A model generated the notes under the pieces. It was not told the DNA's origin and did no database searches. It was given only the letters and a program-made list of their open reading frames with translations. Made by a program: the position numbers and the translations under genes. Shown piece after piece: positions 1 to 64,000 of a DNA stretch of 64,000 bases. The DNA is from an uncultured archaeon (GTDB lineage Archaea; Nanobdellota; Nanobdellia; Pacearchaeales; GW2011-AR1), in assembly GCA_937143345.1 (NCBI GenBank), contig CAKZRD010000019.1:9116-73115 (forward strand), given 5' to 3'. The number at the start of each line of letters is the position of its first letter. Position 1 is the first letter of the stretch.

Positions 1-78
1 GACCATAAAAACCTAGTTTTATTTCTTTTTTTATTTTAAAAAAATTGAAAAACTTTTCTTTTATTTTTGATATTAAAC

Positions 79-2706
79 TCATTTTTTATTTAAAATTTTT
101 TTAATTTTTTCTATCGAAATTAATTCGAATTGGCTGGTAACTCCTTCTCTTTCAGCTTTTTTTGCTGCATATTCTGCTTGCTCTCTTGACCAATAACCTT
201 GCTTAACTAGTTTATCCATCGCTTCTTCCCTACTTAAACCTTTCTCTTTGTATGACTTAAAAAAAGAGATAAGATTCAATAAATCTTTAGAGGATTTAAA
301 CAAAGATTTTTCATATCTTTCTTTTAGTTTAATATTAACTATTAAATAAGCAATTATAAAAAAAACAAAAATTATCAAAAGAATAATTATCACTAAAAGA
401 ACTGGTTTGCAATCTCTTCTACAGTTTTTATAGTTCTCACCTAAATTTTTTTCACATAGTTTATTAAAATTACAAACTCCTAATTCCTTAACAGATAAAT
501 GAACCTTTGAAAGATCTTTTGGAAAAACCAATATACTAGGATCTGTTGTTCCGTTTAAGATAAAAGAAAACCTAGATTCTGTGCCTTTATTTAATAAAAA
601 TTTTTTAAATCCTTGAATAGACTCTCCTTGTGAAGAGGAATATAAAATATTTTGAGAAGAGATTAATAAGAAAGAATCTTCTAAAGGTAAAATATTAGTG
701 TCTAAAATTAAAAAAGATGCAAGTGTTTTATTAAAGTTGTCTTTTATATTTACAACTTGAATTCTTTTTTTAGAGTTATTATCTAAGTTTTTCACGCTCC
801 AATAGGATATATACTTTTTGTAATCCTCTTCTGAAGAAGAAACGTTCTCGCTCAAAGAAACTCTAAGAATATCGGAAGAGATTTGTTCTGGTAAAAGAAA
901 AAAAGGTTCTTCTTTTTTTATTATGGAAAAATCTGTCGGAACGGCAATATTAAATATCTTTTCTGCAGTAAAAAGAATTTCTTCATCTAATGTTTTTGTT
1001 TCGAGGTCTCTTTCTAAACTAATTAGATCATTTTCAATTTTCTTTAAATTAAAAGAATCAATTATTTTATCAGAAATAGTTTTTGTAAGTTTTTCTTCTA
1101 ACTTATTATTAAAATTTGAATTAAACTCTTTCTTAAGAAGCAATAAATCTTTGCTTATATTCTTTGGCAAGAAGGTTTCTATTAGAAATTTCTTTCTAGT
1201 TAATTCTTTTTCTCTTTCTTTTATAGATACCTCTACCTCATATAAAGAAATATTTCTAAAAATGTAATTAACATTTGAGGTGTTTGTTGTTTTTATTATG
1301 CCATCATTAGAAAAATTCCAAACAAAAATAAAAGAACCATTTCTAAGAAAATACTCTAAATTTAAAGTCACATTTACTAAAGAAGGAACTTTTTTTGGGT
1401 ATAAATCTAATATTATTGGAACAGAAGAAACATTTATTCTTCTTGAAAAAAGAGGAATTTTTTCAGAATCTTTTACTAAGAAAAAAGTAATATTTCTTAT
1501 TCCACTCTCATTAACTATAAAATCAGCCAAGGATAAATTTACGTTTCCTCTAAAAGAAACTTTTGGATTTTGAATTGTGAGGTTCCTCACTTTTGTAGAA
1601 AAAGAATTTCCTTGAATAGAAGAATATCTTGTTTTTATTTCAGAAATTTCCAAAGTTTGGTTTATACCTGAAAAAATTATAGGGATAAAACACCCACTAG
1701 AACAGTTATTTCGATAAAATTTGTTTAAATAAGAATTAACTGCGTTTATTGACTCTGGTGTTATGTCTTTAGAAAATATGTTTATCTCACCTGAAACTGA
1801 AACATGCTTTGGTTTTATTAAAAAAATAGAATAATCACCTGACGATGAACTAAAAGAACGAAAATAACCACAAGAGTTTTGATTTTCTTGAAATCCTAAA
1901 TAAATATTTGTTGAAGAATTTGAGTTTATACAGACAAAATAATGGTCTTGGATAATCTTATTTTGAAAAGAAAGATCACAAAAATTTCTTTCAGAAGAAA
2001 TGAAGTTACAAGAACCCAACAAATTTCTTCTAGAATCTAAAAGAGACATTATCAAATGTTTATTCTCGTTATTATTTAAAAAATTTGCTCCTAAAAGAAC
2101 TTTAGAAGTTTCTGAGTTAATAAAAATTTTCTCACAATATTTATCCTCGCCAATTATCTTATTATAAGAAAAAGGTTTCGAAGTATTAAAACAACCATAG
2201 TTTGGTATATTCAAAAAATTATTTGTTTGATTTTTAAATTTCCAAGCTTCTTTGTTTATAAGATTTATTTGAAGTGGAGAATAGTCAGATTCTGGAAAAA
2301 AAGTTTTTAATTTTATATCTAAACCTTCAAATCTTAAAAAACTGCTATCTGTTATTTCTAATCCTATTAGATATTGGTTTTTTTCAACTATCCTAATCCT
2401 TGCAGAAGAAAAAAATTGTGAGGAAGATGGGGATAAAATTCTTTCACAACCAAAAGATTCGCAAGAAAGAGGGTTTCCGTTAATCCTTAAAAGATCTCTT
2501 AACAATATCTTATGACCTTCGCTTGATTCCAAATAATAATCAGGTGTTAAATCAGTAAAATTAAGATAAAAAGAAAAATTCAACTTTTCTCCGATAGAAT
2601 AATTTTCCTGCCACGAAATCAAAGAAGTATTTACATTAGAAGAGCTCGAAAAAGCAGGACTAAAAAAAATAAATAAGAATAAGACATAAAATATTCCATT
2701 CTTCAT
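79..2706 (-). CDS. Large secreted/surface-anchored protein (S-layer or adhesin-like): N-terminal signal peptide, C-terminal TM helix and short charged cytoplasmic tail
   Basis: 875 aa ORF. N-terminal hydrophobic signal (MKNGIFYVLFLFIFFSPAFSSSS). Dozens of N-x-S/T sequons. C-terminal hydrophobic stretch PVLLVIIILLIIFVFFIIAYLIV followed by a K/E-rich tail. No recognisable catalytic motif. Confidence 0.5.
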   Translation of the reverse strand: MKNGIFYVLFLFIFFSPAFSSSSNVNTSLISWQENYSIGEKLNFSFYLNFTDLTPDYYLESSEGHKILLRDLLRINGNPLSCESFGCERILSPSSSQFFSSARIRIVEKNQYLIGLEITDSSFLRFEGLDIKLKTFFPESDYSPLQINLINKEAWKFKNQTNNFLNIPNYGCFNTSKPFSYNKIIGEDKYCEKIFINSETSKVLLGANFLNNNENKHLIMSLLDSRRNLLGSCNFISSERNFCDLSFQNKIIQDHYFVCINSNSSTNIYLGFQENQNSCGYFRSFSSSSGDYSIFLIKPKHVSVSGEINIFSKDITPESINAVNSYLNKFYRNNCSSGCFIPIIFSGINQTLEISEIKTRYSSIQGNSFSTKVRNLTIQNPKVSFRGNVNLSLADFIVNESGIRNITFFLVKDSEKIPLFSRRINVSSVPIILDLYPKKVPSLVNVTLNLEYFLRNGSFIFVWNFSNDGIIKTTNTSNVNYIFRNISLYEVEVSIKEREKELTRKKFLIETFLPKNISKDLLLLKKEFNSNFNNKLEEKLTKTISDKIIDSFNLKKIENDLISLERDLETKTLDEEILFTAEKIFNIAVPTDFSIIKKEEPFFLLPEQISSDILRVSLSENVSSSEEDYKKYISYWSVKNLDNNSKKRIQVVNIKDNFNKTLASFLILDTNILPLEDSFLLISSQNILYSSSQGESIQGFKKFLLNKGTESRFSFILNGTTDPSILVFPKDLSKVHLSVKELGVCNFNKLCEKNLGENYKNCRRDCKPVLLVIIILLIIFVFFIIAYLIVNIKLKERYEKSLFKSSKDLLNLISFFKSYKEKGLSREEAMDKLVKQGYWSREQAEYAAKKAEREGVTSQFELISIEKIKKILNKK

Positions 2707-2741
2707 AAAAAATTAAGAAAAAATAAGTTTATAAATATTTT

Positions 2742-2927
2742 CTAATTTTTTTGTAGTTTTTTTTCTAAACTGGAAATCTTTTCTAAAAGAGAAGCGTGGT
2801 TAAAAGAAAGGTGCTGGATTTTTTTATTTAAATCCTGAATAGAATCATTTAAACGAAGAATATCTTTTTTGACATAATGAAAACTTAATGAAATTTTTCT
2901 ATCGAGTTCTTTTAAATTCTTAACCAT
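2742..2927 (-). CDS. Small coiled-coil hypothetical protein
   Basis: 61 aa ORF with heptad-like K/L/E-rich sequence. Clean intergenic placement, but no recognisable motif. Confidence 0.2.
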   Translation of the reverse strand: MVKNLKELDRKISLSFHYVKKDILRLNDSIQDLNKKIQHLSFNHASLLEKISSLEKKLQKN

Positions 2928-3030
2928 AAAGAAAAGAAGATAAAAGTGTTTATAACTTTCTATTTGTTATAACTTTAAAATTACTACAAATAAACAAAAA
3001 GAATAAAAGGAAAACTAAAATATAATAATT

Positions 3031-4224
3031 ATGAGAAAATATGAACTTATTTCTCCTTCAGGTGATTTTGCAAGCTTAAGAGCTGCTATTGATGCTGGGG
3101 CAGATGCTATTTATTTTGGATTAAAAGAGTTTTCTATGAGGGCTTTTGCAAAAAATTTTTCTTTAAAAGATATTGAAAAAATAAATAAAATTTGCAAAGA
3201 GAAAAATATTAAAAAATATATAACCTTAAATACAATTATTTATGAAGATGAAATAAAAAAAATAGAAAAAATATTAAAAAAAATCAAAAATTTTATAGAT
3301 GCTGTTATCTGTTGGGATTTCGCTGTTATAGAGTTATGTAAAAAATTAAAAATCCCTTTTCATATATCAACACAGGCTTCTATTTCAAATTCGTTTTCGG
3401 CGAATTTTTACAAAAAGTTAGGTGCCGAAAGAATAGTCGTTGCAAGAGAATTAAGTTTAGAAAAAATAAAGAAAATATCAAAAAATATTGATGTAGAGGC
3501 CTTTTGTCATGGTGCTATGTGTGTTTCTATTTCTGGAAGATGTTTTACAAGCCAATTTCTTTTTAATAAAAGCGCTAATAGAGGAGAGTGTTTGCAACCG
3601 TGTAGAAGAAAATATCGAATTATCGACGAAGAAAATAATGAATTAGTCTTAGAGAATAATAGAGTTATGTCAGCAAAAGATTTATGTACTCTGCCTTTTA
3701 TTGAAAAAATGAAGAAATCAGGAATAAAAGCTTTTAAAATTGAAGGAAGAAATCGTTCTCCAGAGTATGTTTATGTTACAACAAAAATTTATAGAAAAGC
3801 ATTAGATAAAAAATTAACAGAAAAAGAAATTGAAAGTGGTTTAAAAGAATTGAAAAAAGTTTATAATAGAGGTTTTTCTTCTGGTTTTTATTTAGGATTA
3901 CCAAGTGTTAATGATTTTTCTTCTTCTGATTCTGGGGAACAAAAAGAAATGAAAGAATATGTTGGGAGAATTGAAAAATATTGGTCAAAAATAGAAGTCG
4001 CTGGTGTAAAAATCCATAAAACAGGTTTGAAAAAGAATGATAAAATTTATGTAATTGGAAAAAAAACAGGTGTTAAAAAACTAAAAATTGAAAAAATTGA
4101 AAAAGATAAAAAAGAAGTTTTAAAAGCGGAAAAAGGAGATTTTATTTGGATAAAAATACCTAATGCAAAAAAAGGTGACGAAGTTTATGTTATAAAAAAG
4201 AAAATTTTTAACAGAAATTTATAA
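3031..4224 (+). CDS. Peptidase U32 family protein (collagenase-like, RlhA/YegQ type)
   Basis: U32 signature E-x-F-x-H-G-A-x-C-x4-G-x-C seen as EAFCHGAMCVSISGRCFTS. 397 aa fits the family. Confidence 0.8.
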   Translation: MRKYELISPSGDFASLRAAIDAGADAIYFGLKEFSMRAFAKNFSLKDIEKINKICKEKNIKKYITLNTIIYEDEIKKIEKILKKIKNFIDAVICWDFAVIELCKKLKIPFHISTQASISNSFSANFYKKLGAERIVVARELSLEKIKKISKNIDVEAFCHGAMCVSISGRCFTSQFLFNKSANRGECLQPCRRKYRIIDEENNELVLENNRVMSAKDLCTLPFIEKMKKSGIKAFKIEGRNRSPEYVYVTTKIYRKALDKKLTEKEIESGLKELKKVYNRGFSSGFYLGLPSVNDFSSSDSGEQKEMKEYVGRIEKYWSKIEVAGVKIHKTGLKKNDKIYVIGKKTGVKKLKIEKIEKDKKEVLKAEKGDFIWIKIPNAKKGDEVYVIKKKIFNRNL

Positions 4225-4440
4225 GATTAATCTTTCTTATTATGTTTTGATAATCTTTAGAAAAAATGATTTGGCGTTTTTAGTTTGGATAAAATTAAAA
4301 CATAGGAACTTTAATAGTTTACTAAAATATTAAATACAAATATAATATTTAACAAAAACTTAGAAATTTTTGTTTTTTAGTTCATCTTTGTCGCAAAATA
4401 AATATGTAAAAGTAATTAAAATAGCGTTTATTTATAAAAT

Positions 4441-5244
4441 TCAAACTTTCTTAAAGTTATTCCAAGCTAATTCAAACAAATCTTCCAATGATTTTGCAAA
4501 AAATTCTGTATTTAACCAAATACCAACATCATAAGAAGGATGAACTTTTTCATCGTCCAAAACCATAAACATAACTTCTTTTGAATCTATTATCATAAAT
4601 CTTGCTCTAAAATTACCACAATCCCTAACTTCTACTACTGATTGTAAATCCTTTGCTATTTTTTTATTGTGTTCTGTTATTGGAGCTGCGACTCTTATTT
4701 TTACTCCTCTTTTTTTAGCTTTTTCTAAAGAAGGAATTAATACTTCTACTTTTTTTACGAGTCCTTCGGCAGTTGTTACGAAAGTTATTGTTTCTTCAGC
4801 ACTTCGAATCATCATATCTAAATGGTTGTAAAGATTCTGACTCCCTTTTATAGAACCTGAAAGATCTGTAGGTTCAACATATTTAACTCCTTCTTCAAAA
4901 AGAGAGTTAAGTTCATCCAAAATATCTTCTTTTTTAAGCGATTCTAATCTCTTGGATTTTTCTTTTGCCTCTAAAACAAGATTTTTCTTTACTCTTTCAA
5001 TAACTTCTTCGGGTTTTAAAGCAACAAACTTTATAGGCTTCCCTACCTTCATAATAACAAAGCCTTTCTTCTCTAAACTTTCTAGAATATCATAAGTTCT
5101 TGAACGAGGAACATCGCTAATTGAAGATAACTCGCCAGCAGTAGATTGTCTTCGAGAAAGCAAAGAAACCCAAACTTTTGTCTCATATAAATTTAAATCA
5201 AAAATTTTTCTTAGACGATTTAAAAATTCTTCTTTAACTATCAT
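4441..5244 (-). CDS. TrmB-family archaeal transcriptional regulator
   Basis: N-terminal winged-HTH of TrmB type (LYETKVWVSLLSRRQSTAGELSSISDVPRSRTYDILESLEKKGFV). About 267 aa with a C-terminal sensor-like part. Confidence 0.7.
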   Translation of the reverse strand: MIVKEEFLNRLRKIFDLNLYETKVWVSLLSRRQSTAGELSSISDVPRSRTYDILESLEKKGFVIMKVGKPIKFVALKPEEVIERVKKNLVLEAKEKSKRLESLKKEDILDELNSLFEEGVKYVEPTDLSGSIKGSQNLYNHLDMMIRSAEETITFVTTAEGLVKKVEVLIPSLEKAKKRGVKIRVAAPITEHNKKIAKDLQSVVEVRDCGNFRARFMIIDSKEVMFMVLDDEKVHPSYDVGIWLNTEFFAKSLEDLFELAWNNFKKV

Positions 5245-5304
5245 AAATTTTTTAGTATAGGAAAGTATTTAAATCTTTCTTTTATTTTTCTCGGATAAGA
5301 GTAA

Positions 5305-8133
5305 TTAATTTTTTAAAGAAAAACCTACCTTGAAAGAACCTTCTTCGAATTTTCCTTCGAATAAAAATGGAATATCTTTTCTTTCATTAAAATAGATATT
5401 TTTTGCACCTATTCTCTGCTTTTCTTTTAAAAAAAAATCTTCGACAATTTTCTTGTTTTTTCCTTCTATAAATAACGAAACGTCTATCCTATCTTTTCTG
5501 ACTAGGCCTTTTTCTTTTCTTAAGGATTGAATTATTCTTGCGATCTCGTTTGAAAAACCTTCTGCTTTTAATTCTTCTGTTATATTTGTATCTAAAAGAA
5601 TTTTTTTATCTTTTGATTTTTTAAAATGCACTTTTTTAACATTGACCTCTCTTCTTAAAACCTCTAAAAGTTCCTCCGAGAAATCGAAACCTTCTAAACT
5701 TAAAGAAGAAAGAACTTGTTTTAATGGAATTTTTGATTTATCTCTTTCTCTTAAAACTTGAGAAGAAATTTCCCTTAATTGGGACATTTTTTCTTCTAAT
5801 TCTTTATCTATTTTTTCTTCTTCGTAAGAAGGCCAATCTTCTAAATGCACGGATTTTCCTTTCTCAATTTCTTTAAATATAATTTCAGCAGAAAAAGGCA
5901 TAATTGGTGCTATAAACTTAGCAAAATTTTCTAGAACAAAGAAAAGAGTTGTCTTCGCATCTTCATCTCCCTCGTTAAATCTTTCTCTACTCCTCCTTAT
6001 ATACCAATTAGATAAATTCTCAATAAAATCAAAAATTTTTTTACAAAGGCTTATGCTATCATAATTTTCATAATCTTTAGTTCCCTCTTTAATCAAATTA
6101 TTAAGCTTTGAAATAATCCACCTATCTAAAACTTTTTTTGAGTTTAATTTTTTTAATTTAATCTCTTTATAAAGAGAATAGAAATTTAATGAATTCATTA
6201 AAGGAAGAATAATTTTTTTATATGTTTCTTCTAATTCTTTATCTGAAAAATTAAAATCCTCTGCATTCATTAGTTTGCTTCCAAGTAAATAAAATCTAAA
6301 ACTATCAGCACCATATTTCTCTATGAGAATATTTGGATCTGTAAAATTTTCTTTTGATTTCGACATTTTTTCACCGTCTTCTGCTAGAATAGTTCCTGTA
6401 GTTACTACATTTTCAAAAGGAATATCATCGAAAAGAATTGCTGAAAGAACAAGCATATAATAAAACCACGCTCTAACTTGCCCAATATATTCTGCTACAA
6501 ATTGGGCTGGAAAATTTTTTTCAAAAAACTCTTTGTTCTCAAAAGGATAATGAAACTGCGCGAAAGTCATACTACCGCTTTCGAACCAGCAATCTAAAAC
6601 TTCTGGAATTCTCTTATATTCTTTTCCATCTTTAACCAAAATTATTTCGTCTAAAAAATCCTTATGCAAATCTATTTTTTCCGGAAGATTTTTTGCGTAT
6701 TTTTTTAATTCTTTAATTGAACCTATAACCAAAATATCGTCTTCTTTTGATTTCCAAACAGGAATTGCTGTTGCCCAATATCTGTTCCTTGAAATATTCC
6801 AATCTGGTGCATTTTCTATAGAATAACGAGCCCTACCTTCTCTTAAAAAAGAAGGGTGATAATTTAGTTTTGAATTTAGTTCTAATAATCTTTTTTTAAT
6901 TTTTTGAATGTCTACAAAAAATGAAGGCACCTCCTTATAAATAAGCTTTGTTTCGCAACGATAACAAAAAGGATAATCGTGTGAAATTTTTTTGATCGAA
7001 ACGATTTTGTTTTGCTGCTTTAAAAAATCTATTATTTCTTTATTAGAATTATGAACAAACATTCCTGCAAAGTCAATAACTTCTTTTTTAAAATTACCTT
7101 TTTCATCTACCGGATCAACAATAGGAATTTTGTATTTTTTACAAACTTCGTAGTCTTCTTCTCCGTATGCTGGAGCTATGTGAACTATACCTGTACCTTC
7201 CTCAGAACTAACAAAATCTCCTAATAAAACCTTAAAAGAATTTTGATTTTCCCTGAAGTAAGGAAAGAGAGGGTCATATTCTTCTCCTTCTAATTCCTTT
7301 CCCAAAAATTCTTTTTTTATTTTGTATTCTTCTTCATCTTTATAATATCTATTTAACAAATCTTTTAATAAAACATAATTTTCATTTTCTTTTTTGTCAT
7401 AAATAAGAACGTATTTCAAATCCCTATGAACTGCTAAAGCTAAATTTGATGGCAATGTCCAAGGCGTTGTTGTCCAAGCCAAAAAATAGAAATCTTTATT
7501 TTTCGATTTAAATTTTAATACTACGCTATCATCCGTTATTTTTTTATAAGTATTATCCATTGCAATTTCTGCTTTCGCTAGAGGGGTTGAACAACGTGGG
7601 CAATATAACAAAATCCTTTCTCCTTCGTAAATAAAACCTTTTTCCCAAAGTTGCTTGAAAGCCCACCAAACACTCTCTATATATTCATTATCCATTGTCT
7701 TATAACAATTTTTCATATCTACCCATCTCCCTACCCTCCTAATAGTTTTTTCCCATTCTTTCATATACTCTAAAACCTTGCTTCTACAAAAATTATTGAA
7801 TTTTTTTATTCCTATTTTTTTTTCAATTTCGTCTTTTGAATTTATTTCAAGATATTTTTCAACGATATTTTCTATTGGAAGGCCATGACAATCCCACCCC
7901 CAAACTCTCCGAACAAAACGACCTTTCATTGTCCAAAACCTTCCATAAAAATCTTTTGTTATACTGCCTAAAAGATGGCCGTGGTGTGGAAGACCTGTAG
8001 CGAAAGGTGGTCCGTCATAAAAGATGTAAGGTTTAAAATTCCTCGTTTTTTCTAAAGATTTTTCAAAAGTTTTGTCTTTATCCCAAAATTCCAAGATCTC
8101 TAATTCTTTTTCGTTTATCGTTTTTTTACTCAT
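5305..8133 (-). CDS. ileS: Isoleucyl-tRNA synthetase
   Basis: Class I HIGH region PPFATGLPHHGHLL, KMSKS motif (GEKMSKSKEN) and W-x-ISR-x-RYWG-like WNISRNRYWA. 942 aa. Confidence 0.92.
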   Translation of the reverse strand: MSKKTINEKELEILEFWDKDKTFEKSLEKTRNFKPYIFYDGPPFATGLPHHGHLLGSITKDFYGRFWTMKGRFVRRVWGWDCHGLPIENIVEKYLEINSKDEIEKKIGIKKFNNFCRSKVLEYMKEWEKTIRRVGRWVDMKNCYKTMDNEYIESVWWAFKQLWEKGFIYEGERILLYCPRCSTPLAKAEIAMDNTYKKITDDSVVLKFKSKNKDFYFLAWTTTPWTLPSNLALAVHRDLKYVLIYDKKENENYVLLKDLLNRYYKDEEEYKIKKEFLGKELEGEEYDPLFPYFRENQNSFKVLLGDFVSSEEGTGIVHIAPAYGEEDYEVCKKYKIPIVDPVDEKGNFKKEVIDFAGMFVHNSNKEIIDFLKQQNKIVSIKKISHDYPFCYRCETKLIYKEVPSFFVDIQKIKKRLLELNSKLNYHPSFLREGRARYSIENAPDWNISRNRYWATAIPVWKSKEDDILVIGSIKELKKYAKNLPEKIDLHKDFLDEIILVKDGKEYKRIPEVLDCWFESGSMTFAQFHYPFENKEFFEKNFPAQFVAEYIGQVRAWFYYMLVLSAILFDDIPFENVVTTGTILAEDGEKMSKSKENFTDPNILIEKYGADSFRFYLLGSKLMNAEDFNFSDKELEETYKKIILPLMNSLNFYSLYKEIKLKKLNSKKVLDRWIISKLNNLIKEGTKDYENYDSISLCKKIFDFIENLSNWYIRRSRERFNEGDEDAKTTLFFVLENFAKFIAPIMPFSAEIIFKEIEKGKSVHLEDWPSYEEEKIDKELEEKMSQLREISSQVLRERDKSKIPLKQVLSSLSLEGFDFSEELLEVLRREVNVKKVHFKKSKDKKILLDTNITEELKAEGFSNEIARIIQSLRKEKGLVRKDRIDVSLFIEGKNKKIVEDFFLKEKQRIGAKNIYFNERKDIPFLFEGKFEEGSFKVGFSLKN

Positions 8134-8209
8134 GGAAATAAGTAAGAAAAATGTTTTTTAACTTTTTCTATAAGAAACATTAATAAATACTAAAAACTAT
8201 ATAGATAAA

Positions 8210-9055
8210 ATGGGTGATAAAATTTCTTTTAGTGAAAGAATCTTTTTTAATTTTGCCGATAAGCATGAAGAAACTTTTCGTTCTTTAAAAGAAGATCTCG
8301 CAAAAGCAAATATGCAAATTCTTTATCAGAACTATGTTTCTATGGCTATTTTTTATACTTTTGTCTCTTTTTTTATTTCTTTGGCTCTTTCGATATTTTT
8401 TTATTTTTTTAGCAAAAATCTTTTATCCTTTCTTATTCTCTTTTTTCCTTTTATTGTAAGTGTTCTCTTTTTTGTTGGACCTTCCAGTAAAGCAAAATCA
8501 AACTCCGAAAAAATAAACGAAGAGTTACCCTTTGCAGTTATTTATATGGCTGCAATATCTCAGTCCAATATTGAACCTATAAGAATGTTTAGACTAATAG
8601 CAAACTCTAAAGAGTATCCAATATTATCTTTTGAAATAAAAAAAATTTTAAACCAAATAGACTTTTTCGGTTACACTCTTGTAAACTCGTTGAGAGACGC
8701 GGCATTAAAAACAAACAACGAAAAACTTCGTGAATTATTTTCTGGAATAGCCATAAACATAGTTGGAGGTGGTTCTCTTAAAAACTTTCTTGAAAAAAAA
8801 GCGGAAAATTTACTTATAGAATATAGATTAGAAAGACAAAAATATAATAATTTAGCAGCAACCTTTTTAGATGTTTATATAAGTGTTTTGATAGTTGCTC
8901 CGTTAATATTAATAACTGTTTTAGTAATAATGAGTATAAGCGGATTTAAAATAAATGTTTCACTAAACACTCTTATTTTTATATTTGTGGCTGTATTATT
9001 TATTTTAAATTTGTTATTCTTGTTGTTATTAGAAATAAAACAACCAAAAACATAA
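8210..9055 (+). CDS. TadB/TadC (FlaJ/PilC)-like polytopic membrane protein, single T2SSF domain, first of a pair
   Basis: T2SSF-like core (EELPFAVIYMAAISQS...GYTLVNSLRDAAL...GGSL) flanked by TM helices. Confidence 0.65.
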   Translation: MGDKISFSERIFFNFADKHEETFRSLKEDLAKANMQILYQNYVSMAIFYTFVSFFISLALSIFFYFFSKNLLSFLILFFPFIVSVLFFVGPSSKAKSNSEKINEELPFAVIYMAAISQSNIEPIRMFRLIANSKEYPILSFEIKKILNQIDFFGYTLVNSLRDAALKTNNEKLRELFSGIAINIVGGGSLKNFLEKKAENLLIEYRLERQKYNNLAATFLDVYISVLIVAPLILITVLVIMSISGFKINVSLNTLIFIFVAVLFILNLLFLLLLEIKQPKT

Positions 9056-9056
9056 A

Positions 9057-9866
9057 ATGAAAAAAAGTTTAATTTTTTTATTTATTGGATTTATTGGAAT
9101 AATAATTTCTTTTTTAAGATTGGAAGGAGATATAAAAAATTTTGTGATTGTTATTTGTATTTTTTTTAGTTTTTTTCCATATATAATTGAAAATAATTTA
9201 ATACAAAAAAGAGAAAGAGAAAAAGAAGAAAAATTTCTTGAATTTATTCGCGATATATTAGAGAATGTTAAAACTGGCACTCCTATAAATAAAGCAATAT
9301 TAAATGTCCAAAACAGAGATTATGGTGCTTTAAGTTCCCATATAAAAAAATTAGCCAACCAAATATCTTTGGGTTTTCCTCTTAGTAACGCCTTAGAAAA
9401 TTTTGCAAATGAAGTAAAAAATGATCTTGTTTTTAAAACAATAGATCTTATATCTGAATCTAATAGGTCTGGTGGGGAGATTTCAAGCATTCTCTCTACT
9501 GTAGCAGATTCAATAAATCAAACGCAAATAATAAAAAAAGAAAGAAAAAGTTCTGTAGTAAATTTGCAAGTTCAAGGCTATATAATTTTTATAATTTTTA
9601 TTGTAATAGTGATCATTCTCCAGTTTTTTTTAATACCTAAATTAATATCAATAGGTAAAGAAGATGGTAATTATTTAGGTATTAGTCCTGAAAACAAAAT
9701 AGACTTTTCAAGAATAATGACAATAATTCTCGTTATAGAATCCTTTTTTTCTGGATTAGTAATAGGAAAAATTGCTGAAGGAAAAATTTCTTATGGCATA
9801 AAACACTCTTTTATCTTAGTCTCTATCTCACTAATATCTTTTTTTGCAGCAAAAATAATATTTTAA
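9057..9866 (+). CDS. TadB/TadC (FlaJ/PilC)-like membrane protein, second T2SSF domain
   Basis: Second T2SSF-like core (GTPINKAILNV...GFPLSNALENFANEV...ESNRSGGEISSIL) plus TM helices. Starts 1 nt after the previous stop. Confidence 0.65.
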   Translation: MKKSLIFLFIGFIGIIISFLRLEGDIKNFVIVICIFFSFFPYIIENNLIQKREREKEEKFLEFIRDILENVKTGTPINKAILNVQNRDYGALSSHIKKLANQISLGFPLSNALENFANEVKNDLVFKTIDLISESNRSGGEISSILSTVADSINQTQIIKKERKSSVVNLQVQGYIIFIIFIVIVIILQFFLIPKLISIGKEDGNYLGISPENKIDFSRIMTIILVIESFFSGLVIGKIAEGKISYGIKHSFILVSISLISFFAAKIIF

Positions 9867-9904
9867 AACAAAAGATATAAAAAAAGAAAAATTTTAATAA
9901 TATT

Positions 9905-10495
9905 ATGAAAAGAGGATTTTCTCATATAGAAATTGTTTTTGCCTTTGGAATATTTATTGGAGTAGTCGTTTTTGTTTTTTATTTTTTGAATCCTATCACA
10001 AAATCTAAGAAAGAGATATCCGAGAGTCATCTTGTTTATTTAAAAAATAATTTTTTTCAAATGGCAAGCACAAATGTTACGATTATTTTCTTGAATTCTT
10101 CCCAACCATGCTCCCCTATCATCTTAACAAACGGTACTTATGAAGATTTAGGACAAAATAAATATTATATTTTTCTTTCTGATGAGATAATTTCTAATTT
10201 GAACTCTTGTGAATCTCTTGGAATAAATTTTAATGTGGGGAGTATAAGAAAGAAGAAAATCTTGTCTAATGCTTCTTTAGAAAGAATAAAAGAAACCTAT
10301 TATAACAATTATAAAGAACTTCTAAAGAATTTGTCTATGGATAGTTCTTTTAATTTTGAAGTTTTGTCTGAAGGATATGAATTAAAAAAGAACTTTTCTA
10401 GTGAAAAAACTATTATCTCTATGGTTTTCAGAAGTGATGTCATTTATTCCAACGGAACAATAGAAAAAAAAGATTTTACATTTAAAATATGGTAA
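9905..10495 (+). CDS. Type IV pilin-like protein with class III signal peptide
   Basis: N-terminus MKRG-FSHIEIVFAFGIFIGVVVFVF: K/R-G followed by a hydrophobic helix with Glu at +5, as in prepilins. Sits in a Tad-like locus. Confidence 0.55.
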   Translation: MKRGFSHIEIVFAFGIFIGVVVFVFYFLNPITKSKKEISESHLVYLKNNFFQMASTNVTIIFLNSSQPCSPIILTNGTYEDLGQNKYYIFLSDEIISNLNSCESLGINFNVGSIRKKKILSNASLERIKETYYNNYKELLKNLSMDSSFNFEVLSEGYELKKNFSSEKTIISMVFRSDVIYSNGTIEKKDFTFKIW

Positions 10496-10896
10496 ATAAA
10501 AGAGGGTGGATTAGAATAGTTGAGGCTCTTATAGCAGTCTTAATGATATTAGGAGCAATAATCTTTATTATAGATACGAATAATAAAAAGAATTACTCTG
10601 AAAAAGAAAATTATATTAACGATTTACAAAAAAATGTTCTTGATGAAATCTCAAACAATCTTGAATTACGAAATTTTGCACTGAGTAAAAATGAAAGTGA
10701 AATAAAAAAAAGAATTAGTGGATATTTTCCCGATTTTTATGAATTTGATGTTAGGGTATGCAACTTAACTGAAGATTATTGCCTTCTTCAAATATACCCG
10801 AACAAAAATATTTATGTTGCCGATAAGATAATCAGCGGAACATTAGAAGTTTATTCTCCGGTTAAAGTAAGAATTTTTTTATGGGAAAAGAAATAA
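10489..10896 (+). CDS. Type IV pilin-like protein with class III signal peptide
   Basis: N-terminus MVNKRG-WIRIVEALIAVLMILGAIIFII. Small (135 aa) and adjacent to the other pilin. Confidence 0.5.
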   Translation: MVNKRGWIRIVEALIAVLMILGAIIFIIDTNNKKNYSEKENYINDLQKNVLDEISNNLELRNFALSKNESEIKKRISGYFPDFYEFDVRVCNLTEDYCLLQIYPNKNIYVADKIISGTLEVYSPVKVRIFLWEKK

Positions 10897-10920
10897 AAGC
10901 CTCTTTATTTTTTTATAGAT

Positions 10921-12231
10921 ATGGTATTTGAAGTAATAATCGGAAGAAAAGAAAATGAAAAAAAAATTTTTGGAAAAAAAGGGTTAGCTTACTTAGGTAA
11001 AAGTTATGTAAAAATGGAAGATTATACCTCTCTTTCTAATAATGTTTTTTTGGATATAGCAAAGAGCCATATAATCCTAATTTCTGGGAAAAGAGGTTCT
11101 GGAAAGTCATACACTCTAGGAGTATTGGCAGAATCTATCTCTGAGAAAGAAAAAGAAGATGGATTAAATATTTCATCTTTAATCTTTGATACGATGGGGA
11201 TTTTTTGGACAATGAAGTTTAGAAATTTTAAAGACAGGGATTTATTAGCTGAATGGGGACTTGAATCGAAAAATGTCCCAATAAATATTTATGCTCCTTC
11301 TGGTTATTTTGAAGAATATAACAAAAAGGGAATTCCAGTAGATAAAGAACTTAAAATAAAAATTTCAGAGATAACAAAAGAAGAGTGGATTGAACTTTTT
11401 AACTTAGATTATACAAAACAAGAAGCTGTTCTTATCTCTAATGTAATTTCTTTTCTTGAAGAAAAAAAATCATTAGTTTTTAATGATATTTTTAAAGAAA
11501 TAGAAAAAAATCCTTCTTTTAATAAAGAAATAAAAAACTCTGTTATAGCTCTTTTCAATATGGCTAAATCTTGGGGTATTTTCGACGAAAAAGAAGGAAC
11601 TCCAATAAAAGAAATTGTTAAAAGGGGGCAAACAACAGTTATTGATTTATCAATGTATCCTTCAATAAGTCAATTTAATATAAGGGGGCTTGTTATTGGA
11701 CTTATTTGTAAAAAATTATTTAAGGAAAGAATGATTTCTAGAAAAGAAGAAGAAGTTTTTTCTGTTCAGAGAGCAGGTTTTTCTGAATTTACAACCACCA
11801 GTGTGAAAGATAGTCCATTGGTTTGGGTTTTTATTGACGAAGCTCATGAATTTTTGCCTAAGGAAGGAAAAACTCCTGCAACAGATTCTTTAATTCAACT
11901 ATTAAGAGAAGGAAGGCAACCAGGAATTTCACTCGTTTTAGCAACACAACAGCCTGGAAAAATTCATACTGACGCAATGACTCAATCAGATATTGTTATT
12001 TCTCATTTGCTAACAGCAGAACAAGATATAAAAGCACTGAACGAAATCATGCAGAGTTATGTTTATGAAGGAATAAAGAAAAAAATGAATGAACTTCCAA
12101 AATTAAATGGTTCTGCAATAGTACTTGATGATAACTCTGAGAGAATTTATTCAATAAAAGTTAGGCCTCGTTATACTTTTCACGGCGGAGAAACTCCTAG
12201 TGCAATACAAAATTACACTAACCTTTTATAA
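10921..12231 (+). CDS. HerA/FtsK/VirB4-superfamily P-loop ATPase (DUF87/AAA_10-like)
   Basis: Walker A SGKRGSGKSYTLG, Walker B VWVFIDEAHEF, and LLREGRQPGISLVLATQQP typical of HerA/FtsK-type ATPases. Not a PilB/FlaI signature. Confidence 0.65.
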   Translation: MVFEVIIGRKENEKKIFGKKGLAYLGKSYVKMEDYTSLSNNVFLDIAKSHIILISGKRGSGKSYTLGVLAESISEKEKEDGLNISSLIFDTMGIFWTMKFRNFKDRDLLAEWGLESKNVPINIYAPSGYFEEYNKKGIPVDKELKIKISEITKEEWIELFNLDYTKQEAVLISNVISFLEEKKSLVFNDIFKEIEKNPSFNKEIKNSVIALFNMAKSWGIFDEKEGTPIKEIVKRGQTTVIDLSMYPSISQFNIRGLVIGLICKKLFKERMISRKEEEVFSVQRAGFSEFTTTSVKDSPLVWVFIDEAHEFLPKEGKTPATDSLIQLLREGRQPGISLVLATQQPGKIHTDAMTQSDIVISHLLTAEQDIKALNEIMQSYVYEGIKKKMNELPKLNGSAIVLDDNSERIYSIKVRPRYTFHGGETPSAIQNYTNLL

Positions 12232-13624
12232 CACTAAGTGGCCTTAATTTTGCGACAAGATTTCCTATACCTACTTCATTAGAAACCCTAGCAACTTCAT
12301 CAATATTTTTATATGCTTGTGGAGCTTCGTCTAAAATCGCTTTTTTTGAGATTGTTTTTAATTTAATATCTCTATCTGAAAGAATTTTTTCTATATCTTC
12401 AATTGAAAGATTTTTGGTTGCTGATAATCTTGAAAGAGTTCTTCCTGCACCATGTGCTGTGCTACCAAATGAAATTTCTTCTGCTTTTTTTGTCCCAACT
12501 AAAATATAACTTGAAGTTCCCATACTTCCTGGCAAGATAATCGGTTGTCCGACTTCTCGATAATCTTCTGGAAGTTCTTTTCTTCCAGGACCAAAAGAGC
12601 GAGTAGCACCTTTTCTCGTAACTAAAACTTTTTTCAATTTTCCGTCGATTATATGTTCTTCGAATTTTGCTATGTTATGGCAAATATCATAAACAACTTC
12701 TAAATTAAAATTCAAAAAAGCTTTTTCAAAAACCTTTCTTAATTTATGTGTTATCAATTGCTTGTTTGAGAAAGCAAAATTAGCTGCGCATGCCATTGCC
12801 GAAAAATACTTTTTACCCAAATCCGAGTTTATCGGAGCAAAAACCAATTCTCTGTCATATTCAGGCCAACCATATTTATCTTCCATTAATTTTATGTAAT
12901 CTGAAGCAACTTGATGACCTAAGCCCCTGCTCCCACAATGAATCATAATTAATATTTTATCCTTTTCTATACCAAAAACTCTCGCAATTTTTTCGTCGAA
13001 AATTTTTTCAACTTCTTGAAACTCTAAAAAGTGATTCCCTGCTCCGAGTGTTGCCAATTGATTTATTCCTCGCATTTTAGCCCTTTGACTTACAAAAGAC
13101 GGATTAGCTCCATACATACAACCTTCTTCCTCAGTATTTTTAATATCCTCTTTTTTAGCAAAACCTTTTTCTAAACACCATTTAGCACCTTTTTCTAAAA
13201 TCTCTTCAAGTTCTTTTTTTGAAATTTTAAAATTTCCCTCTTCTCCGACTCCGGAAGGTATCTCGTCAAAGACTAAATTCAATAAAAAATCTCTTTTTTT
13301 CAAAAACTCTTCTTTTTTTATGCTTGTCCTTAAAAGGCGTACAGAGCAGTTTATATCATAGCCAACCCCACCAGGTAATATAACGCCTTTATCCAAATCA
13401 AATGCAGCAACACCCCCAATAGGAAAACCATAACCTTGATGCGCATCAGGTAATGCTATAGCTTTTTTTAAAATTCCAGGAAGTTTTGCAACATTTTTTA
13501 TTTGTTCTAACGTCTTGTCTTTTTTCATATTCTCAAGAAGAATTTCAGAAGAAAAAACTAAACAAGGAACATTCATCTCTCCTTCTTTCTCTATTTGCCA
13601 AACGTTTTCTGAAATTTTTTTCAT
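12218..13624 (-). CDS. rtcB: RNA-splicing ligase RtcB
   Basis: GYDINCSVR, GAGNHFLEF and HCGSRGLGHQ motifs. 468 aa. Confidence 0.92.
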   Translation of the reverse strand: MKKISENVWQIEKEGEMNVPCLVFSSEILLENMKKDKTLEQIKNVAKLPGILKKAIALPDAHQGYGFPIGGVAAFDLDKGVILPGGVGYDINCSVRLLRTSIKKEEFLKKRDFLLNLVFDEIPSGVGEEGNFKISKKELEEILEKGAKWCLEKGFAKKEDIKNTEEEGCMYGANPSFVSQRAKMRGINQLATLGAGNHFLEFQEVEKIFDEKIARVFGIEKDKILIMIHCGSRGLGHQVASDYIKLMEDKYGWPEYDRELVFAPINSDLGKKYFSAMACAANFAFSNKQLITHKLRKVFEKAFLNFNLEVVYDICHNIAKFEEHIIDGKLKKVLVTRKGATRSFGPGRKELPEDYREVGQPIILPGSMGTSSYILVGTKKAEEISFGSTAHGAGRTLSRLSATKNLSIEDIEKILSDRDIKLKTISKKAILDEAPQAYKNIDEVARVSNEVGIGNLVAKLRPLSVIKG

Positions 13625-14034
13625 ACGTCTAAAACAACTTTTGTTCCAAATTTATTTTTAATTTTCTCAATTTTCATCTCACTGAAAGTAATAGCTTTCA
13701 CAGGGTTTGAAATCTTATATTCTTTTATATTGTCTCCTATAACCTCTGCCTCAAGAGAAAACTCTTTATTTTTTTCTTTTATTGATATCTTTTCTATATT
13801 AGCAAAAATAAAAAATTTTGCTTCGAAAAGAAAAAGAAGTTCTTCTAAAAAAGAATAGAGCAAATCCTCTAGTGTTTTTTCTTTTAATTTTATTTTTTTA
13901 GAAGTGATTTTTTTAATTTTCTTTTTAGTTATTGATTCCTTTAATGCCATGGCGGAATAGAAAAAAAGTTCTTCAAATGTTTTTCCTTCAACAAAAAAAC
14001 TTATATCTGCTGTATGTGAAAGAAATTTATACAT
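13621..14034 (-). CDS. Archease (RtcB cofactor)
   Basis: N-terminal F-x-HTADI (MYKFLSHTADISFFVEG). 137 aa. 4-nt overlap immediately upstream of rtcB, the canonical operon. Confidence 0.8.
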   Translation of the reverse strand: MYKFLSHTADISFFVEGKTFEELFFYSAMALKESITKKKIKKITSKKIKLKEKTLEDLLYSFLEELLFLFEAKFFIFANIEKISIKEKNKEFSLEAEVIGDNIKEYKISNPVKAITFSEMKIEKIKNKFGTKVVLDV

Positions 14035-14047
14035 TATAAAAAAGAGT

Positions 14048-14740
14048 TTATTTAGTTAAAAAAACTTTCTTTTCTTCTTGGCAAGAATAAATTACCTCTT
14101 CAAAAACCAAATCAACTATAGACAGGTTTGTTTTTTCTATTTTAACCATATCAAAAGGATGGGAAATAACTTGTGCTAAAAAACATCCCCTACCTGGAAT
14201 TTCTTTTTCAACATAAACAATAAATCTATCTTTCTTTTTTTCAATTCTCTTTATTTCTAAAGAATAGCCTGCTGTTGGCTTTTCTTCATCAAAAACAACT
14301 ACCATTGAATTATTATCGAAACTAAAATTCCCTTCAAAAACTTCGTTGAAAGAATATTTATCATTTAAAATATTCGCGCTTCTATCTTTTACTATTGGAT
14401 TTTTTAAATGGAAAAAAACTCTCTCAAATTTTACTTCCTCTCTAATTTCTTCAGTAAAAACTTTGCCTTCTTTTGTAAAACATTTTCTTGGAAAAGAATT
14501 TTCTATTATATTTCCTTCATTTAAACAATCTTCGAAAGAACTTATTTTTTGTTTTTTTGGAATAGAAATCACTAAAAAGATTAATAGTAAAATTACTATC
14601 AGACCAGAAATAAAATAAATTTTATTTTTTTTCAAAAAATTTTCTCTAATCTCTTTTTTTTGCTTCGCTTTCATTTTTTTTAGAAGAATTCTATCTTTAA
14701 AAAGTTTCATTTTAGAACCTTGCCTGTTTCTATAAACCAA
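14048..14740 (-). CDS. Membrane-anchored hypothetical protein, possible PrcB_C-like domain
   Basis: Basic N-terminus plus one TM. C-terminal VVFDEEKPTAGYSLEIKRIE...VISHPFDMVKI resembles the PrcB C-terminal fold motif. Weak. Confidence 0.3.
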   Translation of the reverse strand: MVYRNRQGSKMKLFKDRILLKKMKAKQKKEIRENFLKKNKIYFISGLIVILLLIFLVISIPKKQKISSFEDCLNEGNIIENSFPRKCFTKEGKVFTEEIREEVKFERVFFHLKNPIVKDRSANILNDKYSFNEVFEGNFSFDNNSMVVVFDEEKPTAGYSLEIKRIEKKKDRFIVYVEKEIPGRGCFLAQVISHPFDMVKIEKTNLSIVDLVFEEVIYSCQEEKKVFLTK

Positions 14741-15321
14741 AGATAAAGATCTAGTTCAGCCAAACTCAAATTTGTTTTTTTAGCTAATGAAAAAAGAACC
14801 TCTTCTATTTGAAGATAAACTTTTTTAGTAATTGTCTTTGGTCTTTTTATTAATCCTTTTTTGACAAGCAAATCGACTATGTGAAAGTCTACAATAGCAA
14901 CATTTTTGTAACCAATGTTTCTTAAAAAGTGACTTGCTTCTTTCATTCCAAAACCTTTTATTTTTTTAAATAGTTCTTCTCTAACTTCTTTTTTATTTTT
15001 TAAAATATCAAAAATTTCTTTTTTTTGTTTTCTTGCATAACAAATAAATTCTGCTCTTTGTGACCAAAATCTATGACCTTCTTTTTTTAGTTTATTAGCT
15101 AAAACTTTTTTAGATGAAAGAAAAAAATCCTTTTCTAATTTTTTTTGGATTTTGATTGATTTTTCTGCCTGAAAATTTGCAGTAAGAATACAAAAGCATA
15201 ATTCTGAAAAAATTTTATGATTGCTTTTTCTGTTATTTTCAAACTCTTTGATCCTTCTAGAAATAATATTAGAAATAGGTTGTTTTTTTAGAGATTCTAT
15301 TTTCTTAATTAAGGATTGCAT
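14707..15321 (-). CDS. ogg: Ogg2-type 8-oxoguanine DNA glycosylase/AP lyase (HhH-GPD)
   Basis: Strong similarity to the archaeal Ogg2 pattern: ELCFCILTANF, KEASHFLRNIGYKNVAIVDFHI and LAELDLYLWF. 204 aa. Confidence 0.8.
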   Translation of the reverse strand: MQSLIKKIESLKKQPISNIISRRIKEFENNRKSNHKIFSELCFCILTANFQAEKSIKIQKKLEKDFFLSSKKVLANKLKKEGHRFWSQRAEFICYARKQKKEIFDILKNKKEVREELFKKIKGFGMKEASHFLRNIGYKNVAIVDFHIVDLLVKKGLIKRPKTITKKVYLQIEEVLFSLAKKTNLSLAELDLYLWFIETGKVLK

Positions 15322-15466
15322 GAATAAACTAATTTATTTAAAGTTATAAAGTTTTGCAAAAAATCTTTAGTCTATCCACTAGAAAAAATCAAAAAGATTT
15401 GCAAACTATCTAAAAACTATATCTACAAACTAAGAGTTAAAAATATAAGTAAAGTTGCTTGATTTT

Positions 15467-15832
15467 TTATTCCTTTTTTTCCGTACTCTTCCATAAGCCA
15501 TGCAAATTGCAATAAGCTCTTGCTGAAATTGGCTCGAAAGAAAATTCCGCTATTGGTTTTTGTTGTGGTTTTAAAAAAACCTTAGAAACCTCTTTTCCAT
15601 CTTCTGCTTCTATCCACTCAATATAATGCTCCTCAGTCATAGGATGTTCTACAGAGCTTACTTTTACCTTATTGTTCTCTATAACTGGAACATGTTTTTC
15701 AATAGCCCCATCTTTTTTTGTCTCTGAAACTTCCTCCATTGGCTTTCCGCAACAAACAAGAATTCCCCCACCAGAACGAAGCAACTCAACAATATTTCCA
15801 CAAAGTTGGCATTTAAAAATTTTGTTTGCCAT
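15467..15832 (-). CDS. dfx: Desulfoferrodoxin (2Fe superoxide reductase)
   Basis: N-terminal desulforedoxin-like CxxC...CC (CQLCGN...VCCGKPM). SOR-domain His ligands (EKHVPV, EHYIEWI) and C-N-x-H (CNLH). Confidence 0.85.
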   Translation of the reverse strand: MANKIFKCQLCGNIVELLRSGGGILVCCGKPMEEVSETKKDGAIEKHVPVIENNKVKVSSVEHPMTEEHYIEWIEAEDGKEVSKVFLKPQQKPIAEFSFEPISARAYCNLHGLWKSTEKKE

Positions 15833-16401
15833 TAATATTCTTCACATTTAACTCTATAAAAAGCTTTCGAATGGTCACAAGAAGGGCATTTTTCTGGCGG
15901 TTCTTTTCCCTTATAAACATAACCACACTCCATACAAACCCACTCAACTACTTTTTCTTTCTTAAAAAGAGTGCCTTTTTCTAATTGCTCTAAAAGTTTT
16001 TTATATCTTTCTTCGTGATGTTCTTCTGATTTTTTAATTGCTCTTAGACGATTAGCAATTTCCTGAAAACCTTCTTTTTCTGCAATATCTGCAAATTTTG
16101 GATACATTTTTGTCCATTCATAGTTTTCTCCATTTATAGCAGATCGCAAATTCTCAAGAGTATTTCCTAAAACTAAAGGAGATTCGATATCCTCGATTTT
16201 TAAAGAATTACTTTTTTTTAATTTTTGAACTTCCTCAAAAATCCTTTTTGCGTGCTCTTTTTCTTGGTCAGCTGTTTCTTGAAAAACATCTGCTATAACT
16301 TCATAACCTTCTTTTCTTGCTATTGATGCATAAAAAGTATAACGATTTCTCGCCTGGCTTTCGCCTATAAATGCCTTCATTAAATTTTTTAAAGTTTCCA
16401 T
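15832..16401 (-). CDS. rbr: Rubrerythrin
   Basis: Ferritin-like di-iron E-x-x-H motifs (ESQARNRY...[15 protein letters not shown]). C-terminal rubredoxin-like CxxC...CxxC (CMECGY...CPSCDH). 1-nt overlap with dfx. Confidence 0.88.
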
Positions 16402-16447
16402 AAATATAGTATTAATGCTTTTTTTTTAAATCTTTCTATAGAATGGC

Positions 16448-16539
16448 TCTGTCCGGAATGGTGTTTTTAGAAAATTATTTGTGGGTCTTTAGGCTATAAT
16501 GAAGTAATAGATATCTAAAATATACTAACTCCGGACAGA
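16448..16539. promoter_or_regulatory. Perfect 10-bp inverted repeat pair (TCTGTCCGGA ... TCCGGACAGA) in the divergent rbr-dfx / ppsA intergenic region
   Basis: GC-rich 10-mers at 16448..16457 and 16530..16539, separated by 72 bp, in an otherwise extremely AT-rich spacer between divergently transcribed operons. Confidence 0.3.
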
Positions 16540-16587
16540 ACCTAAAGAATAAGAAAAGCTTATAAAATAAAGAAAACAGAAAAATCT

Positions 16588-18831
16588 ATGAAAAGAGGAG
16601 AGAATATAAAATGGCTTTCTGAACTTTCTAAAAAAGATATTCCTATTTCTGGAGGTAAGGGAGCAAATCTTGGTGAAATGTATAATGCAGGATTTCCTGT
16701 TCCTCCCGCCTTTGTTGTAACCACAAACGCTTTTCATTATTTTATTGAGAAAACAAAATTAAAAGAAGAAATAAACAATATATTATCTAAAATAGATTTA
16801 GAAGATACCAAATTATTGGCGGAAAAATCGGAAGAAATAAAAAATTTAATTTGTTCTGCAAAAATGCCTGAAGATTTAGAACAGGAAGTATTGGAAGCGT
16901 ACGAAAATTTTAATGTCGATTTAAATGAAATAAAAAATTCTCCTAACGCTTTAGTAATAATGAAAACTGCAAGAGAACCTTCTTTTGTTTCCGTCAGATC
17001 TTCTGCAACAGCTGAAGATTTAGGAGATTCATCATTCGCTGGACAACAAGAAAGTTATATAAATGTAAAAGGAAAAAAAGAATTAATCGAAAAAGTTAAA
17101 GCTGTTTTTGCTTCTATTTTTACTGCTCGTTCAATTTATTATAGAATAAAAAGGGGTTTTGATGCTTTTATAGGCATTGCGGTCATTGTTCAAAAAATGA
17201 TTAATTCGGATAAATCCGGAGTAATTTTCTCCGTTGATCCTGTTAAACAAGAAAATATTCTAATCGAGGCTGTTTGGGGGCAAGGTGAAGGAATTGTTTC
17301 TGGAAAAATTAAACCTGATGGATATATTGTTTCGAAAGATTTTGAAATCTTAGGAGAAAAGATAAGTGACAAAAAAATTGCTATCGTTAGAGATTCTTCT
17401 GGACTAACAAAAACAGTTCAATTGACAGAAGAAAAATCAAAACAAAAAGTTTTGAAAACATTTGAAATAAAACAATTAGCAGAATATGCTGTGAAACTTG
17501 AAAAGCACTACGGAAAGCCACAAGATATAGAGTTTGCTATAGAAAATGGGGAGATATTTATTCTCCAAACAAGACCAATAACAACTCTTGGAAAAAAAAT
17601 TGAGCAAGAGGAATTAGAAGGTCAATTAATTTTGGAAGGATTGGGTGCTAGTCCTGGAATAGCTTCAGGGGTTGTAAAAATAATAAGGGATTTTGATGAT
17701 TTAGACAAAATAAAGAAAGGAGATGTTTTAGTCACTGCAATGACAAATCCTGATATGGTTGTTTCTATGCAAAAAGCATCGGCAATCGTTACAGACGAGG
17801 GAGGAATTACTTCACACGCTGCTATAGTTTCTAGAGAGATGGGGATACCTTGTGTTGTTGGAACAGGAAATGCTACAAATAAACTAGAAGATGGGACTAA
17901 TATAACTGTTGATGGTTTTAAAGGAAAGGTTTATCTTGGCATAGCAGAAAACAAAAAAGTTGAAATTTTTCCTATAGTAGAAACAAAAACAAAAATTAAG
18001 GTTATTGTTGATTTGCCAGAGTTTGCTGAAAGGGGAGCAAAAACAAAAGCTAATGGTATAGGATTAGTTAGATTAGAAGGGATTATTGCTTCTTCAGGAA
18101 AACATCCTTTATTCTTTGAACAGAAAGACAATTTAGATGAATACAAAAAAATAATCAAGGAAGGTTTAGAAAAAATAGCTAACTGTTTTATAGGAAAAGA
18201 GATTTGGGTTAGAACTTCAGATATAAGGAGTGATGAATATTCTAATTTAGAAGGAGCTCCGAAACACATAGAAAAAAATCCTATGCTTGGAAATCACGGG
18301 ATAAGGTTTTCTCTAAAACATCGAGGAATTTTTGAAGCAGAATTAAAAGCAATAAAAGAATTAGCAGAAAAAGGGCATAAATTTGGAGTTATGTTCCCTC
18401 AAATAATTTCCCCTTTAGAAGTCAAAGAAGCAAAAAAAATAATGGAAAAATTAGAAATGCTTGGAAAAGTTAAAATTGGTGTGATGATAGAAACTCCTGC
18501 TGCCGCTATTTTAATTAAAGATTTATGTAATGAAGGAATTGATTTTGTCTCTTTTGGAACAAATGACTTAACCCAATATACTTTAGCAATAGACAGAGGA
18601 AATGAAGAAGTGCAATATCTCTATAATGAAGAAGATTGGGCTATAAAAAAACTCATTTCGAGAGTAATAAGGGAGTGTAAATCTCATAAAGTTGAAACAT
18701 CTATTTGTGGGCAAGCGGGAAGCAGAAAAGAAATAGTTAAATTTTTAATCGAACAGGGAATCGATTCTATCTCTGTTAATGCGGATGTTGCGAGAGAAAT
18801 TTCTGAATTTGTTAAAAGTTTAGAAAATTAA
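16588..18831 (+). CDS. ppsA: Phosphoenolpyruvate synthase (pyruvate, water dikinase)
   Basis: ATP-grasp N-terminus (GGKGANLGEM), phosphohistidine domain GGITSHAAIVSREMGIPCVVG, C-terminal PEP-utilising TIM barrel. 747 aa. Confidence 0.9.
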   Translation: MKRGENIKWLSELSKKDIPISGGKGANLGEMYNAGFPVPPAFVVTTNAFHYFIEKTKLKEEINNILSKIDLEDTKLLAEKSEEIKNLICSAKMPEDLEQEVLEAYENFNVDLNEIKNSPNALVIMKTAREPSFVSVRSSATAEDLGDSSFAGQQESYINVKGKKELIEKVKAVFASIFTARSIYYRIKRGFDAFIGIAVIVQKMINSDKSGVIFSVDPVKQENILIEAVWGQGEGIVSGKIKPDGYIVSKDFEILGEKISDKKIAIVRDSSGLTKTVQLTEEKSKQKVLKTFEIKQLAEYAVKLEKHYGKPQDIEFAIENGEIFILQTRPITTLGKKIEQEELEGQLILEGLGASPGIASGVVKIIRDFDDLDKIKKGDVLVTAMTNPDMVVSMQKASAIVTDEGGITSHAAIVSREMGIPCVVGTGNATNKLEDGTNITVDGFKGKVYLGIAENKKVEIFPIVETKTKIKVIVDLPEFAERGAKTKANGIGLVRLEGIIASSGKHPLFFEQKDNLDEYKKIIKEGLEKIANCFIGKEIWVRTSDIRSDEYSNLEGAPKHIEKNPMLGNHGIRFSLKHRGIFEAELKAIKELAEKGHKFGVMFPQIISPLEVKEAKKIMEKLEMLGKVKIGVMIETPAAAILIKDLCNEGIDFVSFGTNDLTQYTLAIDRGNEEVQYLYNEEDWAIKKLISRVIRECKSHKVETSICGQAGSRKEIVKFLIEQGIDSISVNADVAREISEFVKSLEN

Positions 18832-18871
18832 AAATAGAAAAGTTTAAAAGACTTAAAAAAGATTTTATTAA

Positions 18872-19324
18872 ATGACATATATAGATAGAATTCTTGTTAC
18901 AGAAGATGATGCATTATTAAGAAGAATTTTTGAATCGATTGCTCGTTTGTCAGAAATTGAAATAGATATGGTAGAGTCGGCTGAGCGCGCTTTAGACACC
19001 ATTAAAAAAAGGTCTTCAGAAAATTTATCATATCCTGTGATTTTAACAGATATTGTAATGCCTGGAATGAAGGGCTTAACTCTCATAAATAAAATATGGG
19101 AATTTGTTGATAGTGGTCAAATTCTCCAACCAGAAATTTATGTTATGAGTGGGGCATGCTGCAATTATGATCGAGAAATTTCTTTAATAATTAGGGAAGG
19201 TAAAATAAAAGGTTTCTATGAAAAACCTTTTGATACCAAAAAAATTTTTGAAGAGTTAAACGAAATTAAAATGTTAGTTTTTGAAGGAAGATTAGCTCAA
19301 TATAGAACAGCTAGCTCTCGATGA
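18872..19324 (+). CDS. Stand-alone response-regulator receiver (CheY-like) protein
   Basis: ILVTEDDALLRR..., phospho-acceptor context VILTDIVMPGMKGL, and conserved Lys region (EKPFD). Confidence 0.7.
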   Translation: MTYIDRILVTEDDALLRRIFESIARLSEIEIDMVESAERALDTIKKRSSENLSYPVILTDIVMPGMKGLTLINKIWEFVDSGQILQPEIYVMSGACCNYDREISLIIREGKIKGFYEKPFDTKKIFEELNEIKMLVFEGRLAQYRTASSR

Positions 19325-20388
19325 ACAAACTGGTTTTTTCTTTTTTCTATTATCGGAAATTTTATTTCTTTAAATGAGAGAAGAGAGAGTCCTGTCAAAT
19401 CCAAAATCTCTTTAATATTAAGTGAAAGATTTTCAAATGCTGGGAAAGTTATAATAATTCTTGAATTTTCTTTCTTTTTTTCTTTAAACTTTTTTAAAAA
19501 AGGAACAATTTTCCTTTCGAAAGAAAATAAAAAATCCTTTTTTTCATCGTTTGAGAGTTTTCTTTTTATTAAATCTCCGAGCGGAGCTTCTGTGACAATT
19601 CCGTCAAAATCTATGTTATCTAAAAAAAAAGAATTTTTTCTTTCTATTTTGTAATTTGAGTTTAAATCAAAATTTTTGCTTAACCATTCTAAATTTTTTT
19701 GTGCGCCTTCTATTGCTTTTTTGTCTATATCAAAACCTATCGCAGGAATATTTTTTAATAAAGATTCAATTAAAATACAACCAACACCACAAAAAGGGTC
19801 AAAAAGGATATTTCCCTTTTTTAAACCAGAAAGATTTATCATAATCTTTGAAAGACGAGGAGAAATTGAAAACTCCTCTCTTCTTACTGGCTTTCTCATA
19901 TCGATAAACTCGTCTATTTTTGAGTCATAGGTTTGCTCAACTAAACCGAGAAAAAATTTGTTTCTTTTTAAAGCAAAAATTTCAAAATCTGCGTTAGAAA
20001 AAAAGAATTCTTCACCTTCTTGCAAAAGTATTCGGTTTCTTGCTCTTTTTATAAATGCTTTTTTTCTTTCTTTCTTAAATTTAGAAATAAAAATATTTTC
20101 GTCGATATTTCCTATAATTGAATAACTGAATTTATCTGAAGGAACAACCTCTTCTTTTTCTAAATATTCTAAAAAATCCTGCTTTTTAGAAAAAATTTTA
20201 AGTTTTCCTAACTTTATAATTCCGCCGAATTCTTGAATGTTGAAATTAAATTCTTCTTTTAATCTTATAGTTAGAAAATTTCTTTCAAAAAAAATCTCTT
20301 CGAATTCTATTCTCCTTGTTTCTAAATAAAGAAATATTTCTGCTTTTGACAAAAAAGGGTTTCTACCTAAAATAAAAAAATATTCCAT
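19297..20388 (-). CDS. THUMP-domain RNA methyltransferase, Trm11/Trm14-like tRNA (guanine-N2) family
   Basis: SAM-binding motif I FDPFCGVGCILIE in the middle of a 363 aa protein with an N-terminal ferredoxin-like/THUMP-like region. Motif IV is atypical (TEAPLG). Confidence 0.45.
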   Translation of the reverse strand: MEYFFILGRNPFLSKAEIFLYLETRRIEFEEIFFERNFLTIRLKEEFNFNIQEFGGIIKLGKLKIFSKKQDFLEYLEKEEVVPSDKFSYSIIGNIDENIFISKFKKERKKAFIKRARNRILLQEGEEFFFSNADFEIFALKRNKFFLGLVEQTYDSKIDEFIDMRKPVRREEFSISPRLSKIMINLSGLKKGNILFDPFCGVGCILIESLLKNIPAIGFDIDKKAIEGAQKNLEWLSKNFDLNSNYKIERKNSFFLDNIDFDGIVTEAPLGDLIKRKLSNDEKKDFLFSFERKIVPFLKKFKEKKKENSRIIITFPAFENLSLNIKEILDLTGLSLLSFKEIKFPIIEKRKNQFVHRELAVLY

Positions 20389-20552
20389 AAAAAAAGAAAA
20401 GAAAAGTATTTTATAAAGCTAATTCATTCTTATTTTACCTATTTAAAAGAAACTTTTTTATTTTTAGTGATTAAATAAGTTATGGAAAGTATTAGTAGAA
20501 AAAACCTATTTTATAAAAATTGAATAAATAAATTTCCTATAAATTTTTTAAA

Positions 20553-21131
20553 TTATATCTTTATTTTATAAACAAAAACTTTATCGTATGGGATATAAAG
20601 AGAACAAGTTTCTTTTATTGAAAGATTCTCCATTAATCTCCTAAAAAGACGGATAGAATTTCCGTGAGCTGAAATTGCAACATTTAATTTTTTTTCTTTT
20701 AATAAATTTTTTAAATCACTTATAAAATTTTTAACTCTTTTTTCTACATCGACAAAACTCTCTCCGTTCGGTGGTCTCGCATTCCATCCTCTATGCCACT
20801 CGTCGTATTTTTTAACTCCGAATTTTTTAACAATTTCCCAATGAGTTTTTCCAACTAAATCTCCATAACTTCTTTCTATCATTCTATTGTCTTCAATTAT
20901 CTCTTTACATTCTTGATGGTATTTCAAAACTTCTTTTAAAGTATCTTTACTCCTTGATAAAGAAGTACAAAAAGCTAATCCAATTTTTTCTTTTTTTAAT
21001 CTTTCTGCAACAATTTTTGCATCATCTGTCCCGGTTTTTGTTAATTTGGCGTCAAAAAAACCTGTAAATTTGCTGTCCCTATTAAAATCTGTTTGACCAT
21101 GACGAAAGACAAATATTTTAACTTCTTTCAT
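20553..21131 (-). CDS. Histidine phosphatase superfamily protein (phosphoglycerate mutase-like)
   Basis: RHG motif (IFVFRHGQTDFN) and downstream catalytic His (ISAHGNSIR). Confidence 0.7.
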   Translation of the reverse strand: MKEVKIFVFRHGQTDFNRDSKFTGFFDAKLTKTGTDDAKIVAERLKKEKIGLAFCTSLSRSKDTLKEVLKYHQECKEIIEDNRMIERSYGDLVGKTHWEIVKKFGVKKYDEWHRGWNARPPNGESFVDVEKRVKNFISDLKNLLKEKKLNVAISAHGNSIRLFRRLMENLSIKETCSLYIPYDKVFVYKIKI

Positions 21132-21191
21132 AAAAAAAAGAATATAAAAGAATATAAAAAGCTTTTTATATAAGAAGAGGATTGAAAATAT

Positions 21192-21479
21192 ATGATAAAC
21201 TGGATTTTAATAATAATTGCTTTTTTAATAGTGCTTTCTTTTTTGAAAGTTGAACATTTTACAAGAATTTTTATTTTTATTTTATTATTATCTTTATTTT
21301 TATTTTTATTTTTTTCTTTTAATAAAATGATTAAAAGAGGCGAAATTTCTTTTGATTCTCCTCGTTCAACTTTAAATGCGTTTATAACTTATGGAAGATA
21401 CATTGAAAACGAGACAAAAAATATATTCAATACAACAAAAAAAGGAATAAATTTTGTTGGTGATGTTATAAGAGGTTAG
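21192..21479 (+). CDS. Small hypothetical membrane protein
   Basis: 95 aa with two predicted TM helices. No motif. Confidence 0.25.
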   Translation: MINWILIIIAFLIVLSFLKVEHFTRIFIFILLLSLFLFLFFSFNKMIKRGEISFDSPRSTLNAFITYGRYIENETKNIFNTTKKGINFVGDVIRG

Positions 21480-22003
21480 GATTTTATTTTCATTCCGATA
21501 GATATTTTGCCAAGTTCGCAAAAATTATAAACATATTCTTGGCTGTCTTTTATTTTCTTACAAATAGAAACATAGGAAGAGTATTCCATTTGTTGGGTTT
21601 GTTCTGGATTTTCATAAACCTTATAATAATTACATCCTAAAGAAGGGCATTCTTTCAATGTTGAAAAATTTCCTCCTATCTTAAAAATCCTTATCGAAGA
21701 TATAGGCCAAAATTCTGAATAAAGTTGATTTATTTCTTCTATCTTCATCACAAAAATTTTATCTTCATCAATACAAAAAGAGCTTCTTTCAGAACAAGAG
21801 AACTCCGGCAATTGGGAAAAAGATTCTAAAATGTTTAAAACTTGTTCTCTTTCTCTTTCTTGCGCGCTTGTCCTCATTTCTCCTAAAAAAACCTGTAAAA
21901 GAAAAAGCCCGACTAATGTAAAAAAGAAAAAAACTGCTAATATCATAAATGCCATTTGTTGAATTCTCATCTGAGATTTTTTCATTCCGACCATAGTTTG
22001 CAT
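21476..22003 (-). CDS. Small pilin-like/hypothetical protein with N-terminal hydrophobic helix
   Basis: MKKSQ-MRIQQMAFMILAVFFFF: a K/R-rich head then a hydrophobic helix. Last gene of the large minus-strand module. Confidence 0.35.
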   Translation of the reverse strand: MQTMVGMKKSQMRIQQMAFMILAVFFFFTLVGLFLLQVFLGEMRTSAQEREREQVLNILESFSQLPEFSCSERSSFCIDEDKIFVMKIEEINQLYSEFWPISSIRIFKIGGNFSTLKECPSLGCNYYKVYENPEQTQQMEYSSYVSICKKIKDSQEYVYNFCELGKISIGMKIKS

Positions 22004-22929
22004 TGTGTTCTCTCCTCCAATTCTTTTAATAGTTTAGAGATAGAATAAATTTCATCTATGTTTTTTGAATTAAAACATACATTTCTTAGTTCAATTAAAG
22101 TATCTTCTAAATTCGTAGGGCAATTTCTTGAAGACATTCTTTCTGATTTTTCTTTATAAATTAAAGAAAGAACTCCTGCTTTGTAAAGAATTCTTTTTAA
22201 GTTGCATTCATAAATTTCTTTATCTGAAAAAATTGCCGGATACAAAAAGTTTCCGACATAATCAATCCTTTCTCCTTCTTTTATGACAAAACCTTTTTCA
22301 TATTTGTCATCACACCATGATTCTATGCAATCACTTATTATTGTAATATCGCATTTGGTACCATAATTAAAACAAACCTTTATTGAATTTTTAGTACAAT
22401 TATCTTCTCCGAAAATTGCTTTATCTCCTAAAACTGAAATATGTGTTTTGAAAGAAGGAAGGTCCTCATAACCTTCAAGAAAACAAAACTCTCTCGAATC
22501 AATAATTAAAACATCTGTTACTTTGAAGCCGAAATTTATCGGAATGGAAAAAAAATAAAACTTTTTAGAAGGTTCTTTTGAAAAATAAATATATTTGTCC
22601 TTTATCGTTATTTCCTCTCCCAATATATTAAAATCCTCGTTTAAACCTCTTATTTGTTTTGCTGAAAGTTTTTGATAGCCGAAATTTGACGAATCACAGA
22701 AAGAGTCAAAAACAATCTCTCTTTTTGAAGATAATACTCCTTTTGAAGAAGATACGAAACCTGCTTGCATTGGGTCTAAAAAAACAGAAACTTGTTTTGT
22801 TAATTCTGTATCTTGATAAAATTTTATTGTTGTTCCTGTTCTTACTGCAGCATAAATCATTAAAACGAGAATTGCACTTCCTGCTAAAATTGCAAAAAGC
22901 CAAACAAAATTAAAATCTCCTTTTTTCAT
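21982..22929 (-). CDS. Pilin-like protein (class III signal peptide-like N-terminus)
   Basis: MKKG-DFNFVWLFAILAGSAILVLMIYAAV. 315 aa with a Cys-containing globular part. Confidence 0.4.
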   Translation of the reverse strand: MKKGDFNFVWLFAILAGSAILVLMIYAAVRTGTTIKFYQDTELTKQVSVFLDPMQAGFVSSSKGVLSSKREIVFDSFCDSSNFGYQKLSAKQIRGLNEDFNILGEEITIKDKYIYFSKEPSKKFYFFSIPINFGFKVTDVLIIDSREFCFLEGYEDLPSFKTHISVLGDKAIFGEDNCTKNSIKVCFNYGTKCDITIISDCIESWCDDKYEKGFVIKEGERIDYVGNFLYPAIFSDKEIYECNLKRILYKAGVLSLIYKEKSERMSSRNCPTNLEDTLIELRNVCFNSKNIDEIYSISKLLKELEERTQCKLWSE

Positions 22930-22958
22930 AAAGCTTAAAACAAAATATCTTATTTAAA

Positions 22959-23456
22959 TTATTCTATGATTACAAATTTATCATAAATTCTTTTTGTAAA
23001 CTTTAAGTTTTCTTCTGCATAAACGCAATAAGGGTTCTTTGATTTAATTATTTCATCTATTTTAATGCGATTTATTTTTTTATAAGGGATATTACAAGCA
23101 GAATTGTATGGTATCAAAAAAACATTAGCATCTTCAAATTCAAAATCTGCAATTTCTTCATAATCTTCTCTATTTGTTATTGTTGAAGATAAATTCGCAA
23201 AACAAACTTTTTCTATTTCTGAAGGAAGATTTATTTTAAACTCTTTATTCTCAACAGAAGAAGCATAAAAAACCTTATCAACTTCCCTTTGCAAAGAATC
23301 ATAAAAATTGCCTATTTGAGTGCATTTGCTTATTTTAAAAAATTGTCTTATTCCGAAAAAAGTAGCTCCTATAAAAATAATTATGAGGAAAATCGCGAAT
23401 ATAACTCCAAAGGACATACCCATCGGGCCTTCTTGTCCTTTTTTGTTTTTTTCCAT
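22959..23456 (-). CDS. Pilin-like protein (class III signal peptide-like N-terminus)
   Basis: MEKNKKG-QEGPMGMSFGVIFAIFLIIIFIGA. 165 aa. Confidence 0.4.
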   Translation of the reverse strand: MEKNKKGQEGPMGMSFGVIFAIFLIIIFIGATFFGIRQFFKISKCTQIGNFYDSLQREVDKVFYASSVENKEFKINLPSEIEKVCFANLSSTITNREDYEEIADFEFEDANVFLIPYNSACNIPYKKINRIKIDEIIKSKNPYCVYAEENLKFTKRIYDKFVIIE

Positions 23457-23566
23457 TTTTATGAAAAGAACTAAGAGTTTAAAAGAGTTTTTATCCTTCG
23501 GTGTAAGTTTTTTATAAAGAAATTATCTTCACTTCAAAAGGTCTCATTTGCTGATTGAAATTTAAC

Positions 23567-26500
23567 TTAAAATAAGAAGTTTTTCCTCGGTCTAACTATT
23601 AAAGAACAACCTATTGGCTCATTTCTAAATTCGTCTCTGCATTTTATATAATAGGTTTTTTCATTATCCCAAGCAGTAACATGGACAGGAGAATTTGAGT
23701 ATGGCATCAACGTTCCTTCCTCGAATAAATAATCACAACTTTCTGTTGAATAAACACAATCAGATCTTCTGAATGTGACTATTTTTAAATAATCATCTTC
23801 ATGATAAGCTCTTGCAATAACAGGGGAAAAGGTATCTATTTCAAGTTCAAATTGTGCTTCCGCTTCCGCCAAATTTCCTCCTCCGTCAATGCATTTAATA
23901 TAATATTTATGAACTCCGCTGAAAAGATCTAATCTTTGCTTGCTTACTCCATCTGCTTTGTTTGTGTCAAAGAAAGGAACAAAACTCTTTTGCTCTCCTG
24001 TAAAAGAATAGAAACAAGTAGCTTTGTTGTTGTCGCAACCGAAGAGAGTTTCAACAGTTAAATTAACTGGCATCGGAGAAATTCCTCCATATATCGTTAT
24101 GTTGTTTGGAGAAATTGACTTAATTTTTAAATGGTTTGAACCACGAACTTTATAATTGAATGAATTTGCCATTGTATTTCTTTCTTTTTCTGGCATTCCG
24201 GGATTGTCTTTGCATTTTATGTAGTAATCTGTGCCGTCTCTTTTTACTCCTGTCAGATTCGCCCTGCAAGTATATAATAACAATGAATTTATTTCAAAAA
24301 CATGTTGTGTGCAAGACATATTGTAAGTCATTTGTTCAAAAGTTCTGTCATTAAAATCCCATTTACATTCTGCAGGCTCATCTGTGTAAAACTCAACTAA
24401 TGAGTGATTTTGATCAGCTGTGACACAACTTCCGCTTTCAACAGAAACTGCTTTGATTTGTGGTGGTGTATTGTCTGGCTCATCATCTACACAAAACCTA
24501 ACAGAATAAGGAACAGTGTTTAGATTTCCTTTTGCATCTCTACACATTAAATAAAGAGTCATTTCTTTTCCCATTTCCAAAGTTAAAGAAGAATTTTTAA
24601 GATCTTTTGCTCTTGGAACATGAAGAATTTCTGTGAAATTTTTTCTGTAAGTGTTGTCTCCTCCCATAAAAGAAAGCATTTCTTCAAAAGAATTTTTCTT
24701 TTCTAAATCTATTTTGCATTGTGCTGGTTCGTTTGTTGTTACGCCAAATTGTATTGGTGAGAATGCTTTAATACATGCATTTAGTCCTTCTGTTCTTATT
24801 ATTTTAAAGCCAGGTCCTGGAGGAGAAGTCCTGACATCTGTGTATGTATAACCTTCTGTTAAAACTTCTTTCCATGGAGTAATTACTGGTGGGGAAACCT
24901 CTCTTGTGCTGTTATCAACACAAATTCCTCCTTTTTCTCCTTGACTAATAAAAGCACATGTTTGACCTAGAGATTTACAACGATATTCTGAACAAGGCAA
25001 TTGGTCGTGATTACACAACTCACAATCCTCTCCTCCGTGTGGCGCTTGCCAAGGAAGACATTTAAACTCTACTCGCTCTTCGAACTTTTCTGTTTTTTCA
25101 TAATTCTTAACATAATGATACCAGGCCACACCGACACCTATAGCTATTGGAACAAATTTTTCATAGAAACCTGCCCCTAATTTTTCACCAAAACTAAAAA
25201 ATTTATTTTTTGCTGCCAATTGAGCTAAACTTTTTTCTTCATTGGCAGATCCAAACCATTTAGCAGTCATAATTCCCCTCATAGTATTAAAAGAGGTAAC
25301 TCCGAAAAAAATTGCTTTTTTTATTGTCTCAACTTGCCCTTCATCTGTTCCAGCCATTTGTGCAACAAACCCTGCGAATTCTGAAACTACTTTTCCCCAT
25401 AAAAGACCTTCTGCTAAATGATAAACTGGCCAAAAAAAACTTTGGTTCTGGGTTATATTCCATCCCAATCCTGGAATTCTTCTTGGGGGATGATCGCCGG
25501 GAGGAAGGGTGGGTTCTACTTCTCTTCCGCCTACGCTACTCACCGCAGTTGGTGCTCCTGATGGTCCACTATTATGTACAAGCACTCCCTCGGCAAAAAA
25601 CCACTTTCCGCCCAAATCCAAATCATAAACATCTATTGGCTCATCTAAGACAACTTTCTCAATACTCTCAATAAAAACCTTCTCAGAATTTATTCCTTGT
25701 AAATAATCTCCGACAACCGCGTTCCCGATAGGTTGCCATTTTCCATTCAACAAAACCTCGTGATTAGGAGTAATCTCTAAAATTTTATTAACAATCAAAT
25801 ACTCGGATTTCCAAGAAACAATAACATCTCGAACAATTTCTTTAGTCAATTTCCCTGTTTCAAAATCATAAGATAAAACTTCTTCTCCTGGTTTTATGGA
25901 GGAGATGGGTTTTGTTGATAAATCTGCGAGTGAAATACTACTACTTAAACAAGTTCCTGGCGACTTAACTTCCTGAGTTTTACCACCCAAAATATCCTTT
26001 AAATAACTAGTGTCTTGAACAAGATTACCTTCCACCAAACTAAAAACCTTATTTGGATTTCCATCGTCTCCAAGAGAGTATAATGCAATAATTTTCTTGT
26101 CACTCCCTATAGAAATCCTATTAATTCCCTGAGAAACTGCCTGTCTATATAAATCGTCCGAAAGCAAATCTAAAAAATTAGCTTCCTGAATAGTATATTC
26201 TGTCGCATTAACCATCCACATCCCACCAATCAAATAAGCAAAGCTAACAACTCCAAGAACCAACATTCCAATCTGCATAAAGCCCAATCCTTTTTTATTA
26301 ATCATTTCCCCTAGTCTCTCTCTCTCGAGATTTAAATTTAGTTCTTCAAGCATTTCATCAGTTAAATATGTTCCATCGGATAGATAAGGAAGAGAGATTT
26401 GAGTTTTGGGGGAAAGACAATTATCTTTTAATCTTTCAGTTCGTGGAATCTTTGAAGAACCATCTATCGATAAAGATTCATAACTAAAAGCTTTTCTATT

Positions 26501-26725
26501 AATATCTACCAAATCTGCTGATTCATAAAAATCAAAAAGCCCTGTTTGTTGATTATAAAATGCTAAATAAACCTTATCTCCAATAATTACATCACCATGA
26601 TAACTTAACATCGATTCTTTTTCATTCGTACTCCCAATTCTAATAAACCAAACCATCGCAACAACAGACAAAACCAACATTAAAACAGAACTTACAGAAA
26701 AAATCTTCGCTATTTTGGTTTTCAT
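23567..26725 (-). CDS. Giant polytopic Cys-rich surface protein with an embedded Hint (intein-like) domain
   Basis: 1052 aa with an N-terminal TM and additional hydrophobic segments. The Hint domain begins CLSSSISLADL and ends VLVHN|S. The C-terminal part is clearly paralogous to the C-terminal half of the 1360 aa protein (shared ...PCSEYRCKSLG...TPWKEVLTEGY... and repeated YYI[KR]C.D..GN modules). Confidence 0.6.
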   Translation of the reverse strand: MKTKIAKIFSVSSVLMLVLSVVAMVWFIRIGSTNEKESMLSYHGDVIIGDKVYLAFYNQQTGLFDFYESADLVDINRKAFSYESLSIDGSSKIPRTERLKDNCLSPKTQISLPYLSDGTYLTDEMLEELNLNLERERLGEMINKKGLGFMQIGMLVLGVVSFAYLIGGMWMVNATEYTIQEANFLDLLSDDLYRQAVSQGINRISIGSDKKIIALYSLGDDGNPNKVFSLVEGNLVQDTSYLKDILGGKTQEVKSPGTCLSSSISLADLSTKPISSIKPGEEVLSYDFETGKLTKEIVRDVIVSWKSEYLIVNKILEITPNHEVLLNGKWQPIGNAVVGDYLQGINSEKVFIESIEKVVLDEPIDVYDLDLGGKWFFAEGVLVHNSGPSGAPTAVSSVGGREVEPTLPPGDHPPRRIPGLGWNITQNQSFFWPVYHLAEGLLWGKVVSEFAGFVAQMAGTDEGQVETIKKAIFFGVTSFNTMRGIMTAKWFGSANEEKSLAQLAAKNKFFSFGEKLGAGFYEKFVPIAIGVGVAWYHYVKNYEKTEKFEERVEFKCLPWQAPHGGEDCELCNHDQLPCSEYRCKSLGQTCAFISQGEKGGICVDNSTREVSPPVITPWKEVLTEGYTYTDVRTSPPGPGFKIIRTEGLNACIKAFSPIQFGVTTNEPAQCKIDLEKKNSFEEMLSFMGGDNTYRKNFTEILHVPRAKDLKNSSLTLEMGKEMTLYLMCRDAKGNLNTVPYSVRFCVDDEPDNTPPQIKAVSVESGSCVTADQNHSLVEFYTDEPAECKWDFNDRTFEQMTYNMSCTQHVFEINSLLLYTCRANLTGVKRDGTDYYIKCKDNPGMPEKERNTMANSFNYKVRGSNHLKIKSISPNNITIYGGISPMPVNLTVETLFGCDNNKATCFYSFTGEQKSFVPFFDTNKADGVSKQRLDLFSGVHKYYIKCIDGGGNLAEAEAQFELEIDTFSPVIARAYHEDDYLKIVTFRRSDCVYSTESCDYLFEEGTLMPYSNSPVHVTAWDNEKTYYIKCRDEFRNEPIGCSLIVRPRKNFLF

Positions 26726-26901
26726 TTCTTCACCTCTTTAATTATTTGTTTTAATAAAGGAACTTTTTTAATTAACAACCGTGATTTATGAAAATTCGCC
26801 ATCTGATAATAAAATAAATCCTTATTCATATTAAACCTTAGAGCTTGTTTTTTTATTTTTTAATAGTAGAATAATTATTTCGAATGTTATGTTCTTTCTA
26901 G

Positions 26902-29211
26902 TCATCTTTTCTCCTCTACAATAAATTTAATTCCTGTTCCATAATCTCCGAGTGAAAGCCCTTTTTTTGAACTCCCGCCAGAAACAATTCGTTCTGGAAG
27001 ATCTTTTCCAGAAATTTTTTCCCATAGTTTTTGAGAGAAAGATTTTTCTTCTTTTATTTTTTCGTATTTAATTTCTTGAGGAAAACTTAATTTTTCAACT
27101 TTGACCTCTTCCCCATCCCTAGCAATGATTAAATCACCTTTTTTTAATTCCTCTATTTGTTTTAAAGAATATTTTTCTTCGTTTTTTAGCAGAACAAAAC
27201 TTCCTTTATTTATTTCTATTTTATCATTGATTAAAATTTTGTTTTTATTTTCCTTTATAACGAAAGCTGTTCCTCTTTTAGCGTGGCCTTGGTTTATTCC
27301 ACCTAATAAACTAAATGAAGAATTTTTATATTTCCAAGAATATCCATCGTCGGTATATTTGTCATTTATATTTACATTTGCCCCGCAATCTCCGATAGAT
27401 GTACAAATCGCATTTACTTTTTTAGCCCAATCTGCTTTAGGTATAAGCGAATATTCTTTTGAATTTCCAGAGGGTGCTTTTCCGCCTTCCCATTCTAAAC
27501 ACTCGCTTTCAATCTCTATTCCGCTTTCATTAATCATCTTGAAATTATACTCTTTATCTCCAAAAGGTCCAGCTAAACTTTCGTATTTTTCAGTTCTTAA
27601 TATTGTCACCTTACAAACAGCACTTGCTATCTCGCAATTCCCTTGTCCAAGCCAAAATTTATTACCTGGGGGGATTAAAGGAACACAAATTCCTCCCTCG
27701 TCTTCCTCGCTTTTATTGAATTTTGTAACTTTGTTTAAAATATCATAATCAAATTCCCAAATTCCTTTTCCGCTTGAAACAAAAGGTGCTAAAGCATTTG
27801 TTGTTATAACTTTTCCTGCCGACATGGAACCGAAAGCACTGGATGCTTGTTGTGCTAAACCTATTCCTTGCATTGCGTTATCAAAACCTGATTGTTTGCT
27901 TGTTGGATTTTGAAATTGCGAAAAAGAATTTGAAAAAGAAGATTGCTGTTTATTCCAATTTAATCCCTCTACATCATCAATCCAAATACAATCTCTTACA
28001 TCTATATTTTCACAATCTCTCTTTCTCCATTGCTGAACACAATCTTGCCATCTATTTACTCTACAGGCAGCAGTTGAAAATTCTCCAGAAGAAGTTTGGA
28101 TTCCTGAATGTATGCAAATTTGGTTTCTAAAATCAGCACAAGGGTCACTAACGACTTCCCCGTCTATACAAATTTGTCTAAAATGCCTTGAACCAGCTTT
28201 TTCATAGCCCTTTCCTGGCTCTATATCATAAACACACCAGCTCTCACCATTTATTCTTGTTTTTCCACTCATGTCTTTACAGGTTGTTCTTTTACAAATA
28301 AATTCTCCTTCTTTCCCTAGATTTGTTTTCTTCCCATCTTTGCTTGAACAAATACTTCCTAAAAGATAATCACAATTTCCGCAAGAAGTACTTCCGTCAT
28401 TACGAGGACAAATAGTATCTGGGTCTGCAACTCTACCTTTATTCCAGGACTTATCTTTGTTTGAAGAATAAACATTCTCCCTGTTCCCGCAAGAGTCAAA
28501 CCAATAAACTTTTCCTTTGTAGCAACCAACATAATTTTGTCTGGCACATTCTGTATTTAATTCTTCAGCAGAACAAAGAACATTTTTATAAAATTTTTTT
28601 CCTGTTTCTTGCTCTAAAATTGATTTGTTTACATTTAAAGCGATAACTCCATCTCTTGCTCCGCAATCTTTTCTCGTCGTAAATTTACACTCATTAACTC
28701 CTGTTCCTGTATAGGTAACACAAGCCCCCATATCTTGCCCGTTGGCTAAAAAAATACATTCTGATTCGTCAGTTACAGATGTCTTAAACTCCATCGTTAT
28801 TCCAAAGTATGTTGAAAGTTTTTTACATCTTGCTAAAGTAACTAAAGCAGCTTGGTCTGAAATTAAACAACAACCTAGACGACAAGTTGGAAGTTCTGAA
28901 GCAGATTTCTCACTCCAAGTTCCGTTTCTTTCTTGACAGATTTTTTGTGGAACATTTTCCATACAAATTCCTTCCTTTGTGTCATAACAAGTTCCCGTTT
29001 TACAGAAAGAGGTCTGCGCACAAGAAGAAGGAGCTATTCTGAAAGAAGAATCACATTCATTTTCTTGCGCGTTTAAACAAAATCCTCCACTTTTTGTTTT
29101 CTCGCAACAAAAGGAAGGAACAGAAATTATTGCAGAAGAAAAACTAATAAAAAAAAATAAAAATAATAAAAATATTGTTTTATTCATGGATATTCTCCTG
29201 CTGCTGGCCAA
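26902..29211 (-). CDS. Secreted Cys-rich protein
   Basis: 769 aa with a signal peptide. Paralogous to the N-terminal half of the 1360 aa protein: shared CCxxTKxGxxC, GCC motifs, CGNCDY..GSICS, GESWCVYD, GSRHF. Confidence 0.6.
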   Translation of the reverse strand: MASSRRISMNKTIFLLFLFFFISFSSAIISVPSFCCEKTKSGGFCLNAQENECDSSFRIAPSSCAQTSFCKTGTCYDTKEGICMENVPQKICQERNGTWSEKSASELPTCRLGCCLISDQAALVTLARCKKLSTYFGITMEFKTSVTDESECIFLANGQDMGACVTYTGTGVNECKFTTRKDCGARDGVIALNVNKSILEQETGKKFYKNVLCSAEELNTECARQNYVGCYKGKVYWFDSCGNRENVYSSNKDKSWNKGRVADPDTICPRNDGSTSCGNCDYLLGSICSSKDGKKTNLGKEGEFICKRTTCKDMSGKTRINGESWCVYDIEPGKGYEKAGSRHFRQICIDGEVVSDPCADFRNQICIHSGIQTSSGEFSTAACRVNRWQDCVQQWRKRDCENIDVRDCIWIDDVEGLNWNKQQSSFSNSFSQFQNPTSKQSGFDNAMQGIGLAQQASSAFGSMSAGKVITTNALAPFVSSGKGIWEFDYDILNKVTKFNKSEEDEGGICVPLIPPGNKFWLGQGNCEIASAVCKVTILRTEKYESLAGPFGDKEYNFKMINESGIEIESECLEWEGGKAPSGNSKEYSLIPKADWAKKVNAICTSIGDCGANVNINDKYTDDGYSWKYKNSSFSLLGGINQGHAKRGTAFVIKENKNKILINDKIEINKGSFVLLKNEEKYSLKQIEELKKGDLIIARDGEEVKVEKLSFPQEIKYEKIKEEKSFSQKLWEKISGKDLPERIVSGGSSKKGLSLGDYGTGIKFIVEEKR

Positions 29212-29951
29212 GGATAGCTCCTCACAGCGAAGTTAAATTTAATTTTCTCATTTTTTTCTATGACTGAATAAACCTTAACTTCATTATCTGTTCTTGTCTT
29301 TAAAATTTTTATGTTTGGATAAAAAAACATTTGTTGCATTTGTTCGCTATCTCCGTAATATGTTTCAAATTGAATTAAAGACGTTGCTATCATCAAAACT
29401 TCGTAAAGATTTGTTTTGAAATTATAACTTAAGTTTTTAATTGAGGAAGAAGATTCTCCGTGTGAAATTTTTGCTGGAGCGTTTATCTTAATTTTGATTT
29501 CTTTAGGTTCTATTGATACAGAATAAGAAATTTCTCCTTCTTCAACATCTATTCCTCTTCTTTTTAACTCACTTATAGATTTTTTATAACATTTTTCAAA
29601 ATCTTCTTTAATTAATTCTTTCAGTGATTCTTCAAACCTATCTTTTAAAAAAGGTTCTTGATTAACGCAAGGTGTTAGATATTCGTTTGTGTAACATAAG
29701 AAAGTATAATTTTCTCCTTTATAAAAATGAACAAATTTTGGCTCTAAAAATCCTGCTGTTTGAGCAAGAGATTTTATTTTTTTAGAAAGGCTATCATCTA
29801 GACAGCTCTCAAAACTTCTACTAAAACCAAGCGGTAAAGTTAAACCTCTTATAAATTCTGGTTTAAAATAATAAAAAAGAAAAAAAATGCTGAAAATGAA
29901 GATTAACCCAAGTATTATAAATAAAGTAACTTGTCCCCTTTTATTCTCCAT
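29184..29951 (-). CDS. Small membrane-anchored protein with class III (pilin-like) signal peptide; paralog of 34065..34829
   Basis: MENKRG-QVTLFIILGLIFIF has Gln at +1 after K-R-G. 255 aa. Similar length, N-terminal motif and position to its paralog. Confidence 0.45.
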   Translation of the reverse strand: MENKRGQVTLFIILGLIFIFSIFFLFYYFKPEFIRGLTLPLGFSRSFESCLDDSLSKKIKSLAQTAGFLEPKFVHFYKGENYTFLCYTNEYLTPCVNQEPFLKDRFEESLKELIKEDFEKCYKKSISELKRRGIDVEEGEISYSVSIEPKEIKIKINAPAKISHGESSSSIKNLSYNFKTNLYEVLMIATSLIQFETYYGDSEQMQQMFFYPNIKILKTRTDNEVKVYSVIEKNEKIKFNFAVRSYPWPAAGEYP

Positions 29952-29985
29952 TTTTTTAAAAAGAAAATTAGGTTTATAAATTCTT

Positions 29986-32900
29986 TTATAAATTAATAGG
30001 TTTAATTATTGCTGAGCATTGATTTAAAATGTTTAGTTTTTTGTCTCTGCATCTTATATAATAAGTTTCATAAGGATATGCTGTAAAGTTATGTGATCTT
30101 GATAAGTATTTTATTTCACTCGGAAGTTCATAGTTACAAAGAGTTGTTTTGTTTGTATTATAAAAGCATTCTGCTTCCTCGTCTGTTTCTAAAGAAAGTT
30201 TTCCATCTTTGTATAAAGCTCTTTGTATTAAAGGAGGAGTTTCATCAAAGAATACTGAAAAGTTAAAAGTTTCTTCTGCAATATTTCTTGCTTCGTCTTC
30301 ACATTTTACATTGATTGAATAATTACCTTGTGGAAACGTGAGTAATTGATTATGTTCTGTTTTACCTGTTTCAAAGAAATTTATGAACGAAGAAGAAAAT
30401 CCGGGGACATTGTAAGAGCAAAATGCGTTTCCTATGCATCCGAAAGTTCTAACAGAAAGAGTGAAATTTTTTTCCTCTATTAAATTTTTTCTATTTAACA
30501 AAGAAATATTTAATCCATCTTTACAAACATTTAAAACATATTCTTTGCTTACAAAATTAATATTTCTTTTATAATATTCTGTTTCTTCTTTTAAATTTGG
30601 TTGGTCATTACATCTAAAATAAAAAGTGTTTTTCCCTTCTGTTAAATTATCAATCTTTGTAAAACAAGTCCATTCTCCGAGGAAAACGCTTTCTTGTGAA
30701 GTTAAACAAGTCATATTGTTAGACATATCATAGAAACCTTCATTTCCGCTAACTACATCATACTCTTTAACAAAACGGCATTCTGCTGGCTCGTTAAGAT
30801 AAAGAATTACGGATGTTGAATTTGTTCCTTTTTTCAAATAAATCCCATTTGGAGGATTAAATCTTCTTAATTCAGCAGGAGTTAGGTCTGGACCTTGTTT
30901 AACTTTAACTTGAACGACAAATTCTGCTTCATTAACTTGACCTGCAAAATTTAAACATCTTATATAATATTCATTTTCTTCTCCGATTGTTAAACCAAGA
31001 GTATTTTTAGATGCGTTTTTGTCTTTTAAAAAACCGGAAAGTGTTATTTTGTGAGTTAATCCATCAGATTTTCCTGTTTCTGGATTAATATCTGAAATCA
31101 TCTCGAATTTCATTTCATCATAGCTTTTTGTGTGTTCATAATCAATCCTACAAGTTGCTGGTTTGTCAGTTTTTATTCCGAAAGTTAAATCTCCCCAAGC
31201 TTCTATTCCTTCGCCGTTTTTTCCAGCAATTCTAAATCCACTATCTCTTACATTTATATAAGAGTAACCTTCTGTTAAAACTTCTTTCCAAGGAGTTATT
31301 TTTGCTTTCCATATCTCGCTTATAGAATAACAATATCCTGGTTCTCCTTTCTCAATAAAGTAATGACAATTGCTTCCCAGTGATTTACATCTGTATTCAG
31401 AGCAAGGTCGGACGTCGTCGTTGCAAATATCGCAGTTTCCATTTTTTGGTGGTTGCCATGCTTCGCATGAGAAAGACATTATGTAATATTCGTATTCATC
31501 AAAACTATCGTCAAAACAATTTTTATACACTGAAGTAGAGATAGCAGCAACGACGGCTACAGCACAGACAGGATTTATAAAACCAGTCGCCCCACAAATG
31601 GTGCCAGTCAACTTAAGAATAACAACGGTTGCTGAGACAAAAACAGTAGACATTGCGGCCATCAAACCCTCGATAAACTTCCTTTCTAGTCCAGGACTCC
31701 AATTTTGATTCTTAGCAATAAGCTTTCCAAGCTGATATCCAACATAAGACCCAATTATTGCTGTGGCTGCCAAGGTTAAACCAGCTTTTAAATTCATCAG
31801 CCAGTTTGGATTTGTAACAGTCGTACTAACTTTTCTAGTTAAACCTAAATATTTCTGAAGCCCATCTAAAAAGGTAGATCCTGTCTCAAAAAAAGGAACA
31901 GTGCTAGTAGTTGTGACGGAAGTTGTTGTTAGGGCCTTCCAACCACCCATCGCCAATCCTGCCATAGTTAATGGCCCAGCAAAATTAACAATTTCCTGCA
32001 AAGAACTAGAAGAGCTTCCAACACTCACGCCCTTAGAGAGTTCATTTAAATCTATAGTTGTCTTATTTATATCACCAGCAGTCCAGGCACTATCTGCAAT
32101 ATCCGCAGACAAACCGGAGGAGATAGATTTGAGATCATTTAATTTTTTAAAAGAAGCAATGGGTTTTTTAAAAGAAGCAATGTAATCTCCTGGAAGAGTA
32201 TAATTACTAATTGAAATATTCCTATTCTCCCCCTTCCTGTCTATCTTGATTCTTTGAACAGAGAAGCCCGGAAAATCTTCATTGACTTCTCCAATTATAT
32301 TTGAAGAAACACCACAACTTCCCAACGCCCTACATCGCTCATTCATTGCAGACATGAGATTAGGTAGATCTTTTGTCTTTATATTAACATTTGCTCCATC
32401 GATATTGCACTCCCAATTTGCTTCATCTTCCCATGGATCGCAGTCTACATCTTCTGGATTTATTAGTTCTGAGATCCCATAAGAATAAGCACAGAGTGTA
32501 GTACTTATCAATCCCTTCAATTGAAGATTGGTCTCATCGACCATCTGGCATTTTCTTTTTACACTAGATATGCAAGTAAAACTCCCCAAACTACAAATTG
32601 CATTTGTTTCTTCATTGCTTCCACCATAATTTGCTGTGGAGAATTGTTTTTGTTTTTGAGAAGGATTATAGGAATCTGAACCTCTTCCTACAATTTTAGT
32701 ATTGGTATTCCAAAATTGAAAACCTGGAGTAAATCTTGGAACACAATGAGCTAAAAGTTTATTTTGGTCTTTTCCTAAATCATCTATTGCACCTTGTTCT
32801 GCATTTGTTTTTTCTGGATCAAAACCTGCAAGAAATTTACCGTCACTTCTTTTTAATTTATCTTCACCATAAAATTCGTTAAACATAATGCATTGTGGGT

Positions 32901-34068
32901 TTTCTTCGCATTTCTTTTCAACTTCAGAATAAGACTCAGCATCATTTGCATTGAGACAACTTCTCCAATCGTTTATTAAGCATTTTGCCTCAGTGTAACC
33001 TGAATCAGTATTTTGAACACAGATTTCTTGCATGAAATCAGCACACCCCTCTATAGAAATTTGACCCTCGAAACAACGAGCAATAAAATGTCTAGAACCT
33101 ACCGGAGCAATTCCTTCTAACGGATTAAAGTCATAAACACACCAGCTTTCCCCGTGCTTTTTGTTGTTGCAATGCAAGCTTTTGCAAACATAATCTCCTA
33201 ACGAAGGTTTTTGCGTTTTTCCTTTCTCGTATTTTGCACAAATACTTCCTCTAACATAATCGCAATTTCCACACGACGGACTTTCAGGAGAACAAGATTC
33301 TTCTGGAGGAATTGGTTTTTCCCAATAGGTTTGATTGTTTGCTTTGGAAGAATCATAAATGTTTGCTACATTACCACAGGAATCAAGAAAATAAACTTGA
33401 TCTCTATCTTCGACACATGTTGTTTTATTAGTTGGTTTACATATTGTGTTTAATTCTTTTGATGTACATAAATAACCTGGTTTAAAATCTCCTGTTTTAC
33501 AATTTTTTTTTGAAGTATAAACGCAGTTTTTTTCTCCTGAAAAATCCCCTGAATCTGAAAGACACGCTCCTAACTCTTCTAAACCGATATATTTTTCACA
33601 ACTTTCCCCACTCGAAAAAGGAATAAATTTTTTTTCAAAATTATATTTATTCGAAAGAAGAGTACACTCTCTCGAATTAACTAAAGAAACTTGGTTTCCA
33701 AGGATACAACAACCTAATTGACATTGTGGAATGTTGCATGAAATATCATCGCTCCAATTCCCTCCATTTTCTAAACATTTTTGTTTTGGCGACCTTAAAG
33801 AGCAAGTTCCTGTAGAAGAAGAATAACAACAACCAAGTTTGCATTCACCTACTGAAGAGCATTTTGTGGCAAATAGGTTTTCCTTACACAAATCTGCTTG
33901 AAAAAAAGGAATATCTTGGCAAATGGCTCCTTCTTTTGTTTCTCTACAGCAGCCTTTGAATGAGTCGGTTTGTGCGGAAACTAATTCTCTTTCTGAAATT
34001 AAATAGGCAAAACTAAATATTGCTAAAATCAATATTAAAATTTCTAAAAAAGCAATTTTTTTTTTCAT
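29986..34068 (-). CDS. Giant (1360 aa) Cys-rich surface/membrane protein, fused version of the 769 aa + 1052 aa pair
   Basis: Signal peptide. N-terminal Cys-rich region paralogous to the 769 aa protein. Central multi-TM hydrophobic region. C-terminal repeated beta-rich modules ending YYIRC.D..N, paralogous to the 1052 aa protein. No Hint domain. Confidence 0.6.
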   Translation of the reverse strand: MKKKIAFLEILILILAIFSFAYLISERELVSAQTDSFKGCCRETKEGAICQDIPFFQADLCKENLFATKCSSVGECKLGCCYSSSTGTCSLRSPKQKCLENGGNWSDDISCNIPQCQLGCCILGNQVSLVNSRECTLLSNKYNFEKKFIPFSSGESCEKYIGLEELGACLSDSGDFSGEKNCVYTSKKNCKTGDFKPGYLCTSKELNTICKPTNKTTCVEDRDQVYFLDSCGNVANIYDSSKANNQTYWEKPIPPEESCSPESPSCGNCDYVRGSICAKYEKGKTQKPSLGDYVCKSLHCNNKKHGESWCVYDFNPLEGIAPVGSRHFIARCFEGQISIEGCADFMQEICVQNTDSGYTEAKCLINDWRSCLNANDAESYSEVEKKCEENPQCIMFNEFYGEDKLKRSDGKFLAGFDPEKTNAEQGAIDDLGKDQNKLLAHCVPRFTPGFQFWNTNTKIVGRGSDSYNPSQKQKQFSTANYGGSNEETNAICSLGSFTCISSVKRKCQMVDETNLQLKGLISTTLCAYSYGISELINPEDVDCDPWEDEANWECNIDGANVNIKTKDLPNLMSAMNERCRALGSCGVSSNIIGEVNEDFPGFSVQRIKIDRKGENRNISISNYTLPGDYIASFKKPIASFKKLNDLKSISSGLSADIADSAWTAGDINKTTIDLNELSKGVSVGSSSSSLQEIVNFAGPLTMAGLAMGGWKALTTTSVTTTSTVPFFETGSTFLDGLQKYLGLTRKVSTTVTNPNWLMNLKAGLTLAATAIIGSYVGYQLGKLIAKNQNWSPGLERKFIEGLMAAMSTVFVSATVVILKLTGTICGATGFINPVCAVAVVAAISTSVYKNCFDDSFDEYEYYIMSFSCEAWQPPKNGNCDICNDDVRPCSEYRCKSLGSNCHYFIEKGEPGYCYSISEIWKAKITPWKEVLTEGYSYINVRDSGFRIAGKNGEGIEAWGDLTFGIKTDKPATCRIDYEHTKSYDEMKFEMISDINPETGKSDGLTHKITLSGFLKDKNASKNTLGLTIGEENEYYIRCLNFAGQVNEAEFVVQVKVKQGPDLTPAELRRFNPPNGIYLKKGTNSTSVILYLNEPAECRFVKEYDVVSGNEGFYDMSNNMTCLTSQESVFLGEWTCFTKIDNLTEGKNTFYFRCNDQPNLKEETEYYKRNINFVSKEYVLNVCKDGLNISLLNRKNLIEEKNFTLSVRTFGCIGNAFCSYNVPGFSSSFINFFETGKTEHNQLLTFPQGNYSINVKCEDEARNIAEETFNFSVFFDETPPLIQRALYKDGKLSLETDEEAECFYNTNKTTLCNYELPSEIKYLSRSHNFTAYPYETYYIRCRDKKLNILNQCSAIIKPINL

Positions 34069-34829
34069 ATTCCTGCTGGCATCACACAGGTACGAATTGC
34101 AAATTTAATTTCTTTATTGTCTAAGGACTTTAAAGTATAAACTTTTGTTTGATCACCACCCCTAAATCTTTCAATTTTAACATTTCTGTTGAGAGCTTGC
34201 CATATCATAAAATCGAATTCACAAAATGAGCTTTCGTAATTATTTATTGCTTCAGCAGTTCTTAATAAATAAGGAAGAGAAGATTTAACTTTCCCATTTA
34301 AAGAAGAAACAGAAAAAGAAGTTTCTCCTTTAGATATTTTTATTTCTGATTTTAAGTTATAAGAAATTTGTTGTTCCTCGAATATTAATTCAAACAAAAA
34401 AGAATCGTATTCAAAAGAATATCCTTTATTTTCATAATCTTCTTTTAAAATTAAAATTGCCCTTGATAAATCTCTAGAAATTTTATTCTCCATTTTTTTT
34501 CTTATAGATTCAATAAAAAGCGGGGATTGTTGAACGCAAGGAAAATAAAATTCTGTCGAATAACAAGAAAAGGGAACTTTTTCTTCCTTGTATAAATAAA
34601 AAATCTTAAACTCTTCTAAAAATCTTTTTTCCTTAAAGAAGTCTTCTTCATTTTGTTTTATAGAGTTTTCAATACTTCTTTTTATTAATAAATTGGGATC
34701 AGAAGAAGGTCTTTTAAAAAAAGAAATATCTTTGTTAAACAAAAAAAGAAAAAGAATTAAACCAGAAATTAAAACACCTGAAACAATAAAAATTGAAATT
34801 TGTGCTCTTTTTTTAAAAAAAAATTTCAT
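34065..34829 (-). CDS. Small membrane-anchored protein with class III (pilin-like) signal peptide; paralog of 29184..29951
   Basis: MKFFFKKRA-QISIFIVSGVLISGLILFLFLF. 254 aa. 4-nt overlap with the downstream giant gene. Confidence 0.45.
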   Translation of the reverse strand: MKFFFKKRAQISIFIVSGVLISGLILFLFLFNKDISFFKRPSSDPNLLIKRSIENSIKQNEEDFFKEKRFLEEFKIFYLYKEEKVPFSCYSTEFYFPCVQQSPLFIESIRKKMENKISRDLSRAILILKEDYENKGYSFEYDSFLFELIFEEQQISYNLKSEIKISKGETSFSVSSLNGKVKSSLPYLLRTAEAINNYESSFCEFDFMIWQALNRNVKIERFRGGDQTKVYTLKSLDNKEIKFAIRTCVMPAGI

Positions 34830-34849
34830 AAAAAAATCAAGAAAAATTA

Positions 34850-35449
34850 CTATTTAAAACTATCCTTAAAATATCTTTTTATTAAATAATAAGGAAGGCC
34901 AAAAAGGACTATTCCCGGAACAATGGCTATACCTAGTCCTGGAGCAAGAGTAGACACTCCTATAGTCGATAATGTTCCAACTCCAACGCTCTCTAAAAAA
35001 GTATTTGCTTTTTTAATTTTTTTCTCGACATTTTTTTCCAAAGCATCTATCTGAGCAACGATTTTTCCTGCTCTGAAAATTTTTATTTTTTTTTCTTCTT
35101 GAGAAACTAAAATACAAAAGCTGTCTTTAATTAAAGAAGCAGAATAAGCTGCGGCGTGTCTTGTTCCATAACCTGTAAAAACTTTTTTTGATTCTATTTT
35201 CGCTCCGTAATCTAAAACATTCCCTTCTTTATTAATAACAACTGCCCCATCGATAATAGCTAAAGAAAGGAGAATTTTCTTTGCTCCAGGACTAAAAATA
35301 GAAAAAGATTCAAATTTTTGTTTTAACAATCTTTTATATTTACAATTGTCAGAAATAACAAATAATGCTCCTTCCCCTTTTCTCGCAACCTCAATACCGA
35401 CTGAAATTAGGACTTCCTCAATTTTTTTTAAAAGATTTTCTTTTTTCAT
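34850..35449 (-). CDS. Diadenylate cyclase (DAC/DisA_N domain) with C-terminal hydrophobic anchor
   Basis: DAC motifs IDGAVVINKEGNV and GYGTRHAAAYSAS, then CILVSQEEKKIKIF. The C-terminal 40 aa are hydrophobic (GVGTLSTIGVSTLAPGLGIAIVPGIVLFGLPYYLI). Confidence 0.8.
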   Translation of the reverse strand: MKKENLLKKIEEVLISVGIEVARKGEGALFVISDNCKYKRLLKQKFESFSIFSPGAKKILLSLAIIDGAVVINKEGNVLDYGAKIESKKVFTGYGTRHAAAYSASLIKDSFCILVSQEEKKIKIFRAGKIVAQIDALEKNVEKKIKKANTFLESVGVGTLSTIGVSTLAPGLGIAIVPGIVLFGLPYYLIKRYFKDSFK

Positions 35450-35481
35450 TAATTTAATAATAAAAAACTTTATTTAAAAAA

Positions 35482-36201
35482 TTAATCGTTGTCTACTCTC
35501 GGAGCAAGAATAAATGAAATCCCCAATCTATCTCCTGCAAAAATAAGTTTTAATGGATAATTATCTGAAAACATTATTTTTATTTTGTCAGAAATTTTAG
35601 AAGATTTTATAAATTTCATTAAATATTCTAAAGAGTATTTTGCTTTTGCTTCCCCTTTAAATTTGTATTCTTCAGAAAACTCGACTTTAACTGAACTTAA
35701 ACTTCCTTTTGCTTCAATTTTAAAAAGTCCTTCTTTTGAAATAAAAGAACAAGAATCTGCAACAACATAACAGTCCTCTATCGTCTTAGAAAATTCTTGA
35801 GAAGAAATTTCTCCTTCTGTTGAAAATTCTAAATTCGGTTCTTTTTTTTCTTCGATATCATTATCAATTAAAGAAAGATTAAATATCCTCTTCGAAGAGT
35901 CTTCGGACGAAATTTTTAAAATATTTTCTTCTTGTTCAAAGTCGATGGTTGGGGAATTGTAAGCTCTTTTCAAAATTCTTTTAAAATCTTCAAGGTTTAT
36001 TGAAAGCTCCTCGTTTTCCACCTCATAAAATGAAAAACTCTCTTTTGGCATTTTGAAAATAACCATTGCCACATTTGCAGGGTCAACAGCAACTAAAAAC
36101 AAACCATCTTCTAAAAATTTTAATTTTACTTCTACAACAAGTTCAGAAATTATGTTTATTGCATCAATAAAATTTTTTGGATTTTCTAGTCTAACTTTCA
36201 T
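35482..36201 (-). CDS. pcn: DNA polymerase sliding clamp PCNA
   Basis: 239 aa in two-domain PCNA layout. N-terminal MKVRLENPKNFIDAINIISELVVEVKLKF is characteristic of archaeal PCNA. Acidic C-terminus. Confidence 0.85.
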   Translation of the reverse strand: MKVRLENPKNFIDAINIISELVVEVKLKFLEDGLFLVAVDPANVAMVIFKMPKESFSFYEVENEELSINLEDFKRILKRAYNSPTIDFEQEENILKISSEDSSKRIFNLSLIDNDIEEKKEPNLEFSTEGEISSQEFSKTIEDCYVVADSCSFISKEGLFKIEAKGSLSSVKVEFSEEYKFKGEAKAKYSLEYLMKFIKSSKISDKIKIMFSDNYPLKLIFAGDRLGISFILAPRVDND

Positions 36202-36279
36202 AAAATAAAAATAAACTTTCTATTTATAAATATTGTTATAAAAAGGAACCTATTTAAATAAAAGAAGAAATATTTTTTT

Positions 36280-37761
36280 ATGGAAAAAGAAAGCAAAATA
36301 AAATTAGTTTATTTAGGTTATTATTCAAGAAAAGAAATAAAAAAAACAATATTTGAGTTTTGTAAAAAAAGAGAAACGATACCTAAGTATTATGATTTTT
36401 TTGGAAAAAGACCTGACAGATTAGAATATGAAGATGATGTTTATAATCTTGCAAAAAAAGGAGCTACTAGTTTTCATTGCTCTCAGGAACTTTGGGGAAA
36501 TCCACTTAATATAAAAACGGAAAAAAATTTAAATGAATTGAGGGAAGGTTGGGATTTTTTAATAGATATAGATTCAAAATATTTTGATTATGCGAAAATT
36601 TCTGCTAAAATAATAATAAATGCTTTGAAATTTCATGGAATAAGAAATTTTGGGATCAAATTTTCAGGATCCAAGGGCTTTCATATAATCATTCCTTGGA
36701 AAGCATTCCCCGAGGAATACGATGGAGTAAAAACAAAAAACATGTTTCCTGAATGGCCAAGAATAATTGCAAAATATCTTCAAGAAGAATTTATTAAAAA
36801 GAACTTAGAAAGTTATATTGAAAAAAATGCAAAAGAAGATTCTCCTAAGGAAATTTTTTACCTTCCAACTAATGAAAAAGCACTTGAAGGTTTTTTTTAC
36901 GAATTTGTTTGTGAAAAATGTAAAACAAAGATTACTTCTTTCTTCGATAAAAAAACAAAAAAAAGAGTTTTTAAATGTTCTGTATGCAAAGGTTTAATTA
37001 AAAAAATTAAAGAAGAAAAAATTTATTTTTCTCCAGACAAAAAATTCAATTCTATAAAGAATAAAGAAATGTTTAAAGAAAAGATTAATAATCAAAAAGA
37101 TCTTAATTGTGTTGATTTGGTTTTGGTTGCACCAAGGCATTTGTTTAGAACACCTTATTCTCTTCACGAAAAAACCTCTCTTTGCTCCTGTGTTTTAGAA
37201 GAAAAAGATTTGGAAAATTTCTCACCTAACGACGCGAAACCAGAGAATATAAAAATAAAAAATTTTTATCCTATAGCGAAAGAAGAAGAAGCAAAGAAGC
37301 TTTTGATAAATGCTCTTGACTGGGAAAAAAGAAAAGAAAAAAAAGATTATACTTTAAAAGAAAAAAAAGAGATTGATTTAAGTGGAATAAAAATTGATGA
37401 GAGTTATTTTCCTCCGACGATATTAAAAATTCTTCAGGGGATAAAAGAAGATGGGAGAAAAAGAGCTTTAACTATACTACTTTCTTTCTTTGTTTCTTTA
37501 AATTTGTCTAAAGAGTATATAGAAGAAAAAATTAATGAATGGAATAAAAAAAACTATCAACCGTTAAAAGAAGGTTATATTAACTCGCAGATAAGTTGGT
37601 TTTTAAAAAATAAAAGATTACCACCGAACTATGATAGGTCAATTTACAAGGAATTAGGGGTTTTAGAAGAAACGGAAGGTTTTAAAAATCCAATTAATTA
37701 TACTATAAGTAAAATATTAAAAAAAGAGTTACAAATAAAGAATAATAAAAAAATAAAATGA
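36280..37761 (+). CDS. priS: DNA primase catalytic subunit PriS with C-terminal helical extension (PriL-CTD/PriCT-like)
   Basis: Catalytic Asp motif WDFLIDIDSKY. SGSKGFHIIIPW (the SGxRGFH signature). Zn knuckle CEKCK...CSVCKG. The C-terminal ~150 aa (ILQGIKEDGRKRALTILLSFFVSLNLSKEYIEEKINEWNKKN) resembles a primase C-terminal helical domain without an Fe-S Cys cluster. Confidence 0.75.
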   Translation: MEKESKIKLVYLGYYSRKEIKKTIFEFCKKRETIPKYYDFFGKRPDRLEYEDDVYNLAKKGATSFHCSQELWGNPLNIKTEKNLNELREGWDFLIDIDSKYFDYAKISAKIIINALKFHGIRNFGIKFSGSKGFHIIIPWKAFPEEYDGVKTKNMFPEWPRIIAKYLQEEFIKKNLESYIEKNAKEDSPKEIFYLPTNEKALEGFFYEFVCEKCKTKITSFFDKKTKKRVFKCSVCKGLIKKIKEEKIYFSPDKKFNSIKNKEMFKEKINNQKDLNCVDLVLVAPRHLFRTPYSLHEKTSLCSCVLEEKDLENFSPNDAKPENIKIKNFYPIAKEEEAKKLLINALDWEKRKEKKDYTLKEKKEIDLSGIKIDESYFPPTILKILQGIKEDGRKRALTILLSFFVSLNLSKEYIEEKINEWNKKNYQPLKEGYINSQISWFLKNKRLPPNYDRSIYKELGVLEETEGFKNPINYTISKILKKELQIKNNKKIK

Positions 37762-39653
37762 ATAAAAAAAAGAAATTAATATTTTTTTTATATTTAATTT
37801 TATTTAATTCTTTTTTTGTTTTCGCACAAAATAATTCAAGCACAAATCAAACACAACAAGTAAATAATAGTTCATTAAACGTTGTGAATAAGACAAAAGT
37901 CGAACTTGCATTTCAGTGTCTTGAAACTGAATTGAAAGAAGATTGTTCTGGTGCTAGAACTGTTGAACAGCTTGCTTTTGCAATCTTAGCTACTCCGAAA
38001 GAATCTATTTTAAAAGAGTGTATAAAAAAACTTGAATCAAAAGAAAAAAGCGAGGGTTGTTTTGGAGATTCTTCTTGCTCCATTAAAGATAGTGCTCTAG
38101 CTATACTTGCATTAAATCATGTTAGAAAAAATACGACAAAATATGAAAAGTGGCTTTTATCAAAAAATTTAAGTTCGAGTGAAGTAGAGTGGATAGTCCA
38201 ACAAGATTCTGATGGAGAAACTTCTTGTACTTTGAAATATGGTGGAAATGATTATCAGTTTATTGCTAGGGAAAATAAAAAGCTAACTGGTAATTTTGGT
38301 TCTTGTTTTAGTTTAACAAATAACAACTATTGGTTGAAAGTAAATGAAGAGTGTTTTAACAAAGAAATAAAAATGGGTTGTAACAAGAAGTTTTATGTAT
38401 CTCTTTCTTATAGAACTCCTGGTTCACAAAAAGTAAATATACTTTCAAATACAAAAGAAGGTGCTCAAAATAGCGAAGTAACTTTTTCCATTGATTCTAA
38501 ATGTTTTGGAATTAGTAGTTGTAATTATGAAGAAACTGTATGGGCAGTTTTAGCTTTAAAGAAAGTGGGACATGATATAAAACCATATATACCTTATATA
38601 GTGTCCTCTGAAGAAACAAAAAAACCTTATTTTCCTGAAATTTTTTCTTATATTGTTCTAGAATATGATTCTCTTTATGGAGCAAAGATAATGAAAATGC
38701 AAACAGAATCAAAATATTTTGAAGCTGAAAACAGTGCTTATGGAAGATTTTATGACAGTGCTTTAGTTCTTTTAGCTTTAGGAGACAGAAATCAACAACA
38801 AATAAAAAACGCTAAAGATTGGGTATGGTTTTCACAAGAAAATAATGGTTGCTGGAACTCAAAAAATTTAAGAGACACTTCAATTTTACTTTGGGCATTA
38901 GAAAGAAAAGTTTCTCCATCTTTAGATTCACAAGAAGTTATAAGAACGACTAAGTGTAGTGAAAGTATTAGTGGAGCAACATGTATAAAAGAATTAGATT
39001 GTCTTAACTCTGGGGGAAGTGTTTTGAGAAATTATGATTGTAGTTATAGCTCTATTTCTTTTTCTGTTTGTTGTAACATAACTCCCACGCTAAAAAGATG
39101 TTCGGAACTTGGTGGGAATGTTTGTTCTACGGATGAAAAATGTGAAGGGATTGTAAGAAATTCTTCTGATAGAATGTGTTGCATTGGTGAATGTAAAAAA
39201 ATAGAAGAAGAAAAGAAACAAGATGAATGTTCTTTAGAAAAAGGGATTTGCAGAAATTCGTGCAGAACAAATGAAGAAAAAACAGAAAGCGCATGTTCTG
39301 ATAGAGGCAAAGTTTGTTGTGTAAAAAAAGAAACACCTAAAAAGAGCCTTCTATGGCTGTGGGTTTTATTAGGAATATTGGTTGTTTTTGCTATAATTGG
39401 AATTTTAATGAAAGATAAAATAAAAGTTATGATTTATAAGAATAAACAAAGTAAAAATGAATCTGAAAAACCTTTTAATACAGGATTGGGGCCATCTAAG
39501 CCCGGATTTCCTCCTATTGCTATGAACAAACCTTTGATAAATAAACCATTAGTACAACCAAGACCTTTAATGGGACAATTACCTTCAAAACCGAAAACAG
39601 ATAGTTCTCAAAGACCAGATGTTTTTAACAAGTTAAAAGAGATGTCAAAATAA
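37758..39653 (+). CDS. Secreted protein with alpha/alpha-toroid-like repeats, Cys-rich stalk, C-terminal TM anchor and Pro-rich tail
   Basis: Signal peptide. Repeated LA.LAL/W motifs (LAFAILATP, ALAILALNHV, WAVLALKKVGH, ALVLLALGD, ILLWALERK) reminiscent of prenyltransferase/terpene-cyclase-like repeats. C-terminal CCIGECKK ... CCVKK then TM. Fold assignment is weak. Confidence 0.45.
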   Translation: MNKKKKLIFFLYLILFNSFFVFAQNNSSTNQTQQVNNSSLNVVNKTKVELAFQCLETELKEDCSGARTVEQLAFAILATPKESILKECIKKLESKEKSEGCFGDSSCSIKDSALAILALNHVRKNTTKYEKWLLSKNLSSSEVEWIVQQDSDGETSCTLKYGGNDYQFIARENKKLTGNFGSCFSLTNNNYWLKVNEECFNKEIKMGCNKKFYVSLSYRTPGSQKVNILSNTKEGAQNSEVTFSIDSKCFGISSCNYEETVWAVLALKKVGHDIKPYIPYIVSSEETKKPYFPEIFSYIVLEYDSLYGAKIMKMQTESKYFEAENSAYGRFYDSALVLLALGDRNQQQIKNAKDWVWFSQENNGCWNSKNLRDTSILLWALERKVSPSLDSQEVIRTTKCSESISGATCIKELDCLNSGGSVLRNYDCSYSSISFSVCCNITPTLKRCSELGGNVCSTDEKCEGIVRNSSDRMCCIGECKKIEEEKKQDECSLEKGICRNSCRTNEEKTESACSDRGKVCCVKKETPKKSLLWLWVLLGILVVFAIIGILMKDKIKVMIYKNKQSKNESEKPFNTGLGPSKPGFPPIAMNKPLINKPLVQPRPLMGQLPSKPKTDSSQRPDVFNKLKEMSK

Positions 39654-39687
39654 AAATATTTATTAATCTTAAAAATTCTTTCTTTTT

Positions 39688-40929
39688 ATGAAAAAACAGA
39701 TAATTTTTTTTATAGCATTATTTTTCTATTTCTATTCTGTTTATTCTTTTGATTTAAAAAGCTTGAATGGAGAAGTTTATGCAGGAGAAACTTTTATAGC
39801 TGAATTTGAAGCTGATTTAAAAAGCAATTTAAAAAAAGAAGATCTAAAAGTTTATGAAGAAAGAAGAGAAGTTTATTTTGAAAAAGGAATTTTTTCTTAT
39901 AAAAATAAAACTTTTATTTATGTAGTTTTTCCAAAAAAAGGAAATTTTTCTATTCAAACTGATAATCTTTTGTATTATGAAAACGGTACTTTAATGGAAA
40001 AAAAAATAAATAAAATTATAAATGTTGAAGGGAACAAAACTGAAATTCTTCAAATAAGTCCTGGAGTTGTTATAGGAAATAATTTAAGTTTCTCATTGTC
40101 GAATAAAGGAAATAAAATTATTAAAGGAAAATTCCAAAACCAAACATTTGAATTGAATGAAGGAGAATCAAAGAATTTTTTTATTAAACCTGAAAAAGAA
40201 TTTTTTTACTTAAACATAGAAAGTTATAAAAGTTTTAAAATTCCCGTAGTTTACTTTCCATTAGAAAATGAAACAAAAAATAATGAAAACAAAACAAATA
40301 ATAAAACAATTAATGAATCAATAAAAGAACCAATAAAAAATAAGACGGAAATTAAAAAAGTAGAAATAAATGAAAGCTTAATAGAAAAATTTTTTGAAGT
40401 AAACAAAACAGAGGTTGTTTCCTTTTATGTTAAAAATTTAGTTAATGAAAAAATTAATCTCTTATTAAAATGTAAAATAAAAAACTTAAACTTTTCTAAG
40501 GATTATAACTTGTCTCCATTTGAAGAAAGAGATATTTTTTTGTTTTATAGTCCGAATGAAACAGGGAATTATGAAGAGAACTTAACAATTTTTTACGAAA
40601 ATGAAAGTTTGAATATTACATTAAAATTCTTTGTTATAACAAAAGAGAGTTTAAAAATAAAAGAAAGAATAGGAGATAATGAAAAAAAATTAACATCTTG
40701 CCAAGAAATAAATGGCACTCCGTGTTCTCAATCTGGCTTTACTTGTAAAAATGGAAATAATGTTCCTTTCGTCGGTATAGGTTTTTGTTGTATTGGGGGA
40801 GAATGCGTAAAAATAGAGGAAGTAAATGAAAAAAAAAACATATCAAATTATGTTGTCGGAGTTGTTTCTTTTATTATTTTAATAATCATAGTTTATCTCA
40901 TAATCAAGAAATATAAAAAAGTTAAGTAA
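39688..40929 (+). CDS. Secreted protein with C-terminal Cys-rich stalk (CCIGGECVK) and TM anchor
   Basis: Signal peptide, many N-x-S/T sequons, C-terminal GIGFCCIGGECVK motif shared with the preceding gene, then a TM. Confidence 0.45.
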   Translation: MKKQIIFFIALFFYFYSVYSFDLKSLNGEVYAGETFIAEFEADLKSNLKKEDLKVYEERREVYFEKGIFSYKNKTFIYVVFPKKGNFSIQTDNLLYYENGTLMEKKINKIINVEGNKTEILQISPGVVIGNNLSFSLSNKGNKIIKGKFQNQTFELNEGESKNFFIKPEKEFFYLNIESYKSFKIPVVYFPLENETKNNENKTNNKTINESIKEPIKNKTEIKKVEINESLIEKFFEVNKTEVVSFYVKNLVNEKINLLLKCKIKNLNFSKDYNLSPFEERDIFLFYSPNETGNYEENLTIFYENESLNITLKFFVITKESLKIKERIGDNEKKLTSCQEINGTPCSQSGFTCKNGNNVPFVGIGFCCIGGECVKIEEVNEKKNISNYVVGVVSFIILIIIVYLIIKKYKKVK

Positions 40930-40948
40930 ATTTTTTAAGTTAAAAATT

Positions 40949-41389
40949 TCAAATTTCAGAACTTCCGAGTTTTGTTAGAGCCTGTTTTATCTCCTCTAAT
41001 TCTTTATCAAGTGAACTTAGTTTAGAGCTTTTTATATTTTCAGTAGGCAAAGAAGAATCTTCTAAAGAAATTTCTCTTTCGATTGTTATCCTTTGAGTCA
41101 TTCTTGTTTTTCTCATTTCAGACTTATTTTGAATTACTGGAAAATCGCCTTCTAAATTATTCGTTTGACTATATGAAAAGTTAAGCAATCTTCTAAGTTC
41201 GTTTATAAGTTTGTCTTTTTCTGTTTTTAACTCATTTATTCTTTCAGTTATTTTTATACAATTTATAATTAACAAAGCAGTTTTTAAAATAAGAATTTTA
41301 TTCCTTTTATATCTCGGAAGAGAAATAGGCAAATAAATAGGATCATCAAACTTTTTAGAAAAAGTTCTCTTATTTTGTTTTGCCATCAT
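40949..41389 (-). CDS. Hypothetical coiled-coil protein
   Basis: 146 aa, K/E/L-rich heptads, no motif. Confidence 0.3.
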   Translation of the reverse strand: MMAKQNKRTFSKKFDDPIYLPISLPRYKRNKILILKTALLIINCIKITERINELKTEKDKLINELRRLLNFSYSQTNNLEGDFPVIQNKSEMRKTRMTQRITIEREISLEDSSLPTENIKSSKLSSLDKELEEIKQALTKLGSSEI

Positions 41390-41757
41390 ATTTTATTAAA
41401 AATATCTTCGTCTATTTTTGCTAAATTCTCTCTTATTTTTTTCATTTCTTCTTTCCAAGCTGCAATTTCTTCTCCTTCTTTCAAATCTATTTCATGTATT
41501 TTTTCTAGAACATGGTCCATTTCTTTTAACCTCTTAGTAATTAGTCTTAAATTATCTCTAAACTCATTAAATTTGTCTATTCTAACAAAAAAAGGAGCTT
41601 TGTCAGGTGTTCCTTCTAGTTCTTTTAAAACGGGGGGAATTTCTCTTTCTGGGAAGGAACCTAATTGAACCTGATTTTGAGAAATTGGCGGGTTTATTTG
41701 TGGTAATTGAGACAACAGTTGTTCCTCTTTTTTCCCAAATAAATTAAATAAACCCAT
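41386..41757 (-). CDS. Hypothetical coiled-coil protein
   Basis: 123 aa. 4-nt overlap with the downstream ORF suggests an operon. No motif. Confidence 0.3.
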   Translation of the reverse strand: MGLFNLFGKKEEQLLSQLPQINPPISQNQVQLGSFPEREIPPVLKELEGTPDKAPFFVRIDKFNEFRDNLRLITKRLKEMDHVLEKIHEIDLKEGEEIAAWKEEMKKIRENLAKIDEDIFNKI

Positions 41758-41860
41758 AATGGTTTAATGAAAAAATTGTTTAAAAAGATTTGTATAAACT
41801 ATAAAGTTAATCCTATTTATTCAAAGAAAAATATATAAAAATGCTTTTTTTAAAAAAAAA

Positions 41861-43054
41861 ATGAAAAAATATGTTATTTTTGCTTTAAAAAGTTTAAAAC
41901 AAAGAGGAATAAGGAGTTGGCTTACTTTAATTGGTATTATTATTGGTGTTTCGTTAGTTGTTTCTCTTTTTCTTCTTGGTGATGGGTTGGGGTTGGCGAT
42001 TTCCTCACAATTCGGAATTTCTTCTACTGAAATAATTTCAGTTACTGCTGGAGGATTAAATGCCTTTGGCCCCCCAGGAACACTTGTTTCAAATCCTTTA
42101 ACAGAAAAAGATTTAGAGGAAATTGAAAAAACTTCTGGAGTAAAAAAAGCTATAAAAAGGTATATAAGAAGTGCTGAATTAGAATATAGAGAAAAAAGGG
42201 ATAGGATTTTTTTAACAAATATTCCTGAAAAAGAAAATGATTTTTTGTATGAACTCCTCGACTTAAAAATAGAAAGAGGGAAATTTATTTCTGGAGATGA
42301 AAGTGGGAAGGCAATGATAGGTTATAATTTATTTAAAAATAAAAATCTTGATGTTGGAAACAAAATAAAAATAAATAATCAAAGTTTTGAGATTGCGGGT
42401 GTTTTAAAAAGAAAAGGAAGCTTTATATTAGACGGCATAATTTTTATTTCTGAAAAAGATTTAGAAAAAATCTCTGAAGACAGAAATATAAATGTTATAG
42501 CAATAAAACCATATTCTTCTGACGAAATTGATAAAGTAAAAGAAAATATAGAAAAAACACTAAGAAAGATAAGAAATGTAAAAGAAGGAAAAGAAGATTT
42601 TCAAGTATCCACTCCTAAAGCTACTTTGTCTAATATAAACAATATTTTATTTGGAGTTAAAATTTTTGTTGTAATAATCGCTTCAATCTCTATTATCGTT
42701 GGCGTTATAGGAATTACAAACACTATGACTACTTCTGTTTTAGAAAGAAGAAAAGATATCGGAATAATGAAGGCAGTTGGTGCAAAAAATTCTCAAATTT
42801 TTCTTTTGTTTTTTGTTGAATCCGGTCTCTTTAGTTTTTTCGGAGGATTGGTTGGAATAATTTTAGGAGTTGGGTTTGCACATATTGGAACAATCTCAAT
42901 CGGTAAATTTCTAAATGTAGAAATTCCACTAAAGATTGATTTTCTTTTCTTAATTTTTTCATTGATTGGAAGTTTTCTAATAGGTGCTTTTGCCGGCACA
43001 AATCCTGCGTTGAACGCTTCTAAATTAAAACCAATAGAAACCCTAAGAGAATAA
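41861..43054 (+). CDS. ABC transporter permease, MacB/FtsX-like
   Basis: N-terminal TM, large periplasmic-type domain, then a C-terminal 3-TM FtsX-like block (ITNTMTTSVLERRKDIGIMKAVGA). Confidence 0.75.
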   Translation: MKKYVIFALKSLKQRGIRSWLTLIGIIIGVSLVVSLFLLGDGLGLAISSQFGISSTEIISVTAGGLNAFGPPGTLVSNPLTEKDLEEIEKTSGVKKAIKRYIRSAELEYREKRDRIFLTNIPEKENDFLYELLDLKIERGKFISGDESGKAMIGYNLFKNKNLDVGNKIKINNQSFEIAGVLKRKGSFILDGIIFISEKDLEKISEDRNINVIAIKPYSSDEIDKVKENIEKTLRKIRNVKEGKEDFQVSTPKATLSNINNILFGVKIFVVIIASISIIVGVIGITNTMTTSVLERRKDIGIMKAVGAKNSQIFLLFFVESGLFSFFGGLVGIILGVGFAHIGTISIGKFLNVEIPLKIDFLFLIFSLIGSFLIGAFAGTNPALNASKLKPIETLRE

Positions 43055-43062
43055 TAAAAAAC

Positions 43063-44343
43063 TAAGGGATTAATCTATCTCTGTCCCTTGAAAACATTGT
43101 AGCTTCCTTAATATTATCCAAACCACATATTATTTGAGTAATTCTCTCTAAGCCTATTGCCCAACCAGAATGAGGTGGAGCACCAAATCTAAAACTATCA
43201 ATATAATTTTCAAAGTTCTTAGGATTCATCACTTTAGCCTTTTAATCTTGCGATAAGCAATTCTGGCAAATGAATTCTCTGCTAACCTGAAGAAATCTCT
43301 ACTACCACGCAATATAAACTATCAAAACCCTCGCTTACTTTTGCTTTAGGATCTTCTCCTTTTGGCATTATGTAAAAAGGTTTAAGACTTGACGGCCATG
43401 AATGAACAAAAACTAAATCCCCTGGATACATCTCACATAATTTTTTTCTTGTTCTGGAGTAAAATCTTCTCCAACTTTTCCCCTAACTTTTTTATTCCTT
43501 CTTCATAAGTCAAATAAATTCCTTTTGGGACTTTTAATTTAACTCCAAGAATTTCAAGTTCTTTTTTACAATTCTCAAGTATTTTAGTAACAATAAATTT
43601 TATGCATCCTTCTTGCTCTTGCATAATTTGCATTTGGTTTGTAAAAGCAGCTTCTACATCAGGCATTCTTATCTCATTAATGTGCCTTGTTGTATTATGT
43701 TTTTCTGCTCTCCATGCAGGTCCAATGTAAATGTCTTTTCCATAGAACAAGCAAGCATCTGCTTGTAAAGTTGAGGAGATTGAGCCATAAAAGCTTTTTT
43801 CTCAAAATACTTTACTTCAAATAATTCTATTCCACCCTCGCTTGCAGCAGAAATCATGTAAGGCTGTTGAATTTCAATATAACCTTTTTCATAAAAATAT
43901 TTCCTGAAACTATTTGCTATCTCTGTCTGTATTTTAAAAATAGCCTGAACTCTTTCCCTATGAAAATCTAAAAACTTATAATCCAATCTCTTAGGCATTT
44001 CTGTTTTTGAAAAATCAGAAACATCGATAGGAAGTTTTTCCTCAGCCGAATTTACAAGCTCAATTTTTTCCAAGCCAATTTCTTTTCCTCCGGGAGCCTG
44101 CTTAGAATCTTTAATTATTCCTTCAATATAAACAACAATTTCCCTATTAAGTTTTCCAATTTTCTCAAACTCTGCTTCAGGAGTTTCTCCCATAAAAACA
44201 ACACATTGCATTTTTCCTATTAAATCTCTTAAAACCAAAAACCTAACTTTTCCTAAGGCCCTGGTATCATTCACCCAGACAGCTAGTTTTACCTTCTCTC
44301 CTGCTTTTTTCTTAAATGCTTCTGAAACTTTTATTCTTTCCAT
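43063..44343 (-). pseudogene. aspS: Aspartyl-tRNA synthetase (class IIb), disrupted by at least four frame changes and an in-frame TAG
   Basis: The N-terminal OB anticodon-binding domain and motif 1 are in one frame (..FRKYFYEKGYIEIQQPYMISAASEGGIELF..AQSPQLYKQML). Motif 2 (GPAWRAEKHNTTRHINE) and the following segments (GEDFTPEQEK, then KLCEMYPGDLVFVHSWP..KPFY) lie in shifted frames. ..EISSG is followed by an in-frame TAG before QRIH. Motif 3 ([18 protein letters not shown]...[10 protein letters not shown]) needs a further shift. Most shifts map to G or A homopolymers. Confidence 0.55.
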
Positions 44344-44987
44344 GTTTTATACTTCTTTTTAACTTGTAAGCTAAGGATTTCCATTTAAAAATTGAATATG
44401 CTCCAAGAAGACCATTCCGCGAACAGTAAGATCGAAGTCCAGGTACCTATAGCCATCATCATCAAACCCATATAAGCTCCCGCACCCAAACCCTTCTTTT
44501 CCTTAACAATTCTCGCGGCTTCTGTTTCAACCTCACTCAAGCCTATTTTTTCAACACCCAATGCTTGCTCGGGTTTCGCGCCTTTAACAACTTGCTCAAG
44601 AACATGTTTACATCACTCTCTACAATCTTTTTATCGCTAATAGCTTTCAAAACTTCTTCAAAAACATCCATATCAAGTTTTTCTTCTACCTTTTCAAGCT
44701 AAATTAGTATCTCTAAATTTTTTCGTAAATAATTTATTTTTCTTTCTCTACCCCCTTGTTTCGTGGTCCTATCGACTTAACTTCTCTCTCGCTACTTCAT
44801 GAATTTTCATAGAAAAAATCCAATCAGGAAATCCAATCAAGACATTATTTCTCAGCACACCCCGACATCTACAAAGCAATTTTCTTGTATCAAGCTGTTG
44901 ACGAATTTTCAAACCAACCCTTTTTTCTACTTTCTTAAATTTAACTATGATTATACTTAAGAAAGAAATTAATAAAACAGCGATGCT

Positions 44988-46268
44988 TTAATCCATAGAA
45001 CTTTTACAATGAAGGCCGGGTAAACTACAAACTTCATTAATAATTTCTCTGGTCTGATTCTCATCCAGCGGTACATGTAACACTGATGAATGGGTTTGAT
45101 ATGGTCGGATTTCTCCAGAATTAGTTTTTCCATTATCTTTATGCAGATTAAAATCCAAACATCTGTTTATTTGTTGATCTTTGGCATATTTGATAAAACT
45201 AAGTCTTCTTTGTCTGAATCTTTCTCTATTAGCTATATCTAAAGCTTCTCCACGATAAAAAAAATCAGCTAACGCTGCATCTATTCCTGCATAAACTAAT
45301 CCCATAAAAACCCCAAAATGCTTTCTGTTTGGTCCTTCCGGATCTATAAACCAACTTCCTGCACCTAAAAAAAACGGCATATCTCTCCTATCTAAAACTC
45401 TTCTTTGAGATTCTCTCATAATTGAAGGGTAAACTTTTGCCGATACCCCGAGTAAAGAAGAGTTAGTATCTTCAGAAACAATTTTAGGAATAGGATATAA
45501 AAACGTATACAAATTAGATATTGTCTGACGCTCTCGAAGATATTGTGAATATTTTACATTATTATCTAACTTTCTCCCATTTTCATCGATTATTAAAAAA
45601 GCATGCGGAACAAGAGACTCTGACAAACCTGATTTTTCTATATAAGAGTACATCGCTAAGGAACTAAAAGCTTTAAGAATTTCATTGCAAGCTCTTCCAG
45701 AGATAACAGTATCAATTATAGAAAAAGAATCTATTCGGGGAAAAGCTTCATACATTTCAGCTATCCGACCCCTATCTTCGATTCTCCTTAAAATAATGTC
45801 TGTAAAGGATCTAAAAAAGGGATCGTAACTTCTGCCTCGAGAATCTTTAAATAAAGAAGCAGTAACTCCAGCCCAATACTGCCTTGTTTTTTTTACAAAT
45901 TCATCATTATTAAGGGTGGGATCAAACTTCTTAACATTTAAATCCGCAGTAAACGGAATCAGTAATACTCTAGTCTCTGCATCATGCAAATTTGTATTGG
46001 GATAAATTGTTTCAGGCAACAATGGTGTTAATATTGGTTGAACTGCAACATTCTCAGAAAATCTAGCTGCCTCCGAACTAATTCCTCTGAGTTTGTCCAT
46101 AGCATAAAGTGTACCTAAAAAAAATGGCAGCGAGCCCCTACTTGGAATAACTAAAGTGTTAAAATATCCTTTCTTGTATCTAGTCTCTGCTAAGTCTATA
46201 GCAAGATTCACGCAAGCTTGTGAATATGCAAACATATTCTGCTCGCTAAAAACTTCATCTAAAGACAT
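44988..46268 (-). CDS. Hypothetical protein with N-terminal phosphoribosyltransferase (PRTase)-like domain; function unknown
   Basis: 426 aa. PRPP-binding-loop-like FSIIDTVISGRACNEIL (phi4-D-T-phi-phi-S-G) and upstream LVIPSRGSLPFFLGTLYAM. Arg-rich composition unlike neighbouring genes. Sits in a GC-elevated island. Confidence 0.4.
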   Translation of the reverse strand: MSLDEVFSEQNMFAYSQACVNLAIDLAETRYKKGYFNTLVIPSRGSLPFFLGTLYAMDKLRGISSEAARFSENVAVQPILTPLLPETIYPNTNLHDAETRVLLIPFTADLNVKKFDPTLNNDEFVKKTRQYWAGVTASLFKDSRGRSYDPFFRSFTDIILRRIEDRGRIAEMYEAFPRIDSFSIIDTVISGRACNEILKAFSSLAMYSYIEKSGLSESLVPHAFLIIDENGRKLDNNVKYSQYLRERQTISNLYTFLYPIPKIVSEDTNSSLLGVSAKVYPSIMRESQRRVLDRRDMPFFLGAGSWFIDPEGPNRKHFGVFMGLVYAGIDAALADFFYRGEALDIANRERFRQRRLSFIKYAKDQQINRCLDFNLHKDNGKTNSGEIRPYQTHSSVLHVPLDENQTREIINEVCSLPGLHCKSSMD

Positions 46269-46734
46269 AAGGCGTAACTCCTCTTTCAGTTCCTACATTT
46301 AAATCTAAAATGGATTCAACCGTGGATCTGAATTTTCCAACTTCAAAACATTCCTTCCTGATAACACAGACAACATTACCATAGTTTCTCCAGTTAGCAG
46401 GGGGATTTTGAGCAAGAAATAAACATTTTGCATCTGGATAAAGAGTCCTTATTACCTCTAGTATCTGCCTCCAAGAAGTATCGTCTGGTGAATTGTTTAC
46501 TCTAAGAGGTAAATGTCTGTCACAAATATAAAGATGAGCAAAAGGATACTCTCTTTCGCGAAAAGAAGTCATATCTCCTATGGGTACCATTAGTTCTACA
46601 CCTAAAGACAAAGCTAAAGCAGATTCTACTTTTTTCTGCCAATACACACTATCTTCTATATGTAATACTTTTTTCATTTTAACTCCAAAAAACAAAAGAA
46701 TGAATTTACCTGCTTCGTGATATCTTTTATCCAA
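46255..46734 (-). CDS. Hypothetical protein, possibly a divergent CheY-like receiver fold
   Basis: The probable true start is MKKVLHIEDSVYWQ. LYICDRHLP and CLFLAQNP resemble REC strands 3/4. Weak. 14-nt overlap with the downstream PRTase-like gene. Confidence 0.3.
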   Translation of the reverse strand: MDKRYHEAGKFILLFFGVKMKKVLHIEDSVYWQKKVESALALSLGVELMVPIGDMTSFREREYPFAHLYICDRHLPLRVNNSPDDTSWRQILEVIRTLYPDAKCLFLAQNPPANWRNYGNVVCVIRKECFEVGKFRSTVESILDLNVGTERGVTPYVFR

Positions 46735-46916
46735 GATTTATCTAAAAGACTTGGAGCAACTATTGCAACAGAATCAGCACTCTCATTAACAGTGGTTAAA
46801 CAAACTTGAAATAGTGCTCTACCAAAATCCCAAGAAGAGGTAAGATTTAGACTATTTGCTTCAAATCTCTCTTCTAATTCAGACCTAATAAATATTCTAT
46901 CAAACATTATATCCAT
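46674..46916 (-). CDS. Small hypothetical protein, first listed ORF of the island operon
   Basis: 80 aa, no motif. An ATG-less ORF fragment lies directly upstream on the same strand. Confidence 0.2.
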   Translation of the reverse strand: MDIMFDRIFIRSELEERFEANSLNLTSSWDFGRALFQVCLTTVNESADSVAIVAPSLLDKSWIKDITKQVNSFFCFLELK

Positions 46917-47279
46917 AAAAAGAACTGCCTTTTAAATCTTTCTATTTTGTTGTTTCTTAATAGAAGTGACAAAAGACAATAGTTATAAACTCTTTTTCCT
47001 CTTAAAATTTATAGGGGATAATTATTACAGAAAAATAGGGAGAGTATTGAGCCAGTGTTCCAACGCTTATAACTTTTATCTGAAGTAAATATCTTTCTGT
47101 ATGAACACTATCAACCCTCAAAAGATTAGCAAATCCATAATTACCAATATTAGAATGAATGCAAGGTTCGACAGACAAATTTCCTTTCCGAAGAATTTCT
47201 TTAAAAATGCAATATTTGAGATTATAAACTTGCTCAAAAACTGAATGACTTATCCTCTTTTAAACTTAATTATAATAAT

Positions 47280-48542
47280 ATGCCGGAAACCAACAACTAT
47301 TTAAGCTTTTTTCTTATTGAGAATATGAAGAAAATGATAAAAAAAGAGAATATAAAATACGTTTTAAGGAATCTAAAAAGGAGAAAAACAAGAACTTTTT
47401 TAACTTCTCTTTCTATTCTAATAGGTGTTGCGACTATATTTATTTTTATTAGTTTTGGGGCAGGACTTTACGAATATATAAATGAATTAACCTCTGGTTC
47501 TTCTGTAAATAAGATTATTATTCAACCAAAAGGTTTTGGTACTGTTGGTTTATTTGATAAAAAGATTCAATTAACAGAAAAAGATGTGAAGATTACGGAA
47601 AATATTCCTGGAGTAAAAAGGGTTAGCCCATTATACTTCGGTGTTGCAGAAGTATCTCAAGAAAAAGAAAGGATTTATTCGTTTATACTCGGTTATGATG
47701 CTGAAAAACCCTTAATCTTTGAAGTATCGAACATCGGTTTAGAAAAGGGAAGATTTCTTCAAAAAGGAGAAAAAAACAAAGTTCTTTTGGGATACAACTA
47801 TATGGTAGAAAATAAAATTTTTCCGAAAAAATACGATATAAATCAAAAAATAAAAATAAATAATGAAGAAATGCAAATTGTTGGCTTTATTCGAGAAATA
47901 GGAAACCCTCAAGACGATGCACAAATATATATAACAAAGGAATACTTTGAAGAAGTTTATCCAGAAACAACTAGTTATAGTTGGATTATAGCAGAAGGAG
48001 ATATAAAAGAAATTGATTCTATAGTAGAAAAAATTGAAAATAGATTAAGAAATGAAAAAAACCAAAAAAAAGGAGAAGAAACTTTTTTTGTGCAAACCTT
48101 CGACGATTTGATAAAAACATATCTTTCTGTTTTAAATATAATTATTGGTTTTGTAATATTAATTGCTTTAGTTTCTGTTATTGTTTCTGCAATAAACACT
48201 TCTAATACGATGATAACTTCTGTTTTAGAAAGATATAAAGAAATAGGGGTAATGAAAGCAACTGGTGCAAAAAACACTGAAATTTTATCTATTTTTGTTT
48301 TTGAATCATCTTTAATAGGGTTTATCGCAGGAATTTGCGGGGTTTTGCTTGGTGCTTTTTTAAGTTTCTTAGGAGAAAAAATTCTAACCAACCTGGGTTG
48401 GAGCTTTCTAAAGCCGTTTTTTTCTCTTTGGCTCTTTGTTGGTTGTATTTTATTTGCGACTTTAACTGGGGCCATATCTGGAGCGTTACCTGCGATTCGC
48501 GCCTCGAGAATTAATGTAGTTAATGCTCTGAAATATGAATAA
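47280..48542 (+). CDS. ABC transporter permease, MacB/FtsX-like; paralog of 41861..43054
   Basis: Same architecture. Conserved block NTMITSVLERYKEIGVMKATGAKN. Confidence 0.75.
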   Translation: MPETNNYLSFFLIENMKKMIKKENIKYVLRNLKRRKTRTFLTSLSILIGVATIFIFISFGAGLYEYINELTSGSSVNKIIIQPKGFGTVGLFDKKIQLTEKDVKITENIPGVKRVSPLYFGVAEVSQEKERIYSFILGYDAEKPLIFEVSNIGLEKGRFLQKGEKNKVLLGYNYMVENKIFPKKYDINQKIKINNEEMQIVGFIREIGNPQDDAQIYITKEYFEEVYPETTSYSWIIAEGDIKEIDSIVEKIENRLRNEKNQKKGEETFFVQTFDDLIKTYLSVLNIIIGFVILIALVSVIVSAINTSNTMITSVLERYKEIGVMKATGAKNTEILSIFVFESSLIGFIAGICGVLLGAFLSFLGEKILTNLGWSFLKPFFSLWLFVGCILFATLTGAISGALPAIRASRINVVNALKYE

Positions 48543-48648
48543 AGTTTTAAAAATCTTAAAGAGATCATTTTTAATTTAAAAAACCACACAATAATTTTTA
48601 AATCATTTTTTATCCTGAGAGAAATAAATGATAAATAAATTTTTTCTA

Positions 48649-49485
48649 CTAAAAAATTTTCTTTTTTCTTTTCTTTTTGTAAATCAAGAAAGAAATAATA
48701 AGAACAAAAGAAATTGCTAAGATTATATAAGTATTATATGATTTTCCATTTTTCTTTGTGTGTTCAAAAAAAGAAGGGTTAAAAATTATTTCTTTCTCCA
48801 CGCTCCTTCTTTCTCCGATTTTATCGATGTAACTGACTATCATTTTTATCTTTCCATCAAAAGGAATTGCTGTAAAGTCTGTCGAAGTGTAGTCTCTTGA
48901 ATCTAAATCTCCAACAATGTTTTTATTTCCTCCGAGAATTTTTATATTTTCTTGTTGAGGAACTTCCAAAATTAAAGAATAAACATCTTTTTTTCCAAGA
49001 TTTATTATCTCTAATGTTAATCTTTTTGTTGAATAATCATAATTTTTTACGATAACATCAAAATCTGCTTTGACTTCTTCTATTTTTATCGAAAAATTTT
49101 TAACAATTTTAAAATCTGTTTGTCCTTTTGTTGAATATGAAATCTCTATTTCACTATCTCCATCTATTGCATCTTTATCTATCCTCACTTTATAAGGAAC
49201 AATCCAATTTGAGCTAAAACCTCTTGAAAAAGTACCTGAATTCATTTTTTTTATAGACACAAATTCTGGCTCAAAAATCAAAGGATAATTTCTTAAAAGT
49301 TCCAAAGTTATTTCTCCGCAAGAAGGTGAACTTATCTCAGAAACAACAAAAACAAGCTTAACATAATCTCCAGGAACAGCAGGGTAAGGGTCTTGGTTTA
49401 ATAAGGAAATTTTTGGATTACATTCTGATGCTGTACTAAATATAATTGCAAAAACTAGAATAGCAAAAAACAAAATTTTTCTCAT
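48649..49485 (-). CDS. Secreted surface protein with C-terminal TM and poly-Lys tail (CARDB/DUF11-like beta-rich)
   Basis: Signal peptide, beta-strand-rich sequence, C-terminal TM + KKKRKKK. Confidence 0.4.
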   Translation of the reverse strand: MRKILFFAILVFAIIFSTASECNPKISLLNQDPYPAVPGDYVKLVFVVSEISSPSCGEITLELLRNYPLIFEPEFVSIKKMNSGTFSRGFSSNWIVPYKVRIDKDAIDGDSEIEISYSTKGQTDFKIVKNFSIKIEEVKADFDVIVKNYDYSTKRLTLEIINLGKKDVYSLILEVPQQENIKILGGNKNIVGDLDSRDYTSTDFTAIPFDGKIKMIVSYIDKIGERRSVEKEIIFNPSFFEHTKKNGKSYNTYIILAISFVLIISFLIYKKKRKKKIF

Positions 49486-49755
49486 ATAAGGTTAAAAAAA
49501 AGGCAATTTATAAACTTTATTAAATCTTTATGTTTGTTTCTTTTATCTCTTTTGAGTGCTGGTCAAACTCACCTTTAATAAGACAATCAAAACATATTTT
49601 AAAAGTCCCATCTTTTTCTTTTACTCTACCAGTTCCCTTACATTTTGGACAATTCTTGTTAACCATATTTTTTCATAAAAAAACTCGATTAAAAAGGTTT
49701 TCTATGTTTTAATATAAACCAACAAATTTAAAAATGGGTTATTTTTTTATTTTTC

Positions 49756-49980
49756 ATGGCTAAAAAATGTATTTATTGTTTAAAAGAAATAGAAGAAGAG
49801 TTTGTAGTTGATATCTGTGAAAAGTGTATGTATAGGGTGTGGGGACCTAAAATGTCTGAAGCAATAATTTCCTCAATGACAAAAGAAAAAGAAAAAGGAA
49901 ATTTGGAATTAGGTGTAGTTAGCGAAGAAGCAAAAGAACTTTTAAAGACTGATTCTTTTAAACCAAAATTAAATAATTAA
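49756..49980 (+). CDS. Small zinc-ribbon protein
   Basis: CIYC...CEKC pair in a 74 aa ORF. Confidence 0.35.
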
Positions 49981-50014
49981 AAACCTTTTTAAATCGAAAA
50001 AAACAAGTTCTAAA

Positions 50015-50269
50015 ATGACAAAAAGAAAACAAAGCATTAGAAAAAAAGGGAAGATTTCACTTAGTGAATACTTTAAAAAATTAAATATGGGGGAAGTTGT
50101 CTCAATAAAAAAAGAAGCAAATATAAATTCTTCTTTCCCTAATAGAATTAGCAGTAATTTAGGAAAAATAGTTGGTAAAAGAGGGGCATATTTTCTTGTT
50201 GAAATAGGGAGCGGAAAAAAATCAAAAGAGTTCTTAATACATCCAATTAATTTAAGGAGAACAAAATGA
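50015..50269 (+). CDS. rpl21e: Ribosomal protein L21e
   Basis: RKKGKISLSEYFKKLNMGEVVSIK...GKRGAYFLVEI matches the L21e pattern (kkG.iplS.yl..f..Gd.V.I ... G.tG.V). Conserved position before rpoF/COG1491. Confidence 0.65.
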   Translation: MTKRKQSIRKKGKISLSEYFKKLNMGEVVSIKKEANINSSFPNRISSNLGKIVGKRGAYFLVEIGSGKKSKEFLIHPINLRRTK

Positions 50270-50574
50270 TAAAAGAAAAAATACCAATAACCATCGCAGA
50301 AACTATTGAGATAAGTGGGGAGAAAGAAAAATCAAAAAAATTAAAGAGTTTCATGAAAGAATTTAAAGATTTTACAATTTTAGACAAAAAGAAATCAGAT
50401 GAGCTAAAAAATAAACTAGACTCTTTGAACATATACAAATTAAATGAAGAAGCGATCGTAAGTCTAATTAATTTCATACCTAAAGATGCGCAAGATGTAA
50501 TGAAGATATTGCCAGAAATTTCACTAAATCTGGAAGAAATAAACAAAATATTGGGTGTTTTTAAGGAGGTTTAA
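50266..50574 (+). CDS. rpoF: Probable RNA polymerase subunit F (Rpb4-like)
   Basis: Size (102 aa), HRDC-like C-terminus (KLNEEAIVSLINFIPKDAQDVMKILPEISLNLEEINKIL), and the conserved L21e-RpoF-COG1491 gene order in archaea. Confidence 0.4.
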   Translation: MIKEKIPITIAETIEISGEKEKSKKLKSFMKEFKDFTILDKKKSDELKNKLDSLNIYKLNEEAIVSLINFIPKDAQDVMKILPEISLNLEEINKILGVFKEV

Positions 50575-51111
50575 ATGGAAAAAGAAGAGTACGCAATCGT
50601 TCTTGATTTCCTTCCTTACGGTTACCCTTTAGAAAAAATTCATTTCCCTATTGTTCAGGCAATAGGAAAAAAAAATCTTGTTTTGTTACATTTAGTTCCT
50701 AGAAAAAATGTTCATTTTGAACCGAAAGAAATTGTTTATATTGGCGAAGAGAAAAGAGACAAAATTCATTTCATAAAAGGAAGATTACATAGAGAAAAAT
50801 TAACTGAAAATGCAAAACTTCTTCTTCCCGAGATCATCCAAAATTATATTAAAGAAAATGAAAAAGAAATTCTGGATTTTATAAATAAATCGGAAGCAAT
50901 AAATAAAAGACTTCATCCATTAGAACTTTTACCGGGTTTTGGTAACAAACATTGTCAAGATATTCTTAAAGAGAGAGAAATTAAACCTTTTGAATCTTTA
51001 GATGAGATAAATAAAAGAATTCCGCATATCCAAGATTTGAGAAATGCTATAGAAAAAAGAATATTCCAAGAATTAACTCATATGGAGAGATACAATCTGT
51101 TTACAAAATGA
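50575..51111 (+). CDS. COG1491/DUF655 predicted nucleic-acid-binding protein
   Basis: EEYAIVLDFLPYG...IVQAIGKK...VLLHLVPRK...IVYIGEEKRDKI ... LELLPGFGNKHCQDILKERE..PFESLDEI matches the conserved archaeal DUF655 pattern. Confidence 0.6.
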   Translation: MEKEEYAIVLDFLPYGYPLEKIHFPIVQAIGKKNLVLLHLVPRKNVHFEPKEIVYIGEEKRDKIHFIKGRLHREKLTENAKLLLPEIIQNYIKENEKEILDFINKSEAINKRLHPLELLPGFGNKHCQDILKEREIKPFESLDEINKRIPHIQDLRNAIEKRIFQELTHMERYNLFTK

Positions 51112-51566
51112 AAGAAGAACAATCTTTTAAGTCCTTGGTGAGAATAGCAGGCACAGACATAGATACAAACGCAAGAGTTTACAAAGGATTGACTTCTATA
51201 AAAGGAATTTCCTGGGCAGTCTCTAATGCAATATGCAAAAAACTTACTATTGAAAAAAATAAAAAAGTTAGAGATTTAACAGAGGAAGAAATAAAAAAGA
51301 TAGAAGAGAGTTTAACAAATTTAGATATTCCTAATTTTTTAAAGAATAGAAAAAGAGATTTCGAAGAAGGTGATGATAAACACTTAATAGGGACAAACCT
51401 TGCATTAAAAACTGAATTTGATATAAAAAGAATGAAAAAAATAAAGAGCTATAAGGGTATTAGGCATCAGTTGGACCAGCCAGTAAGAGGACAAAGAACA
51501 AAATCGCATTTCAGAAAGAATAAAAATAAGAGTGGCGGAGGGGTTAAAAAGAAAAAAGCTGAATAA
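51108..51566 (+). CDS. rps13: Ribosomal protein S13 (uS13)
   Basis: VRIAGTDIDTNARVYKGLTSIKGIS and a basic C-terminus. Confidence 0.9.
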   Translation: MKEEQSFKSLVRIAGTDIDTNARVYKGLTSIKGISWAVSNAICKKLTIEKNKKVRDLTEEEIKKIEESLTNLDIPNFLKNRKRDFEEGDDKHLIGTNLALKTEFDIKRMKKIKSYKGIRHQLDQPVRGQRTKSHFRKNKNKSGGGVKKKKAE

Positions 51567-52027
51567 TGGGAATAAAAAGAAAAGACAACAAATATAGAAA
51601 ACCTAAAAAACCTTTTGATGGAAAAAGAATTCAAGAAGAAAAACAGATTTTGAATAAATTTGGATTAAAAAATAAAAAAGAAATTTGGAAAGCAGAATTT
51701 CAAATCAATATTTTAAAAGCAAAGGCTAAACAAATTATGAATTCTGACGAAGAAAAAAAGAAAAACTTTGTTGAAAAATTAAAAAGAAAGTGCTTTGACA
51801 TAAATAATGTTTTAGATGTCCTCGACTTAACAAAAGAAAATTGGCTCGAGAGGAGATTACAAACTTTTGTTTTAAAGAAAGGTTTGGCAAAAACAATTAA
51901 AGAGGCTAGACAGTTAATTACACATAAAAAAATAATTGTTGGAAAAAGAATTGTAAATATTCCTTCCTACTTTGTCACAAAAGATGAAGAAAATAAAATT
52001 AAATTGAAAGAAGAAAAAAATGGTTAA
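51566..52027 (+). CDS. rps4: Ribosomal protein S4 (uS4)
   Basis: S4 RNA-binding domain RRLQTFVLKKGLAKTIKEARQLITHKKIIVGKRIVNIPSYFV. Confidence 0.9.
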   Translation: MGIKRKDNKYRKPKKPFDGKRIQEEKQILNKFGLKNKKEIWKAEFQINILKAKAKQIMNSDEEKKKNFVEKLKRKCFDINNVLDVLDLTKENWLERRLQTFVLKKGLAKTIKEARQLITHKKIIVGKRIVNIPSYFVTKDEENKIKLKEEKNG

Positions 52028-52403
52028 AGAAGAAAAAGCAATGATTGTTTATATTTATTGTACTCAGAATAATACTCACGTACAGGTTACCGATATGGCT
52101 GGAAATACTATTGCTAGAATAACTGGTGGATTAATAACAAAACATGACCGTCTTAAGGCAGATCCTACTGTGGCAATGTTCATAACAAAAAGAATAAAAG
52201 AACTAATAAAAGATTACGAAGTAAATTCCCTATATGTAAGAATAAGAGGAAAAACTGGGGAAAGTGGGCCCACACAAGCTGGAAATATGGTAATAAAAAC
52301 TTTAGCAAAAGAAGGATTTAACATTCTTTCAATAAGTAATTTTACGAGGGTTCCTCGTGGCGGACCTAAAAAGAAAGGGGGTAGAAGGGGTAGAAGAGTT
52401 TAA
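52020..52403 (+). CDS. rps11: Ribosomal protein S11 (uS11)
   Basis: HVQVTDMAGNTI...SLYVRIRGKTGESGPTQAGNMVIKTLAKEGFNILSISNFTRVPRGGPKKKGGRRGRRV. Confidence 0.9.
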   Translation: MVKEEKAMIVYIYCTQNNTHVQVTDMAGNTIARITGGLITKHDRLKADPTVAMFITKRIKELIKDYEVNSLYVRIRGKTGESGPTQAGNMVIKTLAKEGFNILSISNFTRVPRGGPKKKGGRRGRRV

Positions 52404-52427
52404 AAATGCTTTCTTCAATTTAAAAAA

Positions 52428-53132
52428 ATGGAAAAAGTTTTCAAATCTCCTGAAAAAGAAGTTTTATTATTAGATAATAGCACAACATTAGCAAATGCCT
52501 TAAGAAGGGCTATTTATGAAGTTAAAACTCTTGCTGTAACTGAAGTTGAATTTTTCAAGAACGATTCTGTTTTATATGATGAGATACTTGCTCATAGGAT
52601 TGGATTAATTCCATTAAAAAATGAAAAAATAAAAGAAGGTTCTTTTATAGAATTACCATTAAAATTCGAAGCAAAAAATGATGGGGATGAAATTGTTTCC
52701 CAGGATTTAGGAAAACAGGTTGCAATAGATAATTTACCTATTGTGAGATTAAATAAAGGACAAAAAATAGAGTTTATAGCAAGAGCAAAAATTGGCACGG
52801 GAAAAGAACATTCAAGACATCTTCCTGGATTAATCTATTATTATCATTTAAATAAGGTTTCATTAAAAAAGGAAGCAAAAAAACATTTAGAATTGGCTGA
52901 AAGATTTCCGAGAGTTTTTGAGGTAAAAAATGAAGAAGTTGAAATTAAAAATGAATGGGCTTGCAATTTTGATGAAGAAGATGTTGATGTTAAAGGTGTT
53001 GAAATAAAACCTACAGAAAAAATTGTTTTTATTGTTGAGAGTTTTGGTATGATGCCTCTGGAAGAAATTATAGAGTCTTGCGTGAAAATTTTAGAAAAAA
53101 ATCTCGAAGAAGTGAAAAAGGAACTTTCTTAA
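52428..53132 (+). CDS. rpoD: DNA-directed RNA polymerase subunit D (Rpb3-like)
   Basis: ANALRRAIYEVKTLAVTEVEFFKNDSVLYDEILAHRIGLIPLK. Canonical position after S13-S4-S11. Confidence 0.85.
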   Translation: MEKVFKSPEKEVLLLDNSTTLANALRRAIYEVKTLAVTEVEFFKNDSVLYDEILAHRIGLIPLKNEKIKEGSFIELPLKFEAKNDGDEIVSQDLGKQVAIDNLPIVRLNKGQKIEFIARAKIGTGKEHSRHLPGLIYYYHLNKVSLKKEAKKHLELAERFPRVFEVKNEEVEIKNEWACNFDEEDVDVKGVEIKPTEKIVFIVESFGMMPLEEIIESCVKILEKNLEEVKKELS

Positions 53133-53299
53133 AAATTTATTAAAAAAGTTAAGATAATAAACTAAAAGAATATCGGAATTTAAAAAATTTATAATCTCTC
53201 TTATTCGAAATTAAATCTTAAACAGCTAATTAATCTTGTAATCATCTAAAACAATTATACAAAATCTTTTTAATTGGGAAAATGTTTATTTAATAGTTT

Positions 53300-53382
53300 G
53301 CGGAGATGCCGGAGTGGTCAAACGGGTCGCGCTAAGGACGCGATGGCTTTTGCCTGCAGGGGTTCGAATCCTCTTCTCCGCA
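53300..53382 (+). tRNA. tRNA-Leu (type II, long variable arm); anticodon loop reads CUAAGGA (anticodon AAG by manual fold)
   Basis: Acceptor GCGGAGA/UCUCCGC + A73. Anticodon stem UCGCG/CGCGA. Variable arm GGC-UUUU-GCC. T-arm AGGGG-UUCGAAU-CCUCU. No encoded CCA. Confidence 0.75.
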
Positions 53383-53421
53383 TTAGAAACTTTTTTAATC
53401 TTTTTTTATTTTAGAATTTTA
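53383..53421 (+). terminator. T-rich tract between the two tRNAs (archaeal oligo-T termination signal)
   Basis: cttttttaatctttttttatttt immediately 3' of tRNA-Leu. Confidence 0.3.
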
Positions 53422-53496
53422 GCCCTGGTAGCTCAGTTTGGATAGAGCATCGCACTCCTAATGCGAGGGTCGGAGGTTCAAATCCTCCCCCGGGCG
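53422..53496 (+). tRNA. tRNA-Arg (anticodon CCU)
   Basis: D-arm GCUC/GAGC. Anticodon stem UCGCA/UGCGA with loop CUCCUAA. T-arm GGAGG-UUCAAAU-CCUCC. One U-C mismatch in the acceptor stem under my fold. Confidence 0.8.
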
Positions 53497-53533
53497 TTTG
53501 TAATCTAGAAAAATAATTAAATTTCGTATAAAC

Positions 53534-54979
53534 TTAATTAAATTTTTTAAATAAAATTTCGCTTTTTTTTATTTTTTTAATTTCTAATGGAACGTTGATT
53601 TTTTCAAAAGTATTTTCTCCGACTTCAAAATTAAAATCTTTTGCAACTTTTTCCATAGAAAATGGCATGAAGGGCCAAAGAAGAATTCCTATTATTTTTA
53701 TTGAGTCGGCGACATTATAAAGTAATTTTTTGTCTCTTGTTTCCCAAAGTTTATTTTTTTGTATAAATTCATTACAAAAATCAACAAAAGAAAATATTTC
53801 ATTTAAAACTTTATCAACTTCAAAATTCTCAAATAAAATTTTTATTTTTTCTAAATCGATTTTTTTCTTCAACGAATTTTCGCACATTTCCATTTGATTT
53901 TTTTCAATTAAATTAGAAATTCTAGAGAAAAGATTTCCTAACTTATTTGCTAATTCATTATTGTGTCTTTTAATCAATTCTTTCTCTGAAAAATCTCCAT
54001 CTTTTCCTTCTGCAAATGGGAATTGTCTCGCAATAAAATACCTTACACTATCGCACCCATATTTTTCAACAAGAGTTTTTGGAGAAATTACATTTCCTAA
54101 ACTTTTGCTTATTTTCTGTCCATTGAAAGAAAGAAAACCGTGAACAAAAATATGTTTGGGCAATTCAAATCCTGCAGATTTTAAAAAGGCCGGCCAATAA
54201 ACTCCGTGAAACCAGCCATTATCTTTTCCTAAAAGATGAACATCTGCGGGCCAAAACTCTTTATTTTTTCCAGCACCGGTTATATAATTAAACAGGGCGT
54301 CGAACCAAACATAAATAACATGTTTTTTATTCCCTGGAAATTGAATTCCCCAATCAAAGCTTGTCCTTGAAATGCTTAAATCCTTAAGTCCTTCTTTAAC
54401 TCTTGAAAAAAGTTCGTTTCTTCTTTCTTCTGGCAAAATAAATTTTGGATTTTTTTCATAAAGTTCTAAAAGAAAATCCCTGTATTTACTCAGTCTAAAA
54501 AAATAACTTTCTTCCTTTATAATCTCAGGTTCTTTGTTGTGGTAAGGACATTTTCCATCAATTAAATCTTTTTCTGTTAAATAATTTTCACAACCAACAC
54601 AATAATACCCCTCATATTCTCCGAGGTAGATATCATTATTTTTTTTACATTTCTCAATTACATTCTGAACAAGTTTTTCATGATCTCCGTCAGTAGTTCT
54701 TATAAACCGATTATAATTTATATTCAAAATTTTCCATGCTTCTTTAAATTTTTCAGATTTTTCATCAACAAATTTTCTTGGGCTTTCTCCGTTTTTTTCA
54801 GCTTCTCTTTGAATTTTTTTTCCATGCTCATCTAATCCTGTTAAAAACCAAACTTTCTCTCCTAAAACCCTATGCCATCTTGCCAAAATATCTGCTATAA
54901 TTTTTTGATAAGCATGGCCTAAGTGCGGATCAGCATTTGGATAATCTATTGCAGTTGTAACATAAAATTTTTTTGCCAT
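53534..54979 (-). CDS. metG: Methionyl-tRNA synthetase (short form lacking C-terminal appended domain)
   Basis: HIGH region DPHLGHAYQ, Zn knuckle CVGCENY...CPYH, KMSKS variant GQKISKSLGN. 481 aa. Confidence 0.9.
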   Translation of the reverse strand: MAKKFYVTTAIDYPNADPHLGHAYQKIIADILARWHRVLGEKVWFLTGLDEHGKKIQREAEKNGESPRKFVDEKSEKFKEAWKILNINYNRFIRTTDGDHEKLVQNVIEKCKKNNDIYLGEYEGYYCVGCENYLTEKDLIDGKCPYHNKEPEIIKEESYFFRLSKYRDFLLELYEKNPKFILPEERRNELFSRVKEGLKDLSISRTSFDWGIQFPGNKKHVIYVWFDALFNYITGAGKNKEFWPADVHLLGKDNGWFHGVYWPAFLKSAGFELPKHIFVHGFLSFNGQKISKSLGNVISPKTLVEKYGCDSVRYFIARQFPFAEGKDGDFSEKELIKRHNNELANKLGNLFSRISNLIEKNQMEMCENSLKKKIDLEKIKILFENFEVDKVLNEIFSFVDFCNEFIQKNKLWETRDKKLLYNVADSIKIIGILLWPFMPFSMEKVAKDFNFEVGENTFEKINVPLEIKKIKKSEILFKKFN

Positions 54980-55215
54980 ACTTTTTTTAGTTTAAGAAAG
55001 TATAAAAATCTTATCTATCCATAATTTTTAGGTATTCAAATAAAATTTTTCTGTTTTTGGAGTGGAGCGGAAAATTATTATTGAAATCTGATGCTTAATT
55101 TTGAAATTTGCGAAAACATTTAAGAAAAAAATAAAAATTTATGTTTTAAAAATCTAAAACCGACTTAGTTAAAATAAAAAAACAAATTTATAAACTTTGT
55201 TTTTTCAAGAAGATT

Positions 55216-55800
55216 ATGCGAGAATTTATTTATTATTCGAAATCTGCTGTGACATCTGGAACTTTTATAAAAGAAGATTTAATGCAAGCCGGGAGAATGG
55301 ATATTGCGATAAACGTTGTTATCTCTTGTTTTTTTCTTTCTCATGATATAAGGAAAGACGTTAGGCTTCACTTAGTTTTCGAAGGGAGGCCGAATCCACC
55401 AGTCCATATAAAAATAGAATACGACAAAAATTTACCAATTTCGAAGAAAGATGTTGCAGGTTTAATCAAGAGAATTTTGTTTAAATGTCCTCGTGAAAAA
55501 GGAAAAGTAGTTAATGTTTTTCCAGGCTGTTTTGTAGAAAAAAAATCATTAAATGAACTTATAGAAGAACTCGACTTGCAAGGAAAAAACATTTTTTTAT
55601 TAGATAAGAACGGGGAAGATATAAGAAATATTAATCTTAAAGGAAATGAAGTTTTTCTCATAGGAGACCACGAAGGATTTCCTCATGAAAAAAAGCCTCT
55701 CTTGAAAAGAATAGACAAAATCTCTGTTTCCCTTAAAACTCTTTTTGCTTCGCATGTTGTTGTTTTGATACATAATGAAATAGACAGACAAAGTATTTAG
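55216..55800 (+). CDS. SPOUT-class RNA methyltransferase, TrmY (tRNA pseudouridine54 N1-MTase)-like
   Basis: 194 aa. N-terminus MREFIYYS resembles archaeal TrmY/DUF358 proteins. Trefoil-knot-like C-terminal half (VFLIGDHEGFP). Assignment from memory of the family pattern. Confidence 0.4.
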   Translation: MREFIYYSKSAVTSGTFIKEDLMQAGRMDIAINVVISCFFLSHDIRKDVRLHLVFEGRPNPPVHIKIEYDKNLPISKKDVAGLIKRILFKCPREKGKVVNVFPGCFVEKKSLNELIEELDLQGKNIFLLDKNGEDIRNINLKGNEVFLIGDHEGFPHEKKPLLKRIDKISVSLKTLFASHVVVLIHNEIDRQSI

Positions 55801-55835
55801 AAAAATATATAAAACAATTTTGCATTTATTTTAAT

Positions 55836-56114
55836 ATGAAAATAGCTTGTAAAATTATTGTTTCTGGAACAGTACAGAATGTCTTTTATAGAAGGTTTAT
55901 TAAAGAAAAAGCAGATAATTTGGGTTTATGCGGTTTTGTTAGAAATCTTCAAAATGGAGACGTTGAAATTTTCGTCGAGGGAGATAAAAACAAAATCAAA
56001 GAATTGATTGAAGAAGCAAAAAAAGAACCAAAATACTCTCTTGTTAAAAATGTCACAATAGAAGAAAAAAAATGGGTAGGTGAATCTAAAGAATTTAAAA
56101 TTTTGAGTTTCTAA
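55836..56114 (+). CDS. acyP: Acylphosphatase
   Basis: VSGTVQNVFYRRFI (V-x-G-x-V-Q-G-V-x-F-R) and GFVRNLQNGDVEIFVEG (G-W-V-R-N-x-x-D-G-S-V-E). Confidence 0.8.
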   Translation: MKIACKIIVSGTVQNVFYRRFIKEKADNLGLCGFVRNLQNGDVEIFVEGDKNKIKELIEEAKKEPKYSLVKNVTIEEKKWVGESKEFKILSF

Positions 56115-56146
56115 ATATTTTTAAAGCCTATTTTCTAAAGTTAATT

Positions 56147-57610
56147 ATGGGAAGAGAAGAAGAAGTTGTAAAAATAAGAATTGAAAAAATAGAAAGAATG
56201 AAAAAAGAAGGCTTTTTGCCTTATGATTATCGTTTTGATACTACGAGTAATATTATTCAAATAAGAGAAAAATTTTCTGAATTGAAAGAAGAAGAAACAA
56301 AAGAAAAAGTTTCTATCTCTGGAAGATTGATGAATATTCGTTCTCTTGGAAAACTTTCTTTTCTAAAAATACAAGATTACTCTTCGACAATTCAGGGAGT
56401 AATACAAGAAGGAAAGACTCCTAAAGAAAAAATAGAATATTTTAAAAAATTTGTAGATAGCGGCGATATAATTGGAATTATGGGAAAAGTTTTTAGGACA
56501 AAAACAGGTGAGCTTTCTGTTCTCATAGAAGACATAAGAATTCTCTCTAAATGCATTTTGCCGATTCCGGAAGAATTTTATGGTTTAAAAGACAAAGAAG
56601 AAAGATATAGAAAAAGATATCTTGATTTATTAATAAACGAAAAATCTCGAAGAATTTTCCAAATAAGAGCAAAAGTTATGGAAGCAATAAGAGAATTTAT
56701 GAAAGTTAAAGGTTTTATTGAAGTTGAAACTCCTTTATTGCAACCAATTTATGGCGGTGCTGCAGCAAAACCTTTCAAAACTCATTGTGATGCTTTTGAT
56801 AGTAATGTTTTTCTTTCCATTGCGCCAGAACTTTATTTAAAAAAAGCAATGGTTGGGGGATTGGGGAGTGTTTATGAAATAACGAAAAAGTTTAGAAACG
56901 AAGGAGTAGACAAAAACCACAATCCAGAACATATGACAATAGAATGGTATCAAGAAAATGCCGACTATAATGATGGAATGAAATTGTTCAGAGAGTTTTT
57001 ACTTTTTATATCTGAAAAAGTATTCGGTAAAACGACTATTGAATACAAGGGACATAAAATTGATTTAACTAAATGGGAAACGCTTTCTCTTGAAGACGCA
57101 ATAAAAAAATATCTTAATATTGACATCTCAAAAATAAAAACCGATGAAGAAGCAAAAAAAATTGCAAAAGAAAATGGTTTAGATGAAAGCAAGATAACAA
57201 AAATAAATCTGCCAGATGAATTAATGAAAATTTTTAGAGAAAAATTAATACAGCCCACTTTTTTAATAGATTACCCGATAGAACTTGCTCCTCTTGCAAA
57301 ACCTTCCAAGAAAGATCCTAAAAAAGCAGAAATTTTTCAGCCATTTATTGGTGGTTTAGAGGTTGGGAGAGCTTATTCTGAATTGAGTGATCCTTTCATT
57401 CAAGAAGCTTCCTTTGATGAACAAGAAAAAGAAAGAGAGAAAGGAAACGAAGAGGCAATGCCGACAGACAGAGATTTTATAACAGCTCTAAAATACGGTC
57501 TTCCTCCGGCTTGCGGGGTTGGAGTAGGAATAGAAAGATTAATGATGTTATTTACAGATTCTGAAACAATAAGGGATGTAATAATGTTTCCTTTTATGAA
57601 ACCTGAATAA
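56147..57610 (+). CDS. lysS: Lysyl-tRNA synthetase, class II
   Basis: N-terminal OB fold. Motif 2 FRNEGVDKNHNPEHMTIEWY. Motif 3 region GVGIERLMM. 487 aa. Confidence 0.88.
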   Translation: MGREEEVVKIRIEKIERMKKEGFLPYDYRFDTTSNIIQIREKFSELKEEETKEKVSISGRLMNIRSLGKLSFLKIQDYSSTIQGVIQEGKTPKEKIEYFKKFVDSGDIIGIMGKVFRTKTGELSVLIEDIRILSKCILPIPEEFYGLKDKEERYRKRYLDLLINEKSRRIFQIRAKVMEAIREFMKVKGFIEVETPLLQPIYGGAAAKPFKTHCDAFDSNVFLSIAPELYLKKAMVGGLGSVYEITKKFRNEGVDKNHNPEHMTIEWYQENADYNDGMKLFREFLLFISEKVFGKTTIEYKGHKIDLTKWETLSLEDAIKKYLNIDISKIKTDEEAKKIAKENGLDESKITKINLPDELMKIFREKLIQPTFLIDYPIELAPLAKPSKKDPKKAEIFQPFIGGLEVGRAYSELSDPFIQEASFDEQEKEREKGNEEAMPTDRDFITALKYGLPPACGVGVGIERLMMLFTDSETIRDVIMFPFMKPE

Positions 57611-57781
57611 TTATCTAAAATGTCATTAATAAATAAATCAAAAGTTAAAGAAATCTCGGAGTTACAAATATCGGAAGAATTTTTAGAAAAACTTGAAAAA
57701 GAAGTTGAAGATTTGATAAAAAAAGCAGAAAAGAGAGCAAAAGAAAATTCAAGAAGAACATTATTAGGAAGAGATTTGTGA

Positions 57782-58243
57782 TTATCTTTTCTTTTTCTTT
57801 GTTTTTTTGTTTTCTTTTTTCTCAACAATTTCTTTTTTTGACCCAATATTTTTTGACAATTCTTTTATTCTTGCATGTGCTAACCTTAAAATATCTTCGT
57901 AATAATGTATTTTTCCACATATATTATTTAGAAATTCGTTTATTTCAAATACTTCTAATTTTAAAGAAGAAGGCTCCGTTATTTCTATTGAAGAAGGAAG
58001 CATTGCCAATATAATTAAAATTAAATCGGACATTGTTTTAGCATAAAATTCTATTTCAGCAAAAACAGAAAAAAATTGTTCTTTTTCTGGCAAGGGTTTT
58101 GGATCGGCAAATTTTTTTGATATGATTTCAATTCCTTTAAAAGAATCCATTCTTGAAACATGTGTCTTTAAAGTTTCTAAAAGATATTCTGGAGGAGTTC
58201 CAGCCAATTGCACAATTATTGTTGCTTTTATTCTTTCTGCCAT
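57782..58243 (-). CDS. Hypothetical protein (last gene of the hjc/ComEA-like cluster)
   Basis: 153 aa with a poly-Lys C-terminus. 1-nt overlap with the upstream ComEA-like gene. Confidence 0.3.
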   Translation of the reverse strand: MAERIKATIIVQLAGTPPEYLLETLKTHVSRMDSFKGIEIISKKFADPKPLPEKEQFFSVFAEIEFYAKTMSDLILIILAMLPSSIEITEPSSLKLEVFEINEFLNNICGKIHYYEDILRLAHARIKELSKNIGSKKEIVEKKENKKTKKKKR

Positions 58244-59106
58244 TATTTTCTCAATAAAAGGAAAAGAATAATAACGAGTAAAATGCTGAAAAAATAAATC
58301 CCGTATTTTCTGATTTTTTCTGTTTTTGACTCATAAACAACTTTCCCAGTGATTAGTTTATTTTCTTTCTCATCTAAACCCAAGTTTATAACTTTTTCCT
58401 TTTGTTCATTCGTTGTTTTTTCTTCACTTTCCTCGTTAAATTTATTTTCTTCTTTTTTATTTAGAACAATTCCTTCACTTTTTTCTTTAATTTCTTCTTT
58501 ACAAAAATTTTCTTCTACATAAGCTAAATTTTGCTCTTTGATTTTTTGTAACGAACTTTCTCCGATGCCTTTAACTTTTAAGAGTTCATCAATAGAACAA
58601 AAAGGACGAGAATTAATTATTTCCTGAGCTATTTTATCTCCTGCCCCTATTATTCTTTTTAATTCCGAAATTGTTGCAGTGTTTATGTTAACTTTTTTTG
58701 ATAGCTCGTTATTGACATTTTGGTTAGATATCATTTCTTCACTATTTTTTTCTTCATTATTAGAGGTTGTTTGTTCTCCTTTATTAATCGTATTCTGATT
58801 GTTTTCGTTGCTATCAACACTCTTCGAAGAAACGCATGCTAGTCCTTGTTCTTTAATTTTTTGAAGAGTTTTTTCACCTATTCCTTTAACCTTAATTAAC
58901 TCATCAACTGAATTAAAGGGGCGAGAATCAATTATTCTTTGGGCATATGTTGGACCGATACCATTTAATTTTTGAAGTTCTATAAGAGAAGCAGAATTTA
59001 TATTTATTTGTCCCTCAGAACAATCTCCTAAAACAGATTCGACTAATAAAACTAAAATAAAAAACTTCAAAAGATTAGTTAAAAAACTGCGAAAATCTTT
59101 TACCAT
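58243..59106 (-). CDS. ComEA-like DNA-binding protein: two tandem helix-hairpin-helix modules, signal peptide, C-terminal TM anchor
   Basis: Two repeats of INSASLIELQKLNGIGPTYAQRIIDSRPFNSVDELIKVKGIGEKTLQKIKEQ / NINTATISELKRIIGAGDKIAQEIINSRPFCSIDELLKVKGIGESSLQKIKEQ, the ComEA HhH signature. N-terminal hydrophobic signal. C-terminal YFFSILLVIILFLLL. Confidence 0.7.
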   Translation of the reverse strand: MVKDFRSFLTNLLKFFILVLLVESVLGDCSEGQININSASLIELQKLNGIGPTYAQRIIDSRPFNSVDELIKVKGIGEKTLQKIKEQGLACVSSKSVDSNENNQNTINKGEQTTSNNEEKNSEEMISNQNVNNELSKKVNINTATISELKRIIGAGDKIAQEIINSRPFCSIDELLKVKGIGESSLQKIKEQNLAYVEENFCKEEIKEKSEGIVLNKKEENKFNEESEEKTTNEQKEKVINLGLDEKENKLITGKVVYESKTEKIRKYGIYFFSILLVIILFLLLRK

Positions 59107-59464
59107 TTTTTTTCAAATCAGATAATTCAATAACAAAATTTTTCCCGCTATCTTTTAATTCTTTTGGTGAAATAAAGAACCAACCTTCCCTATTAAATCT
59201 TAAAGCGATTACGGGAGTTAAACCAAAAATCTCCGAGAATATCAAAAAATTTTCTATTTGTTCTTTTGAAATATATTTAAAAGTGGAACTTGTTGATTTG
59301 ACTTCTACCGCATATTTTTTTCCAATTTTTCCTACGAGAAGATCACAATCTGCTTTTTCCATTACGCCACTTCCAGCCACACGGACAGCTCTAAAATTTT
59401 CGTCTAAAAACATCTTAAAAAGTTCTCTTTCTGCTTTGCTTCCTTTTGTTTTGTTTTTCGGCAT
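59075..59464 (-). CDS. hjc: Holliday junction resolvase Hjc
   Basis: GSKAERELFKMFLDENFRAVRVAGSG...DLLVGKIGKKYAVEVKST...WFF matches the Hjc nuclease-fold catalytic pattern (E...D...E-V-K). 129 aa. Confidence 0.8.
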   Translation of the reverse strand: MPKNKTKGSKAERELFKMFLDENFRAVRVAGSGVMEKADCDLLVGKIGKKYAVEVKSTSSTFKYISKEQIENFLIFSEIFGLTPVIALRFNREGWFFISPKELKDSGKNFVIELSDLKKNGKRFSQFFN

Positions 59465-59465
59465 C

Positions 59466-60161
59466 TTATTTTTTCCTTTTTTCTACTTTTTCAATTTTTC
59501 CGTCTTTGATCCAACAGATTCTTTCAGCATATTTTAATGCAACACTCATATCATGAGTCACGACGACGATTGTTTTTCCATTCTTGTGAAGTTTTTCCAA
59601 AAAATCTAAAACAATTTGACCTGTTTTTGAATCTAAATTTCCTGTTGGTTCGTCTGCCAAAATAACTTCTGGATCATTGACTAATGATCTAGCTATCGCA
59701 ATTCTTTGTTGTTCTCCTCCGGAAAGCTGTTTTGGATAATGGTTTTGTCTCCCTTCTAATTGAACTAACTTTAATAATTCTAATGCTTTTTTTTCTTGTT
59801 CTTCCTCGGAAAAAGTCTGAAAACTCATTGGGAGGATAATATTTTCTTTTGCTGTTAAGGAAGGAATTAAATTAAACTGTTGGAATATAAAACCTATTTT
59901 TCTTCCCCTTATCTGAGCAAGTTCTGACTCTCCTAAATGAGAAATATTGTATTCGTCTAAGAAAATTCTCCCTTTTGTTGGGGTATCTAAACAACCAATA
60001 AGGTTCATCATCGTTGATTTTCCACTTCCGGAAGGTCCTAACACTACTAAAAACTCTGACTCCTTAACAGAAAGATTAATACCTGAAAGAGCATAAACCT
60101 TATTTTCTCCCATCTCATAAATTTTATAAACATCTTCAAGTCTTATTATCTCTCTTTTCAT
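59466..60161 (-). CDS. ABC transporter ATP-binding protein (MacB/LolD-type)
   Basis: Walker A GPSGSGKST, signature LSGGEQQRIAIARSL, Walker B ILADEPTGNLD, H-loop VTHD. Confidence 0.88.
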   Translation of the reverse strand: MKREIIRLEDVYKIYEMGENKVYALSGINLSVKESEFLVVLGPSGSGKSTMMNLIGCLDTPTKGRIFLDEYNISHLGESELAQIRGRKIGFIFQQFNLIPSLTAKENIILPMSFQTFSEEEQEKKALELLKLVQLEGRQNHYPKQLSGGEQQRIAIARSLVNDPEVILADEPTGNLDSKTGQIVLDFLEKLHKNGKTIVVVTHDMSVALKYAERICWIKDGKIEKVEKRKK

Positions 60162-60211
60162 TTAAAAAAGAATAACAAAACATTTAAAAATCTTCTTTTT
60201 ATCAAAATTTT

Positions 60212-60409
60212 ATGATTATTCCGATTAGATGTTTTTCTTGTGGAAAACCGATAGGCCACTTATGGAAAAAATTTAAAGAAAGAACTTCAAAAGGTGAAGA
60301 TACAAAAAAAGTTTTAGATGAAATCGGTTTAGAAAGATATTGTTGTAGGGCGGTTTTTTTAGGTCATGAGGACTATATAGATCTTATAAACAAATTCAAA
60401 AAATATTGA
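60212..60409 (+). CDS. rpoN: DNA-directed RNA polymerase subunit N (Rpb10-like)
   Basis: MIIPIRCFSCGKPIGHLW...YCCRAVF zinc bundle. 65 aa. Confidence 0.88.
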   Translation: MIIPIRCFSCGKPIGHLWKKFKERTSKGEDTKKVLDEIGLERYCCRAVFLGHEDYIDLINKFKKY

Positions 60410-60454
60410 TTTAAATAAAGATTTTAGGAAAAATAGTTTTATATTTTATAAAAA

Positions 60455-60572
60455 GGATGAGACAACTTTGTGCCTTCCCGCTTATTCAGCAGTACAAACA
60501 CAAACGTCCGAAGCTTAACTTCTGTGTTCGGAAAGGGAACAGGTGTTACCAACGGACTATGGTCGTCTCAAA
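60455..60572 (-). rRNA. rrf: 5S ribosomal RNA (orphan, not linked to 16S/23S)
   Basis: The reverse complement reads UUGAGACGACCAUAGUCCGUUGGUAACACCUGUUCCCUUUCCGAACACAGAAGUUAAGC...GUUGUCUCAUCC. It has the universal CCGAACAC..GAAGUUAAGC loop C/helix III region, a helix I closing 5'-UGAGACGAC/GUUGUCUCA-3', and a following T-run. Confidence 0.85.
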
Positions 60573-60970
60573 ATTTTTATTCTTTTTAACTTTTTAAATC
60601 TTTTTATATCTGTATTAAAAAGAAAATTAAGAAAAAATACATTTCTTAAAGATTTTTTAAGCAATTTATCATTCCTAGAATAATTTAAAAAACTATATTA
60701 TTGAATCTGTCCTTTACAAAAATTTCTGTGTTTATTCCAGTTCCTGCCCCACATCTAAAATTCTACTATTTTTTGAGAGATACTTTTTTAAAAATCTGCT
60801 GCTTTTAGTAATCCTTAATTATATCTACGAACGATTGGGGATTAGCTCGCTATACGTCTTTTAGAAAATAAGCTGTTGAGAAACATTCTGGATTTACTTA
60901 AACATAAAATTAGTTCGACAGAAATTTATACTATTGCTGCGAATAGAGACACAGAAAGATTAAAATATTT

Positions 60971-62455
60971 TTAGTTTCTTTCTACACTTTCTGCTATCTT
61001 CTCTACTTCAATTATTGCTGGTTTGTTTTTTGTGAAAAAATCTATTGATTCTTTTAGTTCTTTATGTGTTTTAGCATATTCTTCTATTGAAATTCCTTTT
61101 TGATATGCTTCACATGCCTGAACTAAAGCAGTAGCGCCTACTCTAGTACCCTTTGGATGTGCATGTACTCCTGCCCCCATGGTTGTAATAAAATCAACAT
61201 TCCCCATAACTTCGATAAAAGGTTTAAGTTTAGTAGGGTTTAATCCGCCTGAAATAATTGGGCAACATTTTTTTATCCCTCTCCAAGAATCATCTTCTAA
61301 AATAATGTGGTGTGCTAAATCTTCATGAACTAATTTGATTAAATCTTTATCTTCCTCTGGAATTTTTGTCCATTCTTGTTCAAAAAAGTGCCCTTTTGAT
61401 TTAAAATATTGTATTCCATGGGCTGCGACGATATCTTCTTCTGGAGAACCTTTCATTTTTCCAACACCTGCTGTTCCTGTGTGAATTCCCGAAACTCCTG
61501 CTAAACGCGCGAATTTCGAAAGAACCAAAACAGAAAAACCAATCGGATTTTCAGGCCTAGTATAACCTCCGTGCCCTGCTCTATGAAAATGAATAAAAAC
61601 ATCGGGATATCTTCTTCTCAAAGTTTGGACAGCAGTCCAACCAGCAGTAATTCCATCAATTAAAAAAGCGTAACTTCCTTTCTCAAAACCTGCATTCCTT
61701 ATTAACTCACAACGCCTTATCATTTCGTCGAAATCGGCAGCAGAAACATTAAAAGAATGAACTTTTTTCTTTCGTGTTTCCCTAACTGCTTTGTCCATTG
61801 CCTTCTTTACATATTGGACCATTTTATCATAAGGACAAAAGTCCTGGTCTGCTTGCGGTTCATCGTTTTTAACAAAGTCCCCGCCGCCCGCCCAAAAATC
61901 ATAACAAACTTCAGCATATTCCGAAGCTGTTAAACCCATTTTTGGTTTTATTATTGTTCCTAAAATTGGCCTTCCATAAACATTAAGATATTTTCTCATA
62001 TCGTCTAAAGTGTATGAAGGTCCGTCATATTGTTCTAGCATTGCTGAAGGAAACCAAACATCCAAAAGTTTTAATGCTGACACTTCTTTTATTCCAAGAA
62101 TATTTCCTACAATAAAAGTTAAAATATTCTGAACATTGCCTTTTCTATCAAATAATCTCCACGGATATGCAATCCAAACAAGATTTCTTTCTAGATCCAT
62201 TTGATAAACTAATGCATTCATTTCTCTAGAAAAAGAAGTTTCTGTGTTTACTTTAAAATTTGTTCCCGTCGATGACTCTGCTGCTACTTCGGCAGCTGCT
62301 TGTAAAATGTTTAATTTTCCCCCAGGAACTAAACGAAAAACAGCTAAAAGATATTCCCCATTACGAGGATTTTTCAAATTTAAATTTACATATGCTTCTT
62401 GGTGAGGATTCAAACTTTTAACAAGTTCTTTAATCCGGGAATTTTCTTTTTTCAT
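60971..62455 (-). CDS. rbcL: Ribulose-1,5-bisphosphate carboxylase large subunit, archaeal form III (or II/III)
   Basis: GTIIKPKMGLTASEYAEV. Active-site Lys region GGGDFVKNDEPQ. HRAGHGGYT; GVSGIHTGTAGVGKM; GGLNP. 494 aa. Confidence 0.9.
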   Translation of the reverse strand: MKKENSRIKELVKSLNPHQEAYVNLNLKNPRNGEYLLAVFRLVPGGKLNILQAAAEVAAESSTGTNFKVNTETSFSREMNALVYQMDLERNLVWIAYPWRLFDRKGNVQNILTFIVGNILGIKEVSALKLLDVWFPSAMLEQYDGPSYTLDDMRKYLNVYGRPILGTIIKPKMGLTASEYAEVCYDFWAGGGDFVKNDEPQADQDFCPYDKMVQYVKKAMDKAVRETRKKKVHSFNVSAADFDEMIRRCELIRNAGFEKGSYAFLIDGITAGWTAVQTLRRRYPDVFIHFHRAGHGGYTRPENPIGFSVLVLSKFARLAGVSGIHTGTAGVGKMKGSPEEDIVAAHGIQYFKSKGHFFEQEWTKIPEEDKDLIKLVHEDLAHHIILEDDSWRGIKKCCPIISGGLNPTKLKPFIEVMGNVDFITTMGAGVHAHPKGTRVGATALVQACEAYQKGISIEEYAKTHKELKESIDFFTKNKPAIIEVEKIAESVERN

Positions 62456-62848
62456 AGCCTCTTTTTGTTTAAATTATTAGATTTCTATTTAAAAAAATTT
62501 TTAGATTTTATAAATTTTTCGTTCGGTGTTTTATAATCTTATTAAAATTTATCTTTTTTTTAGTTTTTTTAAGAATTTTTCCAAAAAGAACTTAACAAAT
62601 TTAAGTTTTATTTTTTTTTTAAATCTTATCCTTAAACTAAATCCTAATTGTCACACTTTCTGACCAAAACAACGACTACTCTCTCTTTATGATTTTTTGT
62701 ATATGTTTCTATTTGGTTCTGAAATCCTTCATTAAATTTTGGTTAATATTTTATTCTCAAACATATATTCTTGAAGTTATTATTTATTAATCAGAGACAT
62801 ATAAAAATCTATAAGTACATTCAAAAACAAATTCTTTATTACATTTTA

Positions 62849-64000
62849 TTAAACCTTTTCAACTTCCCATCTTTCTTTTTTATCTCGAACTTCCCAACCG
62901 AGAGATTTTAACTTTTCTCTTAATTCATCGGATTTTTTCCAATCTTTTTTTTCTCTTGCTTTTTGCCTTTCTTCCAATAATTCTTTTATTTCTTTTGGCA
63001 TTTCTGTTTCTTCTTTTTCCAATAAGTTTAGGGCTAAAACTTCGTCCATCTTTTTTATTGTTTTATATTTGCCTACTGCCTTTTCATCTCTAACTAACTC
63101 CCACAAAACAGAGAGAGCTTTTGGAGTATTTAAATCGTCGTTTATTGCTTTTTGAAATTCTTTTAAATATTTTTCATTTATTTTATCATCATTGATTATT
63201 TTGGAACAAATTTTTTTTAATTTTTTGAAAGAGGTTTGCGCATTTTCTAAAATTTCTAAAGAAAAATCCAACGGCTTTCTATAAATAGCTGTTAAAACAT
63301 AATATCTATAAGACAAGGGAAGAAATCCTTTTTCTTCGAGTTCGGAAAGAGTAAAAAGACCTCCTTTTGATTTCGAAACTTTTTCTCCTTTGAAAGTTAA
63401 AAAATTCTCGTGTAACCAATATCTAACAAATTTTTTTCCTGTTGCTGCCTCGCTTTGGGCAATTTCATTTGTGTGATGGACTGGGATGTGATCTACTCCT
63501 CCCGTATGTATATCTATTGTTTCTCCCAAATATTTCATCGCCATCGCAGAACATTCTATATGCCAACCTGGAAAACCAATTCCCCAAGGAGAATCCCACT
63601 CTTGTTGTCTTTTATCCTCTGGTTTTGAAAATTTCCAAAGAGCGAAATCTGTCTTGTTTATTTTTTCCCTCATCGAAACTCTTATTCCGGCATGTAATCC
63701 TTCGAAATCGATCTTTGCAAGATTTCCGTAATTTTTGAATTTTGAGGTATTAAAATAAATTCCGTCTGAAGTTTTGTATGTAAAACCTTTTTCTTCTAAT
63801 TTTTTTATTAGTTCTATTTGTTCTTTTATGTGCTCTGTCGCCCAACTCCAAACAAAAGGTTCTTTGATATTTAGTTTTTTCAAGTCCTGATGAAATAAAT
63901 TAAAATAATAATGAGAGATTTCTCTAGCAGTCTTTCTTTCTCTTTTTACTGCAATCTCTATTTTGTCTTCTCCGCTCTCATCTGCTCCGAAAGCATCACT
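62849..64000 (-). CDS. cysS: Cysteinyl-tRNA synthetase, 5'-truncated by the window edge
   Basis: WHIECSAM Zn-site motif and KMSKS variant KVSKSKGG. The in-frame translation continues without a stop to position 64000, so the N-terminus with HIGH lies outside the window. Confidence 0.85.
   Translation of the reverse strand, partial: SDAFGADESGEDKIEIAVKRERKTAREISHYYFNLFHQDLKKLNIKEPFVWSWATEHIKEQIELIKKLEEKGFTYKTSDGIYFNTSKFKNYGNLAKIDFEGLHAGIRVSMREKINKTDFALWKFSKPEDKRQQEWDSPWGIGFPGWHIECSAMAMKYLGETIDIHTGGVDHIPVHHTNEIAQSEAATGKKFVRYWLHENFLTFKGEKVSKSKGGLFTLSELEEKGFLPLSYRYYVLTAIYRKPLDFSLEILENAQTSFKKLKKICSKIINDDKINEKYLKEFQKAINDDLNTPKALSVLWELVRDEKAVGKYKTIKKMDEVLALNLLEKEETEMPKEIKELLEERQKAREKKDWKKSDELREKLKSLGWEVRDKKERWEVEKV

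Follow-up and report, generated by a model that had tools for sequence, protein, structure and literature searches.

A block of 4.27 kb (43062-47327) has been inserted between two MacB-like permease genes of the window, by which we mean the whole 64-kb stretch of DNA analysed here, and its insertion duplicated a 17-nt target junction. The block holds, in this order, a dyad-symmetric promoter element, the genes of a receiver protein (REC140) and of an unannotated protein (X), gatE and aspS, together one unit of a DPANN-typical operon that serves the formation of Gln-, Asn- and Asp-tRNA, and it is very probably the inserted relic of an aminoacyl-tRNA operon and not a defence island. For the locus as a whole, the explanation that we consider reasonably likely is an inserted operon copy in which gatE and aspS have decayed and REC140-X has been retained with a tRNA-linked role. 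Most likely the block arose as a second copy, by duplication or as a xenologue of another DPANN archaeon; its redundant gatE and aspS would have decayed while selection kept REC140-X. Since the redundant genes decayed and the unknown pair survived, the pair would appear to have a selectable value of its own. If X does take part in the formation of aminoacyl-tRNA, the window is a natural experiment: the module was moved to a new site and retained there, and its partners in cis decayed.

Insertion between two MacB-like permease genes

The upstream half of the interrupted pair, the MacB1-like gene (41861..43054), and its downstream half, the MacB2-like gene (47334..48542), lie on the plus strand and both carry the Pfam domains MacB_PCD and FtsX; as the initial annotation had it, they are paralogous, with 33% identity to each other. 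Their orthologues are adjacent in 14 relatives (L046-L052, L054, L056-L058, L060, L067 and L074), where the genes split here by the ~4.3-kb block are contiguous. A repeat search recovered a 17-nt repeat at both block edges (15/17 identical, spacing 4283), and alignment showed it to match the single MacB1/MacB2 junction of the relatives. The left copy of this MacB1-stop/MacB2-start junction (AAGAGAATAATAAAAAA, 43045..43061, plus strand) marks the left insertion boundary, and the right copy (AAGAAAATGATAAAAAA, 47328..47344, plus strand) contains the codon at 47334 with which MacB2 really starts. A longer MacB2 ORF can be read from 47280 and reaches into the inserted block; in a start-codon alignment the orthologues begin at the equivalent ATGATAAA, which places the start at 47334. 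Neither the ORF list nor Pfam revealed integrase or transposase ORFs within 43062-47327, and the repeat search gave no convincing terminal inverted repeats. The window records how an operon fragment came to lie between two genes of a DPANN genome by a clean insertion that left a scar. Its extent had been put at 44344-47280; the real unit is larger and takes in the aspS and gatE pseudogenes.

At both block edges there is a strand switch together with a modest step in GC, as would also be expected of an assembly chimera or contamination, in which the block was mis-joined from the contig of another organism. We regard such a mis-join as barely credible, as the identical X protein is found on four contigs (NCBI, JGI and ENA) with mostly the same neighbouring genes, the MacB junction of the host itself, repeated at each edge, fits biological integration and not mis-assembly, and the donor type falls within the same archaeal group. 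The compositional contrast is itself modest. GC is elevated in 44344-47280 (33.6%, against 29.3% in the window), with 300-nt windows peaking at 37%, but 9.7% of same-length windows equal or exceed this region, other stretches reach 34-37%, and the GC3 of X and REC140 is near the norm (0.227 vs 0.195 +/- 0.032); the earlier description of an island of 35-42% GC against 25-30% was therefore exaggerated. The excess of arginine over lysine that had been noticed is real, R/(R+K) being 0.62 in X and 0.61 in REC140, the top two of 54 window ORFs (mean 0.27, sd 0.11).

Decayed gatE and aspS

Downstream of X, at the places expected from synteny, gatE and aspS can still be recognised. The gatE pseudogene remnant (44385..44987, minus strand) was identified by BLASTP against the GatE of a relative (L002), itself a GatE equivalog by NCBIfam, and by hmmsearch with the GatE profile, whose matches have E-values of 2e-11, 3e-10 and 3e-5 in the expected order and strand. 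An N-terminal piece (HMM 4-53, 44772-44987) has the motif GLEIH changed to GLKIR and is without a start codon, while the C-terminal YqeY-like pieces (HMM 380-460, 44388-44698) are spread over two frames; between them ~325 codons (~1 kb, roughly residues 54-379) have been deleted. The direct repeat noted previously is present (AATCCAATCA, at 44817 and 44830), but it measures 10 nt and lies inside this remnant, and no role was found for it.

The aspS pseudogene, of the archaeal non-discriminating type (43062..44346, minus strand), was recognised with Pfam and an AspRS HMM. It is present over its full length in at least five frame pieces, with several frameshifts and an in-frame TAG that can be read in the sequence ('SSG*QRIH'). 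The AspRS HMM pieces (1-204, 202-291, 297-353, 355-368 and 368-426) fall in different frames and match at E-values between 1e-71 and 3e-19; their order and strand, downstream of X, are those expected. Pfam tRNA-synt_2 and anticodon-domain matches on three separate ORFs bear out the earlier view of an eroded aspS. No trace of gatD or asnS was found in the 64-kb window.

X and its receiver partner

X (426 aa, 44988..46268, minus strand) is a member of a family that lacks annotation and has a fold like that of type I PRTases, though divergent. Its core alpha/beta fold is that of type I PRTases and its best structural matches are HGPRTs, so the initial description of X as PRTase-like holds at the level of the core fold; the Foldseek match is not significant, however, Pfam gave no match at E <= 1, and neither phmmer nor the X-family profile found a PRTase among PDB sequences. 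The PRPP-loop-like motif (FSIIDTVISGRA) is present as described, and its IDTVISGRA (185-193) is invariant across 60 family members. The 13-residue PRPP-binding motif consists of a hydrophobic strand and two acidic residues followed by xx[ST]Gx[ST]. In X the hydrophobic strand is there, as are S190, G191 and A193, all three invariant and spaced as in HGPRT; of the two acidic residues only one is found, the invariant D186, and Ala stands in place of the final Thr. The other invariant positions of the family are PSRGxxP (42-48), PFTAD (105-109), R129, SED (265-267) and G274. Every family-invariant residue is kept in X, which departs from the family at one of 59 conserved columns; among the invariant residues, the acidic or basic D109, R129 and E266-D267 suggest catalysis.

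Compared with known type I PRTases (HGPRT, APRT and OPRT, Pribosyltran PF00156, and the regulators PyrR and PurR), which it does not match at the sequence level, X is more than twice as large. It carries a long helical insertion (~60 aa) at the place of the flexible loop and adds at its C-terminus a helical hairpin of ~120 aa plus a small alpha/beta unit, and D109, R129 and E266-D267 have no assigned counterpart in these enzymes. The PRPP-dependent ribofuranosyltransferases of the CriT type (PDB 7shg, and 8a0c, Bcs3) share 6-7% sequence identity with X, but their substrate is polysaccharide of the capsule or cell wall and they occur as fusions with further transferase and phosphatase domains, a context that X does not have. 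Pfam contains no model of the X family, and no publication on it was found.

The three minus-strand ORFs do overlap or abut, by 14 nt between X and REC140 (46255-46268) and by an ATGA stop/start overlap at 46674-46677. REC140 (46255..46677, minus strand) is a stand-alone CheY-like receiver domain, the stop of which lies within the overlap with the X start. It had been read as 159 aa from a TTG; it is 140 aa long from the ATG at 46677, and all 11 homologues begin MKK(V/I)IHIED. The proposed receiver-like nature of the protein is supported by a (beta-alpha)5 CheY-like fold, in which the residues of the phosphorylation site, placed from predicted strands and not from a residue-level structural alignment, occupy their canonical positions: E8-D9 after beta1, the invariant D53 after beta3, position 89 after beta4 and K108 after beta5. 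Unlike CheY-like single-domain response regulators (PF00072), REC140 is too divergent for the Pfam model (no Response_reg match at E <= 1; the family profile reaches a REC protein in the PDB at E 1.3 only), has the family-specific invariants DRHxP, D66 and W69, is coupled to a PRTase-fold protein and, in the window copy, has Ala in place of Ser/Thr at position 89, where relatives have Ser. Like X, it has lost none of its family's invariant residues, and it deviates at 1 of 25 conserved columns. The archaeal group of REC140 generally has few two-component systems, and no histidine kinase was found among the genes annotated around the locus. With its phospho-acceptor Asp kept and its translation coupled to that of X, REC140 probably switches X on or off.

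A dyad-symmetric non-coding element (46916..46992, minus strand) with two TATA-like boxes (TTTATAA ... GAAAGATTTAAAAGG) lies upstream and is conserved in an alignment of eight loci. A search with nhmmer scores it at 48 bits in the window (E 3.5e-13) and at 56-68 bits in relatives, and its ~65 nt are ~80% identical across loci, while the proteins are only ~40% identical. An RNA structure is unsupported (-2.0 kcal/mol with an unfavourable covariation term) and no Rfam family was found; the element is probably the archaeal BRE/TATA promoter and operator of the REC140-X operon. The 'ATG-less ORF fragment' reported at 46980-47250 partly overlaps this element and is without a homologue. At other loci only 10-30 nt separate the element from the REC140 ATG, whereas here a lineage-specific insert of 239 nt holds the 80-aa ORF80 (46674..46916, minus strand; GC 0.31, R = K). 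The coding status of ORF80 is doubtful: no homologue was found in ~40 loci or elsewhere in the window and no Pfam or PHROG match was obtained, the similarity to Upx (PADLOC/NCBIfam) being insignificant (E 0.021/0.089, ~10 bits against a cut-off of 1900 bits, ~36 of 1271 profile positions).

A better conserved dyad element directly upstream of REC140 could also mean that REC140 and X are a split response regulator, or a PyrR/PurR-like regulator, in which X senses PRPP or a nucleotide, binds the dyad operator or mRNA and controls the gatE-aspS operon. PRTase-fold regulators exist, such as PyrR and the PurR of B. subtilis, a receiver domain is a classic regulator input, and both proteins are unusually Arg-rich. 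We nonetheless consider such a regulator improbable, as Pfam, structure and profile searches recognised no DNA- or RNA-binding domain in X, its many invariant acidic residues suggest catalysis over mere sensing, most X loci lack REC140 and have weak matches only to the promoter element, and a dedicated regulator should have decayed with its targets, yet the pair is conserved.

Gene neighbourhood and possible role of X

X lies directly upstream of gatE, with near-zero spacing, in ~19 distinct archaeal loci, and in ~17 of the archaeal loci gatD lies upstream of X; aspS or asnS follows downstream. These neighbours exceed the NCBIfam equivalog cut-offs for GatD, GatE, AspRS and AsnRS. The operon was also found when sought in related genomes, the complete REC140-X-GatE-AspRS unit being present in L036, L037 and L039, and the archaeal copy of L024 adjoins gatD. 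Bacterial relatives of X adjoin cysS, in two different arrangements (L028-L033), and so tie the family to aminoacylation a second time and independently. The most divergent members (P0105 and P0108) are without Gat or aminoacyl-tRNA synthetase neighbours, and gatD and gatE are adjacent without X in distant archaea (L101). As X co-occurs with both full-length and short GatE, it is no simple replacement of the GatE insertion domain, and that candidate role was rejected.

The initial annotation had proposed an undescribed, horizontally acquired defence system, which would pair a PRTase-like effector with a receiver-like sensor. The block is truly an insertion, some defence systems, certain retrons among them, use PRTase-fold effectors, and one distant but genuine member of the X family is prophage cargo, located between an integrase/SRAP pair and lysis genes. 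The remainder of the proposal did not stand, and we consider a defence or conflict system very improbable: translation genes, and not defence genes, are the neighbours at ~25 loci, the gene order holds steady over deep DPANN lineages, where a defence island would typically show variable contexts, and GC3 is like that of other window genes. PADLOC gave no meaningful match (none for X or REC140), and the occurrence in viruses that had been considered was not seen, with no match among 50,697 phage genomes, 72,556 plasmids or the PHROGs.

X is intact in the window though gatE and aspS in cis are dead, and therefore has no strict need for them in cis; its survival would fit an independent metabolic role just as well. 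Accordingly, X might be a divergent nucleotide-salvage PRTase or other PRPP-using metabolic enzyme, whose adjacency to gat and synthetase genes reflects housekeeping clustering in tiny genomes and whose salvage activity is tuned by REC140. The HGPRTs as best structural matches, the invariant PPi-loop-like and PRPP-loop-like motifs, the persistence of X beyond dead gatE and aspS, and the unrelated settings of the divergent members, two of which lie close to HAD-type hydrolases, are all consistent with salvage, on which DPANN and CPR organisms rely. We still find a salvage enzyme unlikely, given that in ~17 loci X lies between gatD and gatE, the subunit genes of one enzyme, that an unrelated bacterial lineage has X beside another aminoacyl-tRNA synthetase gene, that the family is small (223 clusters) and X ~250 aa larger than salvage PRTases, with its helical insertion and C-terminal hairpin, and that a single acidic residue stands ahead of the PRPP loop.

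For the favoured tRNA-linked role we offer a mechanism tentatively, from gene neighbourhood and fold. Through its PPi-loop-like PSRGxxP and PRPP-loop-like IDTVISGRA, X may bind a 5-phosphoribosyl group, be it PRPP, a nucleotide or the nucleotide end of a tRNA. It might act on or with the machinery making Gln-, Asn- and Asp-tRNA (in bacteria Cys-tRNA), serving the GatDE/AspRS pathway as an auxiliary enzyme or factor that REC140 would switch on or off. More specifically, and with still less assurance, X could be an enzyme dependent on PRPP or a nucleotide, or a factor binding tRNA ends, that works with GatDE/AspRS (CysRS in bacteria) and is receiver-switched in one sub-clade; it might, for instance, modify or repair tRNA, act as an enzyme of aminoacyl-tRNA quality control, or serve as the third subunit of a transamidosome.

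GatDE is treated as a two-subunit enzyme across archaea, and we know of no GatDE with a third subunit. Lineage-specific extra amidotransferase subunits nevertheless have precedent in GatC and in the yeast mitochondrial GatF. Between gatD and gatE, upstream of aspS/asnS, X is encoded where a pathway partner would be expected; it differs in being enzyme-sized, with a nucleotide-site-like pocket, and in persisting in the window without a functional gatE in cis. As proposed for X, other pathway proteins assemble with GatDE, the archaeal Glu-tRNA(Gln) amidotransferase, which forms a transamidosome with ND-GluRS (PMC2943598).

X adjoins cysS in CPR-type bacteria, and in Woese-, Pace- and Nanoarchaeota it stands between gatD and gatE. 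This placement points to an undescribed tRNA-charging step or partner in both great radiations of ultra-small symbionts, groups already known for unusual translation systems. X is directly testable, since its structure is modelled with confidence, its invariant residues are clear and its receiver partner is small. A conceptual precedent is HisZ-HisG, in which a paralogue of an aminoacyl-tRNA synthetase partners a PRTase; HisG is a type IV PRTase of histidine biosynthesis without similarity to X in sequence or context, so that the likeness is one of analogy only.

The inserted fragment and its decayed genes

With 29.3% GC the window is AT-rich; it carries archaeal housekeeping genes for IleRS, MetRS, class II LysRS, RtcB, PCNA, ribosomal proteins and form III RuBisCO; the same locus is found on a contig of GCA_036733025.1. 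As described in the initial annotation, three co-oriented ORFs lie on the minus strand, encoding an 80-aa product (ORF80, 46674-46916), a receiver-like protein ending at 46255 and a 426-aa PRTase-like protein (here X, 44988-46268), and the receiver-gene stop does overlap the start of the 426-aa gene by 14 nt. The receiver product had been given as 159 aa, a form that would start at a TTG, which was wrong. Since all homologues begin MKK(V/I)IHIED, the protein (REC140) is 140 aa long and starts at ATG 46677, which is overlapped by the ORF80 stop (ATGA).

The genes are flanked by two permease genes, MacB1 and MacB2. In the 14 closest relatives, taken from a metagenome scan, a MacB1 orthologue (41-52% identity) is immediately followed by a MacB2 orthologue (41-57%) whose start overlaps the MacB1 stop; in the window the two are kept apart by 4.27 kb coded on the opposite strand. 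It was found that 17 nt at the MacB1 stop (43045-43061) are repeated at the real MacB2 start (47328-47344) with 15 of 17 positions identical, and that the single junction of the relatives aligns with both copies. One edge of the block between them (43062-47327) lies about 335 nt upstream of a putative promoter element, the other exactly at the aspS stop codon, and both coincide with a modest GC step. The block is one complete REC140-type operon unit, for which no integrase or terminal inverted repeats were found. The longest MacB2 ORF begins at 47280 (+); orthologue alignment places the real start at ATG 47334, and the 18-codon extension (47280-47333) falls in the inserted block.

The 'intergenic' stretch 44385-44987 is a pseudogene of gatE, which encodes a subunit of the archaeal Glu-tRNA(Gln) amidotransferase GatDE. 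Its N-terminal part retains residues of about 4-53, in which GLEIH has become GLKIR, without a start codon, its C-terminal part retains residues of about 380-460 in two frames, and about 325 codons are missing. The 10-nt repeat pointed out in the initial annotation sits within this remnant. The adjoining aspS (43062-44346, minus strand) survives over its whole length, but it is broken into at least five frame pieces by at least 4 frame changes and also carries an in-frame TAG. No second AspRS was found in the 64-kb window, where the sole other class IIb synthetase is LysRS (56147-57607), nor was there any trace of gatD or asnS; HMM and tblastn searches of ORF80 and the upstream region for remains of gatD were negative, and that idea was rejected. 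What was inserted into the MacB gene pair is a DPANN-typical operon fragment in which gatE and aspS are dead and REC140 and X are intact. Of 59 highly conserved columns the window X departs from its family at 1, which equals the family median, and REC140 departs from its own at 1 of 25. We infer that the fragment arose as a second copy, by duplication or as a xenologue. The redundant essential genes of that copy, gatE and aspS, would have decayed while selection kept REC140-X.

Foreign origin had earlier been suggested from base composition. Against 29.3% GC for the window as a whole (sd 2.7% among same-length windows), the region has 33.6%, or +1.6 sd; a GC content this high or higher is found in 9.7% of same-length windows, and values of 34-37% are reached in several other stretches. 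The GC3 of 0.227 for X and REC140 compares with 0.195 +/- 0.032 for window genes, within about 1 sd, and GC or codon data alone were judged too weak to argue for foreignness. The GC content of the window is highest, at 34-36%, in three ORFs of very large size (1052, 761 and 1360 aa; 23570-34068, minus strand) in which no Pfam domain was found; GC elevation is therefore not specific to the X region. The proteins were correctly described as Arg-rich, R/(R+K) being 0.62 for X and 0.61 for REC140, the top two of 54 ORFs, and X orthologues in other genomes tend to a higher Arg content than the neighbouring GatD and GatE. Given this Arg/Lys bias together with an ordinary GC3, the GC excess mostly reflects amino-acid content. 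A bacterial contaminant was rejected, as the close X homologues are all from DPANN.

Protein X, its receiver partner and the upstream element

X had no match in Pfam, NCBIfam, PADLOC or PHROG and none among PDB sequences, even with a family profile; a Foldseek comparison with the PDB was not significant, and profile searches of solved structures with X or REC140 gave only spurious matches to designed proteins. There were 115 homologues of X at 25-57% identity, the named sources all being Pace-, Woese- or Nanoarchaeote. When 1.84 billion representatives were searched exhaustively with a profile, only 223 clusters were found, nearly all of 370-450 aa; they form a closed family that does not merge into canonical PRTases. 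Residues invariant in 60 aligned members are P42-S43-R44-G45, P48, P105, D109, R129, D186-T187, S190-G191, A193, E266-D267 and G274. Motif spacing and predicted secondary structure suggest that PSRGxxP is the PPi loop and IDTVISGRA the PRPP (5-phosphate) loop, following core strands 1 and 3, with one acidic residue only before the PRPP loop. The earlier description of X as PRTase-like thus stands for the fold and appears to hold for the motifs; no sequence model makes it a member.

Homologues of REC140 were retrieved with a 5-sequence profile, a word-indexed search with REC140 alone having returned only itself. All of them lie immediately ahead of X, whose gene they overlap or abut, and they are confined to one sub-clade (L004, L011, L016, L020, L036-L040) in which the unit is REC140-X-GatE-AspRS.

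Eight loci have in common a non-coding element of about 65-70 nt whose downstream end lies 10-30 nt from the REC140 start. It was located at 46916-46992 (minus strand) in the window and also upstream of REC140 in L004, L011, L016 and L036-L040, its nhmmer score being 48 bits in the window against 56-68 bits in the relatives; where REC140 is absent, X itself is directly preceded by weaker matches. The element is about 80% identical between loci whose proteins are about 40% identical; it shows dyad symmetry, and each of its ends carries a TATA-like box (TTTATAAA ... GAAAGGTTTAAAAAGG). With a consensus fold of -2 kcal/mol, an unfavourable covariation term and no Rfam match, a riboswitch or leader RNA was rejected. 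We read it as a putative archaeal BRE/TATA promoter with a palindromic operator, and a PyrR/PurR-like regulator acting on this conserved operator was one of four readings of X that were weighed. Only in the window are the element and REC140 separated by a stretch of 239 nt, which contains ORF80. No ORF80 homologue was found anywhere searched, and a mobile or repeated element was rejected as there is no other copy; the stretch is a lineage-specific insert, and the coding status of ORF80 is doubtful.

That the pair might be a defence system, as had also been proposed, was another of the four readings; it was rejected, as every test run contradicted it: PADLOC, PHROGs, phage-genome and plasmid searches gave only an insignificant PADLOC match of ORF80 to Upx (E 0.021). 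No X-family match was found in 50,697 phage genomes or 72,556 plasmids. The family's only viral match among 2.9 million contigs is a true family member (hhalign 99.9%) carried as prophage cargo (L045, IMGVR_UViG_2562617045_000002, 2693-4021), where it is flanked by an integrase/SRAP pair and by the lysis genes (a phage lysozyme and tail-fibre-like gene).

X among tRNA-charging genes in other genomes

In about 19 distinct archaeal loci the GatE gene lies directly downstream of X, often without a spacer, and in about 17 of these GatD lies upstream of X; AspRS and then AsnRS follow downstream, and the identities of GatD, GatE, archaeal AspRS and AsnRS were confirmed by NCBIfam equivalog models. 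In an archaeal outlier (L024) X adjoins GatD, and the two most divergent members (P0105 and P0108) have unrelated neighbours. In a more distant lineage (L101, 12714-15856, minus strand) gatD directly adjoins and overlaps gatE without an intervening X, which suggests that X is an addition to the pair made in the Woese/Pace/Nanoarchaeota clade. Distant bacterial relatives (23-29% identity) lie beside cysS in six loci (L028-L033), in divergent and tandem arrangements. Their sources are CPR phyla and MAGs labelled Gammaproteobacteria, several of which may be mislabelled, the neighbourhoods being CPR-like (RecR, YbaB, DnaX).

Since deep lineages share the position of X between the genes of one enzyme's two subunits, and X is tied to another aminoacyl-tRNA synthetase gene in an independent bacterial lineage, the best supported of the four readings is that X is a phosphoribosyl- or nucleotide-binding enzyme or factor that acts with the tRNA-charging machinery and is gated by REC140. 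X survives in the window without a cis-encoded gatE and is thus not strictly dependent on its cis-encoded neighbours, which keeps alive the view that it is a plain salvage or metabolic PRTase. Any role of X in tRNA charging is experimentally tractable. Both folds are of known kinds; as far as our searches of Pfam, NCBIfam and the literature show, the family, its architecture, in which a PRTase-like core bears large helical additions, the receiver that partners it and its place inside the gatD-gatE cluster are undescribed. No paper was found linking GatDE with a PRTase-like protein or treating gatD/gatE in DPANN.

Most Woese-, Pace- and Nanoarchaeotal GatE proteins are a short form of about 480 aa (L002, L005-L013, L015, L017, L019, L021, L039, L043) that lacks a GAD/AspRS-like insertion domain of roughly 140 aa, and two stretches of it pass the equivalog cut-off. 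Substitution of X for this insertion was rejected because X co-occurs with full-length GatE (621 aa) in L022, L036 and L037.

An RNA gene was rejected for the conserved gaps between gatD and X, which gave no tRNA or Rfam match and hold, on the opposite strand, a small membrane protein of about 135-150 aa (L005, L006, L009, L012, L013, L015) with the motif FGQKAAD..TKWAGSW...QAPIILMSQNRQ. A tRNA gene recurs about 0.1-1.3 kb upstream of the gatD ORF, or inside an extended gatD frame in L010 and L017. ARAGORN identified tRNA-Arg(TCG) in L002 (4486-4559), L005 (4925-4996), L010 (1548-1619) and L017 (3376-3448), and Rfam tRNA matches of 125-133 nt that it missed, in L009 (42-170), L012 (4872-4996) and L015 (2579-2711), suggest intron-containing tRNAs. 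In several genomes gatD-X-gatE is preceded, at a distance of a few kb, by a GatB-type gene (GatCAB enzyme) that lies on the minus strand in each case (L007 2317-3738, L013 2960-4387, L036 1060-2430, L038 1092-2462); it was equivalog-confirmed in L007 and assigned elsewhere by 27% BLASTP identity or GatB_N and GatB_Yqey Pfam matches. Both amidotransferase systems appear to be clustered in these archaea.
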